From: Auanema rhodensis | Taxonomy: Eukaryota > Animalia > Nematoda | Direction of reading: 5' to 3' | NCBI GenBank assembly: GCA_964057225.1 | Contig: OZ059895.1 | Span: 17,856,001-17,920,000 of the forward strand | DNA length: 64,000 bases | Shown here: one piece after another, positions 1-64,000 of the stretch | How positions within the stretch are numbered: position 1 is the stretch's first letter | Layout of the letters: each line of letters starts with the position of its first letter | The notes under the pieces: generated by a model | The model's database searches: none | The model's input: the letters and a program-made list of their open reading frames with translations, nothing else | Told to the model about the DNA's origin: nothing | Translations under genes and position numbers: made by a program

Positions 1-897
1 TTAGTTCTTTCTGAGATGAAATAATTTGGGCTCGAAAAGATTTGGTAGCATAGTAATAAGCAAAAAACATAGACAACTATGAATCCAATAAAAGCTGCAA
101 AACCAAGAATGAAGAAGATCGAACATCTATCAAGGATAAGAGCAGCTACATCACGCGTTTTAAGAAACATTTCGTATTGTGTTGTACAAAGATTGAACGC
201 CTAAAAAGCTATTTCTTTGCACTAACTAGTATATCAGAAACACCTCTAAATTTTTAAGTTTCCAATCATAATTGCTAGATATTGTGTATATGCATACTAT
301 AGCTCCTGCAAGCCATCCATTATACAAAGTAAAAGTGATAAACGAGTCAAGTTTATCATTTAAATGCATAATATGATCAAATGGAAGAATAGCACGAGTT
401 CTGTAAACTAACATTCTCACGTAAATTCCCATAATTTCTAAGAGAAGAATTATATAACTAAAAATTTCATTGGTTAATTTTATACCAATGATGAATGCCA
501 CATAAACGGTATAAGCATATTCAGCTGGAATCCCTTTATTAGCTAATATTCCTAATTGTTCGAAACATAAAACATTTGGAAACATTCCAATAGTAAAACA
601 TACGCCAAATATGAAATCACTACATAAGAAACTAAAAACGGAGTCATATAAAAGAAAAAATATGCTCTTCTGGTATTGCATAGTGAAAGTTTCAACACAA
701 TTTGTCAAAAAATAATGTTCTTATGCAAAATTCAATAAAAATAAGGCAATAATTTACCATATAAGTTGAAATAGAAGAATATTCTTATACGCATTCATAT
801 GTTTAGGTGAATATGAATAAACTATGTATATAGTCAGCATAGTTGTAGCAAAGTTAATCATAGATAATACATTTTGAGCAATTATATAAGAAGTCAT
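1..897 (-). CDS. Nematode serpentine (7TM) chemoreceptor, Srh/Sri/Str-like; 3 exons visible (897-758, 631-244, 200-<1), continues past the window start
   Basis: ATG at 897. Removing GT..AG introns 757-632 (126 nt) and 243-201 (43 nt) gives one open frame with multiple hydrophobic helices, the TM1-TM2 loop motif SPKHMNAYKNILL and the TM5-TM6 motif SERTK. The exon model was inferred by hand. Confidence 0.7.
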
Positions 898-1791
898 ATC
901 GCCTTTTACTATTGATACACACATACTTAGGAAATGTTAACTGATTTATTTTACAGTTTTGAAAATTAAATATTATTTTACTTTACATGAATATAAAAAT
1001 ATATACTTTTAAGCTGATGAATATTTAAAAGTTTGAGAGTAAATATTAAAATTCATGTAAAGAAATAAAAGAGATATTAAAAAAGTTCTGCAAAACCTTT
1101 GCAGAAGAGGCGGAAAATAATAAAACTACACCATCATCTATATATTACAGAATATCACAACATAAATAAGATGGACAATATGTTATACTCCAATGAGTTT
1201 GTATTAAGGAATTAATTCACTATATTTACGTTGTGTCTGCTTATATTAGCTATTTTTTTGTACATTCCAAATAACAGCAAATTTTGTAATTGGAACTTCT
1301 GAAAAACATTTTGGAATGTCATACAAGTCAGCCAAAAATATTTTTAATTTAATTTTAAAAAAGATTAATGAATACAATTGAATCAAAGTCATGATGATTA
1401 TCAGTGGAGCGCGACTTATTAAGTATTGTTTTCTGTTATAATTTCAATAAAAAGTATAATTAACTGAAATAAACTAAGTATTACAAAACTTGAAAATATG
1501 AAATCGACCCTGTAAAACTAGAAAAAGTGACTGAAATTTGAAAATATCATCATATCAACGAGATATGACACCTTGAACATAAGCCCCCCCCCTAGTGAAC
1601 ATGTATTGCCTTCTGGTTTATATGAAGTAACGACTTTTTACTTTATCATATAGTTACCTTTTATATATAAATGTGGTCAATAGCCGAAAGGATAAGATGA
1701 CAGACTGGCACTCAAACAGTCCAAGATCGAGTCCCACAGGTTGCTGAACAGAACATAAGGTAAGACAGAAGTTATAGAAGCAGCACACCGG

Positions 1792-2486
1792 TACCAGGAC
1801 ACCGGGAACCCTGAGCACCAGGACCCCCGAGCACCAGGACACCGGGAACCCTGAGCACCAGGACCCCCGAGCACCAGGACACCGGGAACCCTGAGCACCA
1901 GGACCCCCGAGCACCAGGAACCCCGAGGACCCCCGAGCACCAGGACCCCCGAGCACCAGGAACCCCGAGGACCCCCGAGCACCAGGACCCCCGAGCACCA
2001 GGAACCCCGAGGACCCCCGAGCACCAGAACCCCCGAGCACCAGGAACCCCGAGGACCCCCGAGCACCAGGACCCCCGAGCACCAGGAACCCCGAGGACCC
2101 CCGAGCACCAGGACCCCCGAGCACCAGGACCCCCGAGCACCAGGAACCCCGAGGACCCGGAACCCCGAGGACCAGGACCCCCGAGCACCAGGAACCCCGA
2201 GGACCCGGAACCCCGAGGACCCCCGAGGACCCCCGAGCACCAGGAACCCCGAGGACCCCCGAGGACCCCCGAGCACCAGGACCCCCGAGCACCCCCGAGG
2301 ACCCCCGAGCACCAGGACCCCCGAGCACCAGGACCCCCGAGGACTCCCGAGCACCAGGACCCCCGAGGACTCCCGAGCACCAGGACCCCCGAGGACTCCC
2401 GAGGACTCCCGAGCACCAGGAAGACCAGGAACCCCGAGGACTCCCGAGCACCAGGAAGACCAGGAACCCCGAGGACTCCCGAGGAC
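1792..2486. repeat. GC-rich composite minisatellite built from modules GGACCCCCGA / GGAACCCCGA / GGACTCCCGA / GCACCA
   Basis: Irregular tandem reiteration of 6-, 10- and 16-nt modules; the + strand has almost no T; directly abuts the first tRNA-array unit. Confidence 0.9.
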
Positions 2487-5400
2487 CACCTCAGTTTGAA
2501 GAAATAACATCTGTAAATCAATTCAAAACTACCCTCAACTGCTGAGCTTCGCCTCGTTCTTGTTTCTATTTGTTGCATATTGTTCATCCACAAACAGTGA
2601 CTGTATAGAAATATTTTTTTCCTTATTGTAGCCTCTATAGCTCAGTGGCAGAGCGTTGGTCTTGTAAACCAAAGGTCGGTGGTTCAATCCCGCCTGGAGG
2701 CAATTTTTTTTCTTTCTGAACACCTCAGTTTGAAGAAATAACATCTGTAAATCAATTCAAAACTACCCTCAACTGCTGAGCTTCGCCTCGTTCTTGTTTC
2801 TATTTGTTTCATATTGTTCATCCACCAACAGTGACTGTATAGAAATATTTTTCTATCTTATTGTAGCCTCTATAGCTCAGTGGCAGAGCGTTGGTCTTGT
2901 AAACCAAAGGTCGGTGGTTCAATCCCGCCTGGAGGCAATTTTTTTTCTTTCTGAACACCTCAGTTTGAAGAAATAACATCTGTAAATCAATTCAAAACTA
3001 CCCTCAACTGCTGAGCTTCGCCTCGTTCTTGTTTCTATTTGTTTCATATTGTTCATCCACCAACAGTGACTGTATAGAAATATTTTTTTCCTTATTGTAG
3101 CCTCTATAGCTCAGTGGCAGAGCGTTGGTCTTGTAAACCAAAGGTCGGTGGTTCAATCCCGCCTGGAGGCAATTTTTTTCTTTCTGAACACCTCAGTTTG
3201 AAGAAATAACATCTGTAAATCAATTCAAAATTACCCTCAACTGCTGAGCTTCGCCTCGTTCTTGTTTCTATTTGTTTCATATTGTTCATCCACAAACAGT
3301 GACTGTATAGAAATATTTTTCTATCTTATTGTAGCCTCTATAGCTCAGTGGCAGAGCGTTGGTCTTGTAAACCAAAGGTCGGTGGTTCAATCCCGCCTGG
3401 AGGCATTTTTTTTCTTTCTGAACACCTTAGTTTGAAGAAATAACATCTGTAAATCAATTCAAAACTACCCTCAACTGCTGAGCTTCGCCTCGTTCTTGTT
3501 TCTATTTGTTTCATATTGTTCATCCACCAACAGTGACTGTATAGAAATATTTTTCTATCTTATTGTAGCCTCTATAGCTCAGTCGCCTGGAGGCAATTTT
3601 TTTCTTTCTGAACACCTCAGTTTGAAGAAATAACATCTGTAAATCAATTCAAAATTACCCTCAACTGCTGAGCTTCGCCTCGTTCTTGTTTCTATTTGTT
3701 TCATATTGTTCATCCACCAACAGTGACTGTATAGAAATATTTTTCTATCTTATTGTAGCCTCTATAGCTCAGTCGCCTGGAGGCAATTTTTTTTCTTTCT
3801 GAACACCTCAGTTTGAAGAAATAACATCTGTAAATCAATTCAAAATTACCCTCAACTGCTGAGCTTCCCCTCGTTCTTGTTTCTATTTGTTTCATATTGT
3901 TCATCCACCAACAGTGACTGTATAGAAATATTTTTCTATCTTATTGTAGCCTCTATAGCTCAGTGGCAGAGCGTTGGTCTTGTAAACCAAAGGTCGGTGG
4001 TTCAATCCCGCCTGGAGGCAATTTTTTTTCTTTCTGAACACCTCAGTTTGAAGAAATAACATCTGTAAATCAATTCAAAACTACCCTCAACTGCTGAGCT
4101 TCGCCTCGTTCTTGTTTCTATTTGTTGCATATTGTTCATCCACAAACAGTGACTGTATAGAAATATTTTTTTCCTTATTGTAGCCTCTATAGCTCAGTGG
4201 CAGAGCGTTGGTCTTGTAAACCAAAGGTCGGTGGTTCAATCCCGCCTGGAGGCAATTTTTTTTCTTTCTGAACACCTCAGTTTGAAGAAATAACATCTGT
4301 AAATCAATTCAAAATTACCCTCAACTGCTGAGCTTCGCCTCGTTCTTGTTTCTATTTGTTTCATATTGTTCATCCACCAACAGTGACTGTATAGAAATAT
4401 TTTTCTATCTTATTGTAGCCTCTATAGCTCAGTCGCCTGGAGGCAATTTTTTTTCTTTCTGAACACCTCAGTTTGAAGAAATAACATCTGTAAATCAATT
4501 CAAAATTACCCTCAACTGCTGAGCTTCGCCTCGTTCTTGTTTCTATTTGTTTCATATTGTTCATCCACCAACAGTGACTGTATAGAAATATTTTTCTATC
4601 TTATTGTAGCCTCTATAGCTCAGTGGCAGAGCGTTGGTCTTGTAAACCAAAGGTCGGTGGTTCAATCCCGCCTGGAGGCAATTTTTTTTCTTTCTGAACA
4701 CCTCAGTTTGAAGAAATAACATCTGTAAATCAATTCAAAACTACCCTCAACTGCTGAGCTTCGCCTCGTTCTTGTTTCTATTTGTTGCATATTGTTCATC
4801 CACAAACAGTGACTGTATAGAAATATTTTTTTCCTTATTGTAGCCTCTATAGCTCAGTGGCAGAGCGTTGGTCTTGTAAACCAAAGGTCGGTGGTTCAAT
4901 CCCGCCTGGAGGCAATTTTTTTTCTTTCTGAACACCTCAGTTTGAAGAAATAACATCTGTAAATCAATTCAAAACTACCCTCAACTGCTGAGCTTCGCCT
5001 CGTTCTTGTTTCTATTTGTTTCATATTGTTCATCCACCAACAGTGACTGTATAGAAATATTTTTATTTCTTATTGTAGCCTCTATAGCTCAGTGGCAGAG
5101 CGTTGGTCTTGTAAACCAAAGGTCGGTGGTTCAATCCCGCCTGGAGGCAATTTTTTTCTTTCTGAACACCTCAGTTTGAAGAAATAACATCTGTAAATCA
5201 ATTCAAAATTACCCTCAACTGCTGAGCTTCGCCTCGTTCTTGTTTCTATTTGTTTCATATTGTTCATCCACAAACAGTGACTGTATAGAAATATTTTTCT
5301 ATCTTATTGTAGCCTCTATAGCTCAGTGGCAGAGCGTTGGTCTTGTAAACCAAAGGTCGGTGGTTCAATCCCGCCTGGAGGCATTTTTTTTCTTTCTGAA

Positions 5401-8400
5401 CACCTTAGTTTGAAGAAATAACATCTGTAAATCAATTCAAAACTACCCTCAACTGCTGAGCTTCGCCTCGTTCTTGTTTCTATTTGTTTCATATTGTTCA
5501 TCCACCAACAGTGACTGTATAGAAATATTTTTCTATCTTATTGTAGCCTCTATAGCTCAGTCGCCTGGAGGCAATTTTTTTCTTTCTGAACACCTCAGTT
5601 TGAAGAAATAACATCTGTAAATCAATTCAAAATTACCCTCAACTGCTGAGCTTCGCCTCGTTCTTGTTTCTATTTGTTTCATATTGTTCATCCACAAACA
5701 GTGACTGTATAGAAATATTTTTCTATCTTATTGTAGCCTCTATAGCTCAGTCGCCTGGAGGCAATTTTTTTCTTTCTGAACACCTCAGTTTGAAGAAATA
5801 ACATCTGTAAATCAATTCAAAATTACCCTCAACTGCTGAGCTTCGCCTCGTTCTTGTTTCTATTTGTTTCATATTGTTCATCCACAAACAGTGACTGTAT
5901 AGAAATATTTTTCTATCTTATTGTAGCCTCTATAGCTCAGTCGCCTGGAGGCAATTTTTTTCTTTCTGAACACCTTAGTTTGAAGAAATAACATCTGTAA
6001 ATCAATTCAAAATTACCCTCAACTGCTGAGCTTCGCCTCGTTCTTGTTTCTATTTGTTTCATATTGTTCATCCACCAACAGTGACTGTATAGAAATATTT
6101 TTCTATCTTATTGTAGCCTCTATAGCTCAGTGGCAGAGCGTTGGTCTTGTAAACCAAAGGTCGGTGGTTCAATCCCGCCTGGAGGCAATTTTTTTTCTTT
6201 CTGAACACCTCAGTTTGAAGAAATAACATCTGTAAATCAATTCAAAACTACCCTCAACTGCTGAGCTTCGCCTCGTTCTTGTTTCTATTTGTTTCATATT
6301 GTTCATCCACCAACAGTGACTGTATAGAAATATTTTTCTATCTTATTGTAGCCTCTATAGCTCAGTCGCCTGGAGGCAATTTTTTTTCTTTCTGAACACC
6401 TCAGTTTGAAGAAATAACATCTGTAAATCAATTCAAAACTACCCTCAACTGCTGAGCTTCGCCTCGTTCTTGTTTCTATTTGTTTCATATTGTTCATCCA
6501 CAAACAGTGACTGTATAGAAATATTTTTCTATCTTATTGTAGCCTCTATAGCTCAGTCGCCTGGAGGCAATTTTTTTTCTTTCTGAACACCTCAGTTTGA
6601 AGAAATAACATCTGTAAATCAATTCAAAATTACCCTCAACTGCTGAGCTTCGCCTCGTTCTTGTTTCTATTTGTTTCATATTGTTCATCCACCAACAGTG
6701 ACTGTATAGAAATATTTTTCTATCTTATTGTAGCCTCTATAGCTCAGTGGCAGAGCGTTGGTCTTGTAAACCAAAGGTCGGTGGTTCAATCCCGCCTGGA
6801 GGCAATTTTTTTTCTTTCTGAACACCTCAGTTTGAAGAAATAACATCTGTAAATCAATTCAAAACTACCCTCAACTGCTGAGCTTCGCCTCGTTCTTGTT
6901 TCTATTTGTTGCATATTGTTCATCCACAAACAGTGACTGTATAGAAATATTTTTTTCCTTATTGTAGCCTCTATAGCTCAGTGGCAGAGCGTTGGTCTTG
7001 TAAACCAAAGGTCGGTGGTTCAATCCCGCCTGGAGGCAATTTTTTTTCTTTCTGAACACCTCAGTTTGAAGAAATAACATCTGTAAATCAATTCAAAATT
7101 ACCCTCAACTGCTGAGCTTCGCCTCGTTCTTGTTTCTATTTGTTTCATATTGTTCATCCACCAACAGTGACTGTATAGAAATATTTTTCTATCTTATTGT
7201 AGCCTCTATAGCTCAGTCGCCTGGAGGCAATTTTTTTTCTTTCTGAACACCTCAGTTTGAAGAAATAAAATCTGTAAATCAATTCAAAATTACCCTCAAC
7301 TGCTGAGCTTCGCCTCGTTCTTGTTTCTATTTGTTGCATATTGTTCATCCACAAACAGTGACTGTATAGAAATATTTTTCTATCTTATTGTAGCCTCTAT
7401 AGCTCAGTCGCCTGGAGGCAATTTTTTTTCTTTCTGAACACCTCAGTTTGAAGAAATAACATCTGTAAATCAATTCAAAATTACCCTCAACTGCTGAGCT
7501 TCGCCTCGTTCTTGTTTCTATTTGTTGCATATTGTTCATCCACAAACAGTGACTGTATAGAAATATTTTTATTCCTTATTGTAGCCTCTATAGCTCAGTG
7601 GCAGAGCGTTGGTCTTGTAAACCAAAGGTCGGTGGTTCAATCCCGCCTGGAGGCAATTTTTTTTCTTTCTGAACACCTCAGTTTGAAGAAATAACATCTG
7701 TAAATCAATTCAGAATTACCCTCAACTGCTGAGCTTCGCCTCGTTCTTGTTTCTATTTGTTTCATATTGTTCATCCACAAACAGTGACTGTATAGAAATA
7801 TTTTTCTATCTTATTGTAGCCTCTATAGCTCAGTGGCAGAGCGTTGGTCTTGTAAACCAAAGGTCGGTGGTTCAATCCCGCCTGGAGGCAATTTTTTTTC
7901 TTTCTGAACACCTCAGTTTGAAGAAATAACATCTGTAAATCAATTCAGAATTACCCTCAACTGCTGAGCTTCGCCTCGTTCTTGTTTCTATTTGTTGCAT
8001 ATTGTTCATCCACAAACAGTGACTGTATAGAAATATTTTTATTCCTTTTTGTAGCCTCTATAGCTCAGTGGCAGAGCGTTGGTCTTGTAAACCAAAGGTC
8101 GGTGGTTCAATCCCGCCTGGAGGCAATTTTTTTTCTTTCTGAACACCTCAGTTTGAAGAAATAACATCTGTAAATCAATTCAGAATTACCCTCAACTCCT
8201 GAGCTTCGCCTCGTTCTTGTTTCTATTTGTTTCATATTGTTCATCCACAAACAGTGACTGAAAAGAAATAAGAAAGAAATATATAAATATTTTTCTATCT
8301 TATTGTAGCCTCTATAGCTCAGTGGCAGAGCGTTGGTCTTGTAAACCAAAGGTCGGTGGTTCAATCCCGCCTGGAGGCAATTTTTTTTCTTTCTGAACAC

Positions 8401-10714
8401 CTCAGTTTGAAGAAATAACATCTGTAAATCAATTCAGAATTACCCTCAACTCCTGAGCTTCGCCTCGTTCTTGTTTCTATTTGTTTCATATTGTTCATCC
8501 ACAAACAGTGACTGAAAAGAAATAAGAAAGAAATATATAAATATTTTTCTATCTTATTGTAGCCTCTATAGCTCAGTGGCAGAGCGTTGGTCTTGTAAAC
8601 CAAAGGTCGGTGGTTCAATCCCGCCTGGAGGCAATTTTTTTTCTTTCTGAACACCTCAGTTTGAAGAAATAACATCTGTAAATCAATTCAGAATTACCCT
8701 CAACTGCTGAGCTTCGCCTCGTTCTTGTTTCTATTTGTTGCATATTGTTCATCCACAAACAGTGACTGTATAGAAATATTTTTCTATCTTATTGTAGCCT
8801 CTATAGCTCAGTGGCAGAGCGTTGGTCTTGTAAACCAAAGGTCGGTGGTTCAATCCCGCCTGGAGGCAATTTTTTTTCTTTCTGAACACCTCAGTTTGAA
8901 GAAATAACATCTGTAAATCAATTCAAAACTACCCTCAACTGCTGAGCTTCGCCTCGTTCTTGTTTCTATTTGTTGCATATTGTTCATCCACAAACAGTGA
9001 CTGTATAGAAATATTTTTTTCCTTATTGTAGCCTCTATAGCTCAGTGGCAGAGCGTTGGTCTTGTAAACCAAAGGTCGGTGGTTCAATCCCGCCTGGAGG
9101 CAATTTTTTTTCTTTCTGAACACCTCAGTTTGAAGAAATAACATCTGTAAATCAATTCAAAATTACCCTCAACTGCTGAGCTTCGCCTCGTTCTTGTTTC
9201 TATTTGTTTCATATTGTTCATCCACCAACAGTGACTGTATAGAAATATTTTTCTATCTTATTGTAGCCTCTATAGCTCAGTCGCCTGGAGGCAATTTTTT
9301 TCTTTCTGAACACCTCAGTTTGAAGAAATAACATCTGTAAATCAATTCAAAATTACCCTCAACTGCTGAGCTTCGCCTCGTTCTTGTTTCTATTTGTTTC
9401 ATATTGTTCATCCACAAACAGTGACTGTATAGAAATATTTTTCTATCTTATTGTAGCCTCTATAGCTCAGTGGCAGAGCGTTGGTCTTGTAAACCAAAGG
9501 TCGGTGGTTCAATCCCGCCTGGAGGCATTTTTTTTCTTTCTGAACACCTTAGTTTGAAGAAATAACATCTGTAAATCAATTCAAAACTACCCTCAACTGC
9601 TGAGCTTCGCCTCGTTCTTGTTTCTATTTGTTTCATATTGTTCATCCACCAACAGTGACTGTATAGAAATATTTTTCTATCTTATTGTAGCCTCTATAGC
9701 TCAGTCGCCTGGAGGCAATTTTTTTCTTTCTGAACACCTCAGTTTGAAGAAATAACATCTGTAAATCAATTCAAAATTACCCTCAACTGCTGAGCTTCGC
9801 CTCGTTCTTGTTTCTATTTGTTTCATATTGTTCATCCACCAACAGTGACTGTATAGAAATATTTTTCTATCTTATTGTAGCCTCTATAGCTCAGTCGCCT
9901 GGAGGCAATTTTTTTTCTTTCTGAACACCTCAGTTTGAAGAAATAACATCTGTAAATCAATTCAAAATTACCCTCAACTGCTGAGCTTCGCCTCGTTCTT
10001 GTTTCTATTTGTTTCATATTGTTCATCCACCAACAGTGACTGTATAGAAATAAGAAAGAAATATATAAATATTTTTATTCCTTATTGTAGCCTCTATAGC
10101 TCAGTGGCAGAGCGTTGGTCTTGTAAACCAAAGGTCGGTGGTTCAATCCCGCCTGGAGGCAATTTTTTTTCTTTCTGAACACCTCAGTTTGAAGAAATAA
10201 CATCTGTAAATCAATTCAGAATTACCCTCAACTCCTGAGCTTCGCCTCGTTCTTGTTTCTATTTGTTTCATATTGTTCATCCACAAACAGTGACTGAAAA
10301 GAAATAAGAAAGAAATATATAAATATTTTTCTATCTTGTTGTAGCCTCTATAGCTCAGTGGCAGAGCGTTGGTCTTGTAAACCAAAGGTCGGTGGTTCAA
10401 TCCCGCCTGGAGGCATTTTTTTCATTCTGAACACCTCAGTTTGAAGAAATAACATCTGTAAATCAATTCAGAATTACCCTCAACTGCTGAGCTTCGCCTC
10501 GTTCTTGTTTCTATTTGTTTCATATTGTTCATCCACAAACAGTGACTGTATAGAAATATTTTTATATCTTATTGTAGCCTCTATAGCTCAGTGGCAGAGC
10601 GTTGGTCTTGTAAACCAAAGGTCGGTGGTTCAATCCCGCCTGGAGGCATTTTTTTTCTTTCTGAACACCTCAGTTTGAAGAAATAACATCTGTAAATCAA
10701 TTCAAAACTACCCT
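2487..10714 (+). repeat. tRNA-Thr(TGT) tandem array block 1 (~37 units, 13 with a 44-nt internal tRNA deletion)
   Basis: 234-235-bp unit (72-nt tRNA + ~162-nt spacer); 190-191-bp deleted units; a few ~254-bp units with a spacer insertion. Confidence 0.95.
2631..2702 (+). tRNA. tRNA-Thr(TGT), first copy and representative of the array unit
   Basis: 72-nt cloverleaf: acceptor GCCTCTA/TGGAGGC, D stem GCTC/GAGC, anticodon stem TTGGT/ACCAA with loop CT-TGT-AA (anticodon 2663-2665), T arm GGTGG-TTCAATC-CCGCC, discriminator A, no encoded CCA, followed by an oligo-T Pol III terminator. Confidence 0.97.
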
Positions 10715-11080
10715 CGTTCCATTATGCTCCTACGTATATTGAACAGACCATTGTAGTCTGCTCAACTACGCGTATAGTATTCCATAAGTGTAGCGGTATG
10801 GAAACAGAGCATAAGGATTACATAAGATAAGGAAATATATAGGTTTATTATACACAATACAATATCATTACAATACAATAACACAAGTATAAAGTAAACT
10901 ACATTTACAAGACAAAGACTAATATATAAGATTAACTAAGTTAGATGCAAACCGTCCATGGGCTTGCAAAGGGGCGAACTCCCGAATAGGGGCATGAGGG
11001 AAGGCGGTGCCATTCCTCATTCCTCTAGTCGGTCTGGCTCTAACCCTGTAGTTACATATATAGAGTCTCCGAATGGAACG
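10715..11080 (-). repeat. 3' LTR of gypsy family A
   Basis: Direct repeat of 22418-22783; 9-bp terminal inverted repeat CGTTCCATT...AATGGAACG; AATAAA on the - strand near 10844-10849. Confidence 0.95.
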
Positions 11081-11090
11081 TGCCCTTTTT
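11081..11090 (-). promoter_or_regulatory. Polypurine tract of family A (AAAAAGGGCA)
   Basis: Purine run abutting the 3' LTR; the identical sequence abuts the family B LTR (25986-25995). Confidence 0.85.
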
Positions 11091-11780
11091 CAAAGATTGT
11101 CGCGACCTCGCGATATTTTAAACAAAAATTTTGGGCTTATATGTAACTGAGTTTTAGAGTTCAATTGTTTTAGCTTCACAATAACTATAGTATGATAGAG
11201 TTTTAGTTAGTATACAAACAAAATTACAATAATTTATAAGAAGGGTTCAATATAATATGAAGTGACGATGAATTAGAATATTATTAATTTCATAAATTAA
11301 TTATCTTAATATTCAAGCATTTCCTAATAGAGATTGTAGAATAAGGGGCTAGTAATGAATGGGAATATGTTATTATTTTGACTAATGGTCTCAAGAAGTA
11401 CTCATTTCTAAATTGAACCGAGATTATGATTTAATAATGTGTCTCCATATGTCTCCCAGAGTGAATCCTTGATTACTAATGGAGACTACCACTTAAGATG
11501 AAATTGTGGTTGATACGCCTACCAGTGTTTATCTCATCTTATTTGGAGAGGCACATGGAGCTCGGATGGTTGTCAAAATGTCCTCTAGTCCGCATAGGAT
11601 TACGGTAACTTGGAACCATTAGTCATAACATCTCCTCGTTTAGAATTTGCCTTATTTTTCCTTTCTCAATCTCTATTAAATGCTATTTTTATTTTGAATG
11701 TTATTTAGTATTAATTTTTTTTTCTCTAATTCATCTTTATTTTGTTACAATAATTTAAATAACGTAGCATTATCTTGTTG

Positions 11781-14700
11781 TTATTCTTCTTCATTCCTCG
11801 GAAGCCATATTTCGTCTTCATTTTCATCTTCTGGCTCTGTATCTATGCTATCCTTGTTGTTCCTGTTGATCACTTCTATTATTTCGATGTCGCTATCTTC
11901 TTCTGCTTGACTTTCTCGAAATCTTGCGCGAGTGTTGTAAGAGATGTTTTGTGAAGCAGGAGAGAAGATTTTCAAGTTATCTTTGTGGATATCTTGTAGT
12001 TTTCCTGATGAATTTCTGATTTGAACTTTTGATCCTTCTACGTTGATGACTTCGTATGGTCCATCATAGCTTTTCCGAAGCTTTTGGCCGATTTGGTGTG
12101 ATTTTATAGTCGTCATCACCATGTCGCCCGGTTGAATGTCTCTATGGTGTGCTCTTTGCGTTCTATCTTTCTTCTTTTTCGCATTTTCTTGATTTTTAGC
12201 TATGCGGTTCTTTATTATTTCGTCTCTCTTGTCCATATCTGGTCTTCTTTGGAGTAATTCTTCAGAAATTTCTTGAATTTTGGTGATCGTTTCTGGTAAT
12301 TCAGCGTCCATTGACATTCTGCATTCTTTACCGAATAATGCAATGTAAGGCGCAATCCCTGTAGTCGCGTGCTGAATATTGTTAATAGCAAAAGTGATTT
12401 TTGGTAATACAGTATCCCAGTCACTAAGGTCCTCTTTTAAGTAGTGGGTTAATCCTTCTTCGAGGGTTCTGTGAAGTCTTTCCACTTGTCCATTTGAGTT
12501 CTTTTGGTGTGGTAGTGTTGGTTCATGTTTGATTCCAAGTTTAGTACACATTTCTTCGAACTTTTTGGATACAAAGTTCGAACCTCTATCGGTGATCAAG
12601 CGATGGGGTGGTCCAAAAATGTAAACGAAATGTCGTAGAAATCGGTCAATTGTGATTTCCGTTGTTATTTGTGGTACAGCAATTGTTGTTGACCATTTTG
12701 TAAATGCGTCTTGCATGGTAATGACGTAGGTACAGTTTCTTTTTGAAGGGGGAAATGGTCCCATTACGTCCATGTGGACTCGTTCAAATGGCTTGCTTGG
12801 TATCTCAAAATGACCTATTGGTTGTACCGTCATGGAATGTGGATCTTTTTTTCTTTGAGCACATTTAATGCAGTTCTTGATGAATATAGTAATGTCGTTC
12901 TGCATATTTGTCCAATAGAATCTTCTTAGAATTGCTTCTTTTGTTTTAATAATTCCTTGATGTGCTGCAATTGTAGGATCCTCATGAAAAACTTTGATTA
13001 TTTCCTCAATTATGGGGTGTTCTTGTGGTATTACGATAGCGGGTTGTGGCTTTTTGTCTGTTGGTTTTGTATAGAGCAAGTCATTTATGACACAATATCT
13101 GTCATTAGCTGTCATGTTCTTTTGTGCTCTATATTCAATCTCCGCTATCGTCCGTTTAATCCAAGGGGTGCTTAGTTGAATTTCCTTTATTGTTGGTGTA
13201 TTTATGGCGTTAATGTGAATTTCTTCCATTTTCTTCTTCTTTGTTTCCGGCTTAGCATCGTTAGCTTCTTCACCTATATATCGAGATAGAGCATCGCATA
13301 CTTTATTTAATTGGCCTGCGCGATATTTTATTTCAATATCATATTCTTGGATGACCAGCTGGAACTTCGCAAGACGACCAAATAAGTCTCTGCGTGTCAT
13401 TAAGCTGGTGAGAGGTCGATGGTCCGTAATACATATAGTATGAGTTCCAAGAATGTATGTACGGAATTGATTTAATGCATATACAAGGCCTAATGCTTCT
13501 ATCTCGATTGGTGCGTAGTTACGTTCGGCTTTAACTAGTTTTCTGCTTGCAAATGCGATAGGGTGTAGATTTTTCAGAGGTTGTTTTGGATCTTCCGGTT
13601 GTAATAATACAGCACCTATGGCGATGTTACTACCGTCGCTTTCAACTATAAACAAGCGGTCCGATTTAGGTGGGCTTAAAACGGGTGCCTGTATTAAACT
13701 TCTTTTAAGGAGGTCTAAAGCTTCTTGATGTTTGTTTTCCCATTTGAATTCAGTATCTGCCTTTGTCAGATCGTATAAAGGGCTTGCGATACGTGCAAAA
13801 TCTTTCATGAATTTGCGAAAGAATCCAACCATTCCCAAGAATGCTCGTACACCTGTTGCATTCTTTGGTGCCGGATAATCTTGTATGGCGGCGACTTTTT
13901 GAGGGTCAGGTTTTATACCTTGACGTCCAACAATAAGTCCTAGAAATTTCACTTCTGGTTGAGCAAAAGCGCATTTCTTAAGCTTTATCTTCATTCCCAA
14001 TTCTTCTACTGCTTGCAGTAAATCATCGATATCTTTGAGATGTTGTTCTCTTGTATCAGATATAACTAATAGATCATCCAAATAAACAAATAGTTTACAA
14101 GAACATTTACTTTGCAAATACCTTACTGCTGTTTGAAAGGTATGAGGGGCTCCACAAAGGCCCATCGGCATCCGTTTGTACTGGTATGTGCCGGATGTGG
14201 TCGTAAATGCTGTTAGTGGTCGATCTGATTTTCTCAAGGATATTTGAAAAAATCCTGACACTAAATCGAAGTTTGAGAAAAATTGGGCGCCTGCTGCCAA
14301 ATCAACTATGTCAGAAATGCTTGGAATGACATAAGTTTGCTTGCGTGTGACATTATTTAAAGCTCGAAAATCTGTCACAAACCTATACGTGTCATCTTTC
14401 TTCTTAACTAGTACTACAGGGCTATTAAATAGAGATGTAGAAGGCTCTATTATGCCTTGCTCAAGCATTTCTTTGACTTGTTTTTCAATTTCTTCCTGTT
14501 TTCCTAAGGGAATACGTGTTATTCTCGGCTTTGGCATATCCATATCTGTTCTCAATGGTATGGTATGCTCTATAGAACCTTTAAATAAGCCTATTTTCCT
14601 GTCCTCGTTAAGAAATGCCTCACGATGGCTTTCAATTATTTTTGTAAGCTCATGTTTTTCTTCTTTCGTGAGATCAGCATTCTCTAGATCAAGATCTTTT

Positions 14701-17700
14701 ATGAAGTCTCTTGGAAAATATGGTAGTTTACTCTCCCAATCGGCTTCTGGCGGAACATATGGTAGAATTGGCTTATGCTTAAAGGGTTCACAAGCCGGAA
14801 TTTCTCCAATTATTGCCTGTCCGATGACTGAATTAGCTTCCATAGCTATTGTTTCATCGGTATTGTTACGGAACATAACATATACTCCACTGGTATCACG
14901 AAACGCAGTTGGATATAATGATTTTAATGCGCTTCCACTATCCCCTAAGACAACCACTTCGTTAGATTCTAGTGGTTTATCTGTCTTTATTGGGATAGGT
15001 GCCTCTTCATCAGGCTTTAATGTTTTTGTTCTTAAATTAATGATATTCACAGTTATCTCCGTATGCTTAATAGATTCGTTTCCTATTAATGGGATGGCAT
15101 TGTTTCCAATCTCCAACCTCTTCTTGGATGGTTTAAGGCTGACGTCGATGTTTTCGCTGTCAAGCGCTTTCATGAAATCTAGTCCAATCAAAGCAGGAGC
15201 AGGACAGTCACGATCGTTTGAGACCAAAAAGGTGTGTTCGATCTCGTAGCCGGCAATTTCAATTACAAGATTTATCTTTCCATAAAATGTGAAAGTGGAC
15301 TTGTTGGCTGCCATCGCTACTAAATGTCTCTTCTTGACATTTTCAGCCATGTTCAGATATTTGAGGGTGGAGAGCCTAACATATGACACTGATGAGCCTG
15401 AATCCCATAAAGCTAAAATCAGTTTATCTTCAACTGATATATATATTAATGGTAACTTTGTTTCCGCTGATGCAATAGAAGCAACAAATGGTATTGCGAT
15501 TGGAATAAATGTTACTAAAGCAGGATAGTATTGCTTCATGATGTTATCTGGCATCTGTTGGTCTGGGCGGCTTACAAGTTCCAATGTTTCTTCATAGCCT
15601 GGGGGCTCATTATCTATTTCATGGACATGCATTACGGTTAGTGGAGTGGCTCTGAAGAACCAAAATTTAGCAACAACGAAAAGAATTATTAATACTGCGG
15701 CAATCGTGACTATTGATCCTATAAAGATGAGTGTTCTCTCAATTGAACCTATTAGAAATTGTTTTACGCTAGTCCAGGCGGAAGTTGTGAACTCAGCTGC
15801 TTTAGAGATATAGTCACTGCCCTTTTTCAAAAGATTAAAGGCTGACGTAATCTTTGGATCGTTGTGAATAGTATGTAAAACATGGTTCTGTCGTATGGAT
15901 GCTAAACTTGCTCCATATGCAATAGCTGTTGACATTGAGTAAACTCTCAATGATAAATTGGTGTATAAGTTAGCGCCTGTGAACTTTAAAGGTGTTAATT
16001 GGTGGTATTGCGCTTTATCAAAGAGTGATATTGGTTTTACTTCAACCGATCCATTTATATTTATCCATTCTCCATTTTGATAGTACACATCTGTTGGTAC
16101 ATGTTCGCAATCTATCTCTTTTCCATGTGTTAATAAGTCTCTTGATCCTGGAGCAGCAAAATATAATCTCTCATCTTCTGTTATTACTGGTGTTTCCAAA
16201 TAGCATGTATCATTGATCTTATGATTATGATAAACAGCTTTAGGTTGAAGAGGTAAGCATATATGAACATGAACTATATCGCTGCCTACGAAACGGGCTG
16301 CAATATCCTCTCTTCCTAAAATAGTCCTCATTGCTATTGTGGGTTCTATGTGTAAAATAGAACGCCATAGCTCGAGGTATCTATTTTGAATCTCACATAT
16401 GGATTCATAAGATTCCATAAAATGTTTCTGTAGCTCTTCTTGTATGAGTGTTGTTGTATATTGTAGATGATCTTGAGCTATTCTGCGAGATACGTTGAGG
16501 TTGAATTGTATTTCGTTGTTCACTTTTGACGCTGTATACGTTGCCTGAGCCTGAATTTCTCTGGTTTCTACGGGTGGAGATGATGTTCTTTGTTTCCTTA
16601 AGGTTCGTGACGCCGTGTCAGTGACTGTTGCTAATGTTGTTGGCGAGAGAGTCGTAGTTATCACGGCTGTTGTCGTGTCAACTATGGTTGTCGTCGGAAT
16701 CCGAGTCGTATAGCTTATAGTTGTCTCCTGAACTAGTGAAGCGGGTTTGTCCGTTGTTGTCGTTAATGACAGTCTTCTAGTCAGATAAGGCGGTGTTTCA
16801 ATATCCTCTAACAGTGGTAAAAATGTTTTTATAAGTAGCTGGCGTGTATCCGCGCTTGGGGTTTGAATGCGAGGGTGGGGGCCCATCGATATACCGTAGT
16901 TAGAATCTTTATCTCGATATAGTTTGTTGGTATCTGGCACATTGATTGTTAATTGTCGGAACTTTTCATCATCTACGGCTGCTGCTGTTTTATTTGGCCT
17001 TATTACTCGCAATGTCATCAAGTTATGGTATAAGTAAAGTGTATTTCTAAGTACTATACGCTCATCAGCATTGTCAGTTGTTAAAGTTGGTCGGATAGGC
17101 GGCATGTTCACAAAGGATTTTAAAACCTCTTGCCTTGATGGTACCGACAGATTGTTTTCAAATATTACCGGTGTATAAGCTAGCTCCATCGCTATGCTTT
17201 CGGCTCTTTCGCGGTAGGATCCGTCCTTTTCTAGTAGTTTTTCGTCAAATTCGTGTGCTGTTAATCTGTCACCTATCTGTTCTAATAATTGTTGTGAGGT
17301 TAAATACCGTATAGCGCCGCGAGTGGTTGCTGCCAGTTCCTTTTGCGCAAGAAAATAAAGTATTGCTTCCTCAGGGTCGTGTATTTCGTATGTTTGAAGG
17401 AAACGTTGTATGGATTTATCAGATACGGGACTTCTTAAGAAGAAATAAAACTTCTCGGGATGTGCTGAAACCCAATCAATAATTGAATATGAAGGGTTGA
17501 CAGCTCGTCTGGCCTTTATAAGCGGTATTATCTGATAAATACCAGGATTACTCATCACCGGTCGTAAGAAAGGATAAGGACAAATATTTAATATTAAAGT
17601 TTCAAAATCTTCCTGTTTTTGTATCCACTCCTTGTTTAATTCAACCGTGCATTCCGCAATTGCTCTTTTATCTCTTTTCGCCGGAAGTTTCTTATATTCT

Positions 17701-20489
17701 CTCTCTATTAAAACATGGATATTGGTGTCATTTGGGTACTGTGGTAAGAGAATGTAATTGCCAGTCGTGGTGTGGAAGATTGGCTGTTTAAAACAAGAAG
17801 ATATTTGCTTCGGTATCTCTTTTTGATCGATTACAAGGGCTGATTGAGTGGTTGGTAACAGAATAATGCCGTCTCCAATTATCGCATCATATTCACTCAT
17901 GTCGATATAGTTGCATCGATATTCATAAGGCTGTTTCTCCCATATGATGATTGAGGTATCTGATGCACATTCTCCATGATGCGCTAAGCATCCTTCAGTA
18001 TTTAGTATTAAATTGGAGATTATAGTTTCATCTGGCATCCGTGTCATAGCCCCTCTTTCGATAACCAATCTGGCTTTCTCTTTACATAGTTCATTATTAA
18101 AAGATCGGCCTGGCGAGAAGGAAGGCTCGTCAGTTGCATATGTTATGCTGTCGATCTTCTTTAATTCACTCCAATTCCATCTTCTATCTCTCACTGCCAG
18201 TCTGCATTCTGCAGCTGGTATCTTTTCAATTCTCGCTATCGTTGTATTGGTATCTCTAAGGAACAAAAGGTCTCTGATACACATTTTATGAATTTCTTTG
18301 GAGCATCTCCATGCATCCCATTCATGTGCCGTTTGATTCCTTGTATAAAGATGAACTTTTGTTCGTAAGATATGCTTTATTGGTGGTAATAAGCATTTTC
18401 GGAGAGATGGGGGACGGAGAAGGGCTCCTCCAGTAGCTTTAGTACATAGCTGGTATGCTTCAGCTGTTGTAACCAGTGATAAGATTACTGATAAAGCTAC
18501 GGCTAAAGTCAAAGGAGATATCAGAGTCAAATTATTGACTCTTGAGCCTCTACCTCTGCCTCTATTGTTGTTATTTCCCCTAAAGGTACTGTTATTTCTC
18601 TGTCTATTATTGCTCATTTCTTGATTTTGTGATGCATTGTGGCTTCTTTGATACCCATTTTGATTTTGATTCTGATAATTTCGACCGCGGTCACCAAAAT
18701 TGCGGTTCCTAGCAAATGGGTTTTGGAAATTCCAGCCTTTTTGATTTTTTGAAAATTTATGATAATTTTGATTGTTTTGAAAGTTTGGATGATAATTGTT
18801 ATAATTATTATTATAATTTTGATAATTTTTATTATTAAAAGATTGATAACCTCTTGCCATACCTCTCCCACCATTGTTTCTGCGCGGGGGGAAAGTTCTT
18901 TCAATTGCGTTAACCAATAGCGCCTGAGGGTCTGCTACTTGGTTTGCAATTGATTCCTCCCAGCGAGCACTATCAACAGCCTCAGCAAAAGTTTTGGGTT
19001 TTGCTCGAATTACCCCTGGGCGTATCGTATTTTTCAAGCCTCTCAAAAATGTGGACCTCAGAATGTGATCTTTATGAGTATCACTATTAGAGAAAGCATT
19101 TAAGCTGAGGTTTCTTAACGTTTGTGCAAAACCATCAATTGATAAATCGCCTTGAGTGCTGTTTTGAAGTGTGATAAGGGCAGGGTCTTGATTGTATTCG
19201 GGACACAGCTTGGATGTTAACTCTTCTATTAGGGTAACCCAAGGTCCAGCTGTTCTGACCTTGTCAGGTAGCTCTAAATAAGCTTCCTCTGCTCTATCAT
19301 TTTTCAATAGTAATGGTAAAATAGTTAGTCTTTCGGGCATCACTAAGCCTAAGGCGTTAGAAAAGGTATTAAACTTTGCCACGAAATCTCTAAAGTTACG
19401 ACTTCCGTCGTATATGGGGCAATAAGGTGAGCTTAATGCGTGCGCAATGGTAGATTTACCAGCTCCCGGAAGACGTGGTGTCTCCGTCATGGTTGGTATA
19501 TCCTCAGGGTATGTGCGAGATGACGTAATCCCTTTACTGCCTGAGCTTCTCGCCGTTAAGTTCTTACCTCCCTTTTTCGAGTTACCAGATGTTGGATAAC
19601 TAATGGTAGGGGCGGCTGAGGAGAACCGCTTCCCTGGGAGTTTGATAACTCGACTCGTTGCCTGAGGCGTCGAATGTATTGAAACGCTTGAACTGGGTAT
19701 AGCGCTATCTGACTTATTAAGGGTTGGGTTGGAGGATACGTGAAGAGAGTTATCAACTTGTTCTGTTGTTACCTCCCCTGGAGACAAATTCAAAACTTTT
19801 ATTAAGCGAGCTGTTAAAGATTTCTTACTTTTGAACTTATCAGTAGTTAGTGATAAGGGCAAAACTTCGGTAATTTCCTGATTTGGTTCTACGGGATTAT
19901 TAGAGGTTGAGCGCCTACGCGGTGTATTAGTTTTTCTTTTATTAATCTTTTTAGAATCAAGCTTTTTCGAATCAAGCTTATCAGTGATAACTGATAAGGG
20001 TGATTTGCGAATAGTGAGAGATGAGGTTTTATTAAGTTGTGAGTTTTCTGTCGGAGTGGAAAATGCCTGCGGTGTTAGAGTTAGTTCAAAAGAAGATGCA
20101 AGATCGTTATCAGTATTAACTGATAAAGTTGATAAGTTTAGGTGGGGGGTGGCTGGTGAAGTATTAGAGGTTATTTGTTTTGGTTTTTGAATTTTTTGAA
20201 TCTTTTTATTACTTTTAAAAGAGTGTACCTTTGGAGTTGAAGCTGAAGTTTGAATATTGTAGTCCTGAATATAGAAATCAGGGTCCTCCTCGGTGTTGTC
20301 CGGAGGTGAATACGTGCCTTCTCGAGGAATGAAGGTTTTCTCGACTTTGGGTTTTACCTCTTGTTCAGGCTCTTCAATCTGAACACTGAGGAGTCGAGTG
20401 CGGCTTCTGGTTCGACTGGCGACTGCGATGTCGTCACTGGACTCAGAAGGGTATAGAGCAGGGACGGCCGAAGAGTATCTTCGTGCCAC
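11781..20489 (-). CDS. Gag-Env-Pol polyprotein (capsid-like Gag, gB-like envelope, aspartic protease, RT, RNase H, integrase); true start uncertain (GTG 20489, first ATG 19490)
   Basis: Protease LWDSGS (DSG 15404-15396), RT YLDD (14084-14073), RNase H ESDGS/EALG/TDH, integrase HHCC + D,D,E (VHMD, ITDRGSN, NGQVER) + GPY; Gag-like FLRGL motif; no stop in 2902 codons. Confidence 0.95.
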   Translation of the reverse strand: MARRYSSAVPALYPSESSDDIAVASRTRSRTRLLSVQIEEPEQEVKPKVEKTFIPREGTYSPPDNTEEDPDFYIQDYNIQTSASTPKVHSFKSNKKIQKIQKPKQITSNTSPATPHLNLSTLSVNTDNDLASSFELTLTPQAFSTPTENSQLNKTSSLTIRKSPLSVITDKLDSKKLDSKKINKRKTNTPRRRSTSNNPVEPNQEITEVLPLSLTTDKFKSKKSLTARLIKVLNLSPGEVTTEQVDNSLHVSSNPTLNKSDSAIPSSSVSIHSTPQATSRVIKLPGKRFSSAAPTISYPTSGNSKKGGKNLTARSSGSKGITSSRTYPEDIPTMTETPRLPGAGKSTIAHALSSPYCPIYDGSRNFRDFVAKFNTFSNALGLVMPERLTILPLLLKNDRAEEAYLELPDKVRTAGPWVTLIEELTSKLCPEYNQDPALITLQNSTQGDLSIDGFAQTLRNLSLNAFSNSDTHKDHILRSTFLRGLKNTIRPGVIRAKPKTFAEAVDSARWEESIANQVADPQALLVNAIERTFPPRRNNGGRGMARGYQSFNNKNYQNYNNNYNNYHPNFQNNQNYHKFSKNQKGWNFQNPFARNRNFGDRGRNYQNQNQNGYQRSHNASQNQEMSNNRQRNNSTFRGNNNNRGRGRGSRVNNLTLISPLTLAVALSVILSLVTTAEAYQLCTKATGGALLRPPSLRKCLLPPIKHILRTKVHLYTRNQTAHEWDAWRCSKEIHKMCIRDLLFLRDTNTTIARIEKIPAAECRLAVRDRRWNWSELKKIDSITYATDEPSFSPGRSFNNELCKEKARLVIERGAMTRMPDETIISNLILNTEGCLAHHGECASDTSIIIWEKQPYEYRCNYIDMSEYDAIIGDGIILLPTTQSALVIDQKEIPKQISSCFKQPIFHTTTGNYILLPQYPNDTNIHVLIEREYKKLPAKRDKRAIAECTVELNKEWIQKQEDFETLILNICPYPFLRPVMSNPGIYQIIPLIKARRAVNPSYSIIDWVSAHPEKFYFFLRSPVSDKSIQRFLQTYEIHDPEEAILYFLAQKELAATTRGAIRYLTSQQLLEQIGDRLTAHEFDEKLLEKDGSYRERAESIAMELAYTPVIFENNLSVPSRQEVLKSFVNMPPIRPTLTTDNADERIVLRNTLYLYHNLMTLRVIRPNKTAAAVDDEKFRQLTINVPDTNKLYRDKDSNYGISMGPHPRIQTPSADTRQLLIKTFLPLLEDIETPPYLTRRLSLTTTTDKPASLVQETTISYTTRIPTTTIVDTTTAVITTTLSPTTLATVTDTASRTLRKQRTSSPPVETREIQAQATYTASKVNNEIQFNLNVSRRIAQDHLQYTTTLIQEELQKHFMESYESICEIQNRYLELWRSILHIEPTIAMRTILGREDIAARFVGSDIVHVHICLPLQPKAVYHNHKINDTCYLETPVITEDERLYFAAPGSRDLLTHGKEIDCEHVPTDVYYQNGEWININGSVEVKPISLFDKAQYHQLTPLKFTGANLYTNLSLRVYSMSTAIAYGASLASIRQNHVLHTIHNDPKITSAFNLLKKGSDYISKAAEFTTSAWTSVKQFLIGSIERTLIFIGSIVTIAAVLIILFVVAKFWFFRATPLTVMHVHEIDNEPPGYEETLELVSRPDQQMPDNIMKQYYPALVTFIPIAIPFVASIASAETKLPLIYISVEDKLILALWDSGSSVSYVRLSTLKYLNMAENVKKRHLVAMAANKSTFTFYGKINLVIEIAGYEIEHTFLVSNDRDCPAPALIGLDFMKALDSENIDVSLKPSKKRLEIGNNAIPLIGNESIKHTEITVNIINLRTKTLKPDEEAPIPIKTDKPLESNEVVVLGDSGSALKSLYPTAFRDTSGVYVMFRNNTDETIAMEANSVIGQAIIGEIPACEPFKHKPILPYVPPEADWESKLPYFPRDFIKDLDLENADLTKEEKHELTKIIESHREAFLNEDRKIGLFKGSIEHTIPLRTDMDMPKPRITRIPLGKQEEIEKQVKEMLEQGIIEPSTSLFNSPVVLVKKKDDTYRFVTDFRALNNVTRKQTYVIPSISDIVDLAAGAQFFSNFDLVSGFFQISLRKSDRPLTAFTTTSGTYQYKRMPMGLCGAPHTFQTAVRYLQSKCSCKLFVYLDDLLVISDTREQHLKDIDDLLQAVEELGMKIKLKKCAFAQPEVKFLGLIVGRQGIKPDPQKVAAIQDYPAPKNATGVRAFLGMVGFFRKFMKDFARIASPLYDLTKADTEFKWENKHQEALDLLKRSLIQAPVLSPPKSDRLFIVESDGSNIAIGAVLLQPEDPKQPLKNLHPIAFASRKLVKAERNYAPIEIEALGLVYALNQFRTYILGTHTICITDHRPLTSLMTRRDLFGRLAKFQLVIQEYDIEIKYRAGQLNKVCDALSRYIGEEANDAKPETKKKKMEEIHINAINTPTIKEIQLSTPWIKRTIAEIEYRAQKNMTANDRYCVINDLLYTKPTDKKPQPAIVIPQEHPIIEEIIKVFHEDPTIAAHQGIIKTKEAILRRFYWTNMQNDITIFIKNCIKCAQRKKDPHSMTVQPIGHFEIPSKPFERVHMDVMGPFPPSKRNCTYVITMQDAFTKWSTTIAVPQITTEITIDRFLRHFVYIFGPPHRLITDRGSNFVSKKFEEMCTKLGIKHEPTLPHQKNSNGQVERLHRTLEEGLTHYLKEDLSDWDTVLPKITFAINNIQHATTGIAPYIALFGKECRMSMDAELPETITKIQEISEELLQRRPDMDKRDEIIKNRIAKNQENAKKKKDRTQRAHHRDIQPGDMVMTTIKSHQIGQKLRKSYDGPYEVINVEGSKVQIRNSSGKLQDIHKDNLKIFSPASQNISYNTRARFRESQAEEDSDIEIIEVINRNNKDSIDTEPEDENEDEIWLPRNEEE
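15655..18530 (-). other. Envelope glycoprotein domain within the polyprotein (class III fusogen, herpesvirus gB / chuvirus G-like)
   Basis: Internal signal peptide ending AEA|YQLC (18530-18456), Cys-rich ectodomain with about 10 N-x-S/T sequons, furin-type KRDKR (17678-17664), a gB domain III/IV-like segment ICEIQNRYLELWRSILHIEP..LGREDIAARFVGSDIVHVHICLP..CY, and a C-terminal TM helix (15735-15655). Confidence 0.85.
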
Positions 20490-20905
20490 TTTGGAATCAC
20501 TCTTGGTTTGGAAAAACCGCGAGTGTTTCGTTATATGGGGGATGTTGACGTTGAATGAGTGACAAGAAATTCAGGTCGGTTATAGGGAAAAGTAAGAAAA
20601 GTTTGAAGATTGAGACGTGGCGTCTTTCGCCGAGAATCGTTATTAGATGAGAAAGAGTTTTAAAATCTTGGCCTGAGATCTGGCTCCGCCTATCTACCGT
20701 ATTCTCTTTTCTTTATTCTATTTCACAGATGTTCATCAATTATAAATTTTGTTGGTCTTCGCTCTTTCTAGCCTCAATCTTAATACTTTACTCTAATTGA
20801 ATTCTTGAAAGTATGAGAGAGATTTTCAGTCGTTTTATGTCCCCTTTTTATGCATAAGAATCTTTATATTTGTAGAGCTGAAAAAAAAAATAAATAAATC
20901 AAAGA

Positions 20906-21439
20906 ATGGCTTATGAAGGTCTATCGGGAATGACTTTTGTCTTGAGGAAGCTGTACGCTGACCTCGTCTTGTATGATCAAGACGAAGTGTTAGCTTATAG
21001 GCCGCACCCAGACATAATTAAGATGGTTGGTTAAAACAAAGAAACATGTTATCTTAATAAGAATTTTTAGTTTATTGAGGATTTAAAGATGCATTATCTG
21101 GGAAGGGGATTAGTAAACTTCTCCCTAATGCAGGAAATAGCGGATGAGGTTGCAGCTATCCGGCGATGGTGCCTCACCGACTTGTGCGCGCATTGGTATG
21201 AAAACCCAAATCTGGTCGCATCCCCTTGGAATTGGTATGAGCATAAGTCTCATGATTTTTATGATTATATGTCTAAAATTTTGTTTAAAATTTATTTATT
21301 TTATGAACAGTCTCCTATGGGCTTATTGCTAAGGACCTCTGCGGATTCAGTGTATTCGCAGTATTTAGAGCCTAGCGATGAGCCCATCTCACAGCCTATA
21401 GAATTTGTGAGACAGTTGCATTTTAAATGGGGCTTTTAA
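20906..21439 (+). CDS. Predicted spliced antisense accessory gene in the family A leader (exons 20906-21025, 21071-21439; 162 aa, unknown function)
   Basis: 40-codon ATG exon; a 45-nt GT..TTTTTAG intron (21026-21070) joins in frame to the 116-aa ORF; AATAAA at 21456-21461. Confidence 0.6.
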
Positions 21440-22404
21440 CAATTGTTTTATATATAATAAATACTTAATTTCACTCATTTGTTCTCTCTCTCTTTTTTTT
21501 TCATAACACAAACTTTGGTCGAGCTTATTAATAAAGAAGGAGTGCGTGCGCCTTGGGAAAATGGCTCATGTGCACGTTGATTATTAAAAGCCGTGGGCGA
21601 TTCTTTTTCGGAATGATTATGGCATGCTAATGAGATTCCGAGAATATTTAAAAAGATTGCTCATTTTACTAATGGACTGAGACCAAAGCTCGTTTATAAA
21701 ACGCAATTTTTTTCTTTAAACCATTCTACTAATTTATAGAATATTACAATATGAATACTACGGTAGGTGTGTGGGAATATCTTATGATGTTAGCAACAAA
21801 AATGAGCTGAGGAAGGTGACACATTCTACGGAGAAGAAAACATCCGTAGCCCATGTGCTTTCGCCAAAATGACCTGACAGGCAATAAAATTTGTGCCAGG
21901 ATTTTTCGGACTAGTGTGGTCTATTCTCACAATCAAAAAAAAATAAAAACCGAATAACGGCTCCCGCAAAAATATTTAGTTAGCATGCTCTTTTACGCCT
22001 GAATTTAACTTTCAAATCTCTAGTCCTGACCACAATAAAATATTAAACTTTGTGCGCTTTCAAAATTTCATTCTAACTCCTCGTTGCCAAATAATAATGT
22101 AATCAAAATTTCGTTTGGTGAAATTGTCCCCTATTTCGATCCAAACGTCCTCAAAAAAAAATGCAAGAGAAGCGGTGCAGGATACGGTATTATAAGGGTG
22201 GACACTCAGACGGTTTTATGAGTGGGGACAGCGGGTGAAATTTCAAAATTATATAGTCCTAGCTCTCTAAAAGAGAGATCCCTTGTACCTGCACCTTATA
22301 CAAGTTGGCGCCCTCATTATGTTGCTAACCGTGGAGGAAGTTTTAATTTAGATATCAAAATATGGACTTTTTATGCGAGTTTTTTGCGACAAAAATGAGT
22401 TCGA

Positions 22405-22417
22405 GGTGGAACCTCCA
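22405..22417 (-). promoter_or_regulatory. Primer-binding site complementary to the tRNA-Gln 3' end
   Basis: TGGAGGTTCCACC directly follows the 5' LTR; it is the complement of the animal tRNA-Gln 3' end GGTGGAACCT-CCA. Confidence 0.85.
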
Positions 22418-22783
22418 CGTTCCATTATGCTCCTACGTATATTGAACAGACCATTGTAGTCTGCTCAACTACGCGTATAGTATTCCATAAGTGTAGCGGT
22501 ATGGAAACAGAGCATAAGGATTACATAAGATAAGGAAATATATAGGTTTATTATACACAATACAATATCATTACAATACAATAACACAAGTATAAAGTAA
22601 ACTACATTTACAAGACAAAGACTAATATATAAGATTAACTAAGTTAGATGCAAACCGTCCATGGGCTTGCAAAGGGGCGAACTCCCGAATAGGGGCATGA
22701 GGGAAGGCGGTGCCATTCCTCATTCCTCTAGTCGGTCTGGCTCTAACCCTGTAGTTACATATATAGAGTCTCCGAATGGAACG
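22418..22783 (-). repeat. 5' LTR of gypsy family A
   Basis: Direct repeat of 10715-11080 with no differences seen by eye; adjacent to the PBS. Confidence 0.95.
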
Positions 22784-24883
22784 CCCTCAACTGCTGAGCT
22801 TCGCCTCGTTCTTGTTTCTATTTGTTTCATATTGTTCATCCACAAACAGTGACTGTATAGAAATATTTTTCTATCTTATTGTAGCCTCTATAGCTCAGTG
22901 GCAGAGCGTTGGTCTTGTAAACCAAAGGTCGGTGGTTCAATCCCGCCTGGAGGCAATTTTTTTCTTTCTGAACACCTCAGTTTGAAGAAATAACATCTGT
23001 AAATCAATTCAAAATTACCCTCAACTGCTGAGCTTCGCCTCGTTCTTGTTTCTATTTGTTTCATATTGTTCATCCACAAACAGTGACTGTATAGAAATAT
23101 TTTTCTATCTTATTGTAGCCTCTATAGCTCAGTGGCAGAGCGTTGGTCTTGTAAACCACAGGTCGGTGGTTCAATCCCGCCTGGAGGCATTTTTTTTCTT
23201 TCTGAACACCTCAGTTTGAAGAAATAACATCTGTAAATCAATTCAAAATTACCCTCAATTGCTGAGCTTCGCCTCGTTCTTGTTTCTATTTGTTTCATAT
23301 TGTTCATCCACCAACAGTGACTGTATAGAAATATTTTTCTATCTTATTGTAGCCTCTATAGCTCAGTCGCCTGGAGGCAATTTTTTTTCTTTCTGACCAC
23401 CTCAGTTTGAAGAAATAACATCTGTAAATCAATTCAAAATTACCCTCAACTGCTGAGCTTCGCCTCGTTCTTGTTTCTATTTGTTTCATATTGTTCATCC
23501 ACCAACAGTGACTGTATAGAAATATTTTTCTATCTTATTGTAGCCTCTATAGCTCAGTGGCAGAGCGTTGGTCTTGTAAACCAAAGGTCGGTGGTTCAAT
23601 CCCGCCTGGAGGCAATTTTTTTTCTTTCTGAACACCTCAGTTCGAAGAAATAACATCTGTAAATCAATTCAAAACTACCCTCAACTGCTGAGCTTCGCCT
23701 CGTTCTTGTTTCTATTTGTTGCATATTGTTCATCCACAAACAGTGACTGTATAGAAATATTTTTCTATCTTATTGTAGCCTCTATAGCTCAGTGGCAGAG
23801 CGTTGGTCTTGTAAACCAAAGGTCGGTGGTTCAATCCCGCCTGAAGGCAATTTTTTTCTTTCTGAACACCTCAGTTTGAAGAAATAACATCTGTAAATCA
23901 ATTCAGAATTACCCTCAACTGCTGAGCTTCGCCTCGTTCTTGTTTCTATTTGTTTCATATTGTTCATCCACAAACAGTGACTGTATAGAAATATTTTTAT
24001 ATCTTATTGTAGCCTCTATAGCTCAGTGGCAGAGCGTTGGTCTTGTAAACCAAAGGTCGGTGGTTCAATCCCGCCTGGAGGCATTTTTTTTCTTTCTGAA
24101 CACCTCAGTTTGAAGAAATAACATCTGTGAATCAATTCAAAATTACCCTCAACTGCTGAGCTTCGCCTCGTTCTTGTTTCTATTTGTTTCATATTGTTCA
24201 TCCACCAACAGTGACTGTATAGAAATATTTTTCTATCTTATTGTAGCCTCTATAGCTCAGTGGCAGAGCGTTGGTCTTGTAAACCAAAGGTCGGTGGTTC
24301 AATCCCGCCTGGAGGCATTTTTTTAATTTCTGAACACCTTAGTTTGAAGAAATAACATCTGTAAATCAATTCAAAACTACCCTCAACTGCTGAGCTTCGC
24401 CTCGTTCTTGTTTCTATTTGTTTCATATTGTTCATCCACAAACAGTGACTGTATAGAAATATTTTTCTATCTTATTGTAGCCTCTATAGCTCAGTGGCAG
24501 AGCGTTGGTCTTGTAAACCAAAGGTCGGTGGTTCAATCCCGCCTGAAGGCAATTTTTTTCTTTCTGAACACCTCAGTTTGAAGAAATAACATCTGTAAAT
24601 CAATTCAAAATTACCCTCAACTGCTGAGTTTCGCCTCGTTCTTGTTTCTATTTGTTTCATATTGTTCATCCACAAACAGTGACTGTATAGAAATATTTTT
24701 ATATCTTATTGTAGCCTCTATAGCTCAGTGGCAGAGCGTTGGTCTTGTAAACCAAAGGTCGGTGGTTCAATCCCGCCTGGAGGCATTTTTTTTCTTTCTG
24801 AACACCTCAGTTTGAAGAAATAACATCTGTAAATCAATTCAGAATTACCCTCAACTGCTGAGCTTCGCCTCGTTCTTGTTTCT
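22784..24883 (+). repeat. tRNA-Thr(TGT) array block 2 (~9 units, one deleted)
   Basis: Same 234-bp unit; resumes in register at the CCCT TSD. Confidence 0.95.
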
Positions 24884-26353
24884 TGGAAAAGCATCAAGAA
24901 TTAGCAAAAAAGAAACATGATGCTCGATTACGCACTCACGAAAGAGATATACAAAAAGGAGACTGCGTTATGTTAGCTGTGAAAATGCACAAGCCAGGAC
25001 AAAAGCTTCGGAAAGCTTATGATGGACCATTTGAAGTTATAAATGTGAAGGGAAACATGGTTCAAATCAAAAACCTTTTCGGAAAGATCCAAGACGTTCA
25101 CAAGGACAATCTCAAATTATTTAATCGAGAAACAGATGACGGAATCGCACATATGCCCAGTGCACGTACAGACAGCTCAGACGATGACAGCGTTATCGAA
25201 ATCATAGAGGTTATCAACGGAAACAACAACGATGAAGACTCTTATGACGAACCAGAAGACCTTTCGGATACAAATTGGCTACCATCAAGAAGAAACCATT
25301 AACTCATGAGATTTTATCGTAAATTGTTTTGTAATAACTTTCTTTAAAGTAATACTAGAACACAAATTTTGTAACGAGTCCTCTAAAACAAGTCACTCTT
25401 AAGTCAAAAAGTAAACTAGAGCATAATGAATACGGGAAATGTGAGAAGATAATTCTTTATCATACAGTTCGAACCTTCCTAATTTCAACTAACATCCCCA
25501 TACTAGATGAGATGAAAAATGAAAGACATAGTTTGCAACAATATCTGAGCAACAGTCTTCACTTGAGTAATCAATGACTAAATTTGGAAGTTATTTGGTA
25601 TTACGCAAAACTTTTCTTTTTTTCTAAACTCACACAAATTGAAACAAACAACCGAGCTCTAAAAAAAAAAAAAAAATAGTTAACTTTTTGTCTACACTTG
25701 TTAGAGCGTTATGCTTAAAAACTTTTTTTATTATTATTTTATAAGCACGTTCGCCAATAAAACATAGTCTAGTATTCGTTAAAGAGGGTTAAAACTTTCA
25801 TAATTTGGTTAAAAATTTTTAATTCTTTTCAGATACTGATGTTTTATATTGTATTATGTTCATATTATAAGAATTTTACGTAAAATATTGTATTGTAACA
25901 TGTACTTTAATACACACATTAACCCTTCTGCTACAGTTAATCAAGTCAAAACTTTTGATTGTCGCGAGGACGCGACATAAACTCGAAAAAGGGCACGTTC
26001 CATTCGGATGATCAATGCATTACATTCATATGACGAAGCTGTAGCAGGCGGGTTACAGTCAGAGAATGCGAGACTGAGAGAAGACGACCCGCCCTTTTCC
26101 ATATTACAACACTTCAGCTTTGCCTCAGGGACGATCATGGATGGTTGGTCGTTCTCTCTCTGTTCTCTATTAGTTTAACCTTTACTTAGTTATATGTATC
26201 TTATTGTAATCACGTAGATATAATAAACCAATCTTTCTCGCGTCTTATGTTTATCCTTATGCTCCATGTTTAACCGCTACATCTGGAATACTACCACGCT
26301 CATCTTGTAGACTCCATTGGTCTGTAAGATCGACGCGGGAGCATAACGGAACG
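24883..26353 (+). mobile_element. 3' fragment of gypsy family B (integrase C-terminus 24883-25302, 3' UTR, PPT, LTR)
   Basis: ORF with YDGPF motif homologous to the family A integrase tail; PPT AAAAAGGGCA at 25986-25995; 5' end fused to the array spacer. Confidence 0.92.
25996..26353 (+). repeat. 3' LTR of gypsy family B (358 bp)
   Basis: Starts CGTTCCATTCGGA after the PPT and ends GAGCATAACGGAACG, paralleling the family A LTR ends; AATAAA near 26222. Confidence 0.88.
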
Positions 26354-29300
26354 ACAGTCACTGTTTGTGGATGAACAATATGAAACAAATAGAAATAAGA
26401 ACGAGGCGAAGCTCAGCAGTTGAGGGTAATTCTGAATTGATTTACAGATGTTATTTCTTCAAACTGAGGTGTTCAGAAAAAAAAAATGCCTCCAGGCGGG
26501 ATTGAACCACCGACCTTTGGTTTACAAGACCAACGCTCTGCCACTGAGCTATAGAGGCTACAATAAGGAATAAAAATATTTCTATACAGTCACTGTTTGT
26601 GGATGAACAATATGCAACAAATAGAAACAAGAACGAGGCGAAGCTCAGCAGTTGAGGGTAATTCTGAATTGATTTACAAATGTTATTTCTTCAAACTGAG
26701 GTGTTCAGAAAGAAAAAAATGCCTCCAGGCGGGATTGAACCACCGACCTTTGGTTTACAAGACCAACGCTCTGCCACTGAGCTATAGAGGCTACAATAAG
26801 ATATAAAAATATTTCTATACAGTCACTGTTTGTGGATGAACAATATGAAACAAATAGAAACAAGAACGAGGCGAAGCTCAGCAGTTGAGGGTATTTCTGA
26901 ATTGATTTACAGATGTTATTTCTTCAAACTGAGGTGTTCAGAAAGAAAAAAAATTGCCTCCAGGCGGGATTGAACCACCGACCTTTGGTTTACAAGACCA
27001 ACGCTCTGCCACTGAGCTATAGAGGCTACAATAAGGAATAAAAATATTTCTATACAGTCACTGTTTGTGGATGAACAATATGCAACAAATAGAAACAAGA
27101 ACGAGGCGAAGCTCAGCAGTTGAGGGTAATTCTGAATTAATTTACAGATGTTATTTCTTCAAACTGAGGTGTTCAGAAAGAAAAAAAATTGCCTCCAGGC
27201 GGGATTGAACCACCGACCTTTGGTTTACAAGACCAACGCTCTGCCACTGAGCTATAGAGGCTACAATAAGGAATACGCGGGAGCATAACGGAACGACAGT
27301 CACTGTTTGTGGATGAACAATATGAAACAAATAGAAATAAGAACGAGGCGAAGCTCAGCAGTTGAGGGTAATTCTGAATTGATTTACAGATGTTATTTCT
27401 TCAAACTGAGGTGTTCAGAAAAAAAAAATGCCTCCAGGCGGGATTGAACCACCGACCTTTGGTTTACAAGACCAACGCTCTGCCACTGAGCTATAGAGGC
27501 TACAATAAGGAATAAAAATATTTCTATACAGTCACTGTTTGTGGATGAACAATATGCAACAAATAGAAACAAGAACGAGGCGAAGCTCAGCAGTTGAGGG
27601 TAATTCTGAATTGATTTACAGATGTTATTTCTTCAAACTGAGGTGTTCAGAAAGAAAAAAATGCCTCCAGGCGGGATTGAACCACCGACCTTTGGTTTAC
27701 AAGACCAACGCTCTGCCACTGAGCTATAGAGGCTACAATAAGATATAAAAATATTTCTATACAGTCACTGTTTGTGGATGAACAATATGAAACAAATAGA
27801 AACAAGAACGAGGCGAAGCTCAGCAGTTGAGGGTATTTCTGAATTGATTTACAGATGTTATTTCTTCAAACTGAGGTGTTCAGAAAGAAAAAAAATTGCC
27901 TCCAGGCGGGATTGAACCACCGACCTTTGGTTTACAAGACCAACGCTCTGCCACTGAGCTATAGAGGCTACAATAAGGAATACGCGGGAGCATAACGGAA
28001 CGACAGTCACTGTTTGTGGATGAACAATATGAAACAAATAGAAATAAGAACGAGGCGAAGCTCAGCAGTTGAGGGTAATTCTGAATTGATTTACAGATGT
28101 TATTTCTTCAAACTGAGGTGTTCAGAAAAAAAAAATGCCTCCAGGCGGGATTGAACCACCGACCTTTGGTTTACAAGACCAACGCTCTGCCACTGAGCTA
28201 TAGAGGCTACAATAAGATATAAAAATATTTCTATACAGTCACTGTTTGTGGATGAACAATATGAAACAAATAGAAACAAGAACGAGGCGAAACTCAGCAG
28301 TTGAGGGTAATTTTGAATTGATTTACAGATGTTATTTCTTCAAACTGAGGTGTTCAGAAAGAAAAAAATTGCCTTCAGGCGGGATTGAACCACCGACCTT
28401 TGGTTTACAAGACCAACGCTCTGCCACTGAGCTATAGAGGCTACAATAAGATAGAAAAATATTTCTATACAGTCACTGTTTGTGGATGAACAATATGAAA
28501 CAAATAGAAACAAGAACGAGGCGAAGCTCAGCAGTTGAGGGTAGTTTTGAATTGATTTACAGATGTTATTTCTTCAAACTAAGGTGTTCAGAAATTAAAA
28601 AAATGCCTCCAGGCGGGATTGAACCACCGACCTTTGGTTTACAAGACCAACGCTCTGCCACTGAGCTATAGAGGCTACAATAAGATATAAAAATATTTCT
28701 ATACAGTCACTGTTTGTGGATGAACAATATGAAACAAATAGAAACAAGAACGAGGCGAAGCTCAGCAGTTGAGGGTAATTCTGAATTGATTTACAGATGT
28801 TATTTCTTCAAACTGAGGTGTTCAGAAAGAAAAAAATTGCCTTCAGGCGGGATTGAACCACCGACCTTTGGTTTACAAGACCAACGCTCTGCCACTGAGC
28901 TATAGAGGCTACAATAAGATAGAAAAATATTTCTATACAGTCACTGTTTGTGGATGAACAATATGAAACAAATAGAAACAAGAACGAGGCGAAGCTCAGC
29001 AGTTGAGGGTAATTTTGAATTGATTTACAGATGTTATTTCTTCAAACTGAGGTGTTCAGAAAGAAAAAAATTGCCTCCAGGCGGGATTGAACCACCGACC
29101 TTTGGTTTACAAGACCAACGCTCTGCCACTGAGCTATAGAGGCTACAATAAGATAGAAAAATATTTCTATACAGTCACTGTTTGTGGATGAACAATATGA
29201 AACAAATAGAAACAAGAACGAGGCGAAGCTCAGCAGTTGAGGGTAATTTTGAATTGATTTACAGATGTTATTTCTTCAAACTAAGGTGTTCAGAAAGAAA

Positions 29301-32300
29301 AAAATTGCCTTCAGGCGGGATTGAACCACCGACCTTTGGTTTACAAGACCAACGCTCTGCCACTGAGCTATAGAGGCTACAATAAGATAGAAAAATATTT
29401 CTATACAGTCACTGTTGGTGGATGAACAATATGAAACAAATAGAAACAAGAACGAGGCGAAGCTCAGCAGTTGAGGGTAATTTTGAATTGATTTACAGAT
29501 GTTATTTCTTCAAACTAAGGTGTTCAGAAAGAAAAAAATTGCCTTCAGGCGGGATTGAACCACCGACCTTTGGTTTACAAGACCAACGCTCTGCCACTGA
29601 GCTATAGAGGCTACAATAAGGAATAAAAATATTTCTATACAGTCACTGTTTGTGGATGAACAATATGCAACAAATAGAAACAAGAACGAGGCGAAGCTCA
29701 GCAGTTGAGGGTAGTTTTGAATTGATTTACAGATGTTATTTCTTCAAACTGAGGTGTTCAGAAAGAAAAAAAATTGCCTTCAGGCGGGATTGAACCACCG
29801 ACCTTTGGTTTACAAGACCAACGCTCTGCCACTGAGCTATAGAGGCTACAATAAGATAGAAAAATATTTCTATACAGTCACTGTTGGTGGATGAACAATA
29901 TGAAACAAATAGAAACAAGAACGAGGCGAAGCTCAGCAGTTGAGGGTAATTTTGAATTGATTTACAGATGTTATTTCTTCAAACTAAGGTGTTCAGAAAG
30001 AAAAAAATTGCCTTCAGGCGGGATTGAACCACCGACCTTTGGTTTACAAGACCAACGCTCTGCCACTGAGCTATAGAGGCTACAATAAGGAATAAAAATA
30101 TTTCTATACAGTCACTGTTTGTGGATGAACAATATGCAACAAATAGAAACAAGAACGAGGCGAAGCTCAGCAGTTGAGGGTAGTTTTGAATTGATTTACA
30201 GATGTTATTTCTTCAAACTGAGGTGTTCAGAAAGAAAAAAAATTGCCTCCAGGCGGGATTGAACCACCGACCTTTGGTTTACAAGACCAACGCTCTGCCA
30301 CTGAGCTATAGAGGCTACAATAAGATAGAAAAATATTTCTATACAGTCACTGTTTGTGGATGAACAATATGAAACAAATAGAAACAAGAACGAGGCGAAG
30401 CTCAGCAGTTGAGGGTAATTTTGAATTGATTTACAGATGTTATTTCTTCAAACTGAGGTGTTCAGAAAGAAAAAAAATTGCCTCCAGGCGACTGAGCTAT
30501 AGAGGCTACAATAAGATAGAAAAATATTTCTATACAGTCACTGTTGGTGGATGAACAATATGAAACAAATAGAAACAAGAACGAGGCGAAGCTCAGCAGT
30601 TGAGGGTAATTTTGAATTGATTTACAGATGTTATTTCTTCAAACTGAGGTGTTCAGAAAGAAAAAAAATGCCTCCAGGCGGGATTGAACCACCGACCTTT
30701 GGTTTACAAGACCAACGCTCTGCCACTGAGCTATAGAGGCTACAATAAGATAGAAAAATATTTCTATACAGTCACTGTTTGTGGATGAACAATATGAAAC
30801 AAATAGAAACAAGAACGAGGCGAAGCTCAGCAGTTGAGGGTAATTTTGAATTGATTTACAGATGTTATTTCTTCAAACTGAGGTGTTCAGAAAGAAAAAA
30901 ATTGCCTCCAGGCGGGATTGAACCACCGACCTTTGGTTTACAAGACCAACGCTCTGCCACTGAGCTATAGAGGCTACAATAAGATAGAAAAATATTTCTA
31001 TACAGTCACTGTTTGTGGATGAACAATATGAAACAAATAGAAACAAGAACGAGGCGAAGCTCAGCAGTTGAGGGTAATTTTGAATTGATTTACAGATGTT
31101 ATTTCTTCAAACTAAGGTGTTCAGAAAGAAAAAAATTGCCTTCAGGCGGGATTGAACCACCGACCTTTGGTTTACAAGACCAACGCTCTGCCACTGAGCT
31201 ATAGAGGCTACAATAAGATAGAAAAATATTTCTATACAGTCACTGTTTGTGGATGAACAATATGAAACAAATAGAAACAAGAACGAGGCGAAGCTCAGCA
31301 GTTGAGGGTAGTTTTGAATTGATTTACAGATGTTATTTCTTCAAACTAAGGTGTTCAGAAATTAAAAAAATGCCTCCAGGCGGGATTGAACCACCGACCT
31401 TTGGTTTACAAGACCAACGCTCTGCCACTGAGCTATAGAGGCTACAATAAGATAGAAAAATATTTCTATACAGTCACTGTTGGTGGATGAACAATATGAA
31501 ACAAATAGAAACAAGAACGAGGCGAAGCTCAGCAGTTGAGGGTAATTTTGAATTGATTCACAGATGTTATTTCTTCAAACTGAGGTGTTCAGAAAGAAAA
31601 AAAATGCCTCCAGGCGGGATTGAACCACCGACCTTTGGTTTACAAGACCAACGCTCTGCCACTGAGCTATAGAGGCTACAATAAGATATAAAAATATTTC
31701 TATACAGTCACTGTTTGTGGATGAACAATATGAAACAAATAGAAACAAGAACGAGGCGAAGCTCAGCAGTTGAGGGTAATTCTGAATTGATTTACAGATG
31801 TTATTTCTTCAAACTGAGGTGTTCAGAAAGAAAAAAATTGCCTTCAGGCGGGATTGAACCACCGACCTTTGGTTTACAAGACCAACGCTCTGCCACTGAG
31901 CTATAGAGGCTACAATAAGATAGAAAAATATTTCTATACAGTCACTGTTTGTGGATGAACAATATGCAACAAATAGAAACAAGAACGAGGCGAAGCTCAG
32001 CAGTTGAGGGTAGTTTTGAATTGATTTACAGATGTTATTTCTTCGAACTGAGGTGTTCAGAAAGAAAAAAAATTGCCTCCAGGCGACTGAGCTATAGAGG
32101 CTACAATAAGAAAGAAAAATATTTCTATACAGTCACTGTTTGTGGATGAACAATATGAAAAAAATAGAAACAGGAACGAGGCGAAGCTCAGCAGTTGAAG
32201 GTAATTCTGAATTGATTTACAGATGTTATTTCTTCAAACTAAGGTGTTCAGAAAGAAAAAAAATGCCTCCAGGCGGGATTGAACCACCGACCTTTGGTTT

Positions 32301-32795
32301 ACAAGACCAACGCTCTGCCACTGAGCTATAGAGGCTACAATAAGATAGAAATATATTTCTATACAGTCACTGTTTGTGGATGAACAATATGAAACAAATA
32401 GAAACAGGAACGAGGCGAAGCTCAGCAGTTGAGGGTAGTTTTGAATTGATTTACAGATGTTATTTCTTCGAACTGAGGTGTTCAGAAAGAAAAAAAATTG
32501 CCTCCAGGCGACTGAGCTATAGAGGCTACAATAAGAAAGAAAAATATTTCTATACAGTCACTGTTTGTGGATGAACAATATGAAAAAAATAGAAACAGGA
32601 ACGAGGCGAAGCTCAGCAGTTGAAGGTAATTTTGAATTGATTTACAGATGTTATTTCTTCAAACTGAGGTGTTCAGAAAGAAAAAAAATGCTTCCAGGCG
32701 GTATTGAACCACCGACCTTTGGTTTACAAGACCAACGCTCTGCCACTGAGCTATAGAGGCTACAATAAGATAGAAAAATATTTCTATACAGTCAC
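26354..32795 (-). repeat. tRNA-Thr(TGT) array block 3, inverted orientation (~28 units, 3 deleted)
   Basis: Reverse complement of the same unit. Confidence 0.95.
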
Positions 32796-34217
32796 ATCTC
32801 ATCTAGTATGGGGAAGTTAGTTGAAATTAGGAAGGTTCGAACTATATGATAAAGAATTATCTTCTCTCATTTCCCGTGTTCATTATGCTCTAGTTTACTT
32901 TTTGACTTAAGAGTGACTTGTTTTAGAGGACTCGTTACAAAATTTGTGTTCTAGTATTACTTTAAAGAAAGTTATTACAAAACAATTTACAATAAAATCT
33001 CATGAGTTAATGGTTTTTTCTTGATGGTAGCCAATTTGTATCCGAAAGGTCTTCTGGTTCGTCATAAGAGTCTTCATCGTTGTTGTTTCCGTTGATAACC
33101 TCTATGATTTCGATATCGCTGTCATCGTCTGAGATGTCTGTACGTGTACTGGGCTTATGTGCGATTCCGTCATCTGTTTCTCGATTAAATAATTTGAGAT
33201 TGTCCTTGTGAACGTCTTGGATCTTTCGGAAAAGGTTTTTGATTTGAACCATGTTTCCCTTCACATTAATAACTTCAAATGGTCCATCATAAGCTTTCCG
33301 AAGCTTTTGTCCTGGCTTGTGCATTTTCACAGCTAACATAACGCAGTCTCCTTTTTGTATATCTCTTTCGTGAGTGCGTAATCGAGCATCATGTTTCTTT
33401 TTTGCTAATTCTTGATGCTTTTCCAAATTTTCTTGAATGATTGTTTTCTGTTTGCTTCGGATTTTCTCAATATTTTCAATCTCCTTTGAAATTTCTTTTG
33501 GTTCAGTTGTTTCGGGGTATAAATCTTTATCCAATCTCAAACGGCTTTCTTTCCCAAATAGTACAACGTATGGTGATATTCCTGTGGTTGCATGCGTTGT
33601 GGTGTTCAATGCAAAGGTAATTTTTGGCAAAAACATGTCCCAATCAGTGACATCTTTGTTGAGATAATGTGTGAGTCCTTCTTCTAACGTTTTATGAAGT
33701 CTTTCTACTTGTCCATTGGAATTCTTCTGATGTGGGAGTGTTGATTCATGTTTGATACCGAGTTTTTCGCACATGTCTTCAAATTTCCTTGATAGGAAGT
33801 TGGAACCGCGGTCTGTTATTAAGCGATTCGGTGGTCCATAGACATATACAAAGTTTCTGAGGAATCTATCAATGACAACTTCACTAACAATTGTTGGTAT
33901 GGCGATAGTTGTAGCCCATTTGGAGAAAGAGTCTTGTATTGTGAGAACATAGCTGTTGTTCCTTTTTGATGTTGGGAATGGTCCCATGATATCCATATGT
34001 ATTCTCTCAAATGGTTTTGATGGTATGTTAAATTGACCCATTGGTTGTACGGTCATAGCATGAGGATCTTTCTTTCGTTGTGCACATTTGATGCACTGTT
34101 TTACGTATTTTGCTATGTCGTTCTGCATGTTAGTCCAGGAAAATCTTCGTAATATGGCTTCTTTTGTTTTGTTAATTCCTTGATGCGCCCCGATTGTTGG
34201 GTCTTCATGAAATTCTT
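32795..34217 (-). mobile_element. Inverted duplicate of the family B integrase region and partial 3' UTR (ORF 33007-34128)
   Basis: Reverse complement of 38923-40345 (coordinates sum to 73140); identical 373-aa translation. Confidence 0.93.
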
Positions 34218-34222
34218 CAATA

Positions 34223-37200
34223 GCTCGAGCTCAAGACGTCGCTATATTAGAAGAGGAACAGAAAGTAGACAAGAAGCCGGATAATTTCCTTATTCCTACT
34301 ACTGATTCTGTCTCACCTACTGAACAACTAGGCGACCCGGACTACGTACCTACTATAGAAGAAGAACTATCAATCATTGTGGAGGAACAAACACCGATCA
34401 CTCCTAAAAAGGTACGCTCCTCTAATTCTAATAAAAATAAGAAAAATCAAAACATCAGCGACGCTTCTCAGTCTCTCTCACTAACCGAACCAACCGATTC
34501 CCCTTTACTTTCAAAAACTTCTAGCGCAGGTAGGCTTAGTTCTCTTAGAAACATTGTTACTGATCTTTTTAACCTTTCGCCTAAAGATAAAACTTTCAAC
34601 ACCAAGCGTAAAAGCAGATATTCATCAGTCCCTAACATTAATATCTCACCAATTCAACCACCTGCGCCAAATACCAGTATTCATCAAACTTCTACTCCCA
34701 TCTTAACAACAACAGACTCACTTCCTAAGGCACCCAATAGACCTATTCCATCCACGCAAACAACCCCTATTTTGGAGACCCCACCAATAACAGGTAGAAC
34801 GATCAAAATACCATCTACCCGTACGAATAACATCATGACGGAAGCTGTTTCCTCACTACTTGGGGCAGGGAAAACAACAATCGCGCAAGCCTTACTTTCG
34901 CCTTACTGTCCAACTTACGACGGCAGTCGTAACTTCCGTGATTTTACGGGTAAATTCAACTTGTTTGCTAATGCCATTGGCCTTGTTATCCCTGAAAGGT
35001 TAGCACTTCTTCCTTTGCTTCTCAAAAATGAAGCAGCAGAAGAAGCTTACAGACAAGTTCCTGAACAACTTAAAACAACTGGTTCGTGGAATGATCTGAT
35101 TAGAGCACTAACATCGAAGCTCTGCCCTGAATATAATCAAGACCCTGCACTAATTAACCTTCAAAACACCACGCAAGGGGAATTGACAATTGATGCATAC
35201 GCCCAAGCATTAAGAACAATGGCATTGAGTGCATTTGCATCTGATGACCCACATAAAGATCAAATACTGAGATCAACATTCCTCAGAGGACTTAAAAATT
35301 CTCTAAAACCAGCTGTGATCCGAGCGAAGCCAAAATCCTTCACAGAAGCGATTGAAGCAGCTCGCTGGGAGGAATCGATAGTGAACCAAACAACAGACAC
35401 GCAATCGATGTTGGTCAACGCTGTGAACAAAGCACTAGCACCCTTTGCGCGTAATGATGAGAGACGAGATAGCCAAACATTTAATCGCAATTATCAACGC
35501 GATAACCAAATGATAAGAAACAATCAAAATTATCAAAATAATCAAAATTATCAAAAAAATAAAAACTTTTCTAATTTCAATAATAATCGAAACCGTTACG
35601 GTTCTTTCGCTAATAATCGCCGTACAAATTATAACGAACAAGATAATAGGCAATCGAGTTCTGATTGGCATCAAAGAAATTATAATTTTCGTCATAACAA
35701 CCAACGAGGTAGATTCAATAACAACAACGGACAAAGAAGAGTTCAATTCAAAAATCCAAGAGACAACTTAAGAGGAAGAGATAGAAGCTCAACAAGAATA
35801 AACTCTGTCACCCTTTCGCCTTTGACGCTTACACTTATCATGGCAATAACAGCAGCAATATTCTTGCCCTGTGCATCTACATATCAAATCTGTACAAGAG
35901 CAACAGGAGGTGCATTACTTATGCCACCAACAATCAGAAAATGCAGATTAACAGAGAAAAACCATGTGCTACGTACAGAAGTTCATCTATACACAAGAAA
36001 TCACACAGCACACGAATGGGATGCGTGGCGTTGTTCAGAGGAAGTACACAAGTTATGCGTACGAGAGCGCGCGTTCAACCGCGACGCGTGCGAGGAGCGG
36101 TCACGTCTAATATTAGAGCGCGGAGTCATGACCCGTATGCCTGACGATACAATATTGTCAAACTTAATATTAAACACGGAAGGATGCAATGCACATCATG
36201 GTAATTGTGAATCAAGTACATCAATAATAATATGGGACCCCCAAACCACTGTTTCACGTTGTAATTATATCGATATGCATACATATGACGCTATCATTAG
36301 TCAAGATACTATTTTAATCCCTAGTACACAATCGGCACTTATTCTTTCGAGCAAACCAACTCCGAAACCTATTTCTTCTTGCTTCAGGCAGCCAGCGTTC
36401 TATACGACATCAGGAAATTATATCATTCTTCCTAAATTTCCAAACGACAACAATATAACCACCCTTATTGAAAGAGAGTTCAAAAAGCTGCCGTTTAAAA
36501 GACCAAAACGTGCAGTCACCGAAGGATGTTCTTTCCCGCTGGATCAAGATCGGATCAACAAAGTTGAAGATTATGAAACAGTATTGCTTCACGTTTGTCC
36601 ATATACTTTCCTAAGACCATTAATGAGTAATCCCGGTATTACTTCAATTATTCCTATAATCAAAGGAAGACGTTTAGTAGATCCAACATACTCTCTAAAG
36701 GCATGGATAACATCACATAAAGAAAAATTCGAATTTTTCTTCAGAATTCAAATAAATGAACATTCTGTTCGACATTTTCTCAAGCAATACGATTTCAGTG
36801 ATAAAGAAGAAGCTCTGCTATATTATATAGCACAAAGAGAATTAGCCATTACTACAAAGGCAGCAATATCATACTTAACATCTGAACAGCTTCTCAAACA
36901 AATATCAGATCGTTTGACAGTAATCGAAATCGATAAAATCATAAGGAAGAAAGAAGGTTCATATCGCGAACGAATTGAAAGCATAGCTCTCAATTTAACC
37001 AATACACCAGTTATAATTGAAGAAGGACTGACAGTTCCATCACGACAAGAAGTCCTACAAACGTTATGCCACCAATAAGGAAACGTATACTAACTGACGA
37101 GGAAGAGAAGAAAAGCGAATTCATTAAGGCAACGATCAATTTGCTAAGAGAATGAAATCTTCTCAACAGAACAACAGTACGACTATATTCCACCAGAAGC

Positions 37201-40200
37201 AGACTGGGAAGGCAAATTACCTCACTTTCCTGGTGATTTCATGAAAGAACTTGACCTAAAAGAGGCTGATCTTACGCAACGACAAAAAGACGAACTACGA
37301 AACATCATTCGTCAACGTAAGAAGGCATTCCTCAATGAAGATAAAAAGATAGGATTGTTCAAAGGACCAGTAGAACACAAGATACCACTACGAACGGATA
37401 TGGATATGCCAAAGCCACGAATTTCACGTATACCTCTCGGGAAACAAGAAGAGGTAGAAAGACAATTCCAAGAAATGCTCCAGCAAGGGATAATAGAACG
37501 ATCGACATCTTTGTTCAACAGCCCTGTCGTTCTCGTTAAGAAAAAAGACGAAACATTCCGTTTCGTTACGGATTTCCGAGCCTTAAATAACGTTACAAGA
37601 AAACAAACATATGTGATTCCTAACATCTCTGATATCATTGACTTAGCGACTGGATCACAATACTTTTCTAATTTTGATCTTGTTTCTGGCTTTTTCCAAA
37701 TACCATTATTGAAGAAGGATAGACCACTCACATCCTTTACCACCAATAGTGGCTTATCAATACAGGAGAATGCCTATGGGATTATGTGGTGCGCCACATA
37801 CCTTTCAAACAGCCGTGAGATATCTCCAAAGTAAATGTAAATGCCGACTATTTGTCTATTTGGACGATTTACTAGTCATATCAGACAGCGCAGAACAACA
37901 CCTCGAAGACATCAAAGAAGTATTACTCGCTGTAGAAAGACTAGGATTTAAGATTAAACTCAAGAAATGTTCATTTGCAAGACCAGAAGTGAAATTTCTC
38001 GGACTCATTGTCGGAAGAGACGGAGTTAAGCCCGATCAACAGAAAGTTTCCGCCATCCGCGATTACCCTGCTCCTCAAACACCCACAGGAGTAAGAGCAT
38101 TCTTAGGAATGGTCGGATTCTTTAGAAAATTTATTAAAGATTTTGCACATATAGCAAGTCCGCTGTATGACCTTACTAAGCTAGACGCAGACTTCAATTG
38201 GACTAGCGAATGTCAACGTTCACTAGATAAGCTAAAGGAACGACTAATCGAAGCACCGGTATTGAAACCACCACGATCAGACCGAACTTTCATCATTGAA
38301 AGTGATGGCAGCAACATCGCCATAGGCGCAGTATTACTGCAGCCCGAAGATCCAAACAAACCATTCAAGAACTTACATCCAATTGCTTTCGCAAGTAGGA
38401 AATTAGTAAAAGCAGAACGTAACTATGCTCTCATAGAGATAGAAGCCTTAGGCTTAGTTTACGCTCTATCACAGTTTCGAACATACATACTTGGATCACA
38501 TTCAATTTGCATCACCGATCATCGCCCATTGACAAGCTTACTAACTAGAAGAGACCTATTTGGAAGACTAGCAAAGTTCCAATTGGTCATACAGGAATAC
38601 GATATTGAGATCAAATATCGAAAAGGCAGATTAAACAAAGTCTGTGACGCACTCTCTAGATACATTGGAGATGAAGCTAACGATCCAAAGACGTCGAACA
38701 AGAAACAAAAGACGAATTCGAAAGAGAAAATTGAGACACAACAAGTAAATGTTGTGAAGTTACCAGAATTCAGCTCAATCCAACAAAATACTCCTTGGAT
38801 CAAGAGAACAATAGCTGAGATTGAATACAGAACGAAGAAAAATATGATTCAAAATGATCGTTATTGTGTTATAAACAACTTACTCTACACAAAACCAAGC
38901 GTCAAAAGACCGAATTGACCGAAAGAATTTCATGAAGACCCAACAATCGGGGCGCATCAAGGAATCAACAAAACAAAAGAAGCCATATTACGAAGATTTT
39001 CCTGGACTAACATGCAGAACGACATAGCAAAATACGTAAAACAGTGCATCAAATGTGCACAACGAAAGAAAGATCCTCATGCTATGACCGTACAACCAAT
39101 GGGTCAATTTAACATACCATCAAAACCATTTGAGAGAATACATATGGATATCATGGGACCATTCCCAACATCAAAAAGGAACAACAGCTATGTCCTCACA
39201 ATACAAGACTCTTTCTCCAAATGGGCTACAACTATCGCCATACCAACAATTGTTAGTGAAGTTGTCATTGATAGATTCCTCAGAAACTTTGTATATGTCT
39301 ATGGACCACCGAATCGCTTAATAACAGACCGCGGTTCCAACTTCCTATCAAGGAAATTTGAAGACATGTGCGAAAAACTCGGTATCAAACATGAATCAAC
39401 ACTCCCACATCAGAAGAATTCCAATGGACAAGTAGAAAGACTTCATAAAACGTTAGAAGAAGGACTCACACATTATCTCAACAAAGATGTCACTGATTGG
39501 GACATGTTTTTGCCAAAAATTACCTTTGCATTGAACACCACAACGCATGCAACCACAGGAATATCACCATACGTTGTACTATTTGGGAAAGAAAGCCGTT
39601 TGAGATTGGATAAAGATTTATACCCCGAAACAACTGAACCAAAAGAAATTTCAAAGGAGATTGAAAATATTGAGAAAATCCGAAGCAAACAGAAAACAAT
39701 CATTCAAGAAAATTTGGAAAAGCATCAAGAATTAGCAAAAAAGAAACATGATGCTCGATTACGCACTCACGAAAGAGATATACAAAAAGGAGACTGCGTT
39801 ATGTTAGCTGTGAAAATGCACAAGCCAGGACAAAAGCTTCGGAAAGCTTATGATGGACCATTTGAAGTTATTAATGTGAAGGGAAACATGGTTCAAATCA
39901 AAAACCTTTTCCGAAAGATCCAAGACGTTCACAAGGACAATCTCAAATTATTTAATCGAGAAACAGATGACGGAATCGCACATAAGCCCAGTACACGTAC
40001 AGACATCTCAGACGATGACAGCGATATCGAAATCATAGAGGTTATCAACGGAAACAACAACGATGAAGACTCTTATGACGAACCAGAAGACCTTTCGGAT
40101 ACAAATTGGCTACCATCAAGAAAAAACCATTAACTCATGAGATTTTATTGTAAATTGTTTTGTAATAACTTTCTTTAAAGTAATACTAGAACACAAATTT

Positions 40201-40345
40201 TGTAACGAGTCCTCTAAAACAAGTCACTCTTAAGTCAAAAAGTAAACTAGAGCATAATGAACACGGGAAATGTGAGAAGATAATTCTTTATCATACAGTT
40301 CGAACCTTCCTAATTTCAACTAACTTCCCCATACTAGATGAGATG
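34223..40345 (+). pseudogene. Degraded gypsy family B internal region: gag, partial env, RT, RNase H, integrase; no LTRs
   Basis: ORFs 34379-37078, 37241-37834, 37749-38918 and 39012-40133 are colinear with the family A polyprotein. Frameshifts near 37060 and 37748; deletions near 36066, 37180 (env C-half, TM and protease lost) and 38915. Confidence 0.92.
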
Positions 40346-43300
40346 TGACTGTATAGAAATATTTTTCTATCTTATTGTAGCCTCTATAGCTCAGTGGCAG
40401 AGCGTTGGTCTTGTAAACCAAAGGTCGGTGGTTCAATACCGCCTGGAAGCATTTTTTTTCTTTCTGAACACCTCAGTTTGAAGAAATAACATCTGTAAAT
40501 CAATTCAAAATTACCCTCAACTGCTGAGCTTCGCCTCGTTCCTGTTTCTATTTGTTTCATATTGTTCATCCACAAACAGTGACTGTATAGAAATATATTT
40601 CTATCTTATTGTAGCCTCTATAGCTCAGTGGCAGAGCGTTGGTCTTGTAAACCAAAGGTCGGTGGTTCAATCCCGCCTGGAGGCATTTTTTTTCTTTCTG
40701 AACACCTTAGTTTGAAGAAATAACATCTGTAAATCAATTCAGAATTACCTTCAACTGCTGAGCTTCGCCTCGTTCCTGTTTCTATTTTTTTCATATTGTT
40801 CATCCACAAACAGTGACTGTATAGAAATATTTTTCTTTCTTATTGTAGCCTCTATAGCTCAGTGGCAGAGCGTTGGTCTTGTAAACCAAAGGTCGGTGGT
40901 TCAATCCCGCCTGGAGGCATTTTTTTTTATTCTGAACACCTCAGTTTGAAGAAATAACATCTGTAAATCAATTCAAAATTACCCTCAACTGCTGAGTTTC
41001 GCCTCGTTCTTGTTTCTATTTGTTTCATATTGTTCATCCACAAACAGTGACTGTATAGAAATATTTTTATATCTTATTGTAGCCTCTATAGCTCAGTGGC
41101 AGAGCGTTGGTCTTGTAAACCAAAGGTCGGTGGTTCAATCCCGCCTGGAGGCATTTTTTTTCTTTCTGAACACCTCAGTTTGAAGAAATAACATCTGTAA
41201 ATCAATTCAGAATTACCCTCAACTGCTGAGCTTCGCCTCGTTCTTGTTTCTATTTGTTGCATATTGTTCATCCACAAACAGTGACTGTATAGAAATATTT
41301 TTATTCCTTATTGTAGCCTCTATAGCTCAGTGGCAGAGCGTTGGTCTTGTAAACCAAAGGTCGGTGGTTCAATCCCGCCTGGAGGCAATTTTTTTTCTTT
41401 CTGAACACCTCAGTTTGAAGAAATAACATCTGTAAATCAATTCAGAATTACCCTCAACTGCTGAGCTTCGCCTCGTTCTTGCTTCTATTTGTTGCATATT
41501 GTTCATCCACAAACAGTGACTGTATAGAAATATTTTTATTCCTTATTGTAGCCTCTATAGCTCAGTGGCAGAGCGTTGGTCTTGTAAACCAAAGGTCGGT
41601 GGTTCAATCCCGCCTGGAGGCAATTTTTTTTCTTTCTGAACACCTCAGTTTGAAGAAATAACATCTGTAAATCAATTCAGAATTACCCTCAACTGCTGAG
41701 CTTCGCCTCGTTCTTGTTTCTATTTGTTTCATATTGTTCATCCACAAACAGTGACTGAAAAGAAATAAGAAAGAAATATAGAAATATTTTTCTATCTTAT
41801 TGTAGCCTCTATAGCTCAGTGGCAGAGCGTTGGTCTTGTAAACCAAAGGTCGGTGGTTCAATCCCGCCTAGAGGCATTTTTTTCTTTCTGAACACCTCAG
41901 TTTGAAGAAATAACATCTGTAAATCAATTCAGAATTACCCTCAACTGCTGAGCTTCGCCTCGTTCCTTTTTCTATTTGTTTTATATTGTTCATCCACAAA
42001 CAGTGACTGTATAGAAATATTTTTCTTTCTTATTGTAGCCTCTATAGCTCAGTGGCAGAGCGTTGGTCTTGTAAACCAAAGGTCGGTGGTTCAATCCCGC
42101 CTGGAGGCATTTTTTTTCTTTCTGAACACCTCAGTTTGAAGAAATAACATCTGTAAATCAATTCAAAATTACCCTCAACTGCTGAGCTTCGCCTCGTTCC
42201 TGTTTCTATTTGTTTCATATTGTTCATCCACAAAGAGTGACTGTATAGAAATATTTTTCTTTCTTATTGTAGCCTCTATAGCTCAGTGGCAGAGCGTTGG
42301 TCTTGTAAACCAAAGGTCGGTGGTTCAATCCCGCCTGGAGGCATTTTTTTTTTCTGAACACCTCAGTTTGAAGAAATAACATCTGTAAATCAATTCAGAA
42401 TTACCCTTAACTGCGGAGCTTCGCCTCGTTCTTGTTTCTATTTGTTTCATATTGTTCATCCACAAACAGTGACTGTATAGAAATATTTTTCTATCTTATT
42501 GTAGCCTCTATAGCTCAGTGGCAGAGCGTTGGTCTTGTAAACCAAAGGTCGGTGGTTCAATCCCGCCTGGAGGCATTTTTTTCTTTCTAAACACCTCAGT
42601 TTGAAGAAATAACATCTGTAAATCAATTCAGAATTACCCTTAACTGCTGAGCTTCGCCTCGTTCTTGTTTCTATTTGTTTCATATTGTTCATCCACAAAC
42701 AGTGACTGTATAGAAGTATTTTTCTATCTTATTGTAGCCTCTATAGCTCAGTGGCAGAGCGTTGGTCTTGTAAACCAAAGGTCGGTGGTTCAATCCCGCC
42801 TGGAGGCATTTTTTTTTTCTGAACACCTCAGTTTGAAGAAATAACATCTGTAAATCAATTCAGAATTACCCTTAACTGCTGAGCTTCGCCTCGTTCTTGT
42901 TTCTATTTGTTTCATATTGTTCATCCACAAACAGTGACTGTATAGAAATATTTTTCTATCTTATTGTAGCCTCTATAGCTCAGTGGCAGAGCGTTGGTCT
43001 TGTAAACCAAAGGTCGGTGGTTCAATCCCGCCTGGAGGCATTTTTTTCTTTCTAAACACCTCAGTTTGAAGAAATAACATCTGTAAATCAATTCAGAATT
43101 ACCCTTAACTGCTGAGCTTCGCCTCGTTCTTGTTTCTATTTGTTTCATATTGTTCATCCACAAACAGTGACTGTATAGAAATATTTTTATTTCTTATTGT
43201 AGCCTCTATAGCTCAGTGGCAGAGCGTTGGTCTTGTAAACCAAAGGTCGGTGGTTCAATCCCGCCTGGAGGCATTTTTTTTCTTTCTGAACACCTCAGTT

Positions 43301-46300
43301 TGAAGAAATAACATCTGTAAATCAATTCAGAATTACCCTCAACTGCTGAGCTTCGCCTCGTTCTTGTTTCTATTTGTTTCATATTGTTCATCCACAAACA
43401 GTGACTGTATAGAAATATTTTTCTATCTTATTGTAGCCTCTATAGCTCAGTGGCAGAGCGTTGGTCTTGTAAACCAAAGGTCGGTGGTTCAATCCCGCCT
43501 GGAGGCATTTTTTTCTTTCTAAACACCTTAGTTTGAAGAAATAACATCTGTAAATCAATTCAGAATTACCCTTAACTGCTGAGCTTCGCCTCGTTCTTGT
43601 TTCTATTTGTTTCATATTGTTCATCCACAAACAGTGACTGTATAGAAATATTTTTATTTCTTATTGTAGCCTCTATAGCTCAGTGGCAGAGCGTTGGTCT
43701 TGTAAACCAAAGGTCGGTGGTTCAATCCCGCCTGGAGGCATTTTTTTTCTTTCTGAACACCTCAGTTTGAAGAAATAACATCTGTAAATCAATTCAGAAT
43801 TACCCTCAACTGCTGAGCTTCGCCTCGTTCTTGTTTCTATTTGTTTCATATTGTTCATCCACAAACAGTGACTGTATAGAAATATTTTTCTATCTTATTG
43901 TAGCCTCTATAGCTCAGTGGCAGAGCGTTGGTCTTGTAAACCAAAGGTCGGTGGTTCAATCCCGCCTGGAGGCATTTTTTTCTTTCTAAACACCTCAGTT
44001 TGAAGAAATAACATCTGTAAATCAATTCAGAATTACCCTTAACTGCTGAGCTTCGCCTCGTTCTTGTTTCTATTTGTTTCATATTGTTCATCCACAAACA
44101 GTGACTGTATAGAAATATTTTTCTTTCTTATTGTAGCCTCTATAGCTCAGTGGCAGAGCGTTGGTCTTGTAAACCAAAGGTCGGTGGTTCAATCCCGCCT
44201 GGAGGCATTTTTTTCTTTCTGAACACCTCAGTTTGAAGAAATAACATCTGTAAATCAATTCAGAATTACCCTCAACTGCTGAGCTTCGCCTCGTTCCTTT
44301 TTCTATTTGTTTTATATTGTTCATCCACAAGCAGTGACTGTATAGAAATATTTTTCTATCTTATTGTAGCCTCTATAGCTCAGTGGCAGAGCGTTGGTCT
44401 TGTAAACCAAAGGTCGGTGGTTCAATCCCGCCTGGAGGCATTTTTTTTCTTTCTGAACACCTCAGTTTGAAGAAATAACATCTGTAAATCAATTCATAAT
44501 TACCCTCAACTGCTGAGCTTCGCCTCGTTCTTGTTTCTATTTGTTTCATATTGTTCATCCACAAACAGTGACTGTATAGAAATATTTTTCTATCTTATTG
44601 TAGCCTCTATAGCTCAGTGGCAGAGCGTTGGTCTTGTAAACCAAAGGTCGGTGGTTCAATCCCGCCTGGAGGCATTTTTTTCTTTCTGAACACCTCAGTT
44701 TGAAGAAATAACATCTGTAAATCAATTCAGAATTACCCTCACCTGCTGAGCTTCGCCTCGTTCTTGTTTATATTTGTTTCATATTGTTCATCCACAAACA
44801 GTGACTGTATAGAAATATTTTTCTATCTTATTGTAGCCTCTATAGCTCAGTGGCAGAGCGTTGGTCTTGTAAACCAAAGGTCGGTGGTTCAATCCCGCCT
44901 GGAGGCATTTTTTTCTTTCTGAACACCTCAGTTTGAATAAATAACATCTGTAAATCAATTCATAATTACCCTCAACTGCTGAGCTTCGCCTCGTTCTTGT
45001 TTCTATTTGTTTCATATTGTTCATCCACAAACAGTGACTGTATAGAAATATATTTCTATCTTATTGTAGCCTCTATAGCTCAGTGGCAGAGCGTTGGTCT
45101 TGTAAACCAAAGGTCGGTGGTTCAATCCCGCCTGGAGGCATTTTTTTTCTTTCTGAACACCTCAGTTTGAAGAAATAACATCTGTAAATCAATTCATAAT
45201 TACCCTCAACTGCTGAGCTTCGCCTCGTTCTTGTTTCTATTTGTTTCATATTGTTCATCCACAAACAGTGACTGTATAGAAATATTTTTCTATCTTATTG
45301 TAGCCTCTATAGCTCAGTGGCAGAGCGTTGGTCTTGTAAACCAAAGGTCGGTGGTTCAATCCCGCCTGGAGGCATTTTTTTTCTTTCTGAACACTTCAGT
45401 TTGAAGAAATAACATCTGTAAATCAATTCAAAATTACCCTCAACTGCTGAGCTTCGCCTCTTTCCTGTTTCTATTTTTTTCATATTGTTCATCCACAAAC
45501 AGTGACTGTATAGAAATATATTTCTATCTTATTGTAGCCTCTATAGCTCAGTGGCAGAGCGTTGGTCTTGTAAACCAAAGGTCGGTGGTTCAATCCCGCC
45601 TGGAGGCATTTTTTTTCTTTCTGAACACCTCAGTTTGAAGAAATAACATCTGTAAATCAATTCAAAATTACCCTCAACTGCTGAGCTTCGCCTCTTTCCT
45701 GTTTCTATTTTTTTCATATTGTTCATCCACAAACAGTGACTGTATAGAAATATATTTCTATCTTATTGTAGCCTCTATAGCTCAGTGGCAGAGCGTTGGT
45801 CTTGTAAACCAAAGGTCGGTGGTTCAATCCCGCCTGGAGGCATTTTTTTCTTTCTGAACACCTCAGTTTGAATAAATAACATCTGTAAATCAATTCATAA
45901 TTACCCTCAACTGCTGAGCTTCGCCTCGTTCTTGTTTCTATTTGTTTCATATTGTTCATCCACAAACAGTGACTGTATAGAAATATATTTCTATCTTATT
46001 GTAGCCTCTATAGCTCAGTGGCAGAGCGTTGGTCTTGTAAACCAAAGGTCGGTGGTTCAATCCCGCCTGGAGGCATTTTTTTTCTTTCTGAACACCTCAG
46101 TTTGAAGAAATAACATCTGTAAATCAATTCATAATTACCCTCAACTGCTGAGCTTCGCCTCGTTCTTGTTTCTATTTGTTTCATATTGTTCATCCACAAA
46201 CAGTGACTGTATAGAAATATTTTTCTATCTTATTGTAGCCTCTATAGCTCAGTGGCAGAGCGTTGGTCTTGTAAACCAAAGGTCGGTGGTTCAATCCCGC

Positions 46301-49300
46301 CTGGAGGCATTTTTTTTCTTTCTGAACACTTCAGTTTGAAGAAATAACATCTGTAAATCAATTCAAAATTACCCTCAACTGCTGAGCTTCGCCTCGTTCC
46401 TGTTTCTATTTGTTTCATATTGTTCATCCACAAACAGTGACTGTATAGAAATATATTTCTATCTTATTGTAGCCTCTATAGCTCAGTGGCAGAGCGTTGG
46501 TCTTGTAAACCAAAGGTCGGTGGTTTAATCCCGCCTGGAGGCATTTTTTTTCTTTCTGAACACCTCAGTTTGAAGAAATAACATCTGTAAATCAATTCAA
46601 AATTACCCTCAACTGCTGAGCTTCGCCTCGTTCCTGTTTCTATTTGTTTCATATTGTTCATCCACAAACAGTGACTGTATAGAAATATTTTTCTTTCTTA
46701 TTGTAGCCTGGCAGAGCGTTGGTCTTGTAAACCAAAGGTCGGTGGTTCAATCCCGCCTGGAGGCAATTTTTTTTCTTTCTGAACACTTCAGTTTGAAGAA
46801 ATAACATCTGTAAATCAATTCAAAATTACCCTCAACTGCTGAGCTTCGCCTCGTTCTTGTTTCTATTTGTTTCATATTGTTCATCCACAAACAGTGACTG
46901 TATAGAAATATATTTCTATCTTATTGTAGCCTCTATAGCTCAGTGGCAGAGCGTTGGTCTTGTAAACCAAAGGTCGGTGGTTCAATCCCGCCTGGAGGCA
47001 TTTTTTTTCTTTCTGAACACCTCAGTTTGAAGAAATAACATCTGTAAATCAATTCATAATTACCCTCAACTGCTGAGCTTCGCCTCGTTCTTGTTTCTAT
47101 TTGTTTCATATTGTTCATCCACAAACAGTGACTGTATAGAAATATTTTTCTATCTTATTGTAGCCTCTATAGCTCAGTGGCAGAGCGTTGGTCTTGTAAA
47201 CCAAAGGTCGGTGGTTCAATCCCGCCTGGAGGCATTTTTTTCTTTCTGAACACCTCAGTTTGAATAAATAACATCTGTAAATCAATTCATAATTACCCTC
47301 AACTGCTGAGCTTCGCCTCGTTCTTGTTTCTATTTGTTTCATATTGTTCATCCACAAACAGTGACTGTATAGAAATATATTTCTATCTTATTGTAGCCTC
47401 TATAGCTCAGTGGCAGAGCGTTGGTCTTGTAAACCAAAGGTCGGTGGTTCAATCCCGCCTGGAGGCATTTTTTTTCTTTCTGAACACCTCAGTTTGAAGA
47501 AATAACATCTGTAAATCAATTCATAATTACCCTCAACTGCTGAGCTTCGCCTCGTTCTTGTTTCTATTTGTTTCATATTGTTCATCCACAAACAGTGACT
47601 GTATAGAAATATTTTTCTATCTTATTGTAGCCTCTATAGCTCAGTGGCAGAGCGTTGGTCTTGTAAACCAAAGGTCGGTGGTTCAATCCCGCCTGGAGGC
47701 ATTTTTTTTCTTTCTGAACACTTCAGTTTGAAGAAATAACATCTGTAAATCAATTCAAAATTACCCTCAACTGCTGAGCTTCGCCTCTTTCCTGTTTCTA
47801 TTTTTTTCATATTGTTCATCCACAAACAGTGACTGTATAGAAATATATTTCTATCTTATTGTAGCCTCTATAGCTCAGTGGCAGAGCGTTGGTCTTGTAA
47901 ACCAAAGGTCGGTGGTTCAATCCCGCCTGGAGGCATTTTTTTTCTTTCTGAACACCTCAGTTTGAAGAAATAACATCTGTAAATCAATTCAAAATTACCC
48001 TCAACTGCTGAGCTTCGCCTCGTTCCTGTTTCTATTTGTTTCATATTGTTCATCCACAAACAGTGACTGTATAGAAATATTTTTCTTTCTTATTGTAGCC
48101 TCTATAGCTCAGTGGCAGAGCGTTGGTCTTGTAAACCAAAGGTCGGTGGTTCAATCCCGCCTGGAGGCAATTTTTTTTCTTTCTGAACACTTCAGTTTGA
48201 AGAAATAACATCTGTAAATCAATTCAAAATTACCCTCAACTGCTGAGCTTCGCCCTTTTCCTGTTTCTATTTGTTTCATATTGTTCATCCACAAACAGTG
48301 ACTGTATAGAAATATTTTTCTATCTTATTGTAGCCTCTATAGCTCAGTGGCAGAGCGTTGGTCTTGTAAACCAAAGGTCGGTGGTTCAATCCCGCCTGGA
48401 GGCATTTTTTTCTTTCTGAACACCTCAGTTTGAATAAATAACATCTGTAAATCAATTCATAATTACCCTCAACTGCTGAGCTTCGCCTCGTTCTTGTTTC
48501 TATTTGTTTCATATTGTTCATCCACAAACAGTGACTGTATAGAAATATATTTCTATCTTATTGTAGCCTCTATAGCTCAGTGGCAGAGCGTTGGTCTTGT
48601 AAACCAAAGGTCGGTGGTTCAATCCCGCCTGGAGGCATTTTTTTTCTTTCTGAACACCTCAGTTTGAAGAAATAACATCTGTAAATCAATTCATAATTAC
48701 CCTCAACTGCTGAGCTTCGCCTCGTTCTTGTTTCTATTTGTTTCATATTGTTCATCCACAAACAGTGACTGTATAGAAATATTTTTCTATCTTATTGTAG
48801 CCTCTATAGCTCAGTGGCAGAGCGTTGGTCTTGTAAACCAAAGGTCGGTGGTTCAATCCCGCCTGGAGGCATTTTTTTTCTTTCTGAACACTTCAGTTTG
48901 AAGAAATAACATCTGTAAATCAATTCAAAATTACCCTCAACTGCTGAGCTTCGCCTCGTTCCTGTTTCTATTTGTTTCATATTGTTCATCCACAAACAGT
49001 GACTGTATAGAAATATATTTCTATCTTATTGTAGCCTCTATAGCTCAGTGGCAGAGCGTTGGTCTTGTAAACCAAAGGTCGGTGGTTCAATCCCGCCTGG
49101 AGGCATTTTTTTTCTTTCTGAACACCTCAGTTTGAAGAAATAACATCTGTAAATCAATTCAAAATTACCCTCAACTGCTGAGCTTCGCCTCGTTCCTGTT
49201 TCTATTTGTTTCATATTGTTCATCCACAAACAGTGACTGTATAGAAATATTTTTCTTTCTTATTGTAGCCTGGCAGAGCGTTGGTCTTGTAAACCAAAGG

Positions 49301-49629
49301 TCGGTGGTTCAATCCCGCCTGGAGGCAATTTTTTTTCTTTCTGAACACTTCAGTTTGAAGAAATAACATCTGTAAATCAATTCAAAATTACCCTCAACTG
49401 CTGAGCTTCGCCTCGTTCCTGTTTCTATTTGTTTCATATTGTTCATCCACAAACAGTGACTGTATAGAAATATTTTTCTATCTTATTGTAGCCTCTATAG
49501 CTCAGTGGCAGAGCGTTGGTCTTGTAAACCAAAGGTCGGTGGTTCAATCCCGCCTGGAGGCATTTTTTTTCTTTCTGAACACCTCAGTTTGAAGAAATAA
49601 CATCTGTAAATCAATTCAGAATTACCCTC
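40345..49629 (+). repeat. tRNA-Thr(TGT) array block 4 (~40 units)
   Basis: Same unit, 232-235 bp; two copies carry a 12-nt tRNA deletion. Confidence 0.95.
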
Positions 49630-52600
49630 TGTGGTCTTCTGTTATTTTTTGATCAGTTTCATGATCTTCTTGTTCGGAGATTGTTTTATGTTTTAATTTC
49701 ATGATGTTGAGCATGGTTTGAGTGTTTTTGGACCATGTCTTATATCTATATTGGCTGTAACCCATGCGGCATAGACAAGATACTATGAGGGTAACTGCCA
49801 TAATGGTTATTATCACTGTCCATGTTGCCATTTCTGGGGAGCAATGAGGATTCGCTATAAGTTTTGTGGTGAACATGTTAGAGTCCTTGCAACTATTGAT
49901 TTCTTCGGCATATGTCGAAGTAATTATAATCGGTAATGAAAGGGCTTTCATTATGTCAGCTGCTATTTTTGGGTTTATTTTATTTTTCCTTTGGTGTGTG
50001 GCATAGGACATTTTTAGTGGGAAGGCTTTTATATTTTCCTTCTCAGTGACCTCATCTTGTTCTGTATATTTTGCTGTTTTCACTGATGATAGTTTTGTTT
50101 TATTTTGAGGTCGATCGTTTGTTGCATCCTCATTATTCTCTGTTTCTGGAGTGTATGTATTATCATGTTGAGAGTTGTCTGATTCATATGCAATATCGTA
50201 ATTATGATTGCTATCATTTATGTTATTGTTCTCATGTATTGTTTCATCTGTATGTTCTATATGATGATCGGAGTGTATGTTGTCTAATACGGTATCAGTA
50301 TGTGCTATTCTATCTGTTGAGCTATTATTTTCTTGGACTATGTGTGAGTTGTCTTCTATGATTTTGTTGTTGCTAGTGTTGCATCTTATCTCTAGTGGAT
50401 AGAGCTGATTGATGGATCGAGTAATTATGTTTCCGTTGCTTGTTGCAACTTTTGCTGAACGTATGTTGCCATCTGAACTAGTAATTGTTTCAATAATGCG
50501 ACCTAGTTTCCATGTTCCTCGTGGCGACATGTCGTTTTGTATTATTACTATTTCATCCTTGTGAGGAAAGAGATTTGTGTGATTTTTTCTCTTGTTTTTA
50601 TGTTTGAAAATGTCTTTTAAACTAGTTAGATACTCCTCCTGGAAACGTGTCCAGAATTTAGACGCTGAGTCTTCTGATAACTGAAGAGCTTCTAGCGCTT
50701 GTTCTGTCGATTGAATCGTTTGGATATCGCTGTGAATATCGAATATATGAGTGTTATCATTGTTTTCTGGTAATGAAAACTTTATTGCTGATGTTAAAAA
50801 ATCAATTGGTCTTATGGGTAAAGCATCTAAATTATCTGGGTGTGGATGAGTGAGTGGGCGTGTATTAATTATGGCTTCTATTTTTACAATAGCTGTGTGT
50901 AAATCATCTAGTGACATTTGACTAGGAACGAAGCATTTTTTGAGGGATGATTTGGTGACACCTACTAAGCGTTCCCAACAACCTCCTTTCCAAGGAGATA
51001 GCGGAGTGTTGTATATCCATTTAATTTTTCTTTGAGCTAATGTGTTTAGTATGCTACTTTCATTGTAATCCGAGGTTTTTTCAAGGGTTTCTAATATTTT
51101 TGAGCTCAGAATAAAGTTTCCTGCGCAGTCACTGCGCATAATTTCTGGAGTACCTCTGCGTGAAATAAATCTATTAAATGCATTCATAAAGGCAACTGTG
51201 GATTGATTGGTGACTACCTCTAAGTGAACCGCTCTAGTTGTCATGCATGTAAACAGACAAATATGGACTTTAGACCCATTTCGAAGGGTGAAGGGGCCCA
51301 TAAGATCACACCCTGTTGAAAAGAATGCTCTTGTAAGAATTGCTCTGTCTTTTGGTAGCGATGGCATATCTGGTAATTCATAAGGATGTGATTGAAATCT
51401 TTTACATGTCACACAGTTTTTTAATGTTTGCTTAATGACTCCGGTTATTTTTGGTATATAGAACTTTTGTCTGAGTTGAATAAGCGTGAAATTTTTGCCT
51501 TGATGATTATTATCTTTGTGTATTTTGTTGATCAGTTTTTTAACTATGGGGTTTGTTTTGAGAAGGAATATAGGGTTTTTTGTCTCTTCGGGAAGAAGAG
51601 TATTTTGTAAACGACTTCTTACGCGATAAATGTTCCATGTATCTTTGAAGAATTTTAAATTTATATTTCTTTGCTGTAGCTCATCGAGGCTCATATTAGA
51701 TTGGCTGTTACTGATCAAAATTTTTTCAATTATGTTGATGTCTTCAACAGTATTCGTGTCTGTTGATGTGAGATGTTTTATTTTTTGCAACTTGTTGGCG
51801 TTGTTAGGATGAACTTTAAGAAACCATTTTTTGAATAATTTTCCTACGGTTGTCATTGTTTTGATCACATCATCATAGTTTTCACGAATGTTCCAAATAT
51901 CATCGGTTGGAAGATTGTCTATAATTATGTGGACCACATTGTGATGCTCCGATTCTGATTCTGCGTTATTCCTGTTAGAGTTCTTAGGCGAGCCGAATGA
52001 TGTCAGAGGGTTATGAGCGGAAAGTTTAGTTAACCAATGTGGACCCTTTATCCAGTCGGAATCTTGTAGTTTCTCGATGTCTGCACCTCGGGATCCGATG
52101 TCTGCAGTATTGTACGAAGTTTGTACATGATGTAATTCTACATTGCAACATACTTGTTTGATTTGGTGTAGCTGTTTATTTATAATGTTTGTTTGATTTT
52201 TAATGAACAGTGGGAGGGATTTTAGAGAAATAATCCATGATAGCGCGATGTTGCTATCGTTTACAATGTTGACTTTTGCCACTTTCGGGCATATGGTTAC
52301 AATAGCTAATGCCATTCGTACTGCTAAGCGGATGGCTAATAATTCTAATCGAGGAATTGTGGTCTTATTTTTGGGTGCTATGCGGGATTTACCGTTGAGC
52401 AGAGAACTAATCTGCTCGTTTGTTTGGAAATATGAACATGCGGCCATGGCTTGGTTGCTTGCATCAGCAAAGACCCATAACTGTGTTTTATGTTCAGAGA
52501 ATTTAAAATATCTTTTCATGGTCAATTGCTGATTGTTAATGTGATTAATATGTTGTTCCCATTGTTTGATATTATCTGATTAAATGGGTTGGTCCCATGA

Positions 52601-55600
52601 TAATTTTGTGTTTATGATTTCTCGCAAGATAAGTTTGAGAGGTAACAGTAATGGTGCTGCTAATCCAATGGGATTAAATATTGAGTGTAGCTGACTGAGT
52701 AGAATTCTCTTGGTGTAACTTGTGTGAGTCGTTGTTATTTTTATTGGGATAATGAAGGAGTCGTGTTCTTTATTAAAAGATATGCCAAGTATTTTGGTTG
52801 TCATGTTCGGATATCTGTCTTCTTCAGGAAGGTTCTGTATTACTTGTTCGTCGTTTGACAAGAATTCGCGAACATGCATGTTTATTTCTGTAAATAGTTT
52901 TTGGGTTTCTTTACATTTCTTTATAGCTTCTGCTGTTGTATTTGCTGTAAGAATGATATTGTCAACGTATAAGTTGTTCAGTATTTCCATAGCTAATTGG
53001 TTGTCTACTTTTGATTCTAAGAACCATTTTATGCCCATGTTCAATACGCTGGGGGATGCAGTGATACCGAACGGTAATCTGTTGAATCGAAGGGTTATGA
53101 TATTATTGTGAGATATTGGGTATTCTTTGTTTTTTATCCAAAAGAATTTGCATAGATTTTTGTGATTCTCTGTCAGTTGTATTTGTAAAAATGCGGCTTT
53201 GATATCGCATGTTATTAATATTGGTCTTGTTCTGCAGGAGATCATGATGTCGTGTATATATGTGATAAATGATCGTCCTGTGTGTATTATCTCATTCAAC
53301 GATGGGCTGTCTTTCTGTTTAGCGGAGGCGTCAAAAACGATTCTGAGAGGGTTAGCCTTGCTGGGCTTCCAAACCCCATGGTGGGGCATATAAAACTCTA
53401 AAGGCTTCTGGTGATTGTTGGGAATTTGTTCGACAATGTTATCTTTGAGGTAACTTTCAATGGTTGTAGTATAGTGTGAGAGCATTTCTGGATTGTGCAG
53501 TAACTTTCGCCATAGGGATACGAATCTATGGTACGCGGGCATTTTGTTGTTTTTAAGATTTTTGAAGTTATTTTTTAACGGGAACGGTGCAATAATGCGG
53601 TTGTTCTCAATTTTTATATCTTTTGAGTATTCTTCATAGTAATCAATAGTGCGGTCTGCGTTGGCATTTTCTGTATTGATGCCGATAGAATCCAGTTCAA
53701 ACAGATTAGTGAGGAGTTCTTTATGAGAGGTTTCTTTTGTTATTTCTTCTACTGTAGAGCATAATATTACTTCTTGTTGTGTATTATCATCGGGAAGAGG
53801 AGCTTCTCCATGTATCATGTGGCCGAATACCGAATTTTTCAATCTCATACGTGAGGGGAGTTCGGTTTCTTCGTTTAAATGCATGAACAGTTTGTATCTA
53901 TCCATACCTATCAGTATATCCGGAGTAAATGATTCTCCGTTTGTTTGTGGATTGGCTAATTTTATTTTTCTTGTCTTTATAAATTTCAAGTCTTCTTTAG
54001 ATAGTTTTGGACAACGTATGGGTGTGGTTAACATGGGTTTGGTGAATAGTTTTGTTACGATAAGGGATCCACTTGAGGTTCCAATAATTACCTTTACGTC
54101 CTGAACTTCGTGCGTTTCGGACAATGCTCCGATACCGTAAAAGGTTTTCTTTTGAGAACCAAGGATGGGCAATCCTAACTTAGTGGATAAGTCCTTGGAT
54201 ATAAAAGATCTCATGGATCCTTCATCTATGAGCATGCGTACTTGCTCATATTTTTTACTATTGTGGTTGTATATGTTCGCCATTGCTGTTCGTAATATTA
54301 CTTGACTTTCTTCAATATTATGTGTGTCGGCAATGTGATTAAGCGATACTGGTGCATTAAGTGCCTCAGTAGGGATTCGATTATTAGTGTCAGATTCTTG
54401 TTTATATTCTGTTGTTTTTTTATTCAATAATTCTTCTGTGGTGATCAGTAAAGCCTGATCTTTTTTAATTGTGGGAGTTTCTTTATCTTTTTGGATATTT
54501 TGCACGTTTTTTCTTACTTGTGAGCACAAGGAGGAATTATGGTCTCCTTGGCAATTTCGACATTTTTGTTTTCTGCATTCGGAACTTTTGTGTTTCTCGG
54601 AAAAACAAATCCAACAGATGGCCTTTCCGCGGATGCGGTGTCTTCTTTTCTCTGGTGTTTCAAATGTGGTGCAATGATAAAAGCGATGTTCGGATGAGTC
54701 GCAGAAAACACATGGCCAAGTTTGGGTTTTCCGTTGTTCTACGGAGTTTTCTTTATGTGCTACAGATGTGACATTCTCTTTGTGATTTCGAAACTTTTGT
54801 TCATGACTATTTCTTGTTTGTTCTTTTAGAAAAAAGGAATAGATTTTGTGGTCTACAGCTGTCAGCATTTCTTTAGTGGAATGGTAGTTGTTTGGATAAA
54901 TTAGAATGTCTTCCACGATGTGGTATGGGAATTTGTTGAGAATCATCGCGGTACACATTTCGCGGGATACTGTAGCTCCGGCTGCTTCAATTTGCCTGAT
55001 AAGTGCCTTGGTTTCCCCAAATGTTTCTTTACATGATTTTGCATTATTGCTTGCAAATCTCAAATTACGTAGTTGTGTTAAAAGAGAGTTGATATCCGAC
55101 GAATAGTCTCCAAATTCAGAAACTAATGCTTCACGCATGAGCTCATAATTTTGAGCAGAGGGTTCTATTCCTCTGATTGCTATTTGTGAATCGCCTTTGA
55201 GGCTTTCACAGAGTAGGTTTACCTTTTCTAAGGTTGTAAACTGTTCATTATCATGAACAAGTCTATCAAAACGGCCCCAGAATGATTTGAAGTTCTCTGG
55301 TTTGCCATCAAATGTAGGTAGCGACATCGCTGGTTTTTGGATGCTAGTTTGTTGGATGTGTAGGAATGACTTGATAATTTCCAGAAATTGATCATTCGAT
55401 TTGTTTTCTGTTTCATTGTTTTCTGTTGAGCAATTGCTGTTGTGCTCATATTCATTCTTATGAAGCATTTTTCTCAGCTTTCTAAGTATGCGTTCGGCTT
55501 TCATGATGTGTTCGTCAAGCTCAATAATGGCGTTTTGAACCTTTTTAATGTTCGGTTCAAAGTCTTCATCGGATGTGAAGGCGATGTACTGTTCGTCTAA

Positions 55601-55870
55601 TGCTTTACGAAGCGTTTTGTCTGATGCTTCGTAAAATTTTTGGAATTTTTTCTCGTTATCTTGATGATTTTTCAACGATTCTTTGAATTGGTGTTGGACT
55701 TTTGTCCAGCGAATGATAAGGCAAGAGAGGGTTTCCTCTTCTTCCTCAGTGTGGAAGTCGCAATCTACCAGAATACCAGGAAGGTCCTTCACTTCCATCT
55801 CGTATCGTGTAAGCAGTTCTCCAAGAAACTGGTTAGATTGTTTGATATGATTGACAAAAAGGAGTGACAT
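49622..55870 (-). pseudogene. BEL/Pao gag-pol polyprotein interrupted by one in-frame TAA (52582-52580)
   Basis: ORFs 55870-52580 and 52525-49622 are in the same frame, separated by a single stop plus 18 sense codons; the final stop codon lies in tRNA-array spacer sequence. Confidence 0.88.
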
Positions 55871-56143
55871 TTTAGTTGTAGATGTAGGAATAATGCTTAT
55901 GTTCCTTTTTTGTTTTCTTTTTTCTTTGTTTGTTTGGTGATCACAGTATATGTGAACGTAAGGAAATTAAAACCTCTGTTTCTAATTTCAGAGTTTGCTT
56001 ATTGTTCAAGTCTGTTTGGTGTGACTTGACGTGGACTTATGATCGCCACGATTTTTATTAAGTATGTTTTTTGCTCAAACACGCTTGGTTCGAGTTGTAT
56101 CTCACCTGCCACGCGGGACTTAAAGCGGCTAAGATCTAAACTA

Positions 56144-56155
56144 GCCGATGCACCA
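56144..56155 (-). promoter_or_regulatory. BEL primer-binding site, tRNA-Gly
   Basis: TGGTGCATCGGC lies 3 nt inside the LTR boundary; complement of the tRNA-Gly 3' end (..CGATGCA-CCA). Confidence 0.8.
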
Positions 56156-56158
56156 ATT

Positions 56159-56408
56159 TGTGGCGTTATACCACAAGTGTATAGTATGGTTGGAAGTAAA
56201 ACACAAAGCGAATATGTAGAAAAGGGTTTATTGATGAATTAACAAGACAAGCACGGAATAAAATCACTGACTGCGAACGTTGAAAAAGTAAGACTGGTCT
56301 CTTCTCGTGGGCGGTCGTCAGCCTGAAACAAAGAGTTAGTCATGCCACATGTATAACACAACATGTGGTATGGATAAAAATTACTTAGGAAGTTAGAAGA
56401 AAGAAGAA

Positions 56409-56454
<46 letters not shown>

Positions 56455-56521
56455 ACAGGAGAGACAAATAAAACAATTGTTGAAGATAAAATTTATACAA
56501 ACTCACTCGCTTATCGCGACA
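56159..56521 (-). repeat. 5' LTR of the BEL/Pao element (~363 bp) containing a (GA)n microsatellite at ~56412-56454
   Basis: Imperfect terminal inverted repeats TGTGGCGTTAT...TTATCGCGACA; bounded by the PBS and array sequence; only one copy is present. Confidence 0.78.
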
Positions 56522-59500
56522 CATATTGTTCATCCACAAACAGTGACTGTATAGAAATATTTTTCTTTCTTATTGTAGCCTCTATAGCTCAGTGGCAGAG
56601 CGTTGGTCTTGTAAACCAAAGGTCGGTGGTTCAATCCCGCCTGGAGGCAATTTTTTTTCTTTCTGAACACCTCAGTTTGAAGAAATAACATCTGTAAATC
56701 AATTCAGAATTACCCTCACCTGCTGAGCTTCGCCTCGTTCCTTTTTCTATTTGTTTTATATTGTTCATCCACAAACAGTGACTGTATAGAAATATTTTTC
56801 TATCTTATTGTAGCCTCTATAGCTCAGTGGCAGAGCGTTGGTCTTGTAAACCAAAGGTCGGTGGTTCAATCCCGCCTGGAGGCATTTTTTTTCTTTCTGA
56901 ACACCTCAGTTTGAAGAAATAACATCTGTAAATCAATTCATAATTACCCTCAACTGCTGAGCTTCGCCTCGTTCTTGTTTCTATTTGTTTCATATTGTTC
57001 ATCCACAAACAGTGACTGTATAGAAATATTTTTCTATCTTATTGTAGCCTCTATAGCTCAGTGGCAGAGCGTTGGTCTTGTAAACCAAAGGTCGGTGGTT
57101 CAATCCCGCCTGGAGGCATTTTTTTTTTTCTGAACACCTCAGTTTGAAGAAATAACATCTGTAAATCAATTCAAAATTACCCTCAACTGCTGAGCTTCGC
57201 CTCGTTCCTGTTTCTATTTGTTTCATATTGTTCATCCACAAACAGTGACTGTATAGAAATATTTTTCTTTCTTATTGTAGCCTCTATAGCTCAGTGGCAG
57301 AGCGTTGGTCTTGTAAACCAAAGGTCGGTGGTTCAATCCCGCCTGGAGGCAATTTTTTTTCTTTCTGAACACCTCAGTTTGAAGAAATAACATCTGTAAA
57401 TCAATTCAGAATTACCCTCAACTGCTGAGCTTCGCCTCGTTCTTGTTTCTATTTGTTTCATATTGTTCATCCACAAACAGTGACTGTATAGAAATATTTT
57501 TCTATCTTATTGTAGCCTCTATAGCTCAGTGGCAGAGCGTTGGTCTTGTAAACCAAAGGTCGGTGGTTCAATCCCGCCTGGAGGCATTTTTTTTCTTTCT
57601 GAACACCTCAGTTTGAAGAAATAACATCTGTAAATCAATTCATAATTACCCTCAACTGCTGAGCTTCGCCTCGTTCTTGTTTCTATTTGTTTCATATTGT
57701 TCATCCACAAACAGTGACTGTATAGAAATATTTTTCTATCTTATTGTAGCCTCTATAGCTCAGTGGCAGAGCGTTGGTCTTGTAAACCAAAGGTCGGTGG
57801 TTCAATCCCGCCTGGAGGCATTTTTTTTCTTTCTGAACACCTCAGTTTGAAGAAATAACATCTGTAAATCAATTCAGAATTACCCTCAACTGCTGAGCTT
57901 CGCCTCGTTCTTGTTTCTATTTGTTTCCTATTGCTCATCCACAAACAGTGACTGTATAGAAATATTTTTCTATCTTATTGTAGCCTCTATAGCTCAGTGG
58001 CAGAGCGTTGGTCTTGTAAACCAAAGGTCGGTGGTTCAATCCCGCCTGGAGGCATTTTTTTTCTTTCTGAACACCTCAGTTTGAAGAAATAACATCTGTA
58101 AATCAATTCAGAATTACCCTCAACTGCTGAGCTTCGCCTCGTTCTTGTTTCTATTTGTTTCATATTGTTCATCCACAAACAGTGATTGTATAGAAATATT
58201 TTTCTATCTTATTGTAGCCTCTATAGCTCAGTGGCAGAGCGTTGGTCTTGTAAACCAAAGGTCGGTTGTTCAATCCCGCCTGGAGGCATTTTTCTTCTTT
58301 CTGAACACCTCAGTTTGAAGAAATAACATCAGTAAATCAATTCAAAATTACCCTCAACTGCTGAGCTTCGCCTCGTTCTTGTTTCTATTTGTTTCATATT
58401 GTTCATCCACAAACAGTGACTGTATAGAAATATTTTTCTATCTTATTGTAGCCTCTATAGCTCAGTGGCAGAGCGTTGGTCTTGTAAACCAAAGGTCGGT
58501 GGTTCAATCCCGCCTGGAGGCATTTTTTTTCTTTCTGAACACCTCAGTTTGAAGAAATAACATCTGTAAATCAATTCATAATTACCCTCAACTGCTGAGC
58601 TTCGCCTCGTTCTTGTTTCTATTTGTTTCATATTGTTCATCCACAAACAGTGACTGTATAGAAATATTTTTCTATCTTATTGTAGCCTCTATAGCTCAGT
58701 GGCAGAGCGTTGGTCTTGTAAACCAAAGGTCGGTGGTTCAATCCCGCCTGGAGGCATTTTTTTTCTTTCTGAACACCTCAGTTTGAAGAAATAACATCTG
58801 TAAATCAATTCAAAATTACCCTCAACTGCTGAGCTTCGCCTCGTTCCTGTTTCTATTTGTTTCATATTGTTCATCCACAAACAGTGACTGTATAGAAATA
58901 TTTTTCTTTCTTATTGTAGCCTCTATAGCTCAGTGGCAGAGCGTTGGTCTTGTAAACCAAAGGTCGGTGGTTCAATCCCGCCTGGAGGCATTTTTTTTCT
59001 TTCTGAACACCTCAGTTTGAAGAAATAACATCTGTAAATCAATTCATAATTACCCTCAACTGCTGAGCTTCGCCTCGTTCTTGTTTCTATTTGTTTCATA
59101 TTGTTCATCCACAAACAGTGACTGTATAGAAATATTTTTCTATCTTATTGTAGCCTCTATAGCTCAGTGGCAGAGCGTTGGTCTTGTAAACCAAAGGTCG
59201 GTGGTTCAATCCCGCCTGGAGGCATTTTTTTCTTTCTGAACACCTCAGTTTGAAGAAATAACATCTGTAAATCAATTCAGAATTACCCTCACCTGCTGAG
59301 CTTCGCCTCGTTCTTGTTTATATTTGTTTCATATTGTTCATCCACAAACAGTGACTGTATAGAAATATTTCTCTATCTTATTGTAGCCTCTATAGCTCAG
59401 TGGCAGAGCGTTGGTCTTGTAAACCAAAGGTCGGTGGTTCAATCCCGCCTGGAGGCATTTTTTTTCTTTCTGAACACCTCAGTTTGAAGAAATAACATCT

Positions 59501-62500
59501 GTAAATCAATTCATAATTACCCTCAACTGCTGAGCTTCGCCTCGTTCTTGTTTCTATTTGTTTCATATTGTTCATCCACAAACAGTGACTGTATAGAAAT
59601 ATTTTTCTATCTTATTGTAGCCTCTATAGCTCAGTGGCAGAGCGTTGGTCTTGTAAACCAAAGGTCGGTGGTTCAATCCCGCCTGGAGGCATTTTTTTTC
59701 TTTCTGAACACCTCAGTTTGAAGAAATAACATCAGTAAATCAATTCAAAATTACCCTCAACTGCTGAGCTTCGCCTCGTTCCTTTTTCTATTTGTTTTAT
59801 ATTGTTTATCCACAAACAGTGACTGTATAGAAATATTTTTCTATCTTATTGTAGCCTCTATAGCTCAGTGGCAGAGCGTTGGTCTTGTAAACCAAAGGTC
59901 GGTGGTTCAATCCCGCCTGGAGGCATTTTTTTTCTTTCTGAACACCTCAGTTTGAAGAAATAACATCTGTAAATCAATTCATAATTACCCTCAACTGCTG
60001 AGCTTCGCCTCGTTCTTGTTTCTATTTGTTTCATATTGTTCATCCACAAACAGTGACTGTATAGAAATATTTTTCTATCTTATTGTAGCCTCTATAGCTC
60101 AGTGGCAGAGCGTTGGTCTTGTAAACCAAAGGTCGGTGGTTCAATCCCGCCTGGAGGCATTTTTTTTCTTTCTGAACACCTCAGTTTGAAGAAATAACAT
60201 CTGTAAATCAATTCATAATTACCCTCAACTGCTGAGCTTCGCCTCGTTCTTGTTTCTATTTGTTTCATATTGTTCATCCACAAACAGTGACTGTATAGAA
60301 ATATTTTTCTATCTTATTGTAGCCTCTATAGCTCAGTGGCAGAGCGTTGGTCTTGTAAACCAAAGGTCGGTGGTTCAATCCCGCCTGGAGGCATTTTTTT
60401 TCTTTCTGAACACCTCAGTTTGAAGAAATAACATCTGTAAATCAATTCAAAATTACCCTCAACTGCTGAGCTTCGCCTCGTTCCTGTTTCTATTTGTTTC
60501 ATATTGTTCATCCACAAACAGTGACTGTATAGAAATATTTTTCTTTCTTATTGTAGCCTCTATAGCTCAGTGGCAGAGCGTTGGTCTTGTAAACCAAAGG
60601 TCGGTGGTTCAATCCCGCCTGGAGGCATTTTTTTTCTTTCTGAACACCTCAGTTTGAAGAAATAACATCTGTAAATCAATTCATAATTACCCTCAACTGC
60701 TGAGCTTCGCCTCGTTCTTGTTTCTATTTGTTTCATATTGTTCATCCACAAACAGTGACTGTATAGAAATATTTTTCTATCTTATTGTAGCCTCTATAGC
60801 TCAGTGGCAGAGCGTTGGTCTTGTAAACCAAAGGTCGGTGGTTCAATCCCGCCTGGAGGCATTTTTTTTCTTTCTGAACACCTCAGTTTGAAGAAATAAC
60901 ATCTGTAAATCAGTTCAAAATTACCCTCAACTGCTGAGCTTCGCCTCGTTCCTGTTTCTATTTGTTTCATATTGTTCATCCACAAACAGTGACTGTATAG
61001 AAATATTTTTCTTTCTTATTGTAGCCTCTATAGCTCAGTGGCAGAGCGTTGGTCTTGTAAACCAAAGGTCGGTGGTTCAATCCCGCCTGGAGGCAATTTT
61101 TTTTCTTTCTGAACACCTCAGTTTGAAGAAATAACATCTGTAAATCAATTCAGAATTACCCTCAACTGCTGAGCTTCGCCTCGTTCTTGTTTCTATTTGT
61201 TTCATATTGTTCATCCACAAACAGTGACTGTATAGAAATATTTTTCTATTTTATTGTAGCCTCTATAGCTCAGTGGCAGAGCGTTGGTCTTGTAAACCAA
61301 AGGTCGGTGGTTCAATCCCGCCTAGAGGCATTTTTTTTCTTTCTGAACACCTCAGTTTGAAGAAATAACATCTGTAAATCAATTCATAATTACCCTCAAC
61401 TGCTGAGCTTCGCCTCGTTCTTGTTTCTATTTGTTTCATATTGTTCATCCACAAACAGTGACTGTATAGAAATATTTTTCTATCTTATTGTAGCCTCTAT
61501 AGCTCAGTGGCAGAGCGTTGGTCTTGTAAACCAAAGGTCGGTGGTTCAATCCCGCCTGGAGGCATTTTTTTTCTTTCTGAACACCTCAGTTTGAAGAAAT
61601 AACATCTGTAAATCAATTCAAAATTACCCTCAACTGCTGAGCTTCGCCTCGTTCCTGTTTCTATTTGTTTCATATTGTTCATCCACAAACAGTGACTGTA
61701 TAGAAATATTTTTCTATCTTATTGTAGCCTCTATAGCTCAGTGGCAGAGCGTTGGTCTTGTAAACCAAAGGTCGGTTGTTCAATCCCGCCTGGAGGCATT
61801 TTTCTTCTTTCTGAACACCTCAGTTTGAAGAAATAACATCAGTAAATCAATTCAAAATTACCCTCAACTGCTGAGCTTCGCCTCGTTCTTGTTTCTATTT
61901 GTTTCATATTGTTCATCCACAAACAGTGACTGTATAGAAATATTTTTCTATCTTATTGTAGCCTCTATAGCTCAGTGGCAGAGCGTTGGTCTTGTAAACC
62001 AAAGGTCGGTGGTTCAATCCCGCCTGGAGGCATTTTTTTTCTTTCTGAACACCTCAGTTTGAAGAAATAACATCTGTAAATCAATTCAGAATTACCCTCA
62101 ACTGCTGAGCTTCGCCTCGTTCCTTTTTCTATTTGTTTTATATTGTTCATCCACAAGCAGTGACTGTATAGAAATATTTTTATTCCTTATTGTAGCCTCT
62201 ATAGCTCAGTGGCAGAGCGTTGGTCTTGTAAACCAAAGGTCGGTGGTGCAATCACGCCTGGAGGCATTTTTTTTCTTTCTGAACACCTCAGTTTGAAGAA
62301 ATAACATCTGTAAATCAATTCAAAACTACCCTCAACTGCTGAGCTTCGCCTCGTTCCTGTTTCTATTTGTTTCATATTGTTCATCCACAAACAGTGACTG
62401 TATAGAAATAGTTTTCTTTCTTATTGTAGCCTCTATAGCTCAGTGGCAGAGCGTTGGTCTTGTAAACCAAAGGTCGGTGGTTCAATCCCGCCTGGAGGCA

Positions 62501-64000
62501 TTTTTTTTCTTTCTGAACACCTCAGTTTGAAGAAATAACATCTGTAAATCAATTCAGAATTACCCTCAACTGCTGAGCTTCGCCTCGTTCTTGTTTCTAT
62601 TTGTTTCCTATTGCTCATCCACAAACAGTGACTGTATAGAAATATTTTTCTATCTTATTGTAGCCTCTATAGCTCAGTGGCAGAGCGTTGGTCTTGTAAA
62701 CCAAAGGTCGGTGGTTCAATCCCGCCTGGAGGCATTTTTTTTCTTTCTGAACACCTCAGTTTGAAGAAATAACATCTGTAAATCAATTCAGAATTACCCT
62801 CAACTGCTGAGCTTCGCCTCGTTCTTGTTTCTATTTGTTTCATATTGTTCATCCACAAACAGTGACTGTATAGAAATATTTTTCTATCTTATTGTAGCCT
62901 CTATAGCTCAGTGGCAGAGCGTTGGTCTTGTAAACCAAAGGTCGGTGGTTCAATCCCGCCTGGAGGCATTTTTTTTCTTTCTGAACACCTCAGTTTGAAG
63001 AAATAACATCTGTAAATCAATTCAGAATTACCCTCAACTGCTGAGCTTCGCCTCGTTCCTTTTTCTATTTGTTTTATATTGTTCATCCACAAGCAGTGAC
63101 TGTATAGAAATATTTTTCTATCTTATTGTAGCCTCTATAGCTCAGTGGCAGAGCGTTGGTCTTGTAAACCAAAGGTCGGTGGTTCAATCCCGCCTGGAGG
63201 CATTTTTTTTCTTTCTGAACACCTCAGTTTGAAGAAATAACATCTGTAAATCAATTCATAATTACCCTCAACTGCTGAGCTTCGCCTCGTTCTTGTTTCT
63301 ATTTGTTTCATATTGTTCATCCACAAACAGTGACTGTATAGAAATATTTTTCTATCTTATTGTAGCCTCTATAGCTCAGTGGCAGAGCGTTGGTCTTGTA
63401 AACCAAAGGTCGGTGGTTCAATCCCGCCTGGAGGCATTTTTTTCTTTCTGAACACCTCAGTTTGAAGAAATAACATCTGTAAATCAATTCAGAATTACCC
63501 TCACCTGCTGAGCTTCGCCTCGTTCTTGTTTATATTTGTTTCATATTGTTCATCCACAAACAGTGACTGTATAGAAATATTTTTCTATCTTATTGTAGCC
63601 TCTATAGCCTAGTGGCAGAGCGTTGGTCTTGTAAACCAAAGGTCGGTGGTTCAATCCCGCCTGGAGGCATTTTTTTTCTTTCTGAACACCTCAGTTTGAA
63701 GAAATAACATCTGTAAATCAATTCAGAATTACCCTCAACTGCTGAGCTTCGCCTCGTTCCTTTTTCTATTTGTTTTATATTGTTCATCCACAAGCAGTGA
63801 CTGTATAGAAATATTTTTCTATCTTATTGTAGCCTCTATAGCTCAGTGGCAGAGCGTTGGTCTTGTAAACCAAAGGTCGGTGGTTCAATCCCGCCTGGAG
63901 GCATTTTTTTTCTTTCTGAACACCTCAGTTTGAAGAAATAACATCTGTAAATCAATTCATAATTACCCTCAACTGCTGAGCTTCGCCTCGTTCTTGTTTC
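56522..64000 (+). repeat. tRNA-Thr(TGT) array block 5 (~32 units), continues past the window end
   Basis: Same 233-235-bp unit. Confidence 0.95.

Follow-up and report, generated by a model that had tools for sequence, protein, structure and literature searches.

A nematode gag-env-pol Ty3/gypsy element with CG...CG LTR ends in Auanema rhodensis

The window analysed here, a stretch of 64,000 nucleotides from Auanema rhodensis, contains a Ty3/gypsy element (element A) inserted in the spacer of a tRNA-Thr array, together with pieces of a sister family (family B). The features, in positions of the window, are:

10711..10714, + strand: left copy of the target-site duplication (TSD), CCCT, inside the tRNA-Thr array spacer
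10715-22783, - strand: element A, Ty3/gypsy, about 12 kb, with an internal part of 11,337 nt
10715..11080, - strand: 3' LTR of element A, 366 nt, CGTTCC...GGAACG
11081..11091, - strand: polypurine tract (PPT; purine run 11091-11083) followed by CA, adjoining the 3' LTR
11781..20570, - strand: one 2929-aa frame free of stops, with its first Met at residue 361, covering gag-like, env, protease, RT, RNase H and integrase regions
12054..12062, - strand: GPY motif in the C-terminal part of the integrase, residues 2837-2839
12501..12503, - strand: integrase Lys2690, aligned without gaps to Pro214 of foamy virus integrase, in the loop ahead of the catalytic Glu2697
15651..18530, - strand: envelope region ahead of the protease, bounds approximate (from a hydrophobic stretch at residue 681 to a membrane stretch near 1614-1640)
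22406..22417, - strand: primer binding site (PBS), 12 nt, identical to the tRNA-Gln PBS listed for Caenorhabditis gag-env-pol elements, with zero spacer to the LTR
22418..22783, - strand: 5' LTR of element A, also 366 nt and the same in sequence as the 3' LTR
22784..22787, + strand: right TSD copy, CCCT
24884..25995, + strand: 3' end of a family B copy, with the integrase C-terminus, 3' UTR and the same PPT and CA as in A
25996..26353, + strand: family B 3' LTR, 358 nt, CGTTCC...GGAACG; right end a host junction, left end internal, on the PPT side
34211..40345, + strand: broken internal part of family B, sister of A, with gag, partial env and pol pieces and no LTR

The LTR pair of element A is identical at 366 of 366 positions, and perfect terminal inverted repeats of 9 bp and 6 bp are found in the LTRs of A and B, respectively. 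The earlier note had read the ends of A (10715/11080 and 22418/22783) and of B (25996/26353) as CGTTCC...GGAACG, which is confirmed. As it also held, the boundaries of A are pinned by the PBS adjoining the 5' LTR, the PPT lying 2 nt from the 3' LTR and the CCCT on both sides; the unoccupied target site is seen in 128 units of the tRNA-Thr array. A boundary caller blind to terminal motifs gave CG..CG with a 4-bp TSD as the sole call for A. The same caller, run as a control on 13 gypsy LTR pairs, returned TG..CA ends with 4-5-bp TSDs and 1-4-nt spacers in nine, a doubtful AA..TT in one and no call in three, while CG..CG was called in none of the 13.

An alternative is that the boundaries have been misread: a 5-bp TSD would take one base off one end of the element, or else the element would be extended by a base to ACG...CGT. 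The locus in the window does fit a TSD of either 4 bp (CCCT) or 5 bp (CCCTC), a real ambiguity to which the earlier note had pointed, and across the internal junctions one finds ACGTTCC and GGAACGT, in a style overlapping that of the Drosophila errantiviruses gypsy, ZAM and Idefix, which end in AGT...AnT (PMC5408687, in part). These resemble A as Ty3/gypsy elements with an envelope and ends other than TG..CA, but differ in their terminal bases, in carrying env after pol and in their primer tRNAs (PMC13524379, in part). The matter is decided by junctions in public contigs, which were drawn from seven of the 11 listed runs, so that the findings hold among the contigs listed. A second locus, in run X7, has TAAC on both sides, and when TSD readings of 3-6 bp were tried with both left-end positions, only CG..CG with the 4-bp TAAC fitted; the 5-bp reading gives the mismatched pair TAACC and TAACT, and a 3-bp reading fails here as well as at the A locus. 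The two X7 flanks lie on separate contigs overlapping in the LTR alone, and we therefore infer their pairing, the chance match of a 4-mer being about 0.005. CGTTCC also opens a third left junction, seen in run X11, and the three left junctions have T, C and C before the CG, never A; the C itself occurs in both LTR copies, which likewise counts against a misreading. With these observations a shifted boundary is very improbable. Among the contigs listed, the ends of other copies, which the earlier note suggested tabulating, read CG..CG, with a 4-bp TSD at both of the two loci where both junctions are available (window and X7). A right-hand flank starting with CC in run X2, a run with adapter and chimeric ends, was discounted as weak.

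The single frame of A carries a Pfam match to a gB-type envelope (PF24664/PF00606) at residues 1366-1509, followed by protease (1712-1801), RT (2055-2213) and integrase (2520-2688). The PF24664 match (E 6.3e-15) exceeds its curated cut-off, whereas that to PF00606 (E 7e-9) remains below its own. A gag Pfam match was found on the sister family B, to which A is 47% identical over the same region. The gag-env-pol nature of A was absent from the earlier note. Features of Metaviridae present in A are the PR-RT-RH-IN order, LTRs, PBS, PPT and a TSD within 4-6 bp; the TG..CA ends usual for this family, with known exceptions, are not present.

We class element A as a gag-env-pol Ty3/gypsy element of the nematode type. 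Its closest relatives are proteins from Caenorhabditis, Diploscapter, Heterorhabditis and Auanema, with 42-62% identity over RT/integrase, and its pol groups with those of the nematode gag-env-pol elements, reportedly named NERV by Sacco et al. in 2022. Chary and Hayashi refer to them as 'Nematoda errantiviruses' (PMC13524379, in part). A shares with them the GAG-ENV-POL order and an HSV/gB-type envelope, as well as a tRNA-Gln PBS adjoining the LTR, an LTR of about 370 nt and a length of about 12 kb (PMC13524379, in part), and none of the features compared sets it apart from them. In a quick, unrooted RT-RNase H tree with SH-aLRT support only, A and B are sisters (99) within the nematode gag-env-pol group. 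Nematode-clade alignments were also used to scan contigs from metagenomes, viruses and prokaryote genomes. The 79, 1, 49 and 2 loci obtained did not exceed 45% identity, and no locus that was added to the tree joined the clade; these loci were used only as TG..CA controls.

Few features of retroviral and LTR-retrotransposon DNA are as conserved as the terminal CA. CG ends are nevertheless not unheard-of, since 5'-CG...CG-3' LTR ends have been published as the defining mark of Troyka (PMC12440569). A search for printed reports of CG ends outside Troyka, with Repbase and the main nematode paper lying outside its scope, found none. It could be asked whether A belongs to Troyka, or has acquired its integrase or LTRs from there, the CG ends then having one origin. 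The terminal dinucleotides are indeed common to both, and A has one long ORF like most Troyka. However, the TSD of A is 4 bp at two of two loci with paired junctions, while that of Troyka is 3 bp, with one 4-bp insertion noted (PMC12440569). The terminal pentamers of A, CGTTC/GAACG, fall outside the CGCCA/TGGCG of Troyka and the variants named over 603 LTRs, a listing that is incomplete for the 3' variants (PMC12440569). A has an envelope and an integrase GPY motif, where Troyka has neither an envelope nor GPF/Y, and its internal part of 11,337 nt is larger than the Troyka maximum of 7,691 nt. The CX2CX8-10HX4C Gag knuckle of Troyka had no match in the 2929-aa frame of A, and a search for it in the fetched proteins and loci gave doubtful matches only. 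Both the RT and the integrase of A best match nematode gag-env-pol proteins, and Nematoda are missing from the Troyka distribution table (PMC12440569), the hosts of Troyka and Kuafuorterviruses being aquatic (PMC12440569; PMC11673190). The tree gives no placement relative to Troyka, whose RT, RH and IN branch outside Metaviridae, because it lacks a Troyka reference and the BEL/Pao RT of the window, considered as an outgroup, has a very long, unusable branch. A Troyka origin is on this evidence highly unlikely. Since CG ends and 4-bp TSDs occur in a lineage that has Ty3/gypsy features, the CG mark is not unique to Troyka and the switch from A to G has likely taken place twice. We hold with considerable confidence that A is a nematode-type element with CG...CG ends and a 4-bp TSD, that CG-3' is likely the end joined by its integrase and that the trait was likely gained apart from Troyka.

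The earlier note had assigned CG ends to two gypsy families and proposed that this integrase lineage processes a CG-3' end. The ends themselves stand in both families, but A and B are sisters of one lineage (pol proteins 69-78% identical), so that their CG ends count once, and for the B LTR only the right end meets host DNA in the window. Two 21-nt pieces of the B LTR end, located at 27275-27295 and 27982-28002, have the same junction as B and were rejected as separate insertions. As CG-3' ends are fixed at two loci with 4-bp TSDs, joining of CG by the integrase lineage of A is still most likely.

The trait may be an undescribed one of the nematode gag-env-pol clade or peculiar to the branch of A. 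On the latter view a relaxed integrase tolerates real CG ends in a few sister families of this host group, as a local quirk, while the wider clade keeps TG..CA ends and the loop change in the integrase is unrelated. Every CG end found indeed comes from A or its near sisters, within a single set of related runs. The end hexamer is, however, retained across LTR families with diverged bodies, which points to selection. The LTRs of A and B are 73% identical over 143 nt, with no match in the rest; an X11 contig links the same PBS as that of A to a family B LTR end; a third LTR family in runs X6/X7 retains PBS|CGTTCC...GGAACG|PPT; and in run X1 a deep contig of the diverged third LTR family stops exactly at the terminal G. 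The zero-spacer PBS (PMC13524379, in part) and the loop change are moreover common to A and its Caenorhabditis relatives. A merely local trait is in our judgement rather unlikely.

The CA before the 3' LTR and the TG after the 5' LTR lengthen the inverted repeat of A by exactly two bases, and a symmetric 2-nt extension of the cDNA is therefore proposed. Reverse transcription would be primed by tRNA-Gln and the purine run, yielding a linear cDNA predicted to carry this extension, which the integrase would clip, exposing a CG-OH for the strand transfer that follows with a 4-bp stagger. HIV-1 keeps one primer ribonucleotide, and the retention of two, as implied by the model, would be unusual. Among Caenorhabditis gag-env-pol elements, the eight tabulated with a Gln PBS have their LTR end 0 nt (6/8) or -1 nt (2/8) from the PBS (PMC13524379, in part).

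Integrase residues near the DNA end were also compared, as the earlier note had put forward. The position of Lys2690 is Lys or His in all ten clade proteins tallied and in B (P0023, whose alignment is out of register, was excluded), while Pro is retained in 304 of 314 other integrases examined and Ala found in nine. A change from Pro to Lys beside the DNA end might help the integrase to take G instead of A, a weaker step of the model and a doubtful one, as the residue at the Pro214 position is Ser in Rous sarcoma virus, which nonetheless ends in CA (PMC7955051, in part), so that loss of the Pro does not compel a CG end. This virus also lends something to the reading of CG ends as local. Lys/His at this position in A and its rhabditid relatives is thus a lead, and no demonstrated cause of CG ends. 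Tentatively, the whole tRNA-Gln-primed nematode gag-env-pol clade may have moved from CA to CG ends with the Pro-to-Lys/His change, as a second origin convergent with Troyka in which the primer's own CA became the clipped overhang. Such a clade-wide switch would, if true, provide a natural paired change of enzyme and substrate with which to probe why the terminal CA is almost invariant elsewhere. In this loop the integrase of A aligns gaplessly with those of Ty3 and foamy virus, making the basis of end recognition testable there.

Strict targeting of tRNA genes by the element is unsupported, as the insertion points of A and B within the array unit differ and the two other loci have non-array flanks. 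For annotation, LTR callers enforcing a motif would lose or mis-trim such nematode elements. The seven non-canonical motifs of LTR_retriever all begin with T (10.1101/137141, in part). Plant non-TGCA LTR elements share with A their non-canonical termini, but are mostly Copia and have an invariant first T in the seven motifs (10.1101/137141, in part). The earlier claim that LTR finders would miss these elements consequently holds for motif-enforcing settings only, relatives of A having been recovered by motif-free self-BLAST (PMC13524379, in part).

Both element A, a gypsy LTR element, and family B, the second gypsy family in the window, carry the termini CGTTCC...GGAACG, just as the earlier note had claimed:

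10715-22783, minus strand: element A, inside one spacer of a tRNA-Thr(TGT) array
10715-11080 and 22418-22783, minus strand: the LTRs of element A, starting with CGTTCC and ending with GGAACG
25996-26353: family B LTR, with the hexamers CGTTCC and GGAACG as in element A

The two LTRs of element A match each other at all 366 positions, and each has a 9-bp perfect terminal inverted repeat, with CGTTCC at the start and GGAACG at the end. In element sense, the primer-binding site (PBS) adjoins the 5' LTR without a gap, and the 3' LTR is preceded by a purine run followed by CA. The empty target is present in 128 array units. The length of the target-site duplication (TSD) is ambiguous at this locus, as had been noted: CCCT (4 bp) fits, and so does CCCTC (5 bp), with the left end placed one base in. 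In the window, family B has a host junction only at its right end. The boundary caller returned one call only for element A, namely CG..CG with 4 bp. When applied to 13 other gypsy LTR pairs, the same caller gave TG..CA with 4-5 bp in nine, one doubtful case and three without a call, and CG ends in none of the 13. A TG..CA gypsy element from the contig scans (L097) has a tRNA-Gln-like PBS with a 2-nt spacer (7586-7600), so a Gln primer is not enough to give CG ends. In the same scans (L081-L129), many contigs filed as bacterial metagenome-assembled genomes carry eukaryote-type gypsy elements, some of them complete, LTRs and TSDs included; this suggests that those assemblies are contaminated with host DNA.

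The element was found in 11 public sequencing runs, and junctions were read in seven of these. The earlier note had proposed further insertions as a check, and in run X7 an A LTR has one host flank per side, TAAC preceding CGTTCC and TAAC following GGAACG. Here CG..CG with 4 bp is the sole fit among the 3-6-bp readings at both left-end positions (chance about 0.005), given that the flanks, which sit on two contigs overlapping within the LTR, presumably belong together. The right flank also occurs in X1. A third left junction, in X11, belongs to A or a sister family and likewise starts with CGTTCC. The bases preceding CG at the three left junctions are T, C and C, thus ruling out ACG...CGT as the integrated end. 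In X11 a family B LTR end is joined to the same PBS as in A; a third LTR family, in X6/X7, has these ends too, between PBS and polypurine tract, and a deep contig of this family in X1 ends precisely at the terminal G. Neither TG nor CA occurs at an end among the junction rows listed for the seven runs. A sister subfamily of A, whose LTR differs at about 11% of positions, is represented in X11 by an 11.1-kb contig.

Element A holds a single stop-free frame of 2929 aa, encoding in order a match to a gB-type fusion protein (PF24664), protease, RT, RNase H and an integrase with a GPY motif. The frame has 360 open, Ser/Thr/Lys-rich codons ahead of its first Met (window 19491-20570, minus strand), possibly reflecting a start codon other than AUG, a spliced transcript or an additional product encoded upstream. 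By identity, the closest proteins come from Caenorhabditis, Diploscapter, Heterorhabditis, Auanema and Panagrolaimus, and several of these nematode proteins have the same domain set; Sacco et al. 2022 reportedly gave this element type its name. In a quick unrooted tree A and B are sisters within the nematode group; B is broken, and its pol is 69-78% identical to that of A. The two families noted earlier do share their ends, but they therefore count as one case. Chary and Hayashi (PMC13524379) describe GAG-ENV-POL elements of nematodes with a gB-type env. Among the 36 Nematoda rows of their Supplementary file 1, a tRNA-Gln PBS is given in eight Caenorhabditis rows, two of them identical to that of A over 12 nt; the distance from PBS to LTR end in these eight is 0 nt in six and -1 nt in two.

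The integrase loop ahead of the catalytic Glu of A aligns without gaps with the foamy virus and Ty3 integrases, Lys2690 and Asn2691 aligning with foamy virus Pro214 and Gln215. Lys or His replaces Pro in B and in 10 of 10 proteins tallied from the clade of A, while Pro is kept in the Panagrolaimus relative and in 304 of 314 other integrases (the remaining ten have Ala in nine cases and a doubtful residue in one), the rows being related sequences and not independent. The RSV intasome, as described in PMC7955051, locates both positions at the DNA end, yet RSV has Ser at the Pro214 position and a CA end. The suggested comparison of integrase residues thus revealed a Lys/His change, but because of RSV its link to CG ends is a lead and not a result, and is less likely than not. 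The boldest reading, in which DNA end and integrase loop switched together throughout the clade, is possible but also less likely than not.

The integrated ends, the 4-bp duplication and the positions of PBS and polypurine tract are observed, and a likely route to CG ends can be derived from the internal junctions. The minus strand would be primed by tRNA-Gln and the plus strand by the purine run. At these internal junctions the inverted repeat runs on for exactly two bases past the integrated ends (TG after the 5' LTR; CA ahead of the 3' LTR, the latter in both A and B). The linear cDNA would therefore be symmetric and carry a 2-nt extension, from which integrase would clip TG and leave CG-OH exposed. 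Alternatively, the cDNA end could possibly have a 1-nt extension or be blunt; HIV-1 keeps one primer ribonucleotide, and in Ty1 clipping is not needed.

Both the CG-end phenomenon and the element type are already known. Troyka is defined by CG..CG ends and 3-bp TSDs, the ends being termed its distinguishing feature in Kojima 2025 (PMC12440569), and belongs to the Kuafuorterviruses according to PMC11673190. The CG pair is common to Troyka and element A. From Troyka as described there, A differs in TSD length, pentamers, zinc knuckle and length, and A has both env and GPY, which Troyka lacks. Other LTR ends described include AGT...AnT in Drosophila errantiviruses, a further exception to TG..CA (PMC5408687), seven plant non-TG..CA motifs, all with T first (10.1101/137141), and TG..CA in rotifer elements (PMC5408684). 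Literature searches on CG ends or Troyka returned only Troyka for CG ends, and no report of such ends in nematode elements appeared in the literature listings or the accessible part of PMC10309623; Sacco et al. 2022/Repbase may have them. Within the literature searched, the combination of CG ends with this element type appears to be undescribed.

Most of the window is a tandem array of tRNA-Thr(TGT) genes, with a unit length of about 190-254 nt, interrupted by three retroelement insertions and by inversions:

1790-2490: G+C-rich short-period tandem repeat directly ahead of the tRNA array
2631-63900, both orientations in blocks: tRNA-Thr(TGT) array, 143 motif copies
27275-27295 and 27982-28002: 21-nt patches of the B LTR end in two array units, matching the B insertion's own junction
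32795-40345: about 1.4 kb of B integrase and 3' UTR in inverted duplication, flanking the broken B internal copy (34211-40345)
49622-56521, minus strand: BEL/Pao element, likewise within the array; its ORF is interrupted by one in-frame stop

Gene conversion or unequal exchange likely copied the 21-nt patches from one array unit to another, and the inverted duplication is located where the array orientation changes. The apparent 5' LTR of the BEL/Pao element starts with canonical TG, its 3' end being cut off, and the short-period repeat yields long spurious frames on both strands.

Follow-up and report, generated by a model that had tools for sequence, protein, structure and literature searches.

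The window, the whole 64,000-nucleotide stretch of the Auanema rhodensis genome analyzed here, carries a tandem array of tRNA-Thr(TGT) genes at positions 2631-63903, in which 128 genes were called at a unit length of ~234 bp; the block at ~26487-32760 is inverted. A multi-exon hydrophobic host gene, which by eye resembles a nematode serpentine chemoreceptor, occupies positions 1-1400 on the minus strand and is separated from the array by a GC-rich short tandem repeat with open frames on both strands (1790-2490). Inside the array are a BEL/Pao element with no env and one in-frame stop in pol (49622-56530, minus strand), fragments of a damaged Ty3/gypsy family, designated family B, and an unbroken Ty3/gypsy provirus of 12,069 bp on the minus strand (22783-10715), designated element A. 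Element A is inserted in a spacer of the array. Its 5′ LTR (22418-22783, minus strand) is 366 bp long and has CG...CG ends with an inverted terminal repeat, and its 3′ LTR (10715-11080, minus strand) is directly preceded by a polypurine tract. The usual ends of an LTR are TG...CA. The CG end of element A is backed by the LTR junction of family B at ~26354, and CG...CG ends are seen in both families (B LTR, 25997-26354). The primer binding site (22406-22417, minus strand) pairs with the last 12 nt at the 3′ end of tRNA-Gln.

The two LTRs of element A are identical at 366 of 366 bases, so the insertion is very recent; the published nematode class described below has LTRs >99% identical, 5-14 kb apart, with a tRNA primer site, as here. 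The target duplication is 4 bp, although 5 bp is also possible judging from a single copy, and the empty site is present in a DNA sequencing run, X1, as a joint that skips 12,073 bases. Read depth in X1 is ~215 on element A versus 33-82 on adjacent host DNA, an excess that hints at several copies but is not a copy number. At least half of the sampled words of element A are present in 11 public runs. Related sequence at ~5× depth in X1 matches the leader only in patches (20499-20701 and 21800-22156), and the RNA-type runs described below contain contigs in which the LTR and primer site of element A lead into different sequence; together, these suggest that further families or nonautonomous partners use the element A LTR. 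Precise targeting of tRNA genes, as by Ty3, was considered but is not supported: the distance upstream of a tRNA gene is ~97 bp for element A and ~25-30 bp for the family B pieces, and the BEL element lies elsewhere.

A single stop-free frame of 2,929 codons runs from 20570 to 11781 on the minus strand. The original prediction of one uninterrupted frame is thus borne out, but the start it gave, 20489, falls on codon 28, a GTG, of a frame that opens at 20570. The first ATG, at 19490, would yield a protein of 2,569 aa. At this base composition, the chance of an open run of 960 codons is ~10^-28, and that of the whole frame is 10^-85. The order along the frame is capsid, signal-like segment, ectodomain, transmembrane helix, and then protease, reverse transcriptase, and RNase H, followed by integrase (PR-RT-RH-IN). 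The ~960 open codons predicted between Gag and protease correspond to the 961 codons from the start of the signal to the end of the transmembrane region (aa 679-1639), and the distance from the end of Gag to the protease is ~1,030 codons.

Within this frame, the capsid-like Gag domain (18906-19490, aa 361-555) matches Ty3_capsid weakly (E 0.03, aa 465-539); further support comes from family B, whose capsid, 68% identical to that of element A, matches Retrotrans_gag in Pfam at E 5e-6. The nucleocapsid-like tail that follows (18537-18905, aa 556-678) is rich in N, R, and G and has no CCHC knuckle, and cysteine is absent from aa 456 to aa 709. On the other side of the envelope segment, the aspartyl protease (15156-15452) has a DSG motif, a Pfam match at E 8e-4, and a profile match over aa 1707-1805, and the reverse transcriptase (YLDD) and RNase H (13329-14483) match Pfam at E 6e-32 and 3e-28. 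The best PDB match of the reverse transcriptase is that of Ty3 (E 1e-81; 278 bits versus 126 for the top retroviral enzyme). Integrase (11781-13013) comprises the H2C2, core, and C-terminal parts up to the stop codon (rve, E 2e-15; Integrase_H2C2, E 8e-15), and between it and the 3′ LTR there is no ORF of at least 150 aa. A plus-strand ORF at 14335-15249 has no Pfam match and was taken to be a shadow of pol. A single X1 stretch (17054-19515) spans the gag-env junction, and overlapping contigs of X1 cover the region from the transmembrane helix to the protease, with one in-frame 3-base gap among the indels listed against the ORF. X1 is possibly the source of the window itself, so the independent support for this arrangement is carried by the homologs described below. 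The ORF contains at least 26 natural single-base differences; among those listed, 13 of 16 in pol are synonymous and one of four in env. The excess of nonsynonymous differences in env (three of four versus 3 of 16 in pol) would count against the reading favored below, but the sample is too small to weigh.

Upstream of the gag ATG, the frame continues for 360 codons (19491-20570, minus strand) as a S/T/K/P-rich extension with no ATG. The GTG at 20489 has A at -3 and G at +4, a strong start context. A matching open stretch in family B is 36% identical over 191 codons (pS 0.75, pN 0.51). An open extension ahead of the ATG, together with its relative in family B, suggests a non-ATG start.

The leader between primer site and open frame contains a second candidate gene, in the opposite orientation. 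On the plus strand, a two-exon ORF of 162 codons (20906-21439) consists of a 40-codon exon beginning with the ATG at 20906 (20906-21025), a 45-nt intron (21026-21070), and a 122-codon exon ending at 21439 (21071-21439). The intron has GT..AG ends on the plus strand only and contains two in-frame stops. It is skipped in contigs of three of three RNA-type runs from one study, runs whose RNA status is itself a guess and for which the strand of the transcript was read from the splice signals, whereas X1 has no such skip and contains part of the intron. The ORF is flanked by an acceptor-like TTTTCAG at 20823 and by AATAAA at 21456, 17 bases downstream. Homologs of exon 2 were found neither by word search, Pfam, and Atlas (best score, 0.76) nor among 80 metagenome loci. 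From these sequence features, 20906-21439 is likely an antisense accessory gene of element A. The nematode elements treated by Sacco and colleagues reportedly have one continuous ORF and, in addition, an accessory one encoding either a helicase or a small hypothetical protein. Literature searches for antisense ORFs in such elements found nothing relevant, although Sacco et al. 2022 may already cover the antisense gene. In supplementary file 1 of PMC13524379, as far as it was available, several Caenorhabditis elements have their primer sites ~1.5-1.9 kb before gag, and in element A, the distance to the open frame is 1.85 kb. Judged from these coordinates, the similar spacing raises the possibility that a leader gene is family-wide.

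The segment between Gag and protease had been predicted to be an envelope, and both sequence and fold comparison agree. Pfam places Monjiviricetes_fusion at aa 1368-1509 (E 6e-15) and Glycoprotein_B at aa 1366-1452 (E 7e-9, under its curated cut-off). At E ≤1, all 43 of 43 PDB sequence matches of the ectodomain are to herpesvirus gB (best E 2.5e-4). An AlphaFold2 model of the ectodomain, built from 108 of the 128 sequences first aligned, has a mean pLDDT of 70 and a pTM of 0.52, with two confident halves. Foldseek relates it to gB and to rhabdo-, nyami-, and chu-like glycoproteins with E down to 2e-15 and TM-scores of 0.1-0.25; the TM-scores to gB, 0.16-0.25, are low and, like the pTM of the model, count against the assignment. 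A second structure aligner superposed the model on prefusion HSV-1 gB with Z 13.6 and an rmsd of 5.2 over 350 aligned residues. On the strength of these matches and the model, the ectodomain is predicted to be a gB-like class III fusogen.

The N-terminal half of the envelope (17664-18455, minus strand, aa 706-969) is modeled as β-rich domains that align to gB (pLDDT ~90) and ends in a furin motif, RDKR; of 92 relatives, only 42 have such a motif between the two halves of env. This half contains 10 cysteines and fits the expectation of a cysteine-rich ectodomain, but the description does not extend to the rest, since the ectodomain as a whole has 16 cysteines in 907 aa, with 10 N-glycan sequons. 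Directly after RDKR is an all-helical insert (16821-17663, aa 970-1250), which reaches a pTM of 0.70 when modeled alone with AlphaFold2. It has no Pfam match, its Foldseek matches to viral proteins have E ≥0.18, and its best structural Z is 4.3. Death-domain matches at Z 3-4.3 are at background level, and Atlas matches of 0.93-0.94 were set aside as weak owing to a low recognition score. The insert is possibly undescribed, but failure to match does not by itself establish a new fold. A Thr-rich, mucin-like linker (16611-16766; 22 Thr in 52 aa, pLDDT <50) leads to the C-terminal half (15735-16568, ~aa 1335-1612), in which a long central helix of 75 residues and the crown of a class III fusogen are predicted. 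Between element A and family B, synonymous sites are saturated; identity and dN are 68% and 0.25 for the N-terminal half, 56% and 0.33 for the insert, and 68% and 0.23 for capsid. The envelope is therefore under purifying selection between the two families, about like capsid.

Topology was judged from hydropathy and the AXA cleavage pattern. A signal-peptide-like segment (18456-18536, minus strand, aa 679-705) has a hydrophobic stretch at aa 682-700 (hydropathy 2.24) followed by AEA|YQ, with a predicted cut after AEA. Beyond the ectodomain, a strongly hydrophobic transmembrane anchor is predicted at 15672-15728 (aa 1615-1633, hydropathy 3.09). Among the proteins drawn from the best 150 of 308 relatives, 35 of the 46 with gag and env have a signal-like segment ahead of env, and 58 proteins have one transmembrane segment (49 proteins), two (7), or none (2) between env and protease. 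The proposed signal-ectodomain-anchor layout is thus conserved among relatives and would fit threading through the ER. A third, weaker hydrophobic stretch (aa 1684-1702, hydropathy 2.07) precedes the protease. If it crossed the membrane, it could put the protease in the lumen, which counts against a single-pass model; its two prolines, and its absence in most relatives, make a membrane crossing unlikely.

To place the envelope among relatives, 308 cluster representatives were retrieved at E ≤0.001 with env as query, and the best 150 of 308 were used. The 154 proteins compared include two of the window itself and are gene predictions, many of them partial; of these, 62 have env before pol, 10 have pol before env, 80 have env without pol, and two have neither. 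At least 61 other proteins therefore share the env-before-pol order, and the architecture belongs to a family rather than to a single insertion, as predicted. The nearest env among database proteins is from Auanema sp., at 48% identity, and among these best 150 of 308 relatives, the helical insert is found at high identity only in Auanema proteins and family B. The two env halves are separated by ~420 aa in element A, 170-510 aa in many env-pol relatives, and 15-65 aa in pol-env relatives. One Caenorhabditis brenneri protein (P0158) is 32% identical to element A over 1,672 columns across env, PR, RT, and IN. No env relative was found in IMG/VR. None of 80 metagenome gypsy RT loci has an env; their RT regions are 26-45% identical to that of element A, and none is a close env-less relative.

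RT trees were built with 26 rows and with 56 rows, the latter after omission of one long branch (P0005) and of rows with short RT. The element A RT groups with env-pol proteins of C. japonica and C. nigoni at 100/100 support, in a tree that has no reference NERV RT. The 22 env-pol rows do not form one clade (four changes, with deep nodes unsupported); PMC13524379 also reports non-monophyly in the part available. The two homologs of the pol-env type whose RT is complete fall with the BEL element of the window (100/99), apart from element A.

Family B had been put forward as a sister with the same junction. Its main copy (34211-40345, plus strand) is broken and rearranged, with gag, signal, and part of env, and with RT, RH, and IN in separate frames; it has a 54-codon in-frame deletion in the N-terminal half of env, its RT is frameshifted, and a stop codon precedes IN. 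The region at 34211-37078 does preserve the Gag-signal-ectodomain junction. The env-pol junction is not shown there: nothing in family B matches aa 1156-1937, which include the C-terminal half of env, the transmembrane region, and the protease, so this family backs the gag-env junction only. Besides the main copy, family B pieces comprise a 3′ end with one LTR (24885-26354) and an inverted duplicate of the integrase and 3′ region (32795-34217). Inversions of the tRNA array coincide with family B pieces.

The original prediction started from the premise that enveloped elements place env 3′ of pol. This premise is out of date, as env before pol is reported in the available parts of both PMC13524379 and PMC6431247. 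PMC13524379 (Chary and Hayashi, eLife 2026) describes nematode, bryozoan, and flatworm elements with a gB-type ENV as GAG-ENV-POL and credits this order to Sacco et al. 2022 (J Gen Virol 103:1739), who treated nematode elements termed NERVs. With the order already published for nematode Ty3/gypsy elements, the headline of the original prediction is not new. Our literature searches on gag-env-pro-pol elements and NERVs returned only PMC13524379, which cites Sacco et al. 2022. According to the accessible part of PMC13524379, there are 36 nematode gB-type elements, the primer is tRNA-Gln in 8 of 11 Caenorhabditis rows, and supplementary file 1 gives the same 12-mer as the Gln_UUG_CUG primer site of C. 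latens errantivirus_4 and C. tropicalis errantivirus_1. Its master table, as available, has no Auanema row, and its genome list records ENV-POL matches in Auanema.

Element A shares with these nematode elements the gene order, a gB-type env between signal and transmembrane segment, a Ty3/gypsy pol, LTR size, and tRNA-Gln priming, and its closest relatives are in Auanema and Caenorhabditis, which makes a chromadorean host likely. One continuous frame is reportedly a further likeness. Element A is nevertheless a distinct family, whose env is 48% identical to that of its nearest match in the database. It also has a likely antisense spliced gene and a non-ATG extension, neither of which is mentioned in the available parts of PMC13524379, where the word "antisense" is absent from the main text. 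The planarian element Burro/GYPSM1 likewise encodes a single gypsy polyprotein in which env is fused in frame to gag on one side and pol on the other and, in the part of PMC6431247 available, is called the first such case; it differs from element A in its size (~30 kb versus 12 kb), its CCHC knuckles, and its cargo of BCL2, BIR, ankyrin, and MATH domains, none of which is found in element A by Pfam. The nematode Belpaoviridae with env (Atlas clade, Cer7/13/14), described in the accessible part of bioRxiv 10.64898/2026.03.22.711591, are also endogenous elements with an envelope gene; they combine a BEL/Pao pol with a phlebovirus-like envelope 3′ of integrase, whereas element A has a Ty3-like RT and a class III env. 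Insect errantiviruses of the Drosophila gypsy type have a separate F-type env ORF 3′ of pol, in contrast to the gB-type env 5′ of pol in element A. Element A is thus a new family within a published class, and its layout is not new. The antisense gene, the helical env insert, and the ATG-less 360-codon extension are possibly undescribed; among the features of element A, only the antisense gene may prove new.

Taken together, element A is a young Ty3/gypsy provirus that belongs with the nematode gag-env-pol elements of gB type, and its polyprotein probably crosses the ER membrane a single time. In the proposed route, aa 679-705 would act as an internal signal, with signal peptidase cutting after AEA. 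The ectodomain would enter the ER lumen, become glycosylated, trimerize, and be cut by furin at RDKR. The stretch at aa 1615-1633 would stop transfer and return the Env tail and PR-RT-RH-IN to the cytosol, leaving Gag and Pol cytosolic and the gB-like Env lumenal. Alphavirus and flavivirus polyproteins provide a precedent, in which a capsid is followed by an internal signal and then by a type I glycoprotein, along with class II fusogens and RNA replication. The analogy is one of topology only, with no homology: in element A, the enzymes come after the anchor of Env, and replication is by reverse transcription. If signal peptidase severs Gag from Env-Pol during synthesis, Pol could not enter particles fused to Gag. 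Instead, equal amounts of the two would be held at the membrane, Gag by its signal stub and Pol by the tail of Env, and the element's own protease would free both during budding at V/I-N-type sites (aa 553, 678, 1649, and 2453). Env would then be required both for packaging and for entry into other cells, likely of the germline. V/I-N-A/N-I/L motifs are present at these four expected junctions, with one more at aa 2729 inside integrase. In relatives, the motif occurs at 0.8-1.2 per 100 aa at inferred junctions versus 0.06-0.14 in domain bodies, a 5- to 20-fold difference, for a motif that was derived from the element A protein, is present at each junction in about one-third of relatives, and lies in linkers of differing composition.

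A more elaborate reading, which we regard as doubtful, is that element A is a complex endogenous retrovirus combining the spliced antisense accessory protein, a GTG start that adds a 330-residue N-terminal arm to the polyprotein, an env domain of new fold, and packaging of Pol by the Env tail; the element could then not replicate without its envelope. It is also unlikely that the envelope is real but an optional passenger, with Pol made from an env-skipping spliced mRNA or from polyprotein that escapes the ER and is cut by the protease, and with copying confined to the cell. A signal 320-680 residues from the start of a protein may be poorly recognized, and candidate self-protease sites lie on both sides of env. 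Cer1, moreover, uses spliced mRNAs (PMC10309623, in the part available). Against this possibility, env is conserved like capsid, and no close env-less relative is found among the 80 metagenome loci. Among the joints listed for three RNA-type runs and one DNA run, none skips env, a weak argument given the shallow contigs; two of the RNA-type runs cover the 3′ third and barely env, and missing cover there is not evidence.

Very improbable, in our estimate, is that the segment is a captured host or viral fragment that no longer works as a fusogen, for example on account of its 400-residue insert, and serves only as an anchor or a receptor blocker. The ~420-aa separation of the env halves, far above that in pol-env relatives, would favor such a reading, and according to the available Discussion of PMC13524379, Env proteins of this kind have been assayed for fusion only in Drosophila. 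However, both gB halves are confidently modeled and predicted to associate in the manner of prefusion gB, the insert comes after the furin motif and so at a distance from the fusion domain, and gaps of 170-510 aa are seen in many env-pol relatives. Finally, an assembly chimera, or a nested insertion in frame by chance, might be suspected in a repeat-rich tRNA array with rearranged family B fragments, but is refuted by the same order in at least 61 independent homologs, in addition to the identical LTRs with a target duplication, the X1 contigs over the junctions, and the words shared with 11 runs, and can be given almost no weight.

Single passage of the polyprotein through the ER membrane, therefore, remains the reading that we favor, and the points of interest now lie in how that polyprotein is processed, in the route by which Pol enters particles when Env stands between Gag and Pol, and in the antisense gene. 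If confirmed, the spliced antisense gene would add to such elements an accessory gene of no known family. Because element A is a young copy with no breaks and its sequence occurs in RNA-type runs, its native expression, processing, and particles can be searched for in the host itself.

Follow-up and report, generated by a model that had tools for sequence, protein, structure and literature searches.

The window analyzed here, a stretch of 64,000 nucleotides from the nematode Auanema rhodensis (contig OZ059895.1), is mostly a 234-bp satellite with LTR elements inserted within it. The satellite, which includes 190- and 254-bp variants and runs in both orientations (2469-10700, 22800-32800, 40300-49600 and 56900-64000), surrounds all three retroelements of the window and also holds, at 24883-25284 (plus strand), a fragment of a related integrase C-terminus with 56% identity. 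One of the three is a BEL/Pao element (49622-55966, minus strand) with DUF1759, reverse transcriptase, Peptidase_A17, integrase and DUF5641 domains and a single in-frame stop at 52580-52582. A second element, at 34211-40133 (plus strand) and 32508-34217, is related to the element that is the subject of this report (47% identity over Gag-Env, 69-78% in Pol) and carries stops and one shift; there is a second, inverted copy of its 3' part (99%), a structure like that of a fold-back rearrangement. The 34211-40133 copy was considered as an env-skipped gag-pol copy and rejected as such, since it keeps the signal and is missing the region from mid-env to past the protease (PR).

The Gag-Env-Pol element

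The remaining element is a complete LTR element on the minus strand that contains the interval of interest, 15396-15735 (approximately aa 1613-1725). Its 5' LTR (22418..22783, 366 nt, termini CGTTCCAT...ATGGAACG) is 99.7% identical to the 3' LTR (10715..11080, 366 nt), which is preceded by a purine tract, and the whole is flanked by a 4-bp target-site duplication, AGGG, at 10711-10714 and 22784-22787. LTR termini are usually TG..CA; those at 22418-22783 and 10715-11080 are 8-bp inverted repeats that start with CG rather than TG (CG..CG). The primer-binding site is a 12-mer of tRNA-Gln type (22406..22417, minus strand), identical to the one that the supplement of an eLife survey (PMC13524379) gives for C. 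latens element 4 and C. tropicalis element 1. The RNA material consists of contigs of four runs (X1-X4) of one study, presumed to be RNA. At 22367-22783 contigs of X1, X3 and X4 cover the LTR (deeply in X1 and X4), and those of X1 and X3 run past the primer-binding site into unrelated sequence; they may come from a sister family, or from a non-autonomous one, that has the LTR in common.

A single Gag-Env-PR-RT-RH-IN frame occupies 11781..20570 (minus strand; 2929 codons from stop to stop) with no internal stop or shift. Along it Pfam matches succeed one another in the order Ty3 capsid (a weak match, E 0.03), gB / Monjiviricetes fusion protein, aspartyl protease, reverse transcriptase (YLDD; 13932..14408), RNase H (13341..13742) and integrase (H2C2 plus core; 12507..13013), the last three likewise on the minus strand. 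The element thus has a capsid upstream of PR-RT-RH-IN together with direct LTRs, primer-binding site, purine tract and target-site duplication, as in Ty3/gypsy (Metaviridae-type) elements, and it has Env between Gag and Pol, with a gB-type ectodomain between signal and transmembrane segment (TM), as in the nematode GAG-ENV-POL errantiviruses with gB-type Env. It is a young, retrovirus-like Ty3/gypsy LTR element with one open Gag-Env-Pol frame.

The first AUG of the frame is codon 361 (19490), with 360 codons open upstream of it. Over the 1243 nt at 19491-20733 (minus strand) AUG is absent in every frame, where 16 would be expected and the lowest shuffle has 5, so that the translation start of Gag is not fixed by sequence; in the second element of the window 624 AUG-free nt precede its Met. 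A strong acceptor-like site lies at 20877. The leader also holds, in antisense, a small two-exon ORF of 40 + 122 codons (20906..21439, plus strand) with an in-frame GT..AG intron of 45 nt at 21026-21070. Contigs of runs X1 and X3 skip this intron in frame, which suggests that these runs hold processed RNA.

Gag, the internal signal segment and Env

Gag (18528..19490, minus strand) comprises the capsid (approximately aa 380-545) and an N/Q/R/G-rich, nucleocapsid-like (NC-like) region that has no CCHC knuckle; motifs resembling PR sites occur in it at aa 553 and 678. It is followed directly by an internal signal peptide (18456..18527, minus strand) with a basic n-region, an h-region at aa 682-700 and small residues at -3/-1, and with a predicted cleavage after aa 705 at AEA/YQ (aa 703-706, nt 18464-18453). 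The gB-type (class III) Env ectodomain then extends over 15729..18455 (minus strand) and contains 16 Cys, 10 sequons, a furin-like RDKR site at aa 966, a helical insert and a Thr-rich region. The Monjiviricetes_fusion match of Env is above the Pfam cut-off and the Glycoprotein_B match (E 7e-9) below it. The ectodomain model has a mean pLDDT of 71, and its top Foldseek matches are herpesvirus gB at E ~1e-11, with low TM-scores (TMq 0.16-0.17). The large helical insert and Thr-rich, mucin-like stretch lie downstream of RDKR, at approximately 16500-17660 on the minus strand (aa 970-1360), and vary in length among relatives.

The Env transmembrane helix (15672..15728, aa 1615-1633) has a Kyte-Doolittle value of 3.09 and is followed by a predicted cytosolic linker (15456..15671) that runs from the end of the TM to the first strand of the aspartyl protease (15081..15455; DSG, D1723 at nt 15404), all on the minus strand. 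The model of the protease folds as a Ddi1 / retropepsin domain. Within the linker lie PPGY (15594..15605, aa 1656-1659), which is of the PPxY type known as ESCRT late domains, and, just before PR, YPAL, a YPxL-like sequence, with a hydrophobic TFIP stretch (15471..15527); the hydrophobic stretch is PALVTFIPIAIPFVASIA, aa 1683-1700, nt 15524-15471. A tail with a PPxY-type motif and a hydrophobic stretch running into the protease is what the sequence-only reading had described, apart from its length, which is 72 aa and not ~60. Both PPGY and YPAL are on the predicted cytosolic side, where they may serve as late domains.

Relatives and the Env-protease fusion

Searches yielded 157 further proteins, or 159 with the two of the window. 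The closest named ones belong to Auanema sp. JU1783 (48% over aa 1330-1830) and to Caenorhabditis (29-32%), which makes a rhabditid nematode the likely host. Capsid, Env and PR are in one chain in 29 of the 159, and 21 of these have RT as well. Among the 77 proteins with both gB and PR matches, 68 have gB, TM and PR in one chain; the nine excluded are seven in which the catalytic Asp was not located, one without a TM and one of another order. The fusion of Env to PR is therefore not an accident of a single copy, and the earlier proposal that Pol is fused to the Env tail rather than to Gag, already evident in the 2929-codon frame, is borne out by these relatives. Linkers were compared in the 59 rows that fall below 60% core identity (median length 77 aa). 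An earlier redundancy filter on linker identity, which gave P[TS]AP in 9/47, lumped together short rows that are unrelated, and core identity was used in its place. The tree used below is a quick one in which 27 of the 65 inner branches are open.

An h-region precedes the start of Env in 40 of 42 capsid-bearing rows, a set that includes the two proteins of the window and one row with Env after Pol; in relatives Env typically starts with Y/F-x-x-C. The stretch before the h-region is more basic than that after it in 28 of the 40, a bias that fits a location of Gag outside. A -3/-1 test is passed after the signal in 38/40, and also in 35/59 of the TM controls, making it a weak discriminator. At the TM the downstream flank is more basic than the upstream one in 53 of the 59 linker rows, the positive-inside polarity, and this fits a cytosolic tail.

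Predicted topology and packaging of Pol

Because the signal-like segment is conserved, the TM has this polarity and no second TM is conserved (see below), Pol would face the cytosol on the Env tail, cut from Gag. The sequence-only reading had Pol enter on membrane-anchored Env, severed from Gag; the Env part of this agrees with the predicted topology, and the separation requires amendment in that Gag too would stay anchored. We therefore favor, with a probability of roughly 0.6, a polyprotein threaded twice through the ER membrane, in which Gag would be anchored by its signal and Pol carried on the Env tail; the two would assemble at a single face of the membrane, and PR would bring about maturation.

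The steps would be as follows. The internal signal would insert with Gag outside and signal peptidase would cut after AEA, leaving Gag membrane-anchored by its C-terminal signal segment and both halves tethered to the same membrane. The TM would stop transfer, so that the linker and Pol would remain cytosolic on Env. Gag and Env-Pol would then collect on a single face of the membrane in a ratio of approximately 1:1 and be released by budding, whether from the cell or into a lumen, and in some lineages ESCRT would be recruited by P[TS]AP or PPxY of the linker. PR would dimerize and cut recurrent (I/V)-N/H-x-(I/V/L) sites ahead of the signal (which would free NC), a short way past the TM, on either side of PR and at the RH/IN junction. 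The late motif would thereby end up in a small spacer peptide comparable to HIV p6, though located on the Env-Pol half. The cleavage and budding steps are inferred from sequence features. Such a topology would be like that of flaviviruses and hepaciviruses, in which the capsid is anchored by an internal signal and a lumenal glycoprotein is followed by cytosolic enzymes; these are unrelated RNA viruses, however, and their enzymes are not packaged.

Late-type and protease-site-like motifs

P(S/T)AP, which acts through Tsg101, and PPxY, which acts through Nedd4, are textbook late domains (PMC3705266). Conservation of PPxY in relatives was a check suggested with the sequence-only reading, and the motif is not family-wide: it occurs in 3 of the 59 linkers against 0.91 in shuffled ones (118 of 2000 shuffles reach the count, not significant). 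The linkers that carry it are those of the present protein, of the relative from Auanema and of a distant row; the fragment P0022 has it too, with PPSY in P0003 and PPQY in P0022, and apart from the distant row PPxY is confined to the closest relatives of the element. YPxL is likewise not significant (2/59; 455 of 2000 shuffles reach the count), and PPxY, LPxY and YPxL were all rejected as family-wide motifs on the linker counts. P[TS]AP, by contrast, occurs in 8/59 linkers against 0.31 shuffled, a count reached in 0 of 2000 shuffles, and its density is approximately 36 times higher in linkers (8 in 4757 aa) than elsewhere in the same proteins (4 in 86221 aa); reversed-motif controls are found in 0/59 linkers. 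This motif was first noticed by eye and tested thereafter. It is scattered, occurring in 10 of the 68 rows with 7 changes on the quick tree, P0005 of this element's own clade among them. Late-type motifs are thus enriched in the linker, but the enriched motif is P[TS]AP rather than PPxY, and neither is conserved family-wide. The single PPGY alone is weak evidence.

A further set of motifs recurs at domain borders. [IV]N[NAS][IVL] is present in 23/59 linkers, where shuffling gives 1.2, and in 4/16 of the RH/IN junctions, where it gives 0.25, and a slightly wider form is found ahead of the signal in 16/40 against 0.57, in each case with a pattern derived from the same sequences in which it was counted. 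With a broadened pattern, the only one matched by this element's post-TM site, VHEI, 9 of 11 rows have a site upstream of the late motif. We infer that these motifs are PR cleavage sites because they are situated at the borders of domains. If this is right, PR would release NC from its signal anchor and excise a spacer that carries the late motif.

These observations allow a more specific proposal, to which we give somewhat less than an even chance: that Pol would be brought into particles as a cytosolic tail on the fusogen, with Gag on the same membrane, that the late domain would have moved from Gag to a spacer excised by PR, with P[TS]AP and PPxY interchangeable there, and that budding and re-entry would be needed even in the germ line. 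A role of the linker motifs in driving budding is less certain than the twice-threaded topology. With the same topology, the motifs could instead sort Env-Pol to endosomes, control its turnover or be lineage-specific extras, budding being independent of them. In keeping with this, any of PPxY, P[TS]AP and YPxL is found in 12 of the 59 linkers, and these canonical motifs are absent from the other 47 and from whole clades; cellular membrane proteins too use late motifs for vesicle sorting (PMC9511404), and non-primate foamy viruses are described as being without P(S/T)AP (PMC3705266). On the other hand, the Gag parts are nearly free of such motifs (5 P[TS]AP/PPxY in 19943 aa), which concentrate in the linker, and P[TS]AP and PPxY share one position, following the post-TM site. 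Motifs on which budding does not depend are a real but rather unlikely alternative.

Splice signals and RNA

Splice sites were scored out of 8 against a nematode consensus that was not trained on the host. One candidate 3' splice or trans-splice acceptor, predicted from the sequence at 15632..15658 (minus strand), scores 7/8 and is the only such acceptor between TM and PR; the exon would start at 15651, and the first AUG thereafter, 19 nt on at 15632 (Met1647), is in frame. A strong donor is also present ahead of the first AUG of Gag, at 19567. Cis-splicing, or trans-splicing of a spliced leader (SL), to 15651 could accordingly give a pol-only mRNA translated from Met1647, whose product would be packaged through RNA or Gag contacts much as in foamy viruses, the Env-Pol fusion being then a second route or a by-product. 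Foamy viruses are reported to make Pol by splicing (PMC3185560) and Cer1 to use both splicing and SL1 (PMC3315495), and the two closest relatives have a Met at a like position. However, six CAG-type acceptors on the 12-kb sense strand score 7/8, and the sequence of the one at 15651 is that of Phe-Phe-Arg codons, as are typical where a TM ends. A Met within 25 aa after the TM is not enriched (25/59 against 22.3 expected), and an acceptor-compatible residue pair followed by Met is found in 11/59. Separate expression of Pol, which leaves the in-frame Env-PR of 68 proteins unexplained, is considered improbable.

The alternative named in the sequence-only reading was different, a gag-pol splice in which an intron takes out signal, ectodomain and TM and yields a cytosolic Gag-Pol for intracellular transposition. 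Nematode Ty3/gypsy elements do splice, Cer1 being the reported case (PMC3315495), and one same-phase pair exists: acceptor 15651 with donor 18654 (4/8), its only same-phase donor after the capsid. The best post-capsid donor, 18862 (6/8), pairs only with acceptors of at most 5/8, and the good acceptor has only a weak donor; by this consensus the element contains no good same-phase pair whose use would take out the signal together with the TM. Splice sites are not significantly depleted in the ORF, as selection against them would have it (acceptors 4 against 7.3 expected, donors 2 against 4.8). The contigs show no env-skipping joint over a cover too patchy to speak for or against one, the bins 15149-15551 being nearly empty and 18776-19178 empty in all four runs; X1 and X2 have contigs over parts of env and the tail, and X3 has a deep contig over 11778-13950 which, as a contig, shows no start or level. 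Env-skipping appears slightly less probable than a separate Pol, and the splicing alternative for which the sequence gives some support is a pol-only RNA, not gag-pol.

The hydrophobic stretch ahead of the protease

The twice-threaded topology also depends on how the stretch PALVTFIPIAIPFVASIA is read. A second hydrophobic peak of at least 1.9 occurs in one of the 68 linkers, that of this element (Kyte-Doolittle 2.07; median 0.77), and a peak of at least 1.6 in seven, five of them in this element's clade; in the model aa 1682-1696 have a pLDDT below 50. An (L/T)-Y-(V/I)-P motif, which the stretch fits, lies just ahead of PR in 17/59 linkers against 1.7 shuffled, and in many relatives leads into an NA/V-type site. 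A conserved second TM was rejected on the median, the single linker at or above 1.9 and the low pLDDT, and the stretch is likely the approach to the N-terminal cleavage site of PR rather than a membrane crossing. That it is nonetheless a second TM or signal, or that the first signal is uncleaved and Gag-Env-Pol remains one chain until PR acts, is very improbable: the stretch does end in an ASA motif, and foamy Env is reported not to be cut co-translationally by signal peptidase (PMC3705266), but the stretch contains three prolines, a second TM would place PR-RT-IN in the lumen, and Pol would remain on the Env tail even if the first signal were uncleaved.

Relation to known elements and viruses

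The order Gag-Env-Pol is already published, and the element adds a member to that kind; a continuous reading frame is reportedly described by Sacco et al. 2022. Chary and Hayashi (eLife 2026, PMC13524379), who credit Sacco et al. 2022 (J Gen Virol) with the nematode GAG-ENV-POL order, report gB-type Env in this order in nematode, bryozoan and flatworm elements. The element resembles their GAG-ENV-POL "ancient errantiviruses" in its Ty3/gypsy Pol, gB Env between Gag and Pol, near-identical LTRs and tRNA-Gln primer-binding site; it differs in its CG..CG LTR ends, and there is no Auanema entry among 30 of the 36 nematode rows of that survey (PMC13524379). In its main text the terms "late domain", "budding", "cytoplasmic tail", "polyprotein" and "splic" do not occur, and processing and packaging are not treated there. 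Neither a packaging model nor late domains for this arrangement were found in the literature searched, in which the eLife survey was the one paper to turn up on the arrangement, and the discussion of Sacco et al. 2022 may already state the model.

Like C. elegans Cer1 (PMC3315495), the element is a nematode Ty3/gypsy element with Gag and Pol in one polypeptide. Cer1 splices an accessory product and, unlike the present element, forms cytoplasmic capsids in germ cells, with no Env between Gag and PR in its description (PMC3315495). Atlas virus, a nematode belpaovirus, shares the single polyprotein of approximately 2,800 aa with Gag, Pol and a captured fusogen, but is of the BEL/Pao type, has Env last so that Gag and Pol are joined, and carries a class II fusogen (PMC9094657). 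The foamy viruses are alike in that Pol is not joined to Gag, and their budding is reported to need Env and a PSAP late domain acting via Tsg101 (PMC3705266, PMC3185560). They differ in translating Pol from a spliced RNA and in having the late domain within Gag; in the present element Pol would be carried by Env, and the motif lies in the Env-PR linker. The eLife survey calls the mechanism of transmission of the GAG-ENV-POL elements elusive (PMC13524379). Among viral contigs no relative of the element was found.

To our knowledge, reverse-transcribing elements package Pol either as Gag-Pol or, in the foamy viruses, from its own RNA. The linker gives handles on the arrangement proposed here, in the form of late motifs, predicted cut sites and one candidate acceptor, and relatives are present in species of Caenorhabditis, in which the native RNA and protein are accessible to study. 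If the proposal is true, Env-tethered Pol would be a further packaging route, and these elements would be membrane-dependent and probably budding-dependent.

Follow-up and report, generated by a model that had tools for sequence, protein, structure and literature searches.

Does the 5' leader of an intact nematode LTR element carry a spliced gene on its opposite strand, and if so, does that gene act through a protein? The question arises in Auanema rhodensis, in a 64,000-nucleotide stretch of contig OZ059895.1 (hereafter the window). There, a preliminary description made from the letters had joined two open frames across a short intron, antisense to the element, and had proposed an accessory protein of 162 aa. 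Every coordinate given in that description proved correct when we re-checked the sequence. To the reading that an intact gag-env-pol Ty3/gypsy element harbours, antisense in its 5' leader, a spliced two-exon gene for a 162-aa accessory protein, which is acidic, aromatic-rich and predicted to be helical, we assign a probability of roughly 0.65. The feature is real, and its support is better than that of most such predictions. A real antisense accessory gene of 162 aa is likely, and we infer its function from composition and analogy.

The host element is an intact Ty3/gypsy element with gag-env-pol order, located on the minus strand from 22783 to 10715 of the window (Table 1). The identity of its two LTRs points to a recent insertion, in which the antisense cassette was copied lately. 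The pol domains follow the order PR-RT-RH-IN, as in Ty3/gypsy, and the gag core is 65–66% identical to that of a Retrotrans_gag-positive sister protein. At aa 1366–1509, N-terminal to the protease, Pfam detects Monjiviricetes_fusion (E 6e-15) and Glycoprotein_B (E 7e-9, under its own cutoff). When residues 360–900 of the polyprotein were compared with 7,994 scored candidates of 30–1,609 aa, no relative reached 1e-10. The combination of gag-env-pol order with a gB-type env is known from nematodes, bryozoans and flatworms, according to the available text of PMC13524379. In the accessible part of its supplement, GTGGAACCTCCA is given as a Gln primer site of nematode errantiviruses; the primer 12-mer is identical to that of 2 of the 30 nematode rows (of 36), and 8 of these 30 have Gln-type primer sites. 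Gene order, primer site and short introns together make a nematode host likely.

Table 1. Coordinates of the element and of the antisense gene in the window.
Feature	Position	Strand	Remarks
5' LTR	22418-22783	-	366 nt, ends CGTTCC..GGAACG, identical to 10715-11080
3' LTR	10715-11080	-	366 nt
Polypurine tract	11081-11090	-	immediately inside 3' LTR
Target duplication CCCT, 4 bp	10711-10714 and 22784-22787		flanks element
Primer binding site, tRNA-Gln type	22400-22417	-	GTGGAACCTCCA on + strand
Leader, 1,847 nt, from primer site to long frame	20571-22417	-	harbours antisense gene
Single frame, 2,929 codons	11781-20570	-	gag, gB/class-III-type env, protease, RT, RNase H, integrase
TTTTCAG acceptor-like site	20823-20829	+	read through by contigs of X2, X3 and X4
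Exon 1 coding part, ATG 20906, 40 codons, 120 nt	20906-21025	+	in junction-bearing contigs of X3, X4 and partly X1
Intron, 45 nt, phase 0, GTTGGTTA..AATTTTTAG, GT..AG	21026-21070	+	contig joints and sequence
Exon 2 coding part, 122 codons + TAA	21071-21439	+	59% identical to P0002
AATAAA, likely poly(A) signal (predicted)	21456-21461	+	sequence

Two features of the element's own coding part are seen in a sister family of the window as well. The first Met of the 2,929-codon frame is codon 361, leaving 360 Met-free open codons ahead of gag (19491–20570, minus strand), and the sister element has a Met-free frame of at least 208 codons before its gag Met (34211–34834, plus strand). Both frames are rich in S, T, K and P, and they suggest a non-AUG start or a hidden spliced start. 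The LTRs of both gypsy families end in CGTTCC..GGAACG and not in TG..CA (10715–11080, 22418–22783 and about 25997–26353).

The antisense gene occupies part of the leader. As had been described, exon 2 consists of FIEDLK followed by 116 aa from a Met and lies in frame after the intron. Two in-frame stops are located inside the intron, so unspliced read-through would be unable to yield the long protein. Exons 1 and 2 have a GC content of 44% and 40%, against 22% for the intron and 24% for the sequence directly downstream. Each of the remaining five frames across exon 2 is interrupted by 6–13 stops, and a coding frame on the minus strand over exon 2, with 6–9 stops per frame, was ruled out. At the density found in the leader, an AATAAA would fall within a 21-nt interval by chance in about 8% of cases. 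The preliminary description had likened the intron in size to a 43-nt host intron at 201–243; the GT..TTTTTAG stretch is present there on the minus strand, as a candidate intron, and the comparison of sizes is made at the level of sequence. Between 20474 and 20905 there are eight short ATG frames, and contigs of three runs extend upstream across several of them, which leaves ATG 20906 as a candidate start only.

The evidence for splicing comes from four public runs (X1–X4) covering parts of the leader, all of one study and available as assembled contigs. None is recorded as RNA, and the label 'RNA' is a guess made by the search tool. Assembly removes strand and drops rare forms, and unspliced sense RNA may be present too. 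The contigs of three of the four runs (X1, X3 and X4) skip exactly 21026–21070, with no letters between the two sides and with 58–230 letters on the shorter side of the joint; the junction 21025^21071, which had been predicted, is therefore seen in strandless contigs. In X2, a loose end of 9 nt equals the end of exon 1. The intron itself is absent from all listed contigs of the four runs. Since the joint reads GT..AG on the plus strand and CT..AC on the genomic strand, the processed RNA is antisense, its strand being deduced from the splice ends. We have little doubt that the spliced antisense RNA is real. Over 10490–20420, which takes in most of the long frame, the contigs of the four runs contain no joint, and none was seen that links the 3' LTR with the antisense gene.

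The same contigs lend no support to trans-splicing of a spliced leader at the TTTTCAG site, which had also been suggested. Those of X2, X3 and X4 cross the site without a joint or a loose end, with the reservation that strandless contigs across 20829 may derive from sense RNA there. At several places the contigs differ from the window, and they must derive from another copy or strain. Within 465 coding nt there is one difference, which is synonymous. Indels between contigs and window number 0 in the exons (2.3 expected) and 8 in about 1,600 non-coding nt, a contrast that is not significant (P 0.10). One unit of the tRNA array, used as a silent-stretch control, has no cover in X1–X3 and a single contig with foreign flanks in X4, which fits RNA but, being a hole in the cover, is given no weight. 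The stretch 21462–21793 has no contig cover, and we do not take it as the 3' end.

Some further observations concern the element's transcripts in general. All four runs have loose ends at 22367–22432, where contigs of other sequences carry the stretch of primer site and LTR end, pointing to more expressed families with the same tRNA-Gln primer. One contig of 3,168 nt in X3 covers the 3' end of pol and the 3' untranslated region (11051–14213). LTR contigs start at 10830 (X3) and 10811 (X4), near a minus-strand AATAAA at 10844.

In a full HMMER pass through 1.84 billion representative proteins, exon 2 has a sole match, P0002, a protein of 125 aa encoded on a single contig of 1,035 nt. The two are 59% identical over residues 1–122 (E 4.3e-38). 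For exon 1, no protein relative was found. The alignment begins at the acceptor, where P0002 reads MFQ before FVEDLK and the window reads F-stop before FIEDLK, and both proteins stop at WGF, with two single-residue gaps overall. The F-Q of P0002 is an in-frame reading of a TTTCAG acceptor, so that the intron position is likely common to both. Judged from sequence, P0002 likely corresponds to the second exon of a gene that is interrupted by an intron at the same place. A word-index search with exon 2 gave no match, and with a two-sequence profile it returned P0002 only, among 26 candidates. Contig scans of metagenome and viral collections found no relatives; two short weak matches (L001 and L002) were rejected as chance. 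Thin sampling of the element family may explain the single match.

A single relative leaves room for another origin of the gene. A host gene might have been captured with its intron in reverse and travel as a passenger in one element, P0002 being its host orthologue or paralogue. The AATAAA and the short AT-rich intron, which resembles the 43-nt stretch at 201–243, do look like those of a host gene, and P0002 is known from its contig alone. The other elements of the window have no copy of the gene, though the sister's leader is not present there. However, a single match in 1.84 billion representatives is not what one expects of a conserved nematode gene, which should have many. No repeats were found that would frame the gene as a nested transposon, and transduced genes are usually sense-oriented, as stated in the accessible text of PMC7264820. 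Between the element and the sister family in the window, identity is 54% in env, 66% in the gag core and 71% in RT, and the 59% between exon 2 and P0002 falls inside this range. We regard capture as unlikely and hold that the gene is probably a settled part of the element family, not a passenger.

The comparison of exon 2 with P0002 also bears on the nature of the product. The antisense RNA itself might be what works, by pairing with the genomic leader or by disturbing the 5' LTR promoter, with the protein secondary or absent. The transcript would be complementary to the leader throughout, its synthesis would converge with that from the LTR promoter, translation of the frame is a prediction, and a non-coding antisense RNA of micropia as well as dual RNA and protein roles are reported in the available parts of PMC7264820 and PMC10186651. 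Against this, conservation tracks one plus-strand frame to the exact stop, with single-codon gaps only, and the pattern of residues is protein-like. W, C, F, Y, G and P are kept at 26 of 33 places (about 19–20 expected) and polar residues at 21 of 47 (about 27 expected), a difference with a Fisher p of 0.003 for classes that were grouped after the table had been seen. Under neutral change to 58–59% identity, a frame of 122 codons would escape stops in about 1% of cases, a figure weakened by the fact that P0002 could enter the library only as an open frame. The quality of the mismatches is barely above neutral (z 1.7–1.9). On the side of RNA, Rfam has no match for the gene region, and structure on the genomic strand is nothing unusual (z -1.64). 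An RNA that acts without the protein is quite unlikely in our judgement, and a role of the RNA is compatible with the best explanation. We consider it highly probable that the gene codes for a protein under selection.

A chance open frame with a cryptic splice in read-through RNA, made from a host promoter at some other copy, is very improbable: when the leader is shuffled with its dinucleotides preserved, 58 of 1,000 shuffles do contain a stop-free frame of at least 122 codons, which makes this ORF by itself not significant, and the contigs do come from another copy or strain, but a one-intron model of at least 162 codons occurs in 0 of 1,000 shuffles, and the similarity to the full-length P0002 runs from acceptor to stop.

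The preferred reading, that of a spliced gene encoding an accessory protein, asks what this protein could do. Both exons and P0002 are acidic (pI 4.6–5.2) and have no basic cluster. RNA-binding silencing suppressors are usually basic. The acidic composition, a property of the predicted sequence, speaks against a protein of the Rev, Tat or dsRNA-binding kind, including an RNA-binding silencing suppressor. Exon 2 is 18% aromatic, and a hydrophobic stretch of membrane length is absent. With neither basic nor membrane segments, the protein most likely acts by binding proteins and not RNA. A C-x4-C-x-H pattern and a C-terminal His are common to the window protein and P0002, and metal binding through this pattern would be a guess from the sequence.

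Structure prediction, proposed in the preliminary description, produced a helical model of low confidence and no matching fold. AlphaFold2 with the two sequences gave a pLDDT of 53.5, best over residues 21–70, and including exon 1 brought no improvement (42.7). Foldseek searches of viral and PDB libraries returned nothing under E 2. No significant match came from searches of Pfam, NCBIfam and PDB sequences, where the lowest E was 0.14, and Pfam at E 10 gave neither TRP28 nor any other match. Atlas matches to Peptidase_S28 and DUF3800 (0.76–0.81) were rejected, as their scores are at the level of shuffles and they disagree with each other.

LTR elements copy their sense RNA, in which an intron and a poly(A) signal of the opposite strand are unreadable. 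Survival of an antisense intron through reverse transcription, as argued earlier, is a consequence of this. In the genomic RNA the intron reads CT..AC and the poly(A) signal appears as TTTATT; neither is used there, so that the cassette passes whole to new insertions. Because the 3' LTR lies some 10 kb off, we propose that an antisense promoter inside the element, close to where gag begins, would drive the mRNA, which would end near 21475. Being complementary to the genomic leader and running head-on to the 5' LTR promoter, this mRNA would lower the amount of genomic RNA. For the protein we propose a role in trans, as an adaptor to a host silencing or restriction factor or to the element's own proteins. 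The adaptor role, drawn from composition and by analogy, is a tentative proposal. Put together, an env-carrying lineage of nematode retroelements might have turned 'complex', with a self-contained, intron-bearing antisense gene in its 5' leader, an intron at a conserved position, a new protein family countering host silencing, and an mRNA throttling the genomic RNA that it overlaps; we hold this fuller picture to be possible but doubtful.

Some C. elegans Cer elements have been described with extra ORFs. We compared the gene with the known systems that come closest, and its position, strand or sequence sets it apart from each of them. The nematode gag-env-pol errantiviruses, as far as the available text of PMC13524379 describes them, share the gene order, the gB/class-III env, the tRNA-Gln site and intact LTRs with our element. 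The word 'antisense' is absent from the main text of that source, and a leader gene does not appear in the text available. Antisense ORFs of plants (gene23 of Grande, RIRE2 and TRP28 of Retand) are likewise an extra antisense ORF in a Ty3/gypsy element (accessible portions of PMC7264820, PMC11963269 and PMC4408406). Gene23 has its own internal promoter in the 3' region and its function is unknown (PMC7264820, same portion). In plants and fungi, however, such ORFs lie between pol and the 3' LTR, whereas the window gene lies between the primer site and gag. An intron, which the window gene has, is not mentioned for the plant ORFs in the parts of PMC7264820 and PMC11963269 at hand, and TRP28 has no sequence match to the window protein.

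HBZ of HTLV-1 and APH-2 of HTLV-2 are also small regulatory proteins made from a spliced antisense mRNA, and the RNA may act too (PMC10186651, available sections). They are driven by the 3' LTR and occupy the 3' part of the genome in vertebrate retroviruses, whereas the window gene is at the 5' side, ahead of gag. HBZ is a bZIP protein; the window protein has no Pfam match, no bZIP and no sequence similarity to it. CERV of the C. elegans element Cer1 is another spliced accessory gene of a nematode Ty3/gypsy element and has no homologue outside nematodes (PMC10309623, accessible text). In contrast to the window gene, which is antisense, encodes 162 aa and overlaps no frame, CERV is sense, encodes 517 aa in five exons and shares frames with gag. 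ORF0 of LINE-1 is also an antisense ORF in a 5' untranslated region with splice donors (PMC10760644, available portion), but LINE-1 is a non-LTR element and ORF0 splices outward to host exons, whereas both exons and the poly(A) signal of the window gene lie inside the element. The available parts of PMC5408684, PMC8220671 and PMC2774666 contain no closer case.

Antisense accessory genes are thus known from deltaretroviruses and, as ORFs of unknown function, from the 3' part of plant Ty3/gypsy elements (PMC10186651 and PMC7264820, in their accessible text). Among the openly readable papers that our literature search covered, none describes an invertebrate LTR element whose 5' leader carries a spliced antisense gene. 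Standard annotation of elements seeks long sense ORFs and does not see such antisense genes, so they may be common and overlooked. The present case provides a concrete search image, namely short-intron antisense models in leaders. It also provides a small orphan protein with which to test how such elements stay active under strong small-RNA defence.

The window is mostly a tandem array of tRNA-Thr(TGT), with 128 genes in repeat units roughly 234 and 190 bp long from 2484 to 64000, interrupted by LTR elements and containing an inverted block at 26354–32795. All element junctions lie in spacers, at most about 135 nt from a tRNA, and the gypsy and the Bel/Pao element interrupt the tRNA unit at nearly the same place. 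The sister gag-env-pol family, at 32796–40344 and 24884–26353, is about 70% identical in pol DNA and rearranged. Its env part is shortened, its pol is spread over several frames, and where the leader would be expected there is an inverted duplicate, 1.4 kb long, of the integrase end. A separate 3' fragment with one LTR is located nearby. The Bel/Pao element (49630–56521, minus strand) has two long frames split by a stop, and no LTR pair was detected for it. Between a host gene and the tRNA array, at 1790–2490, a GC-rich repeat with a 9-bp unit shows open frames on both strands.
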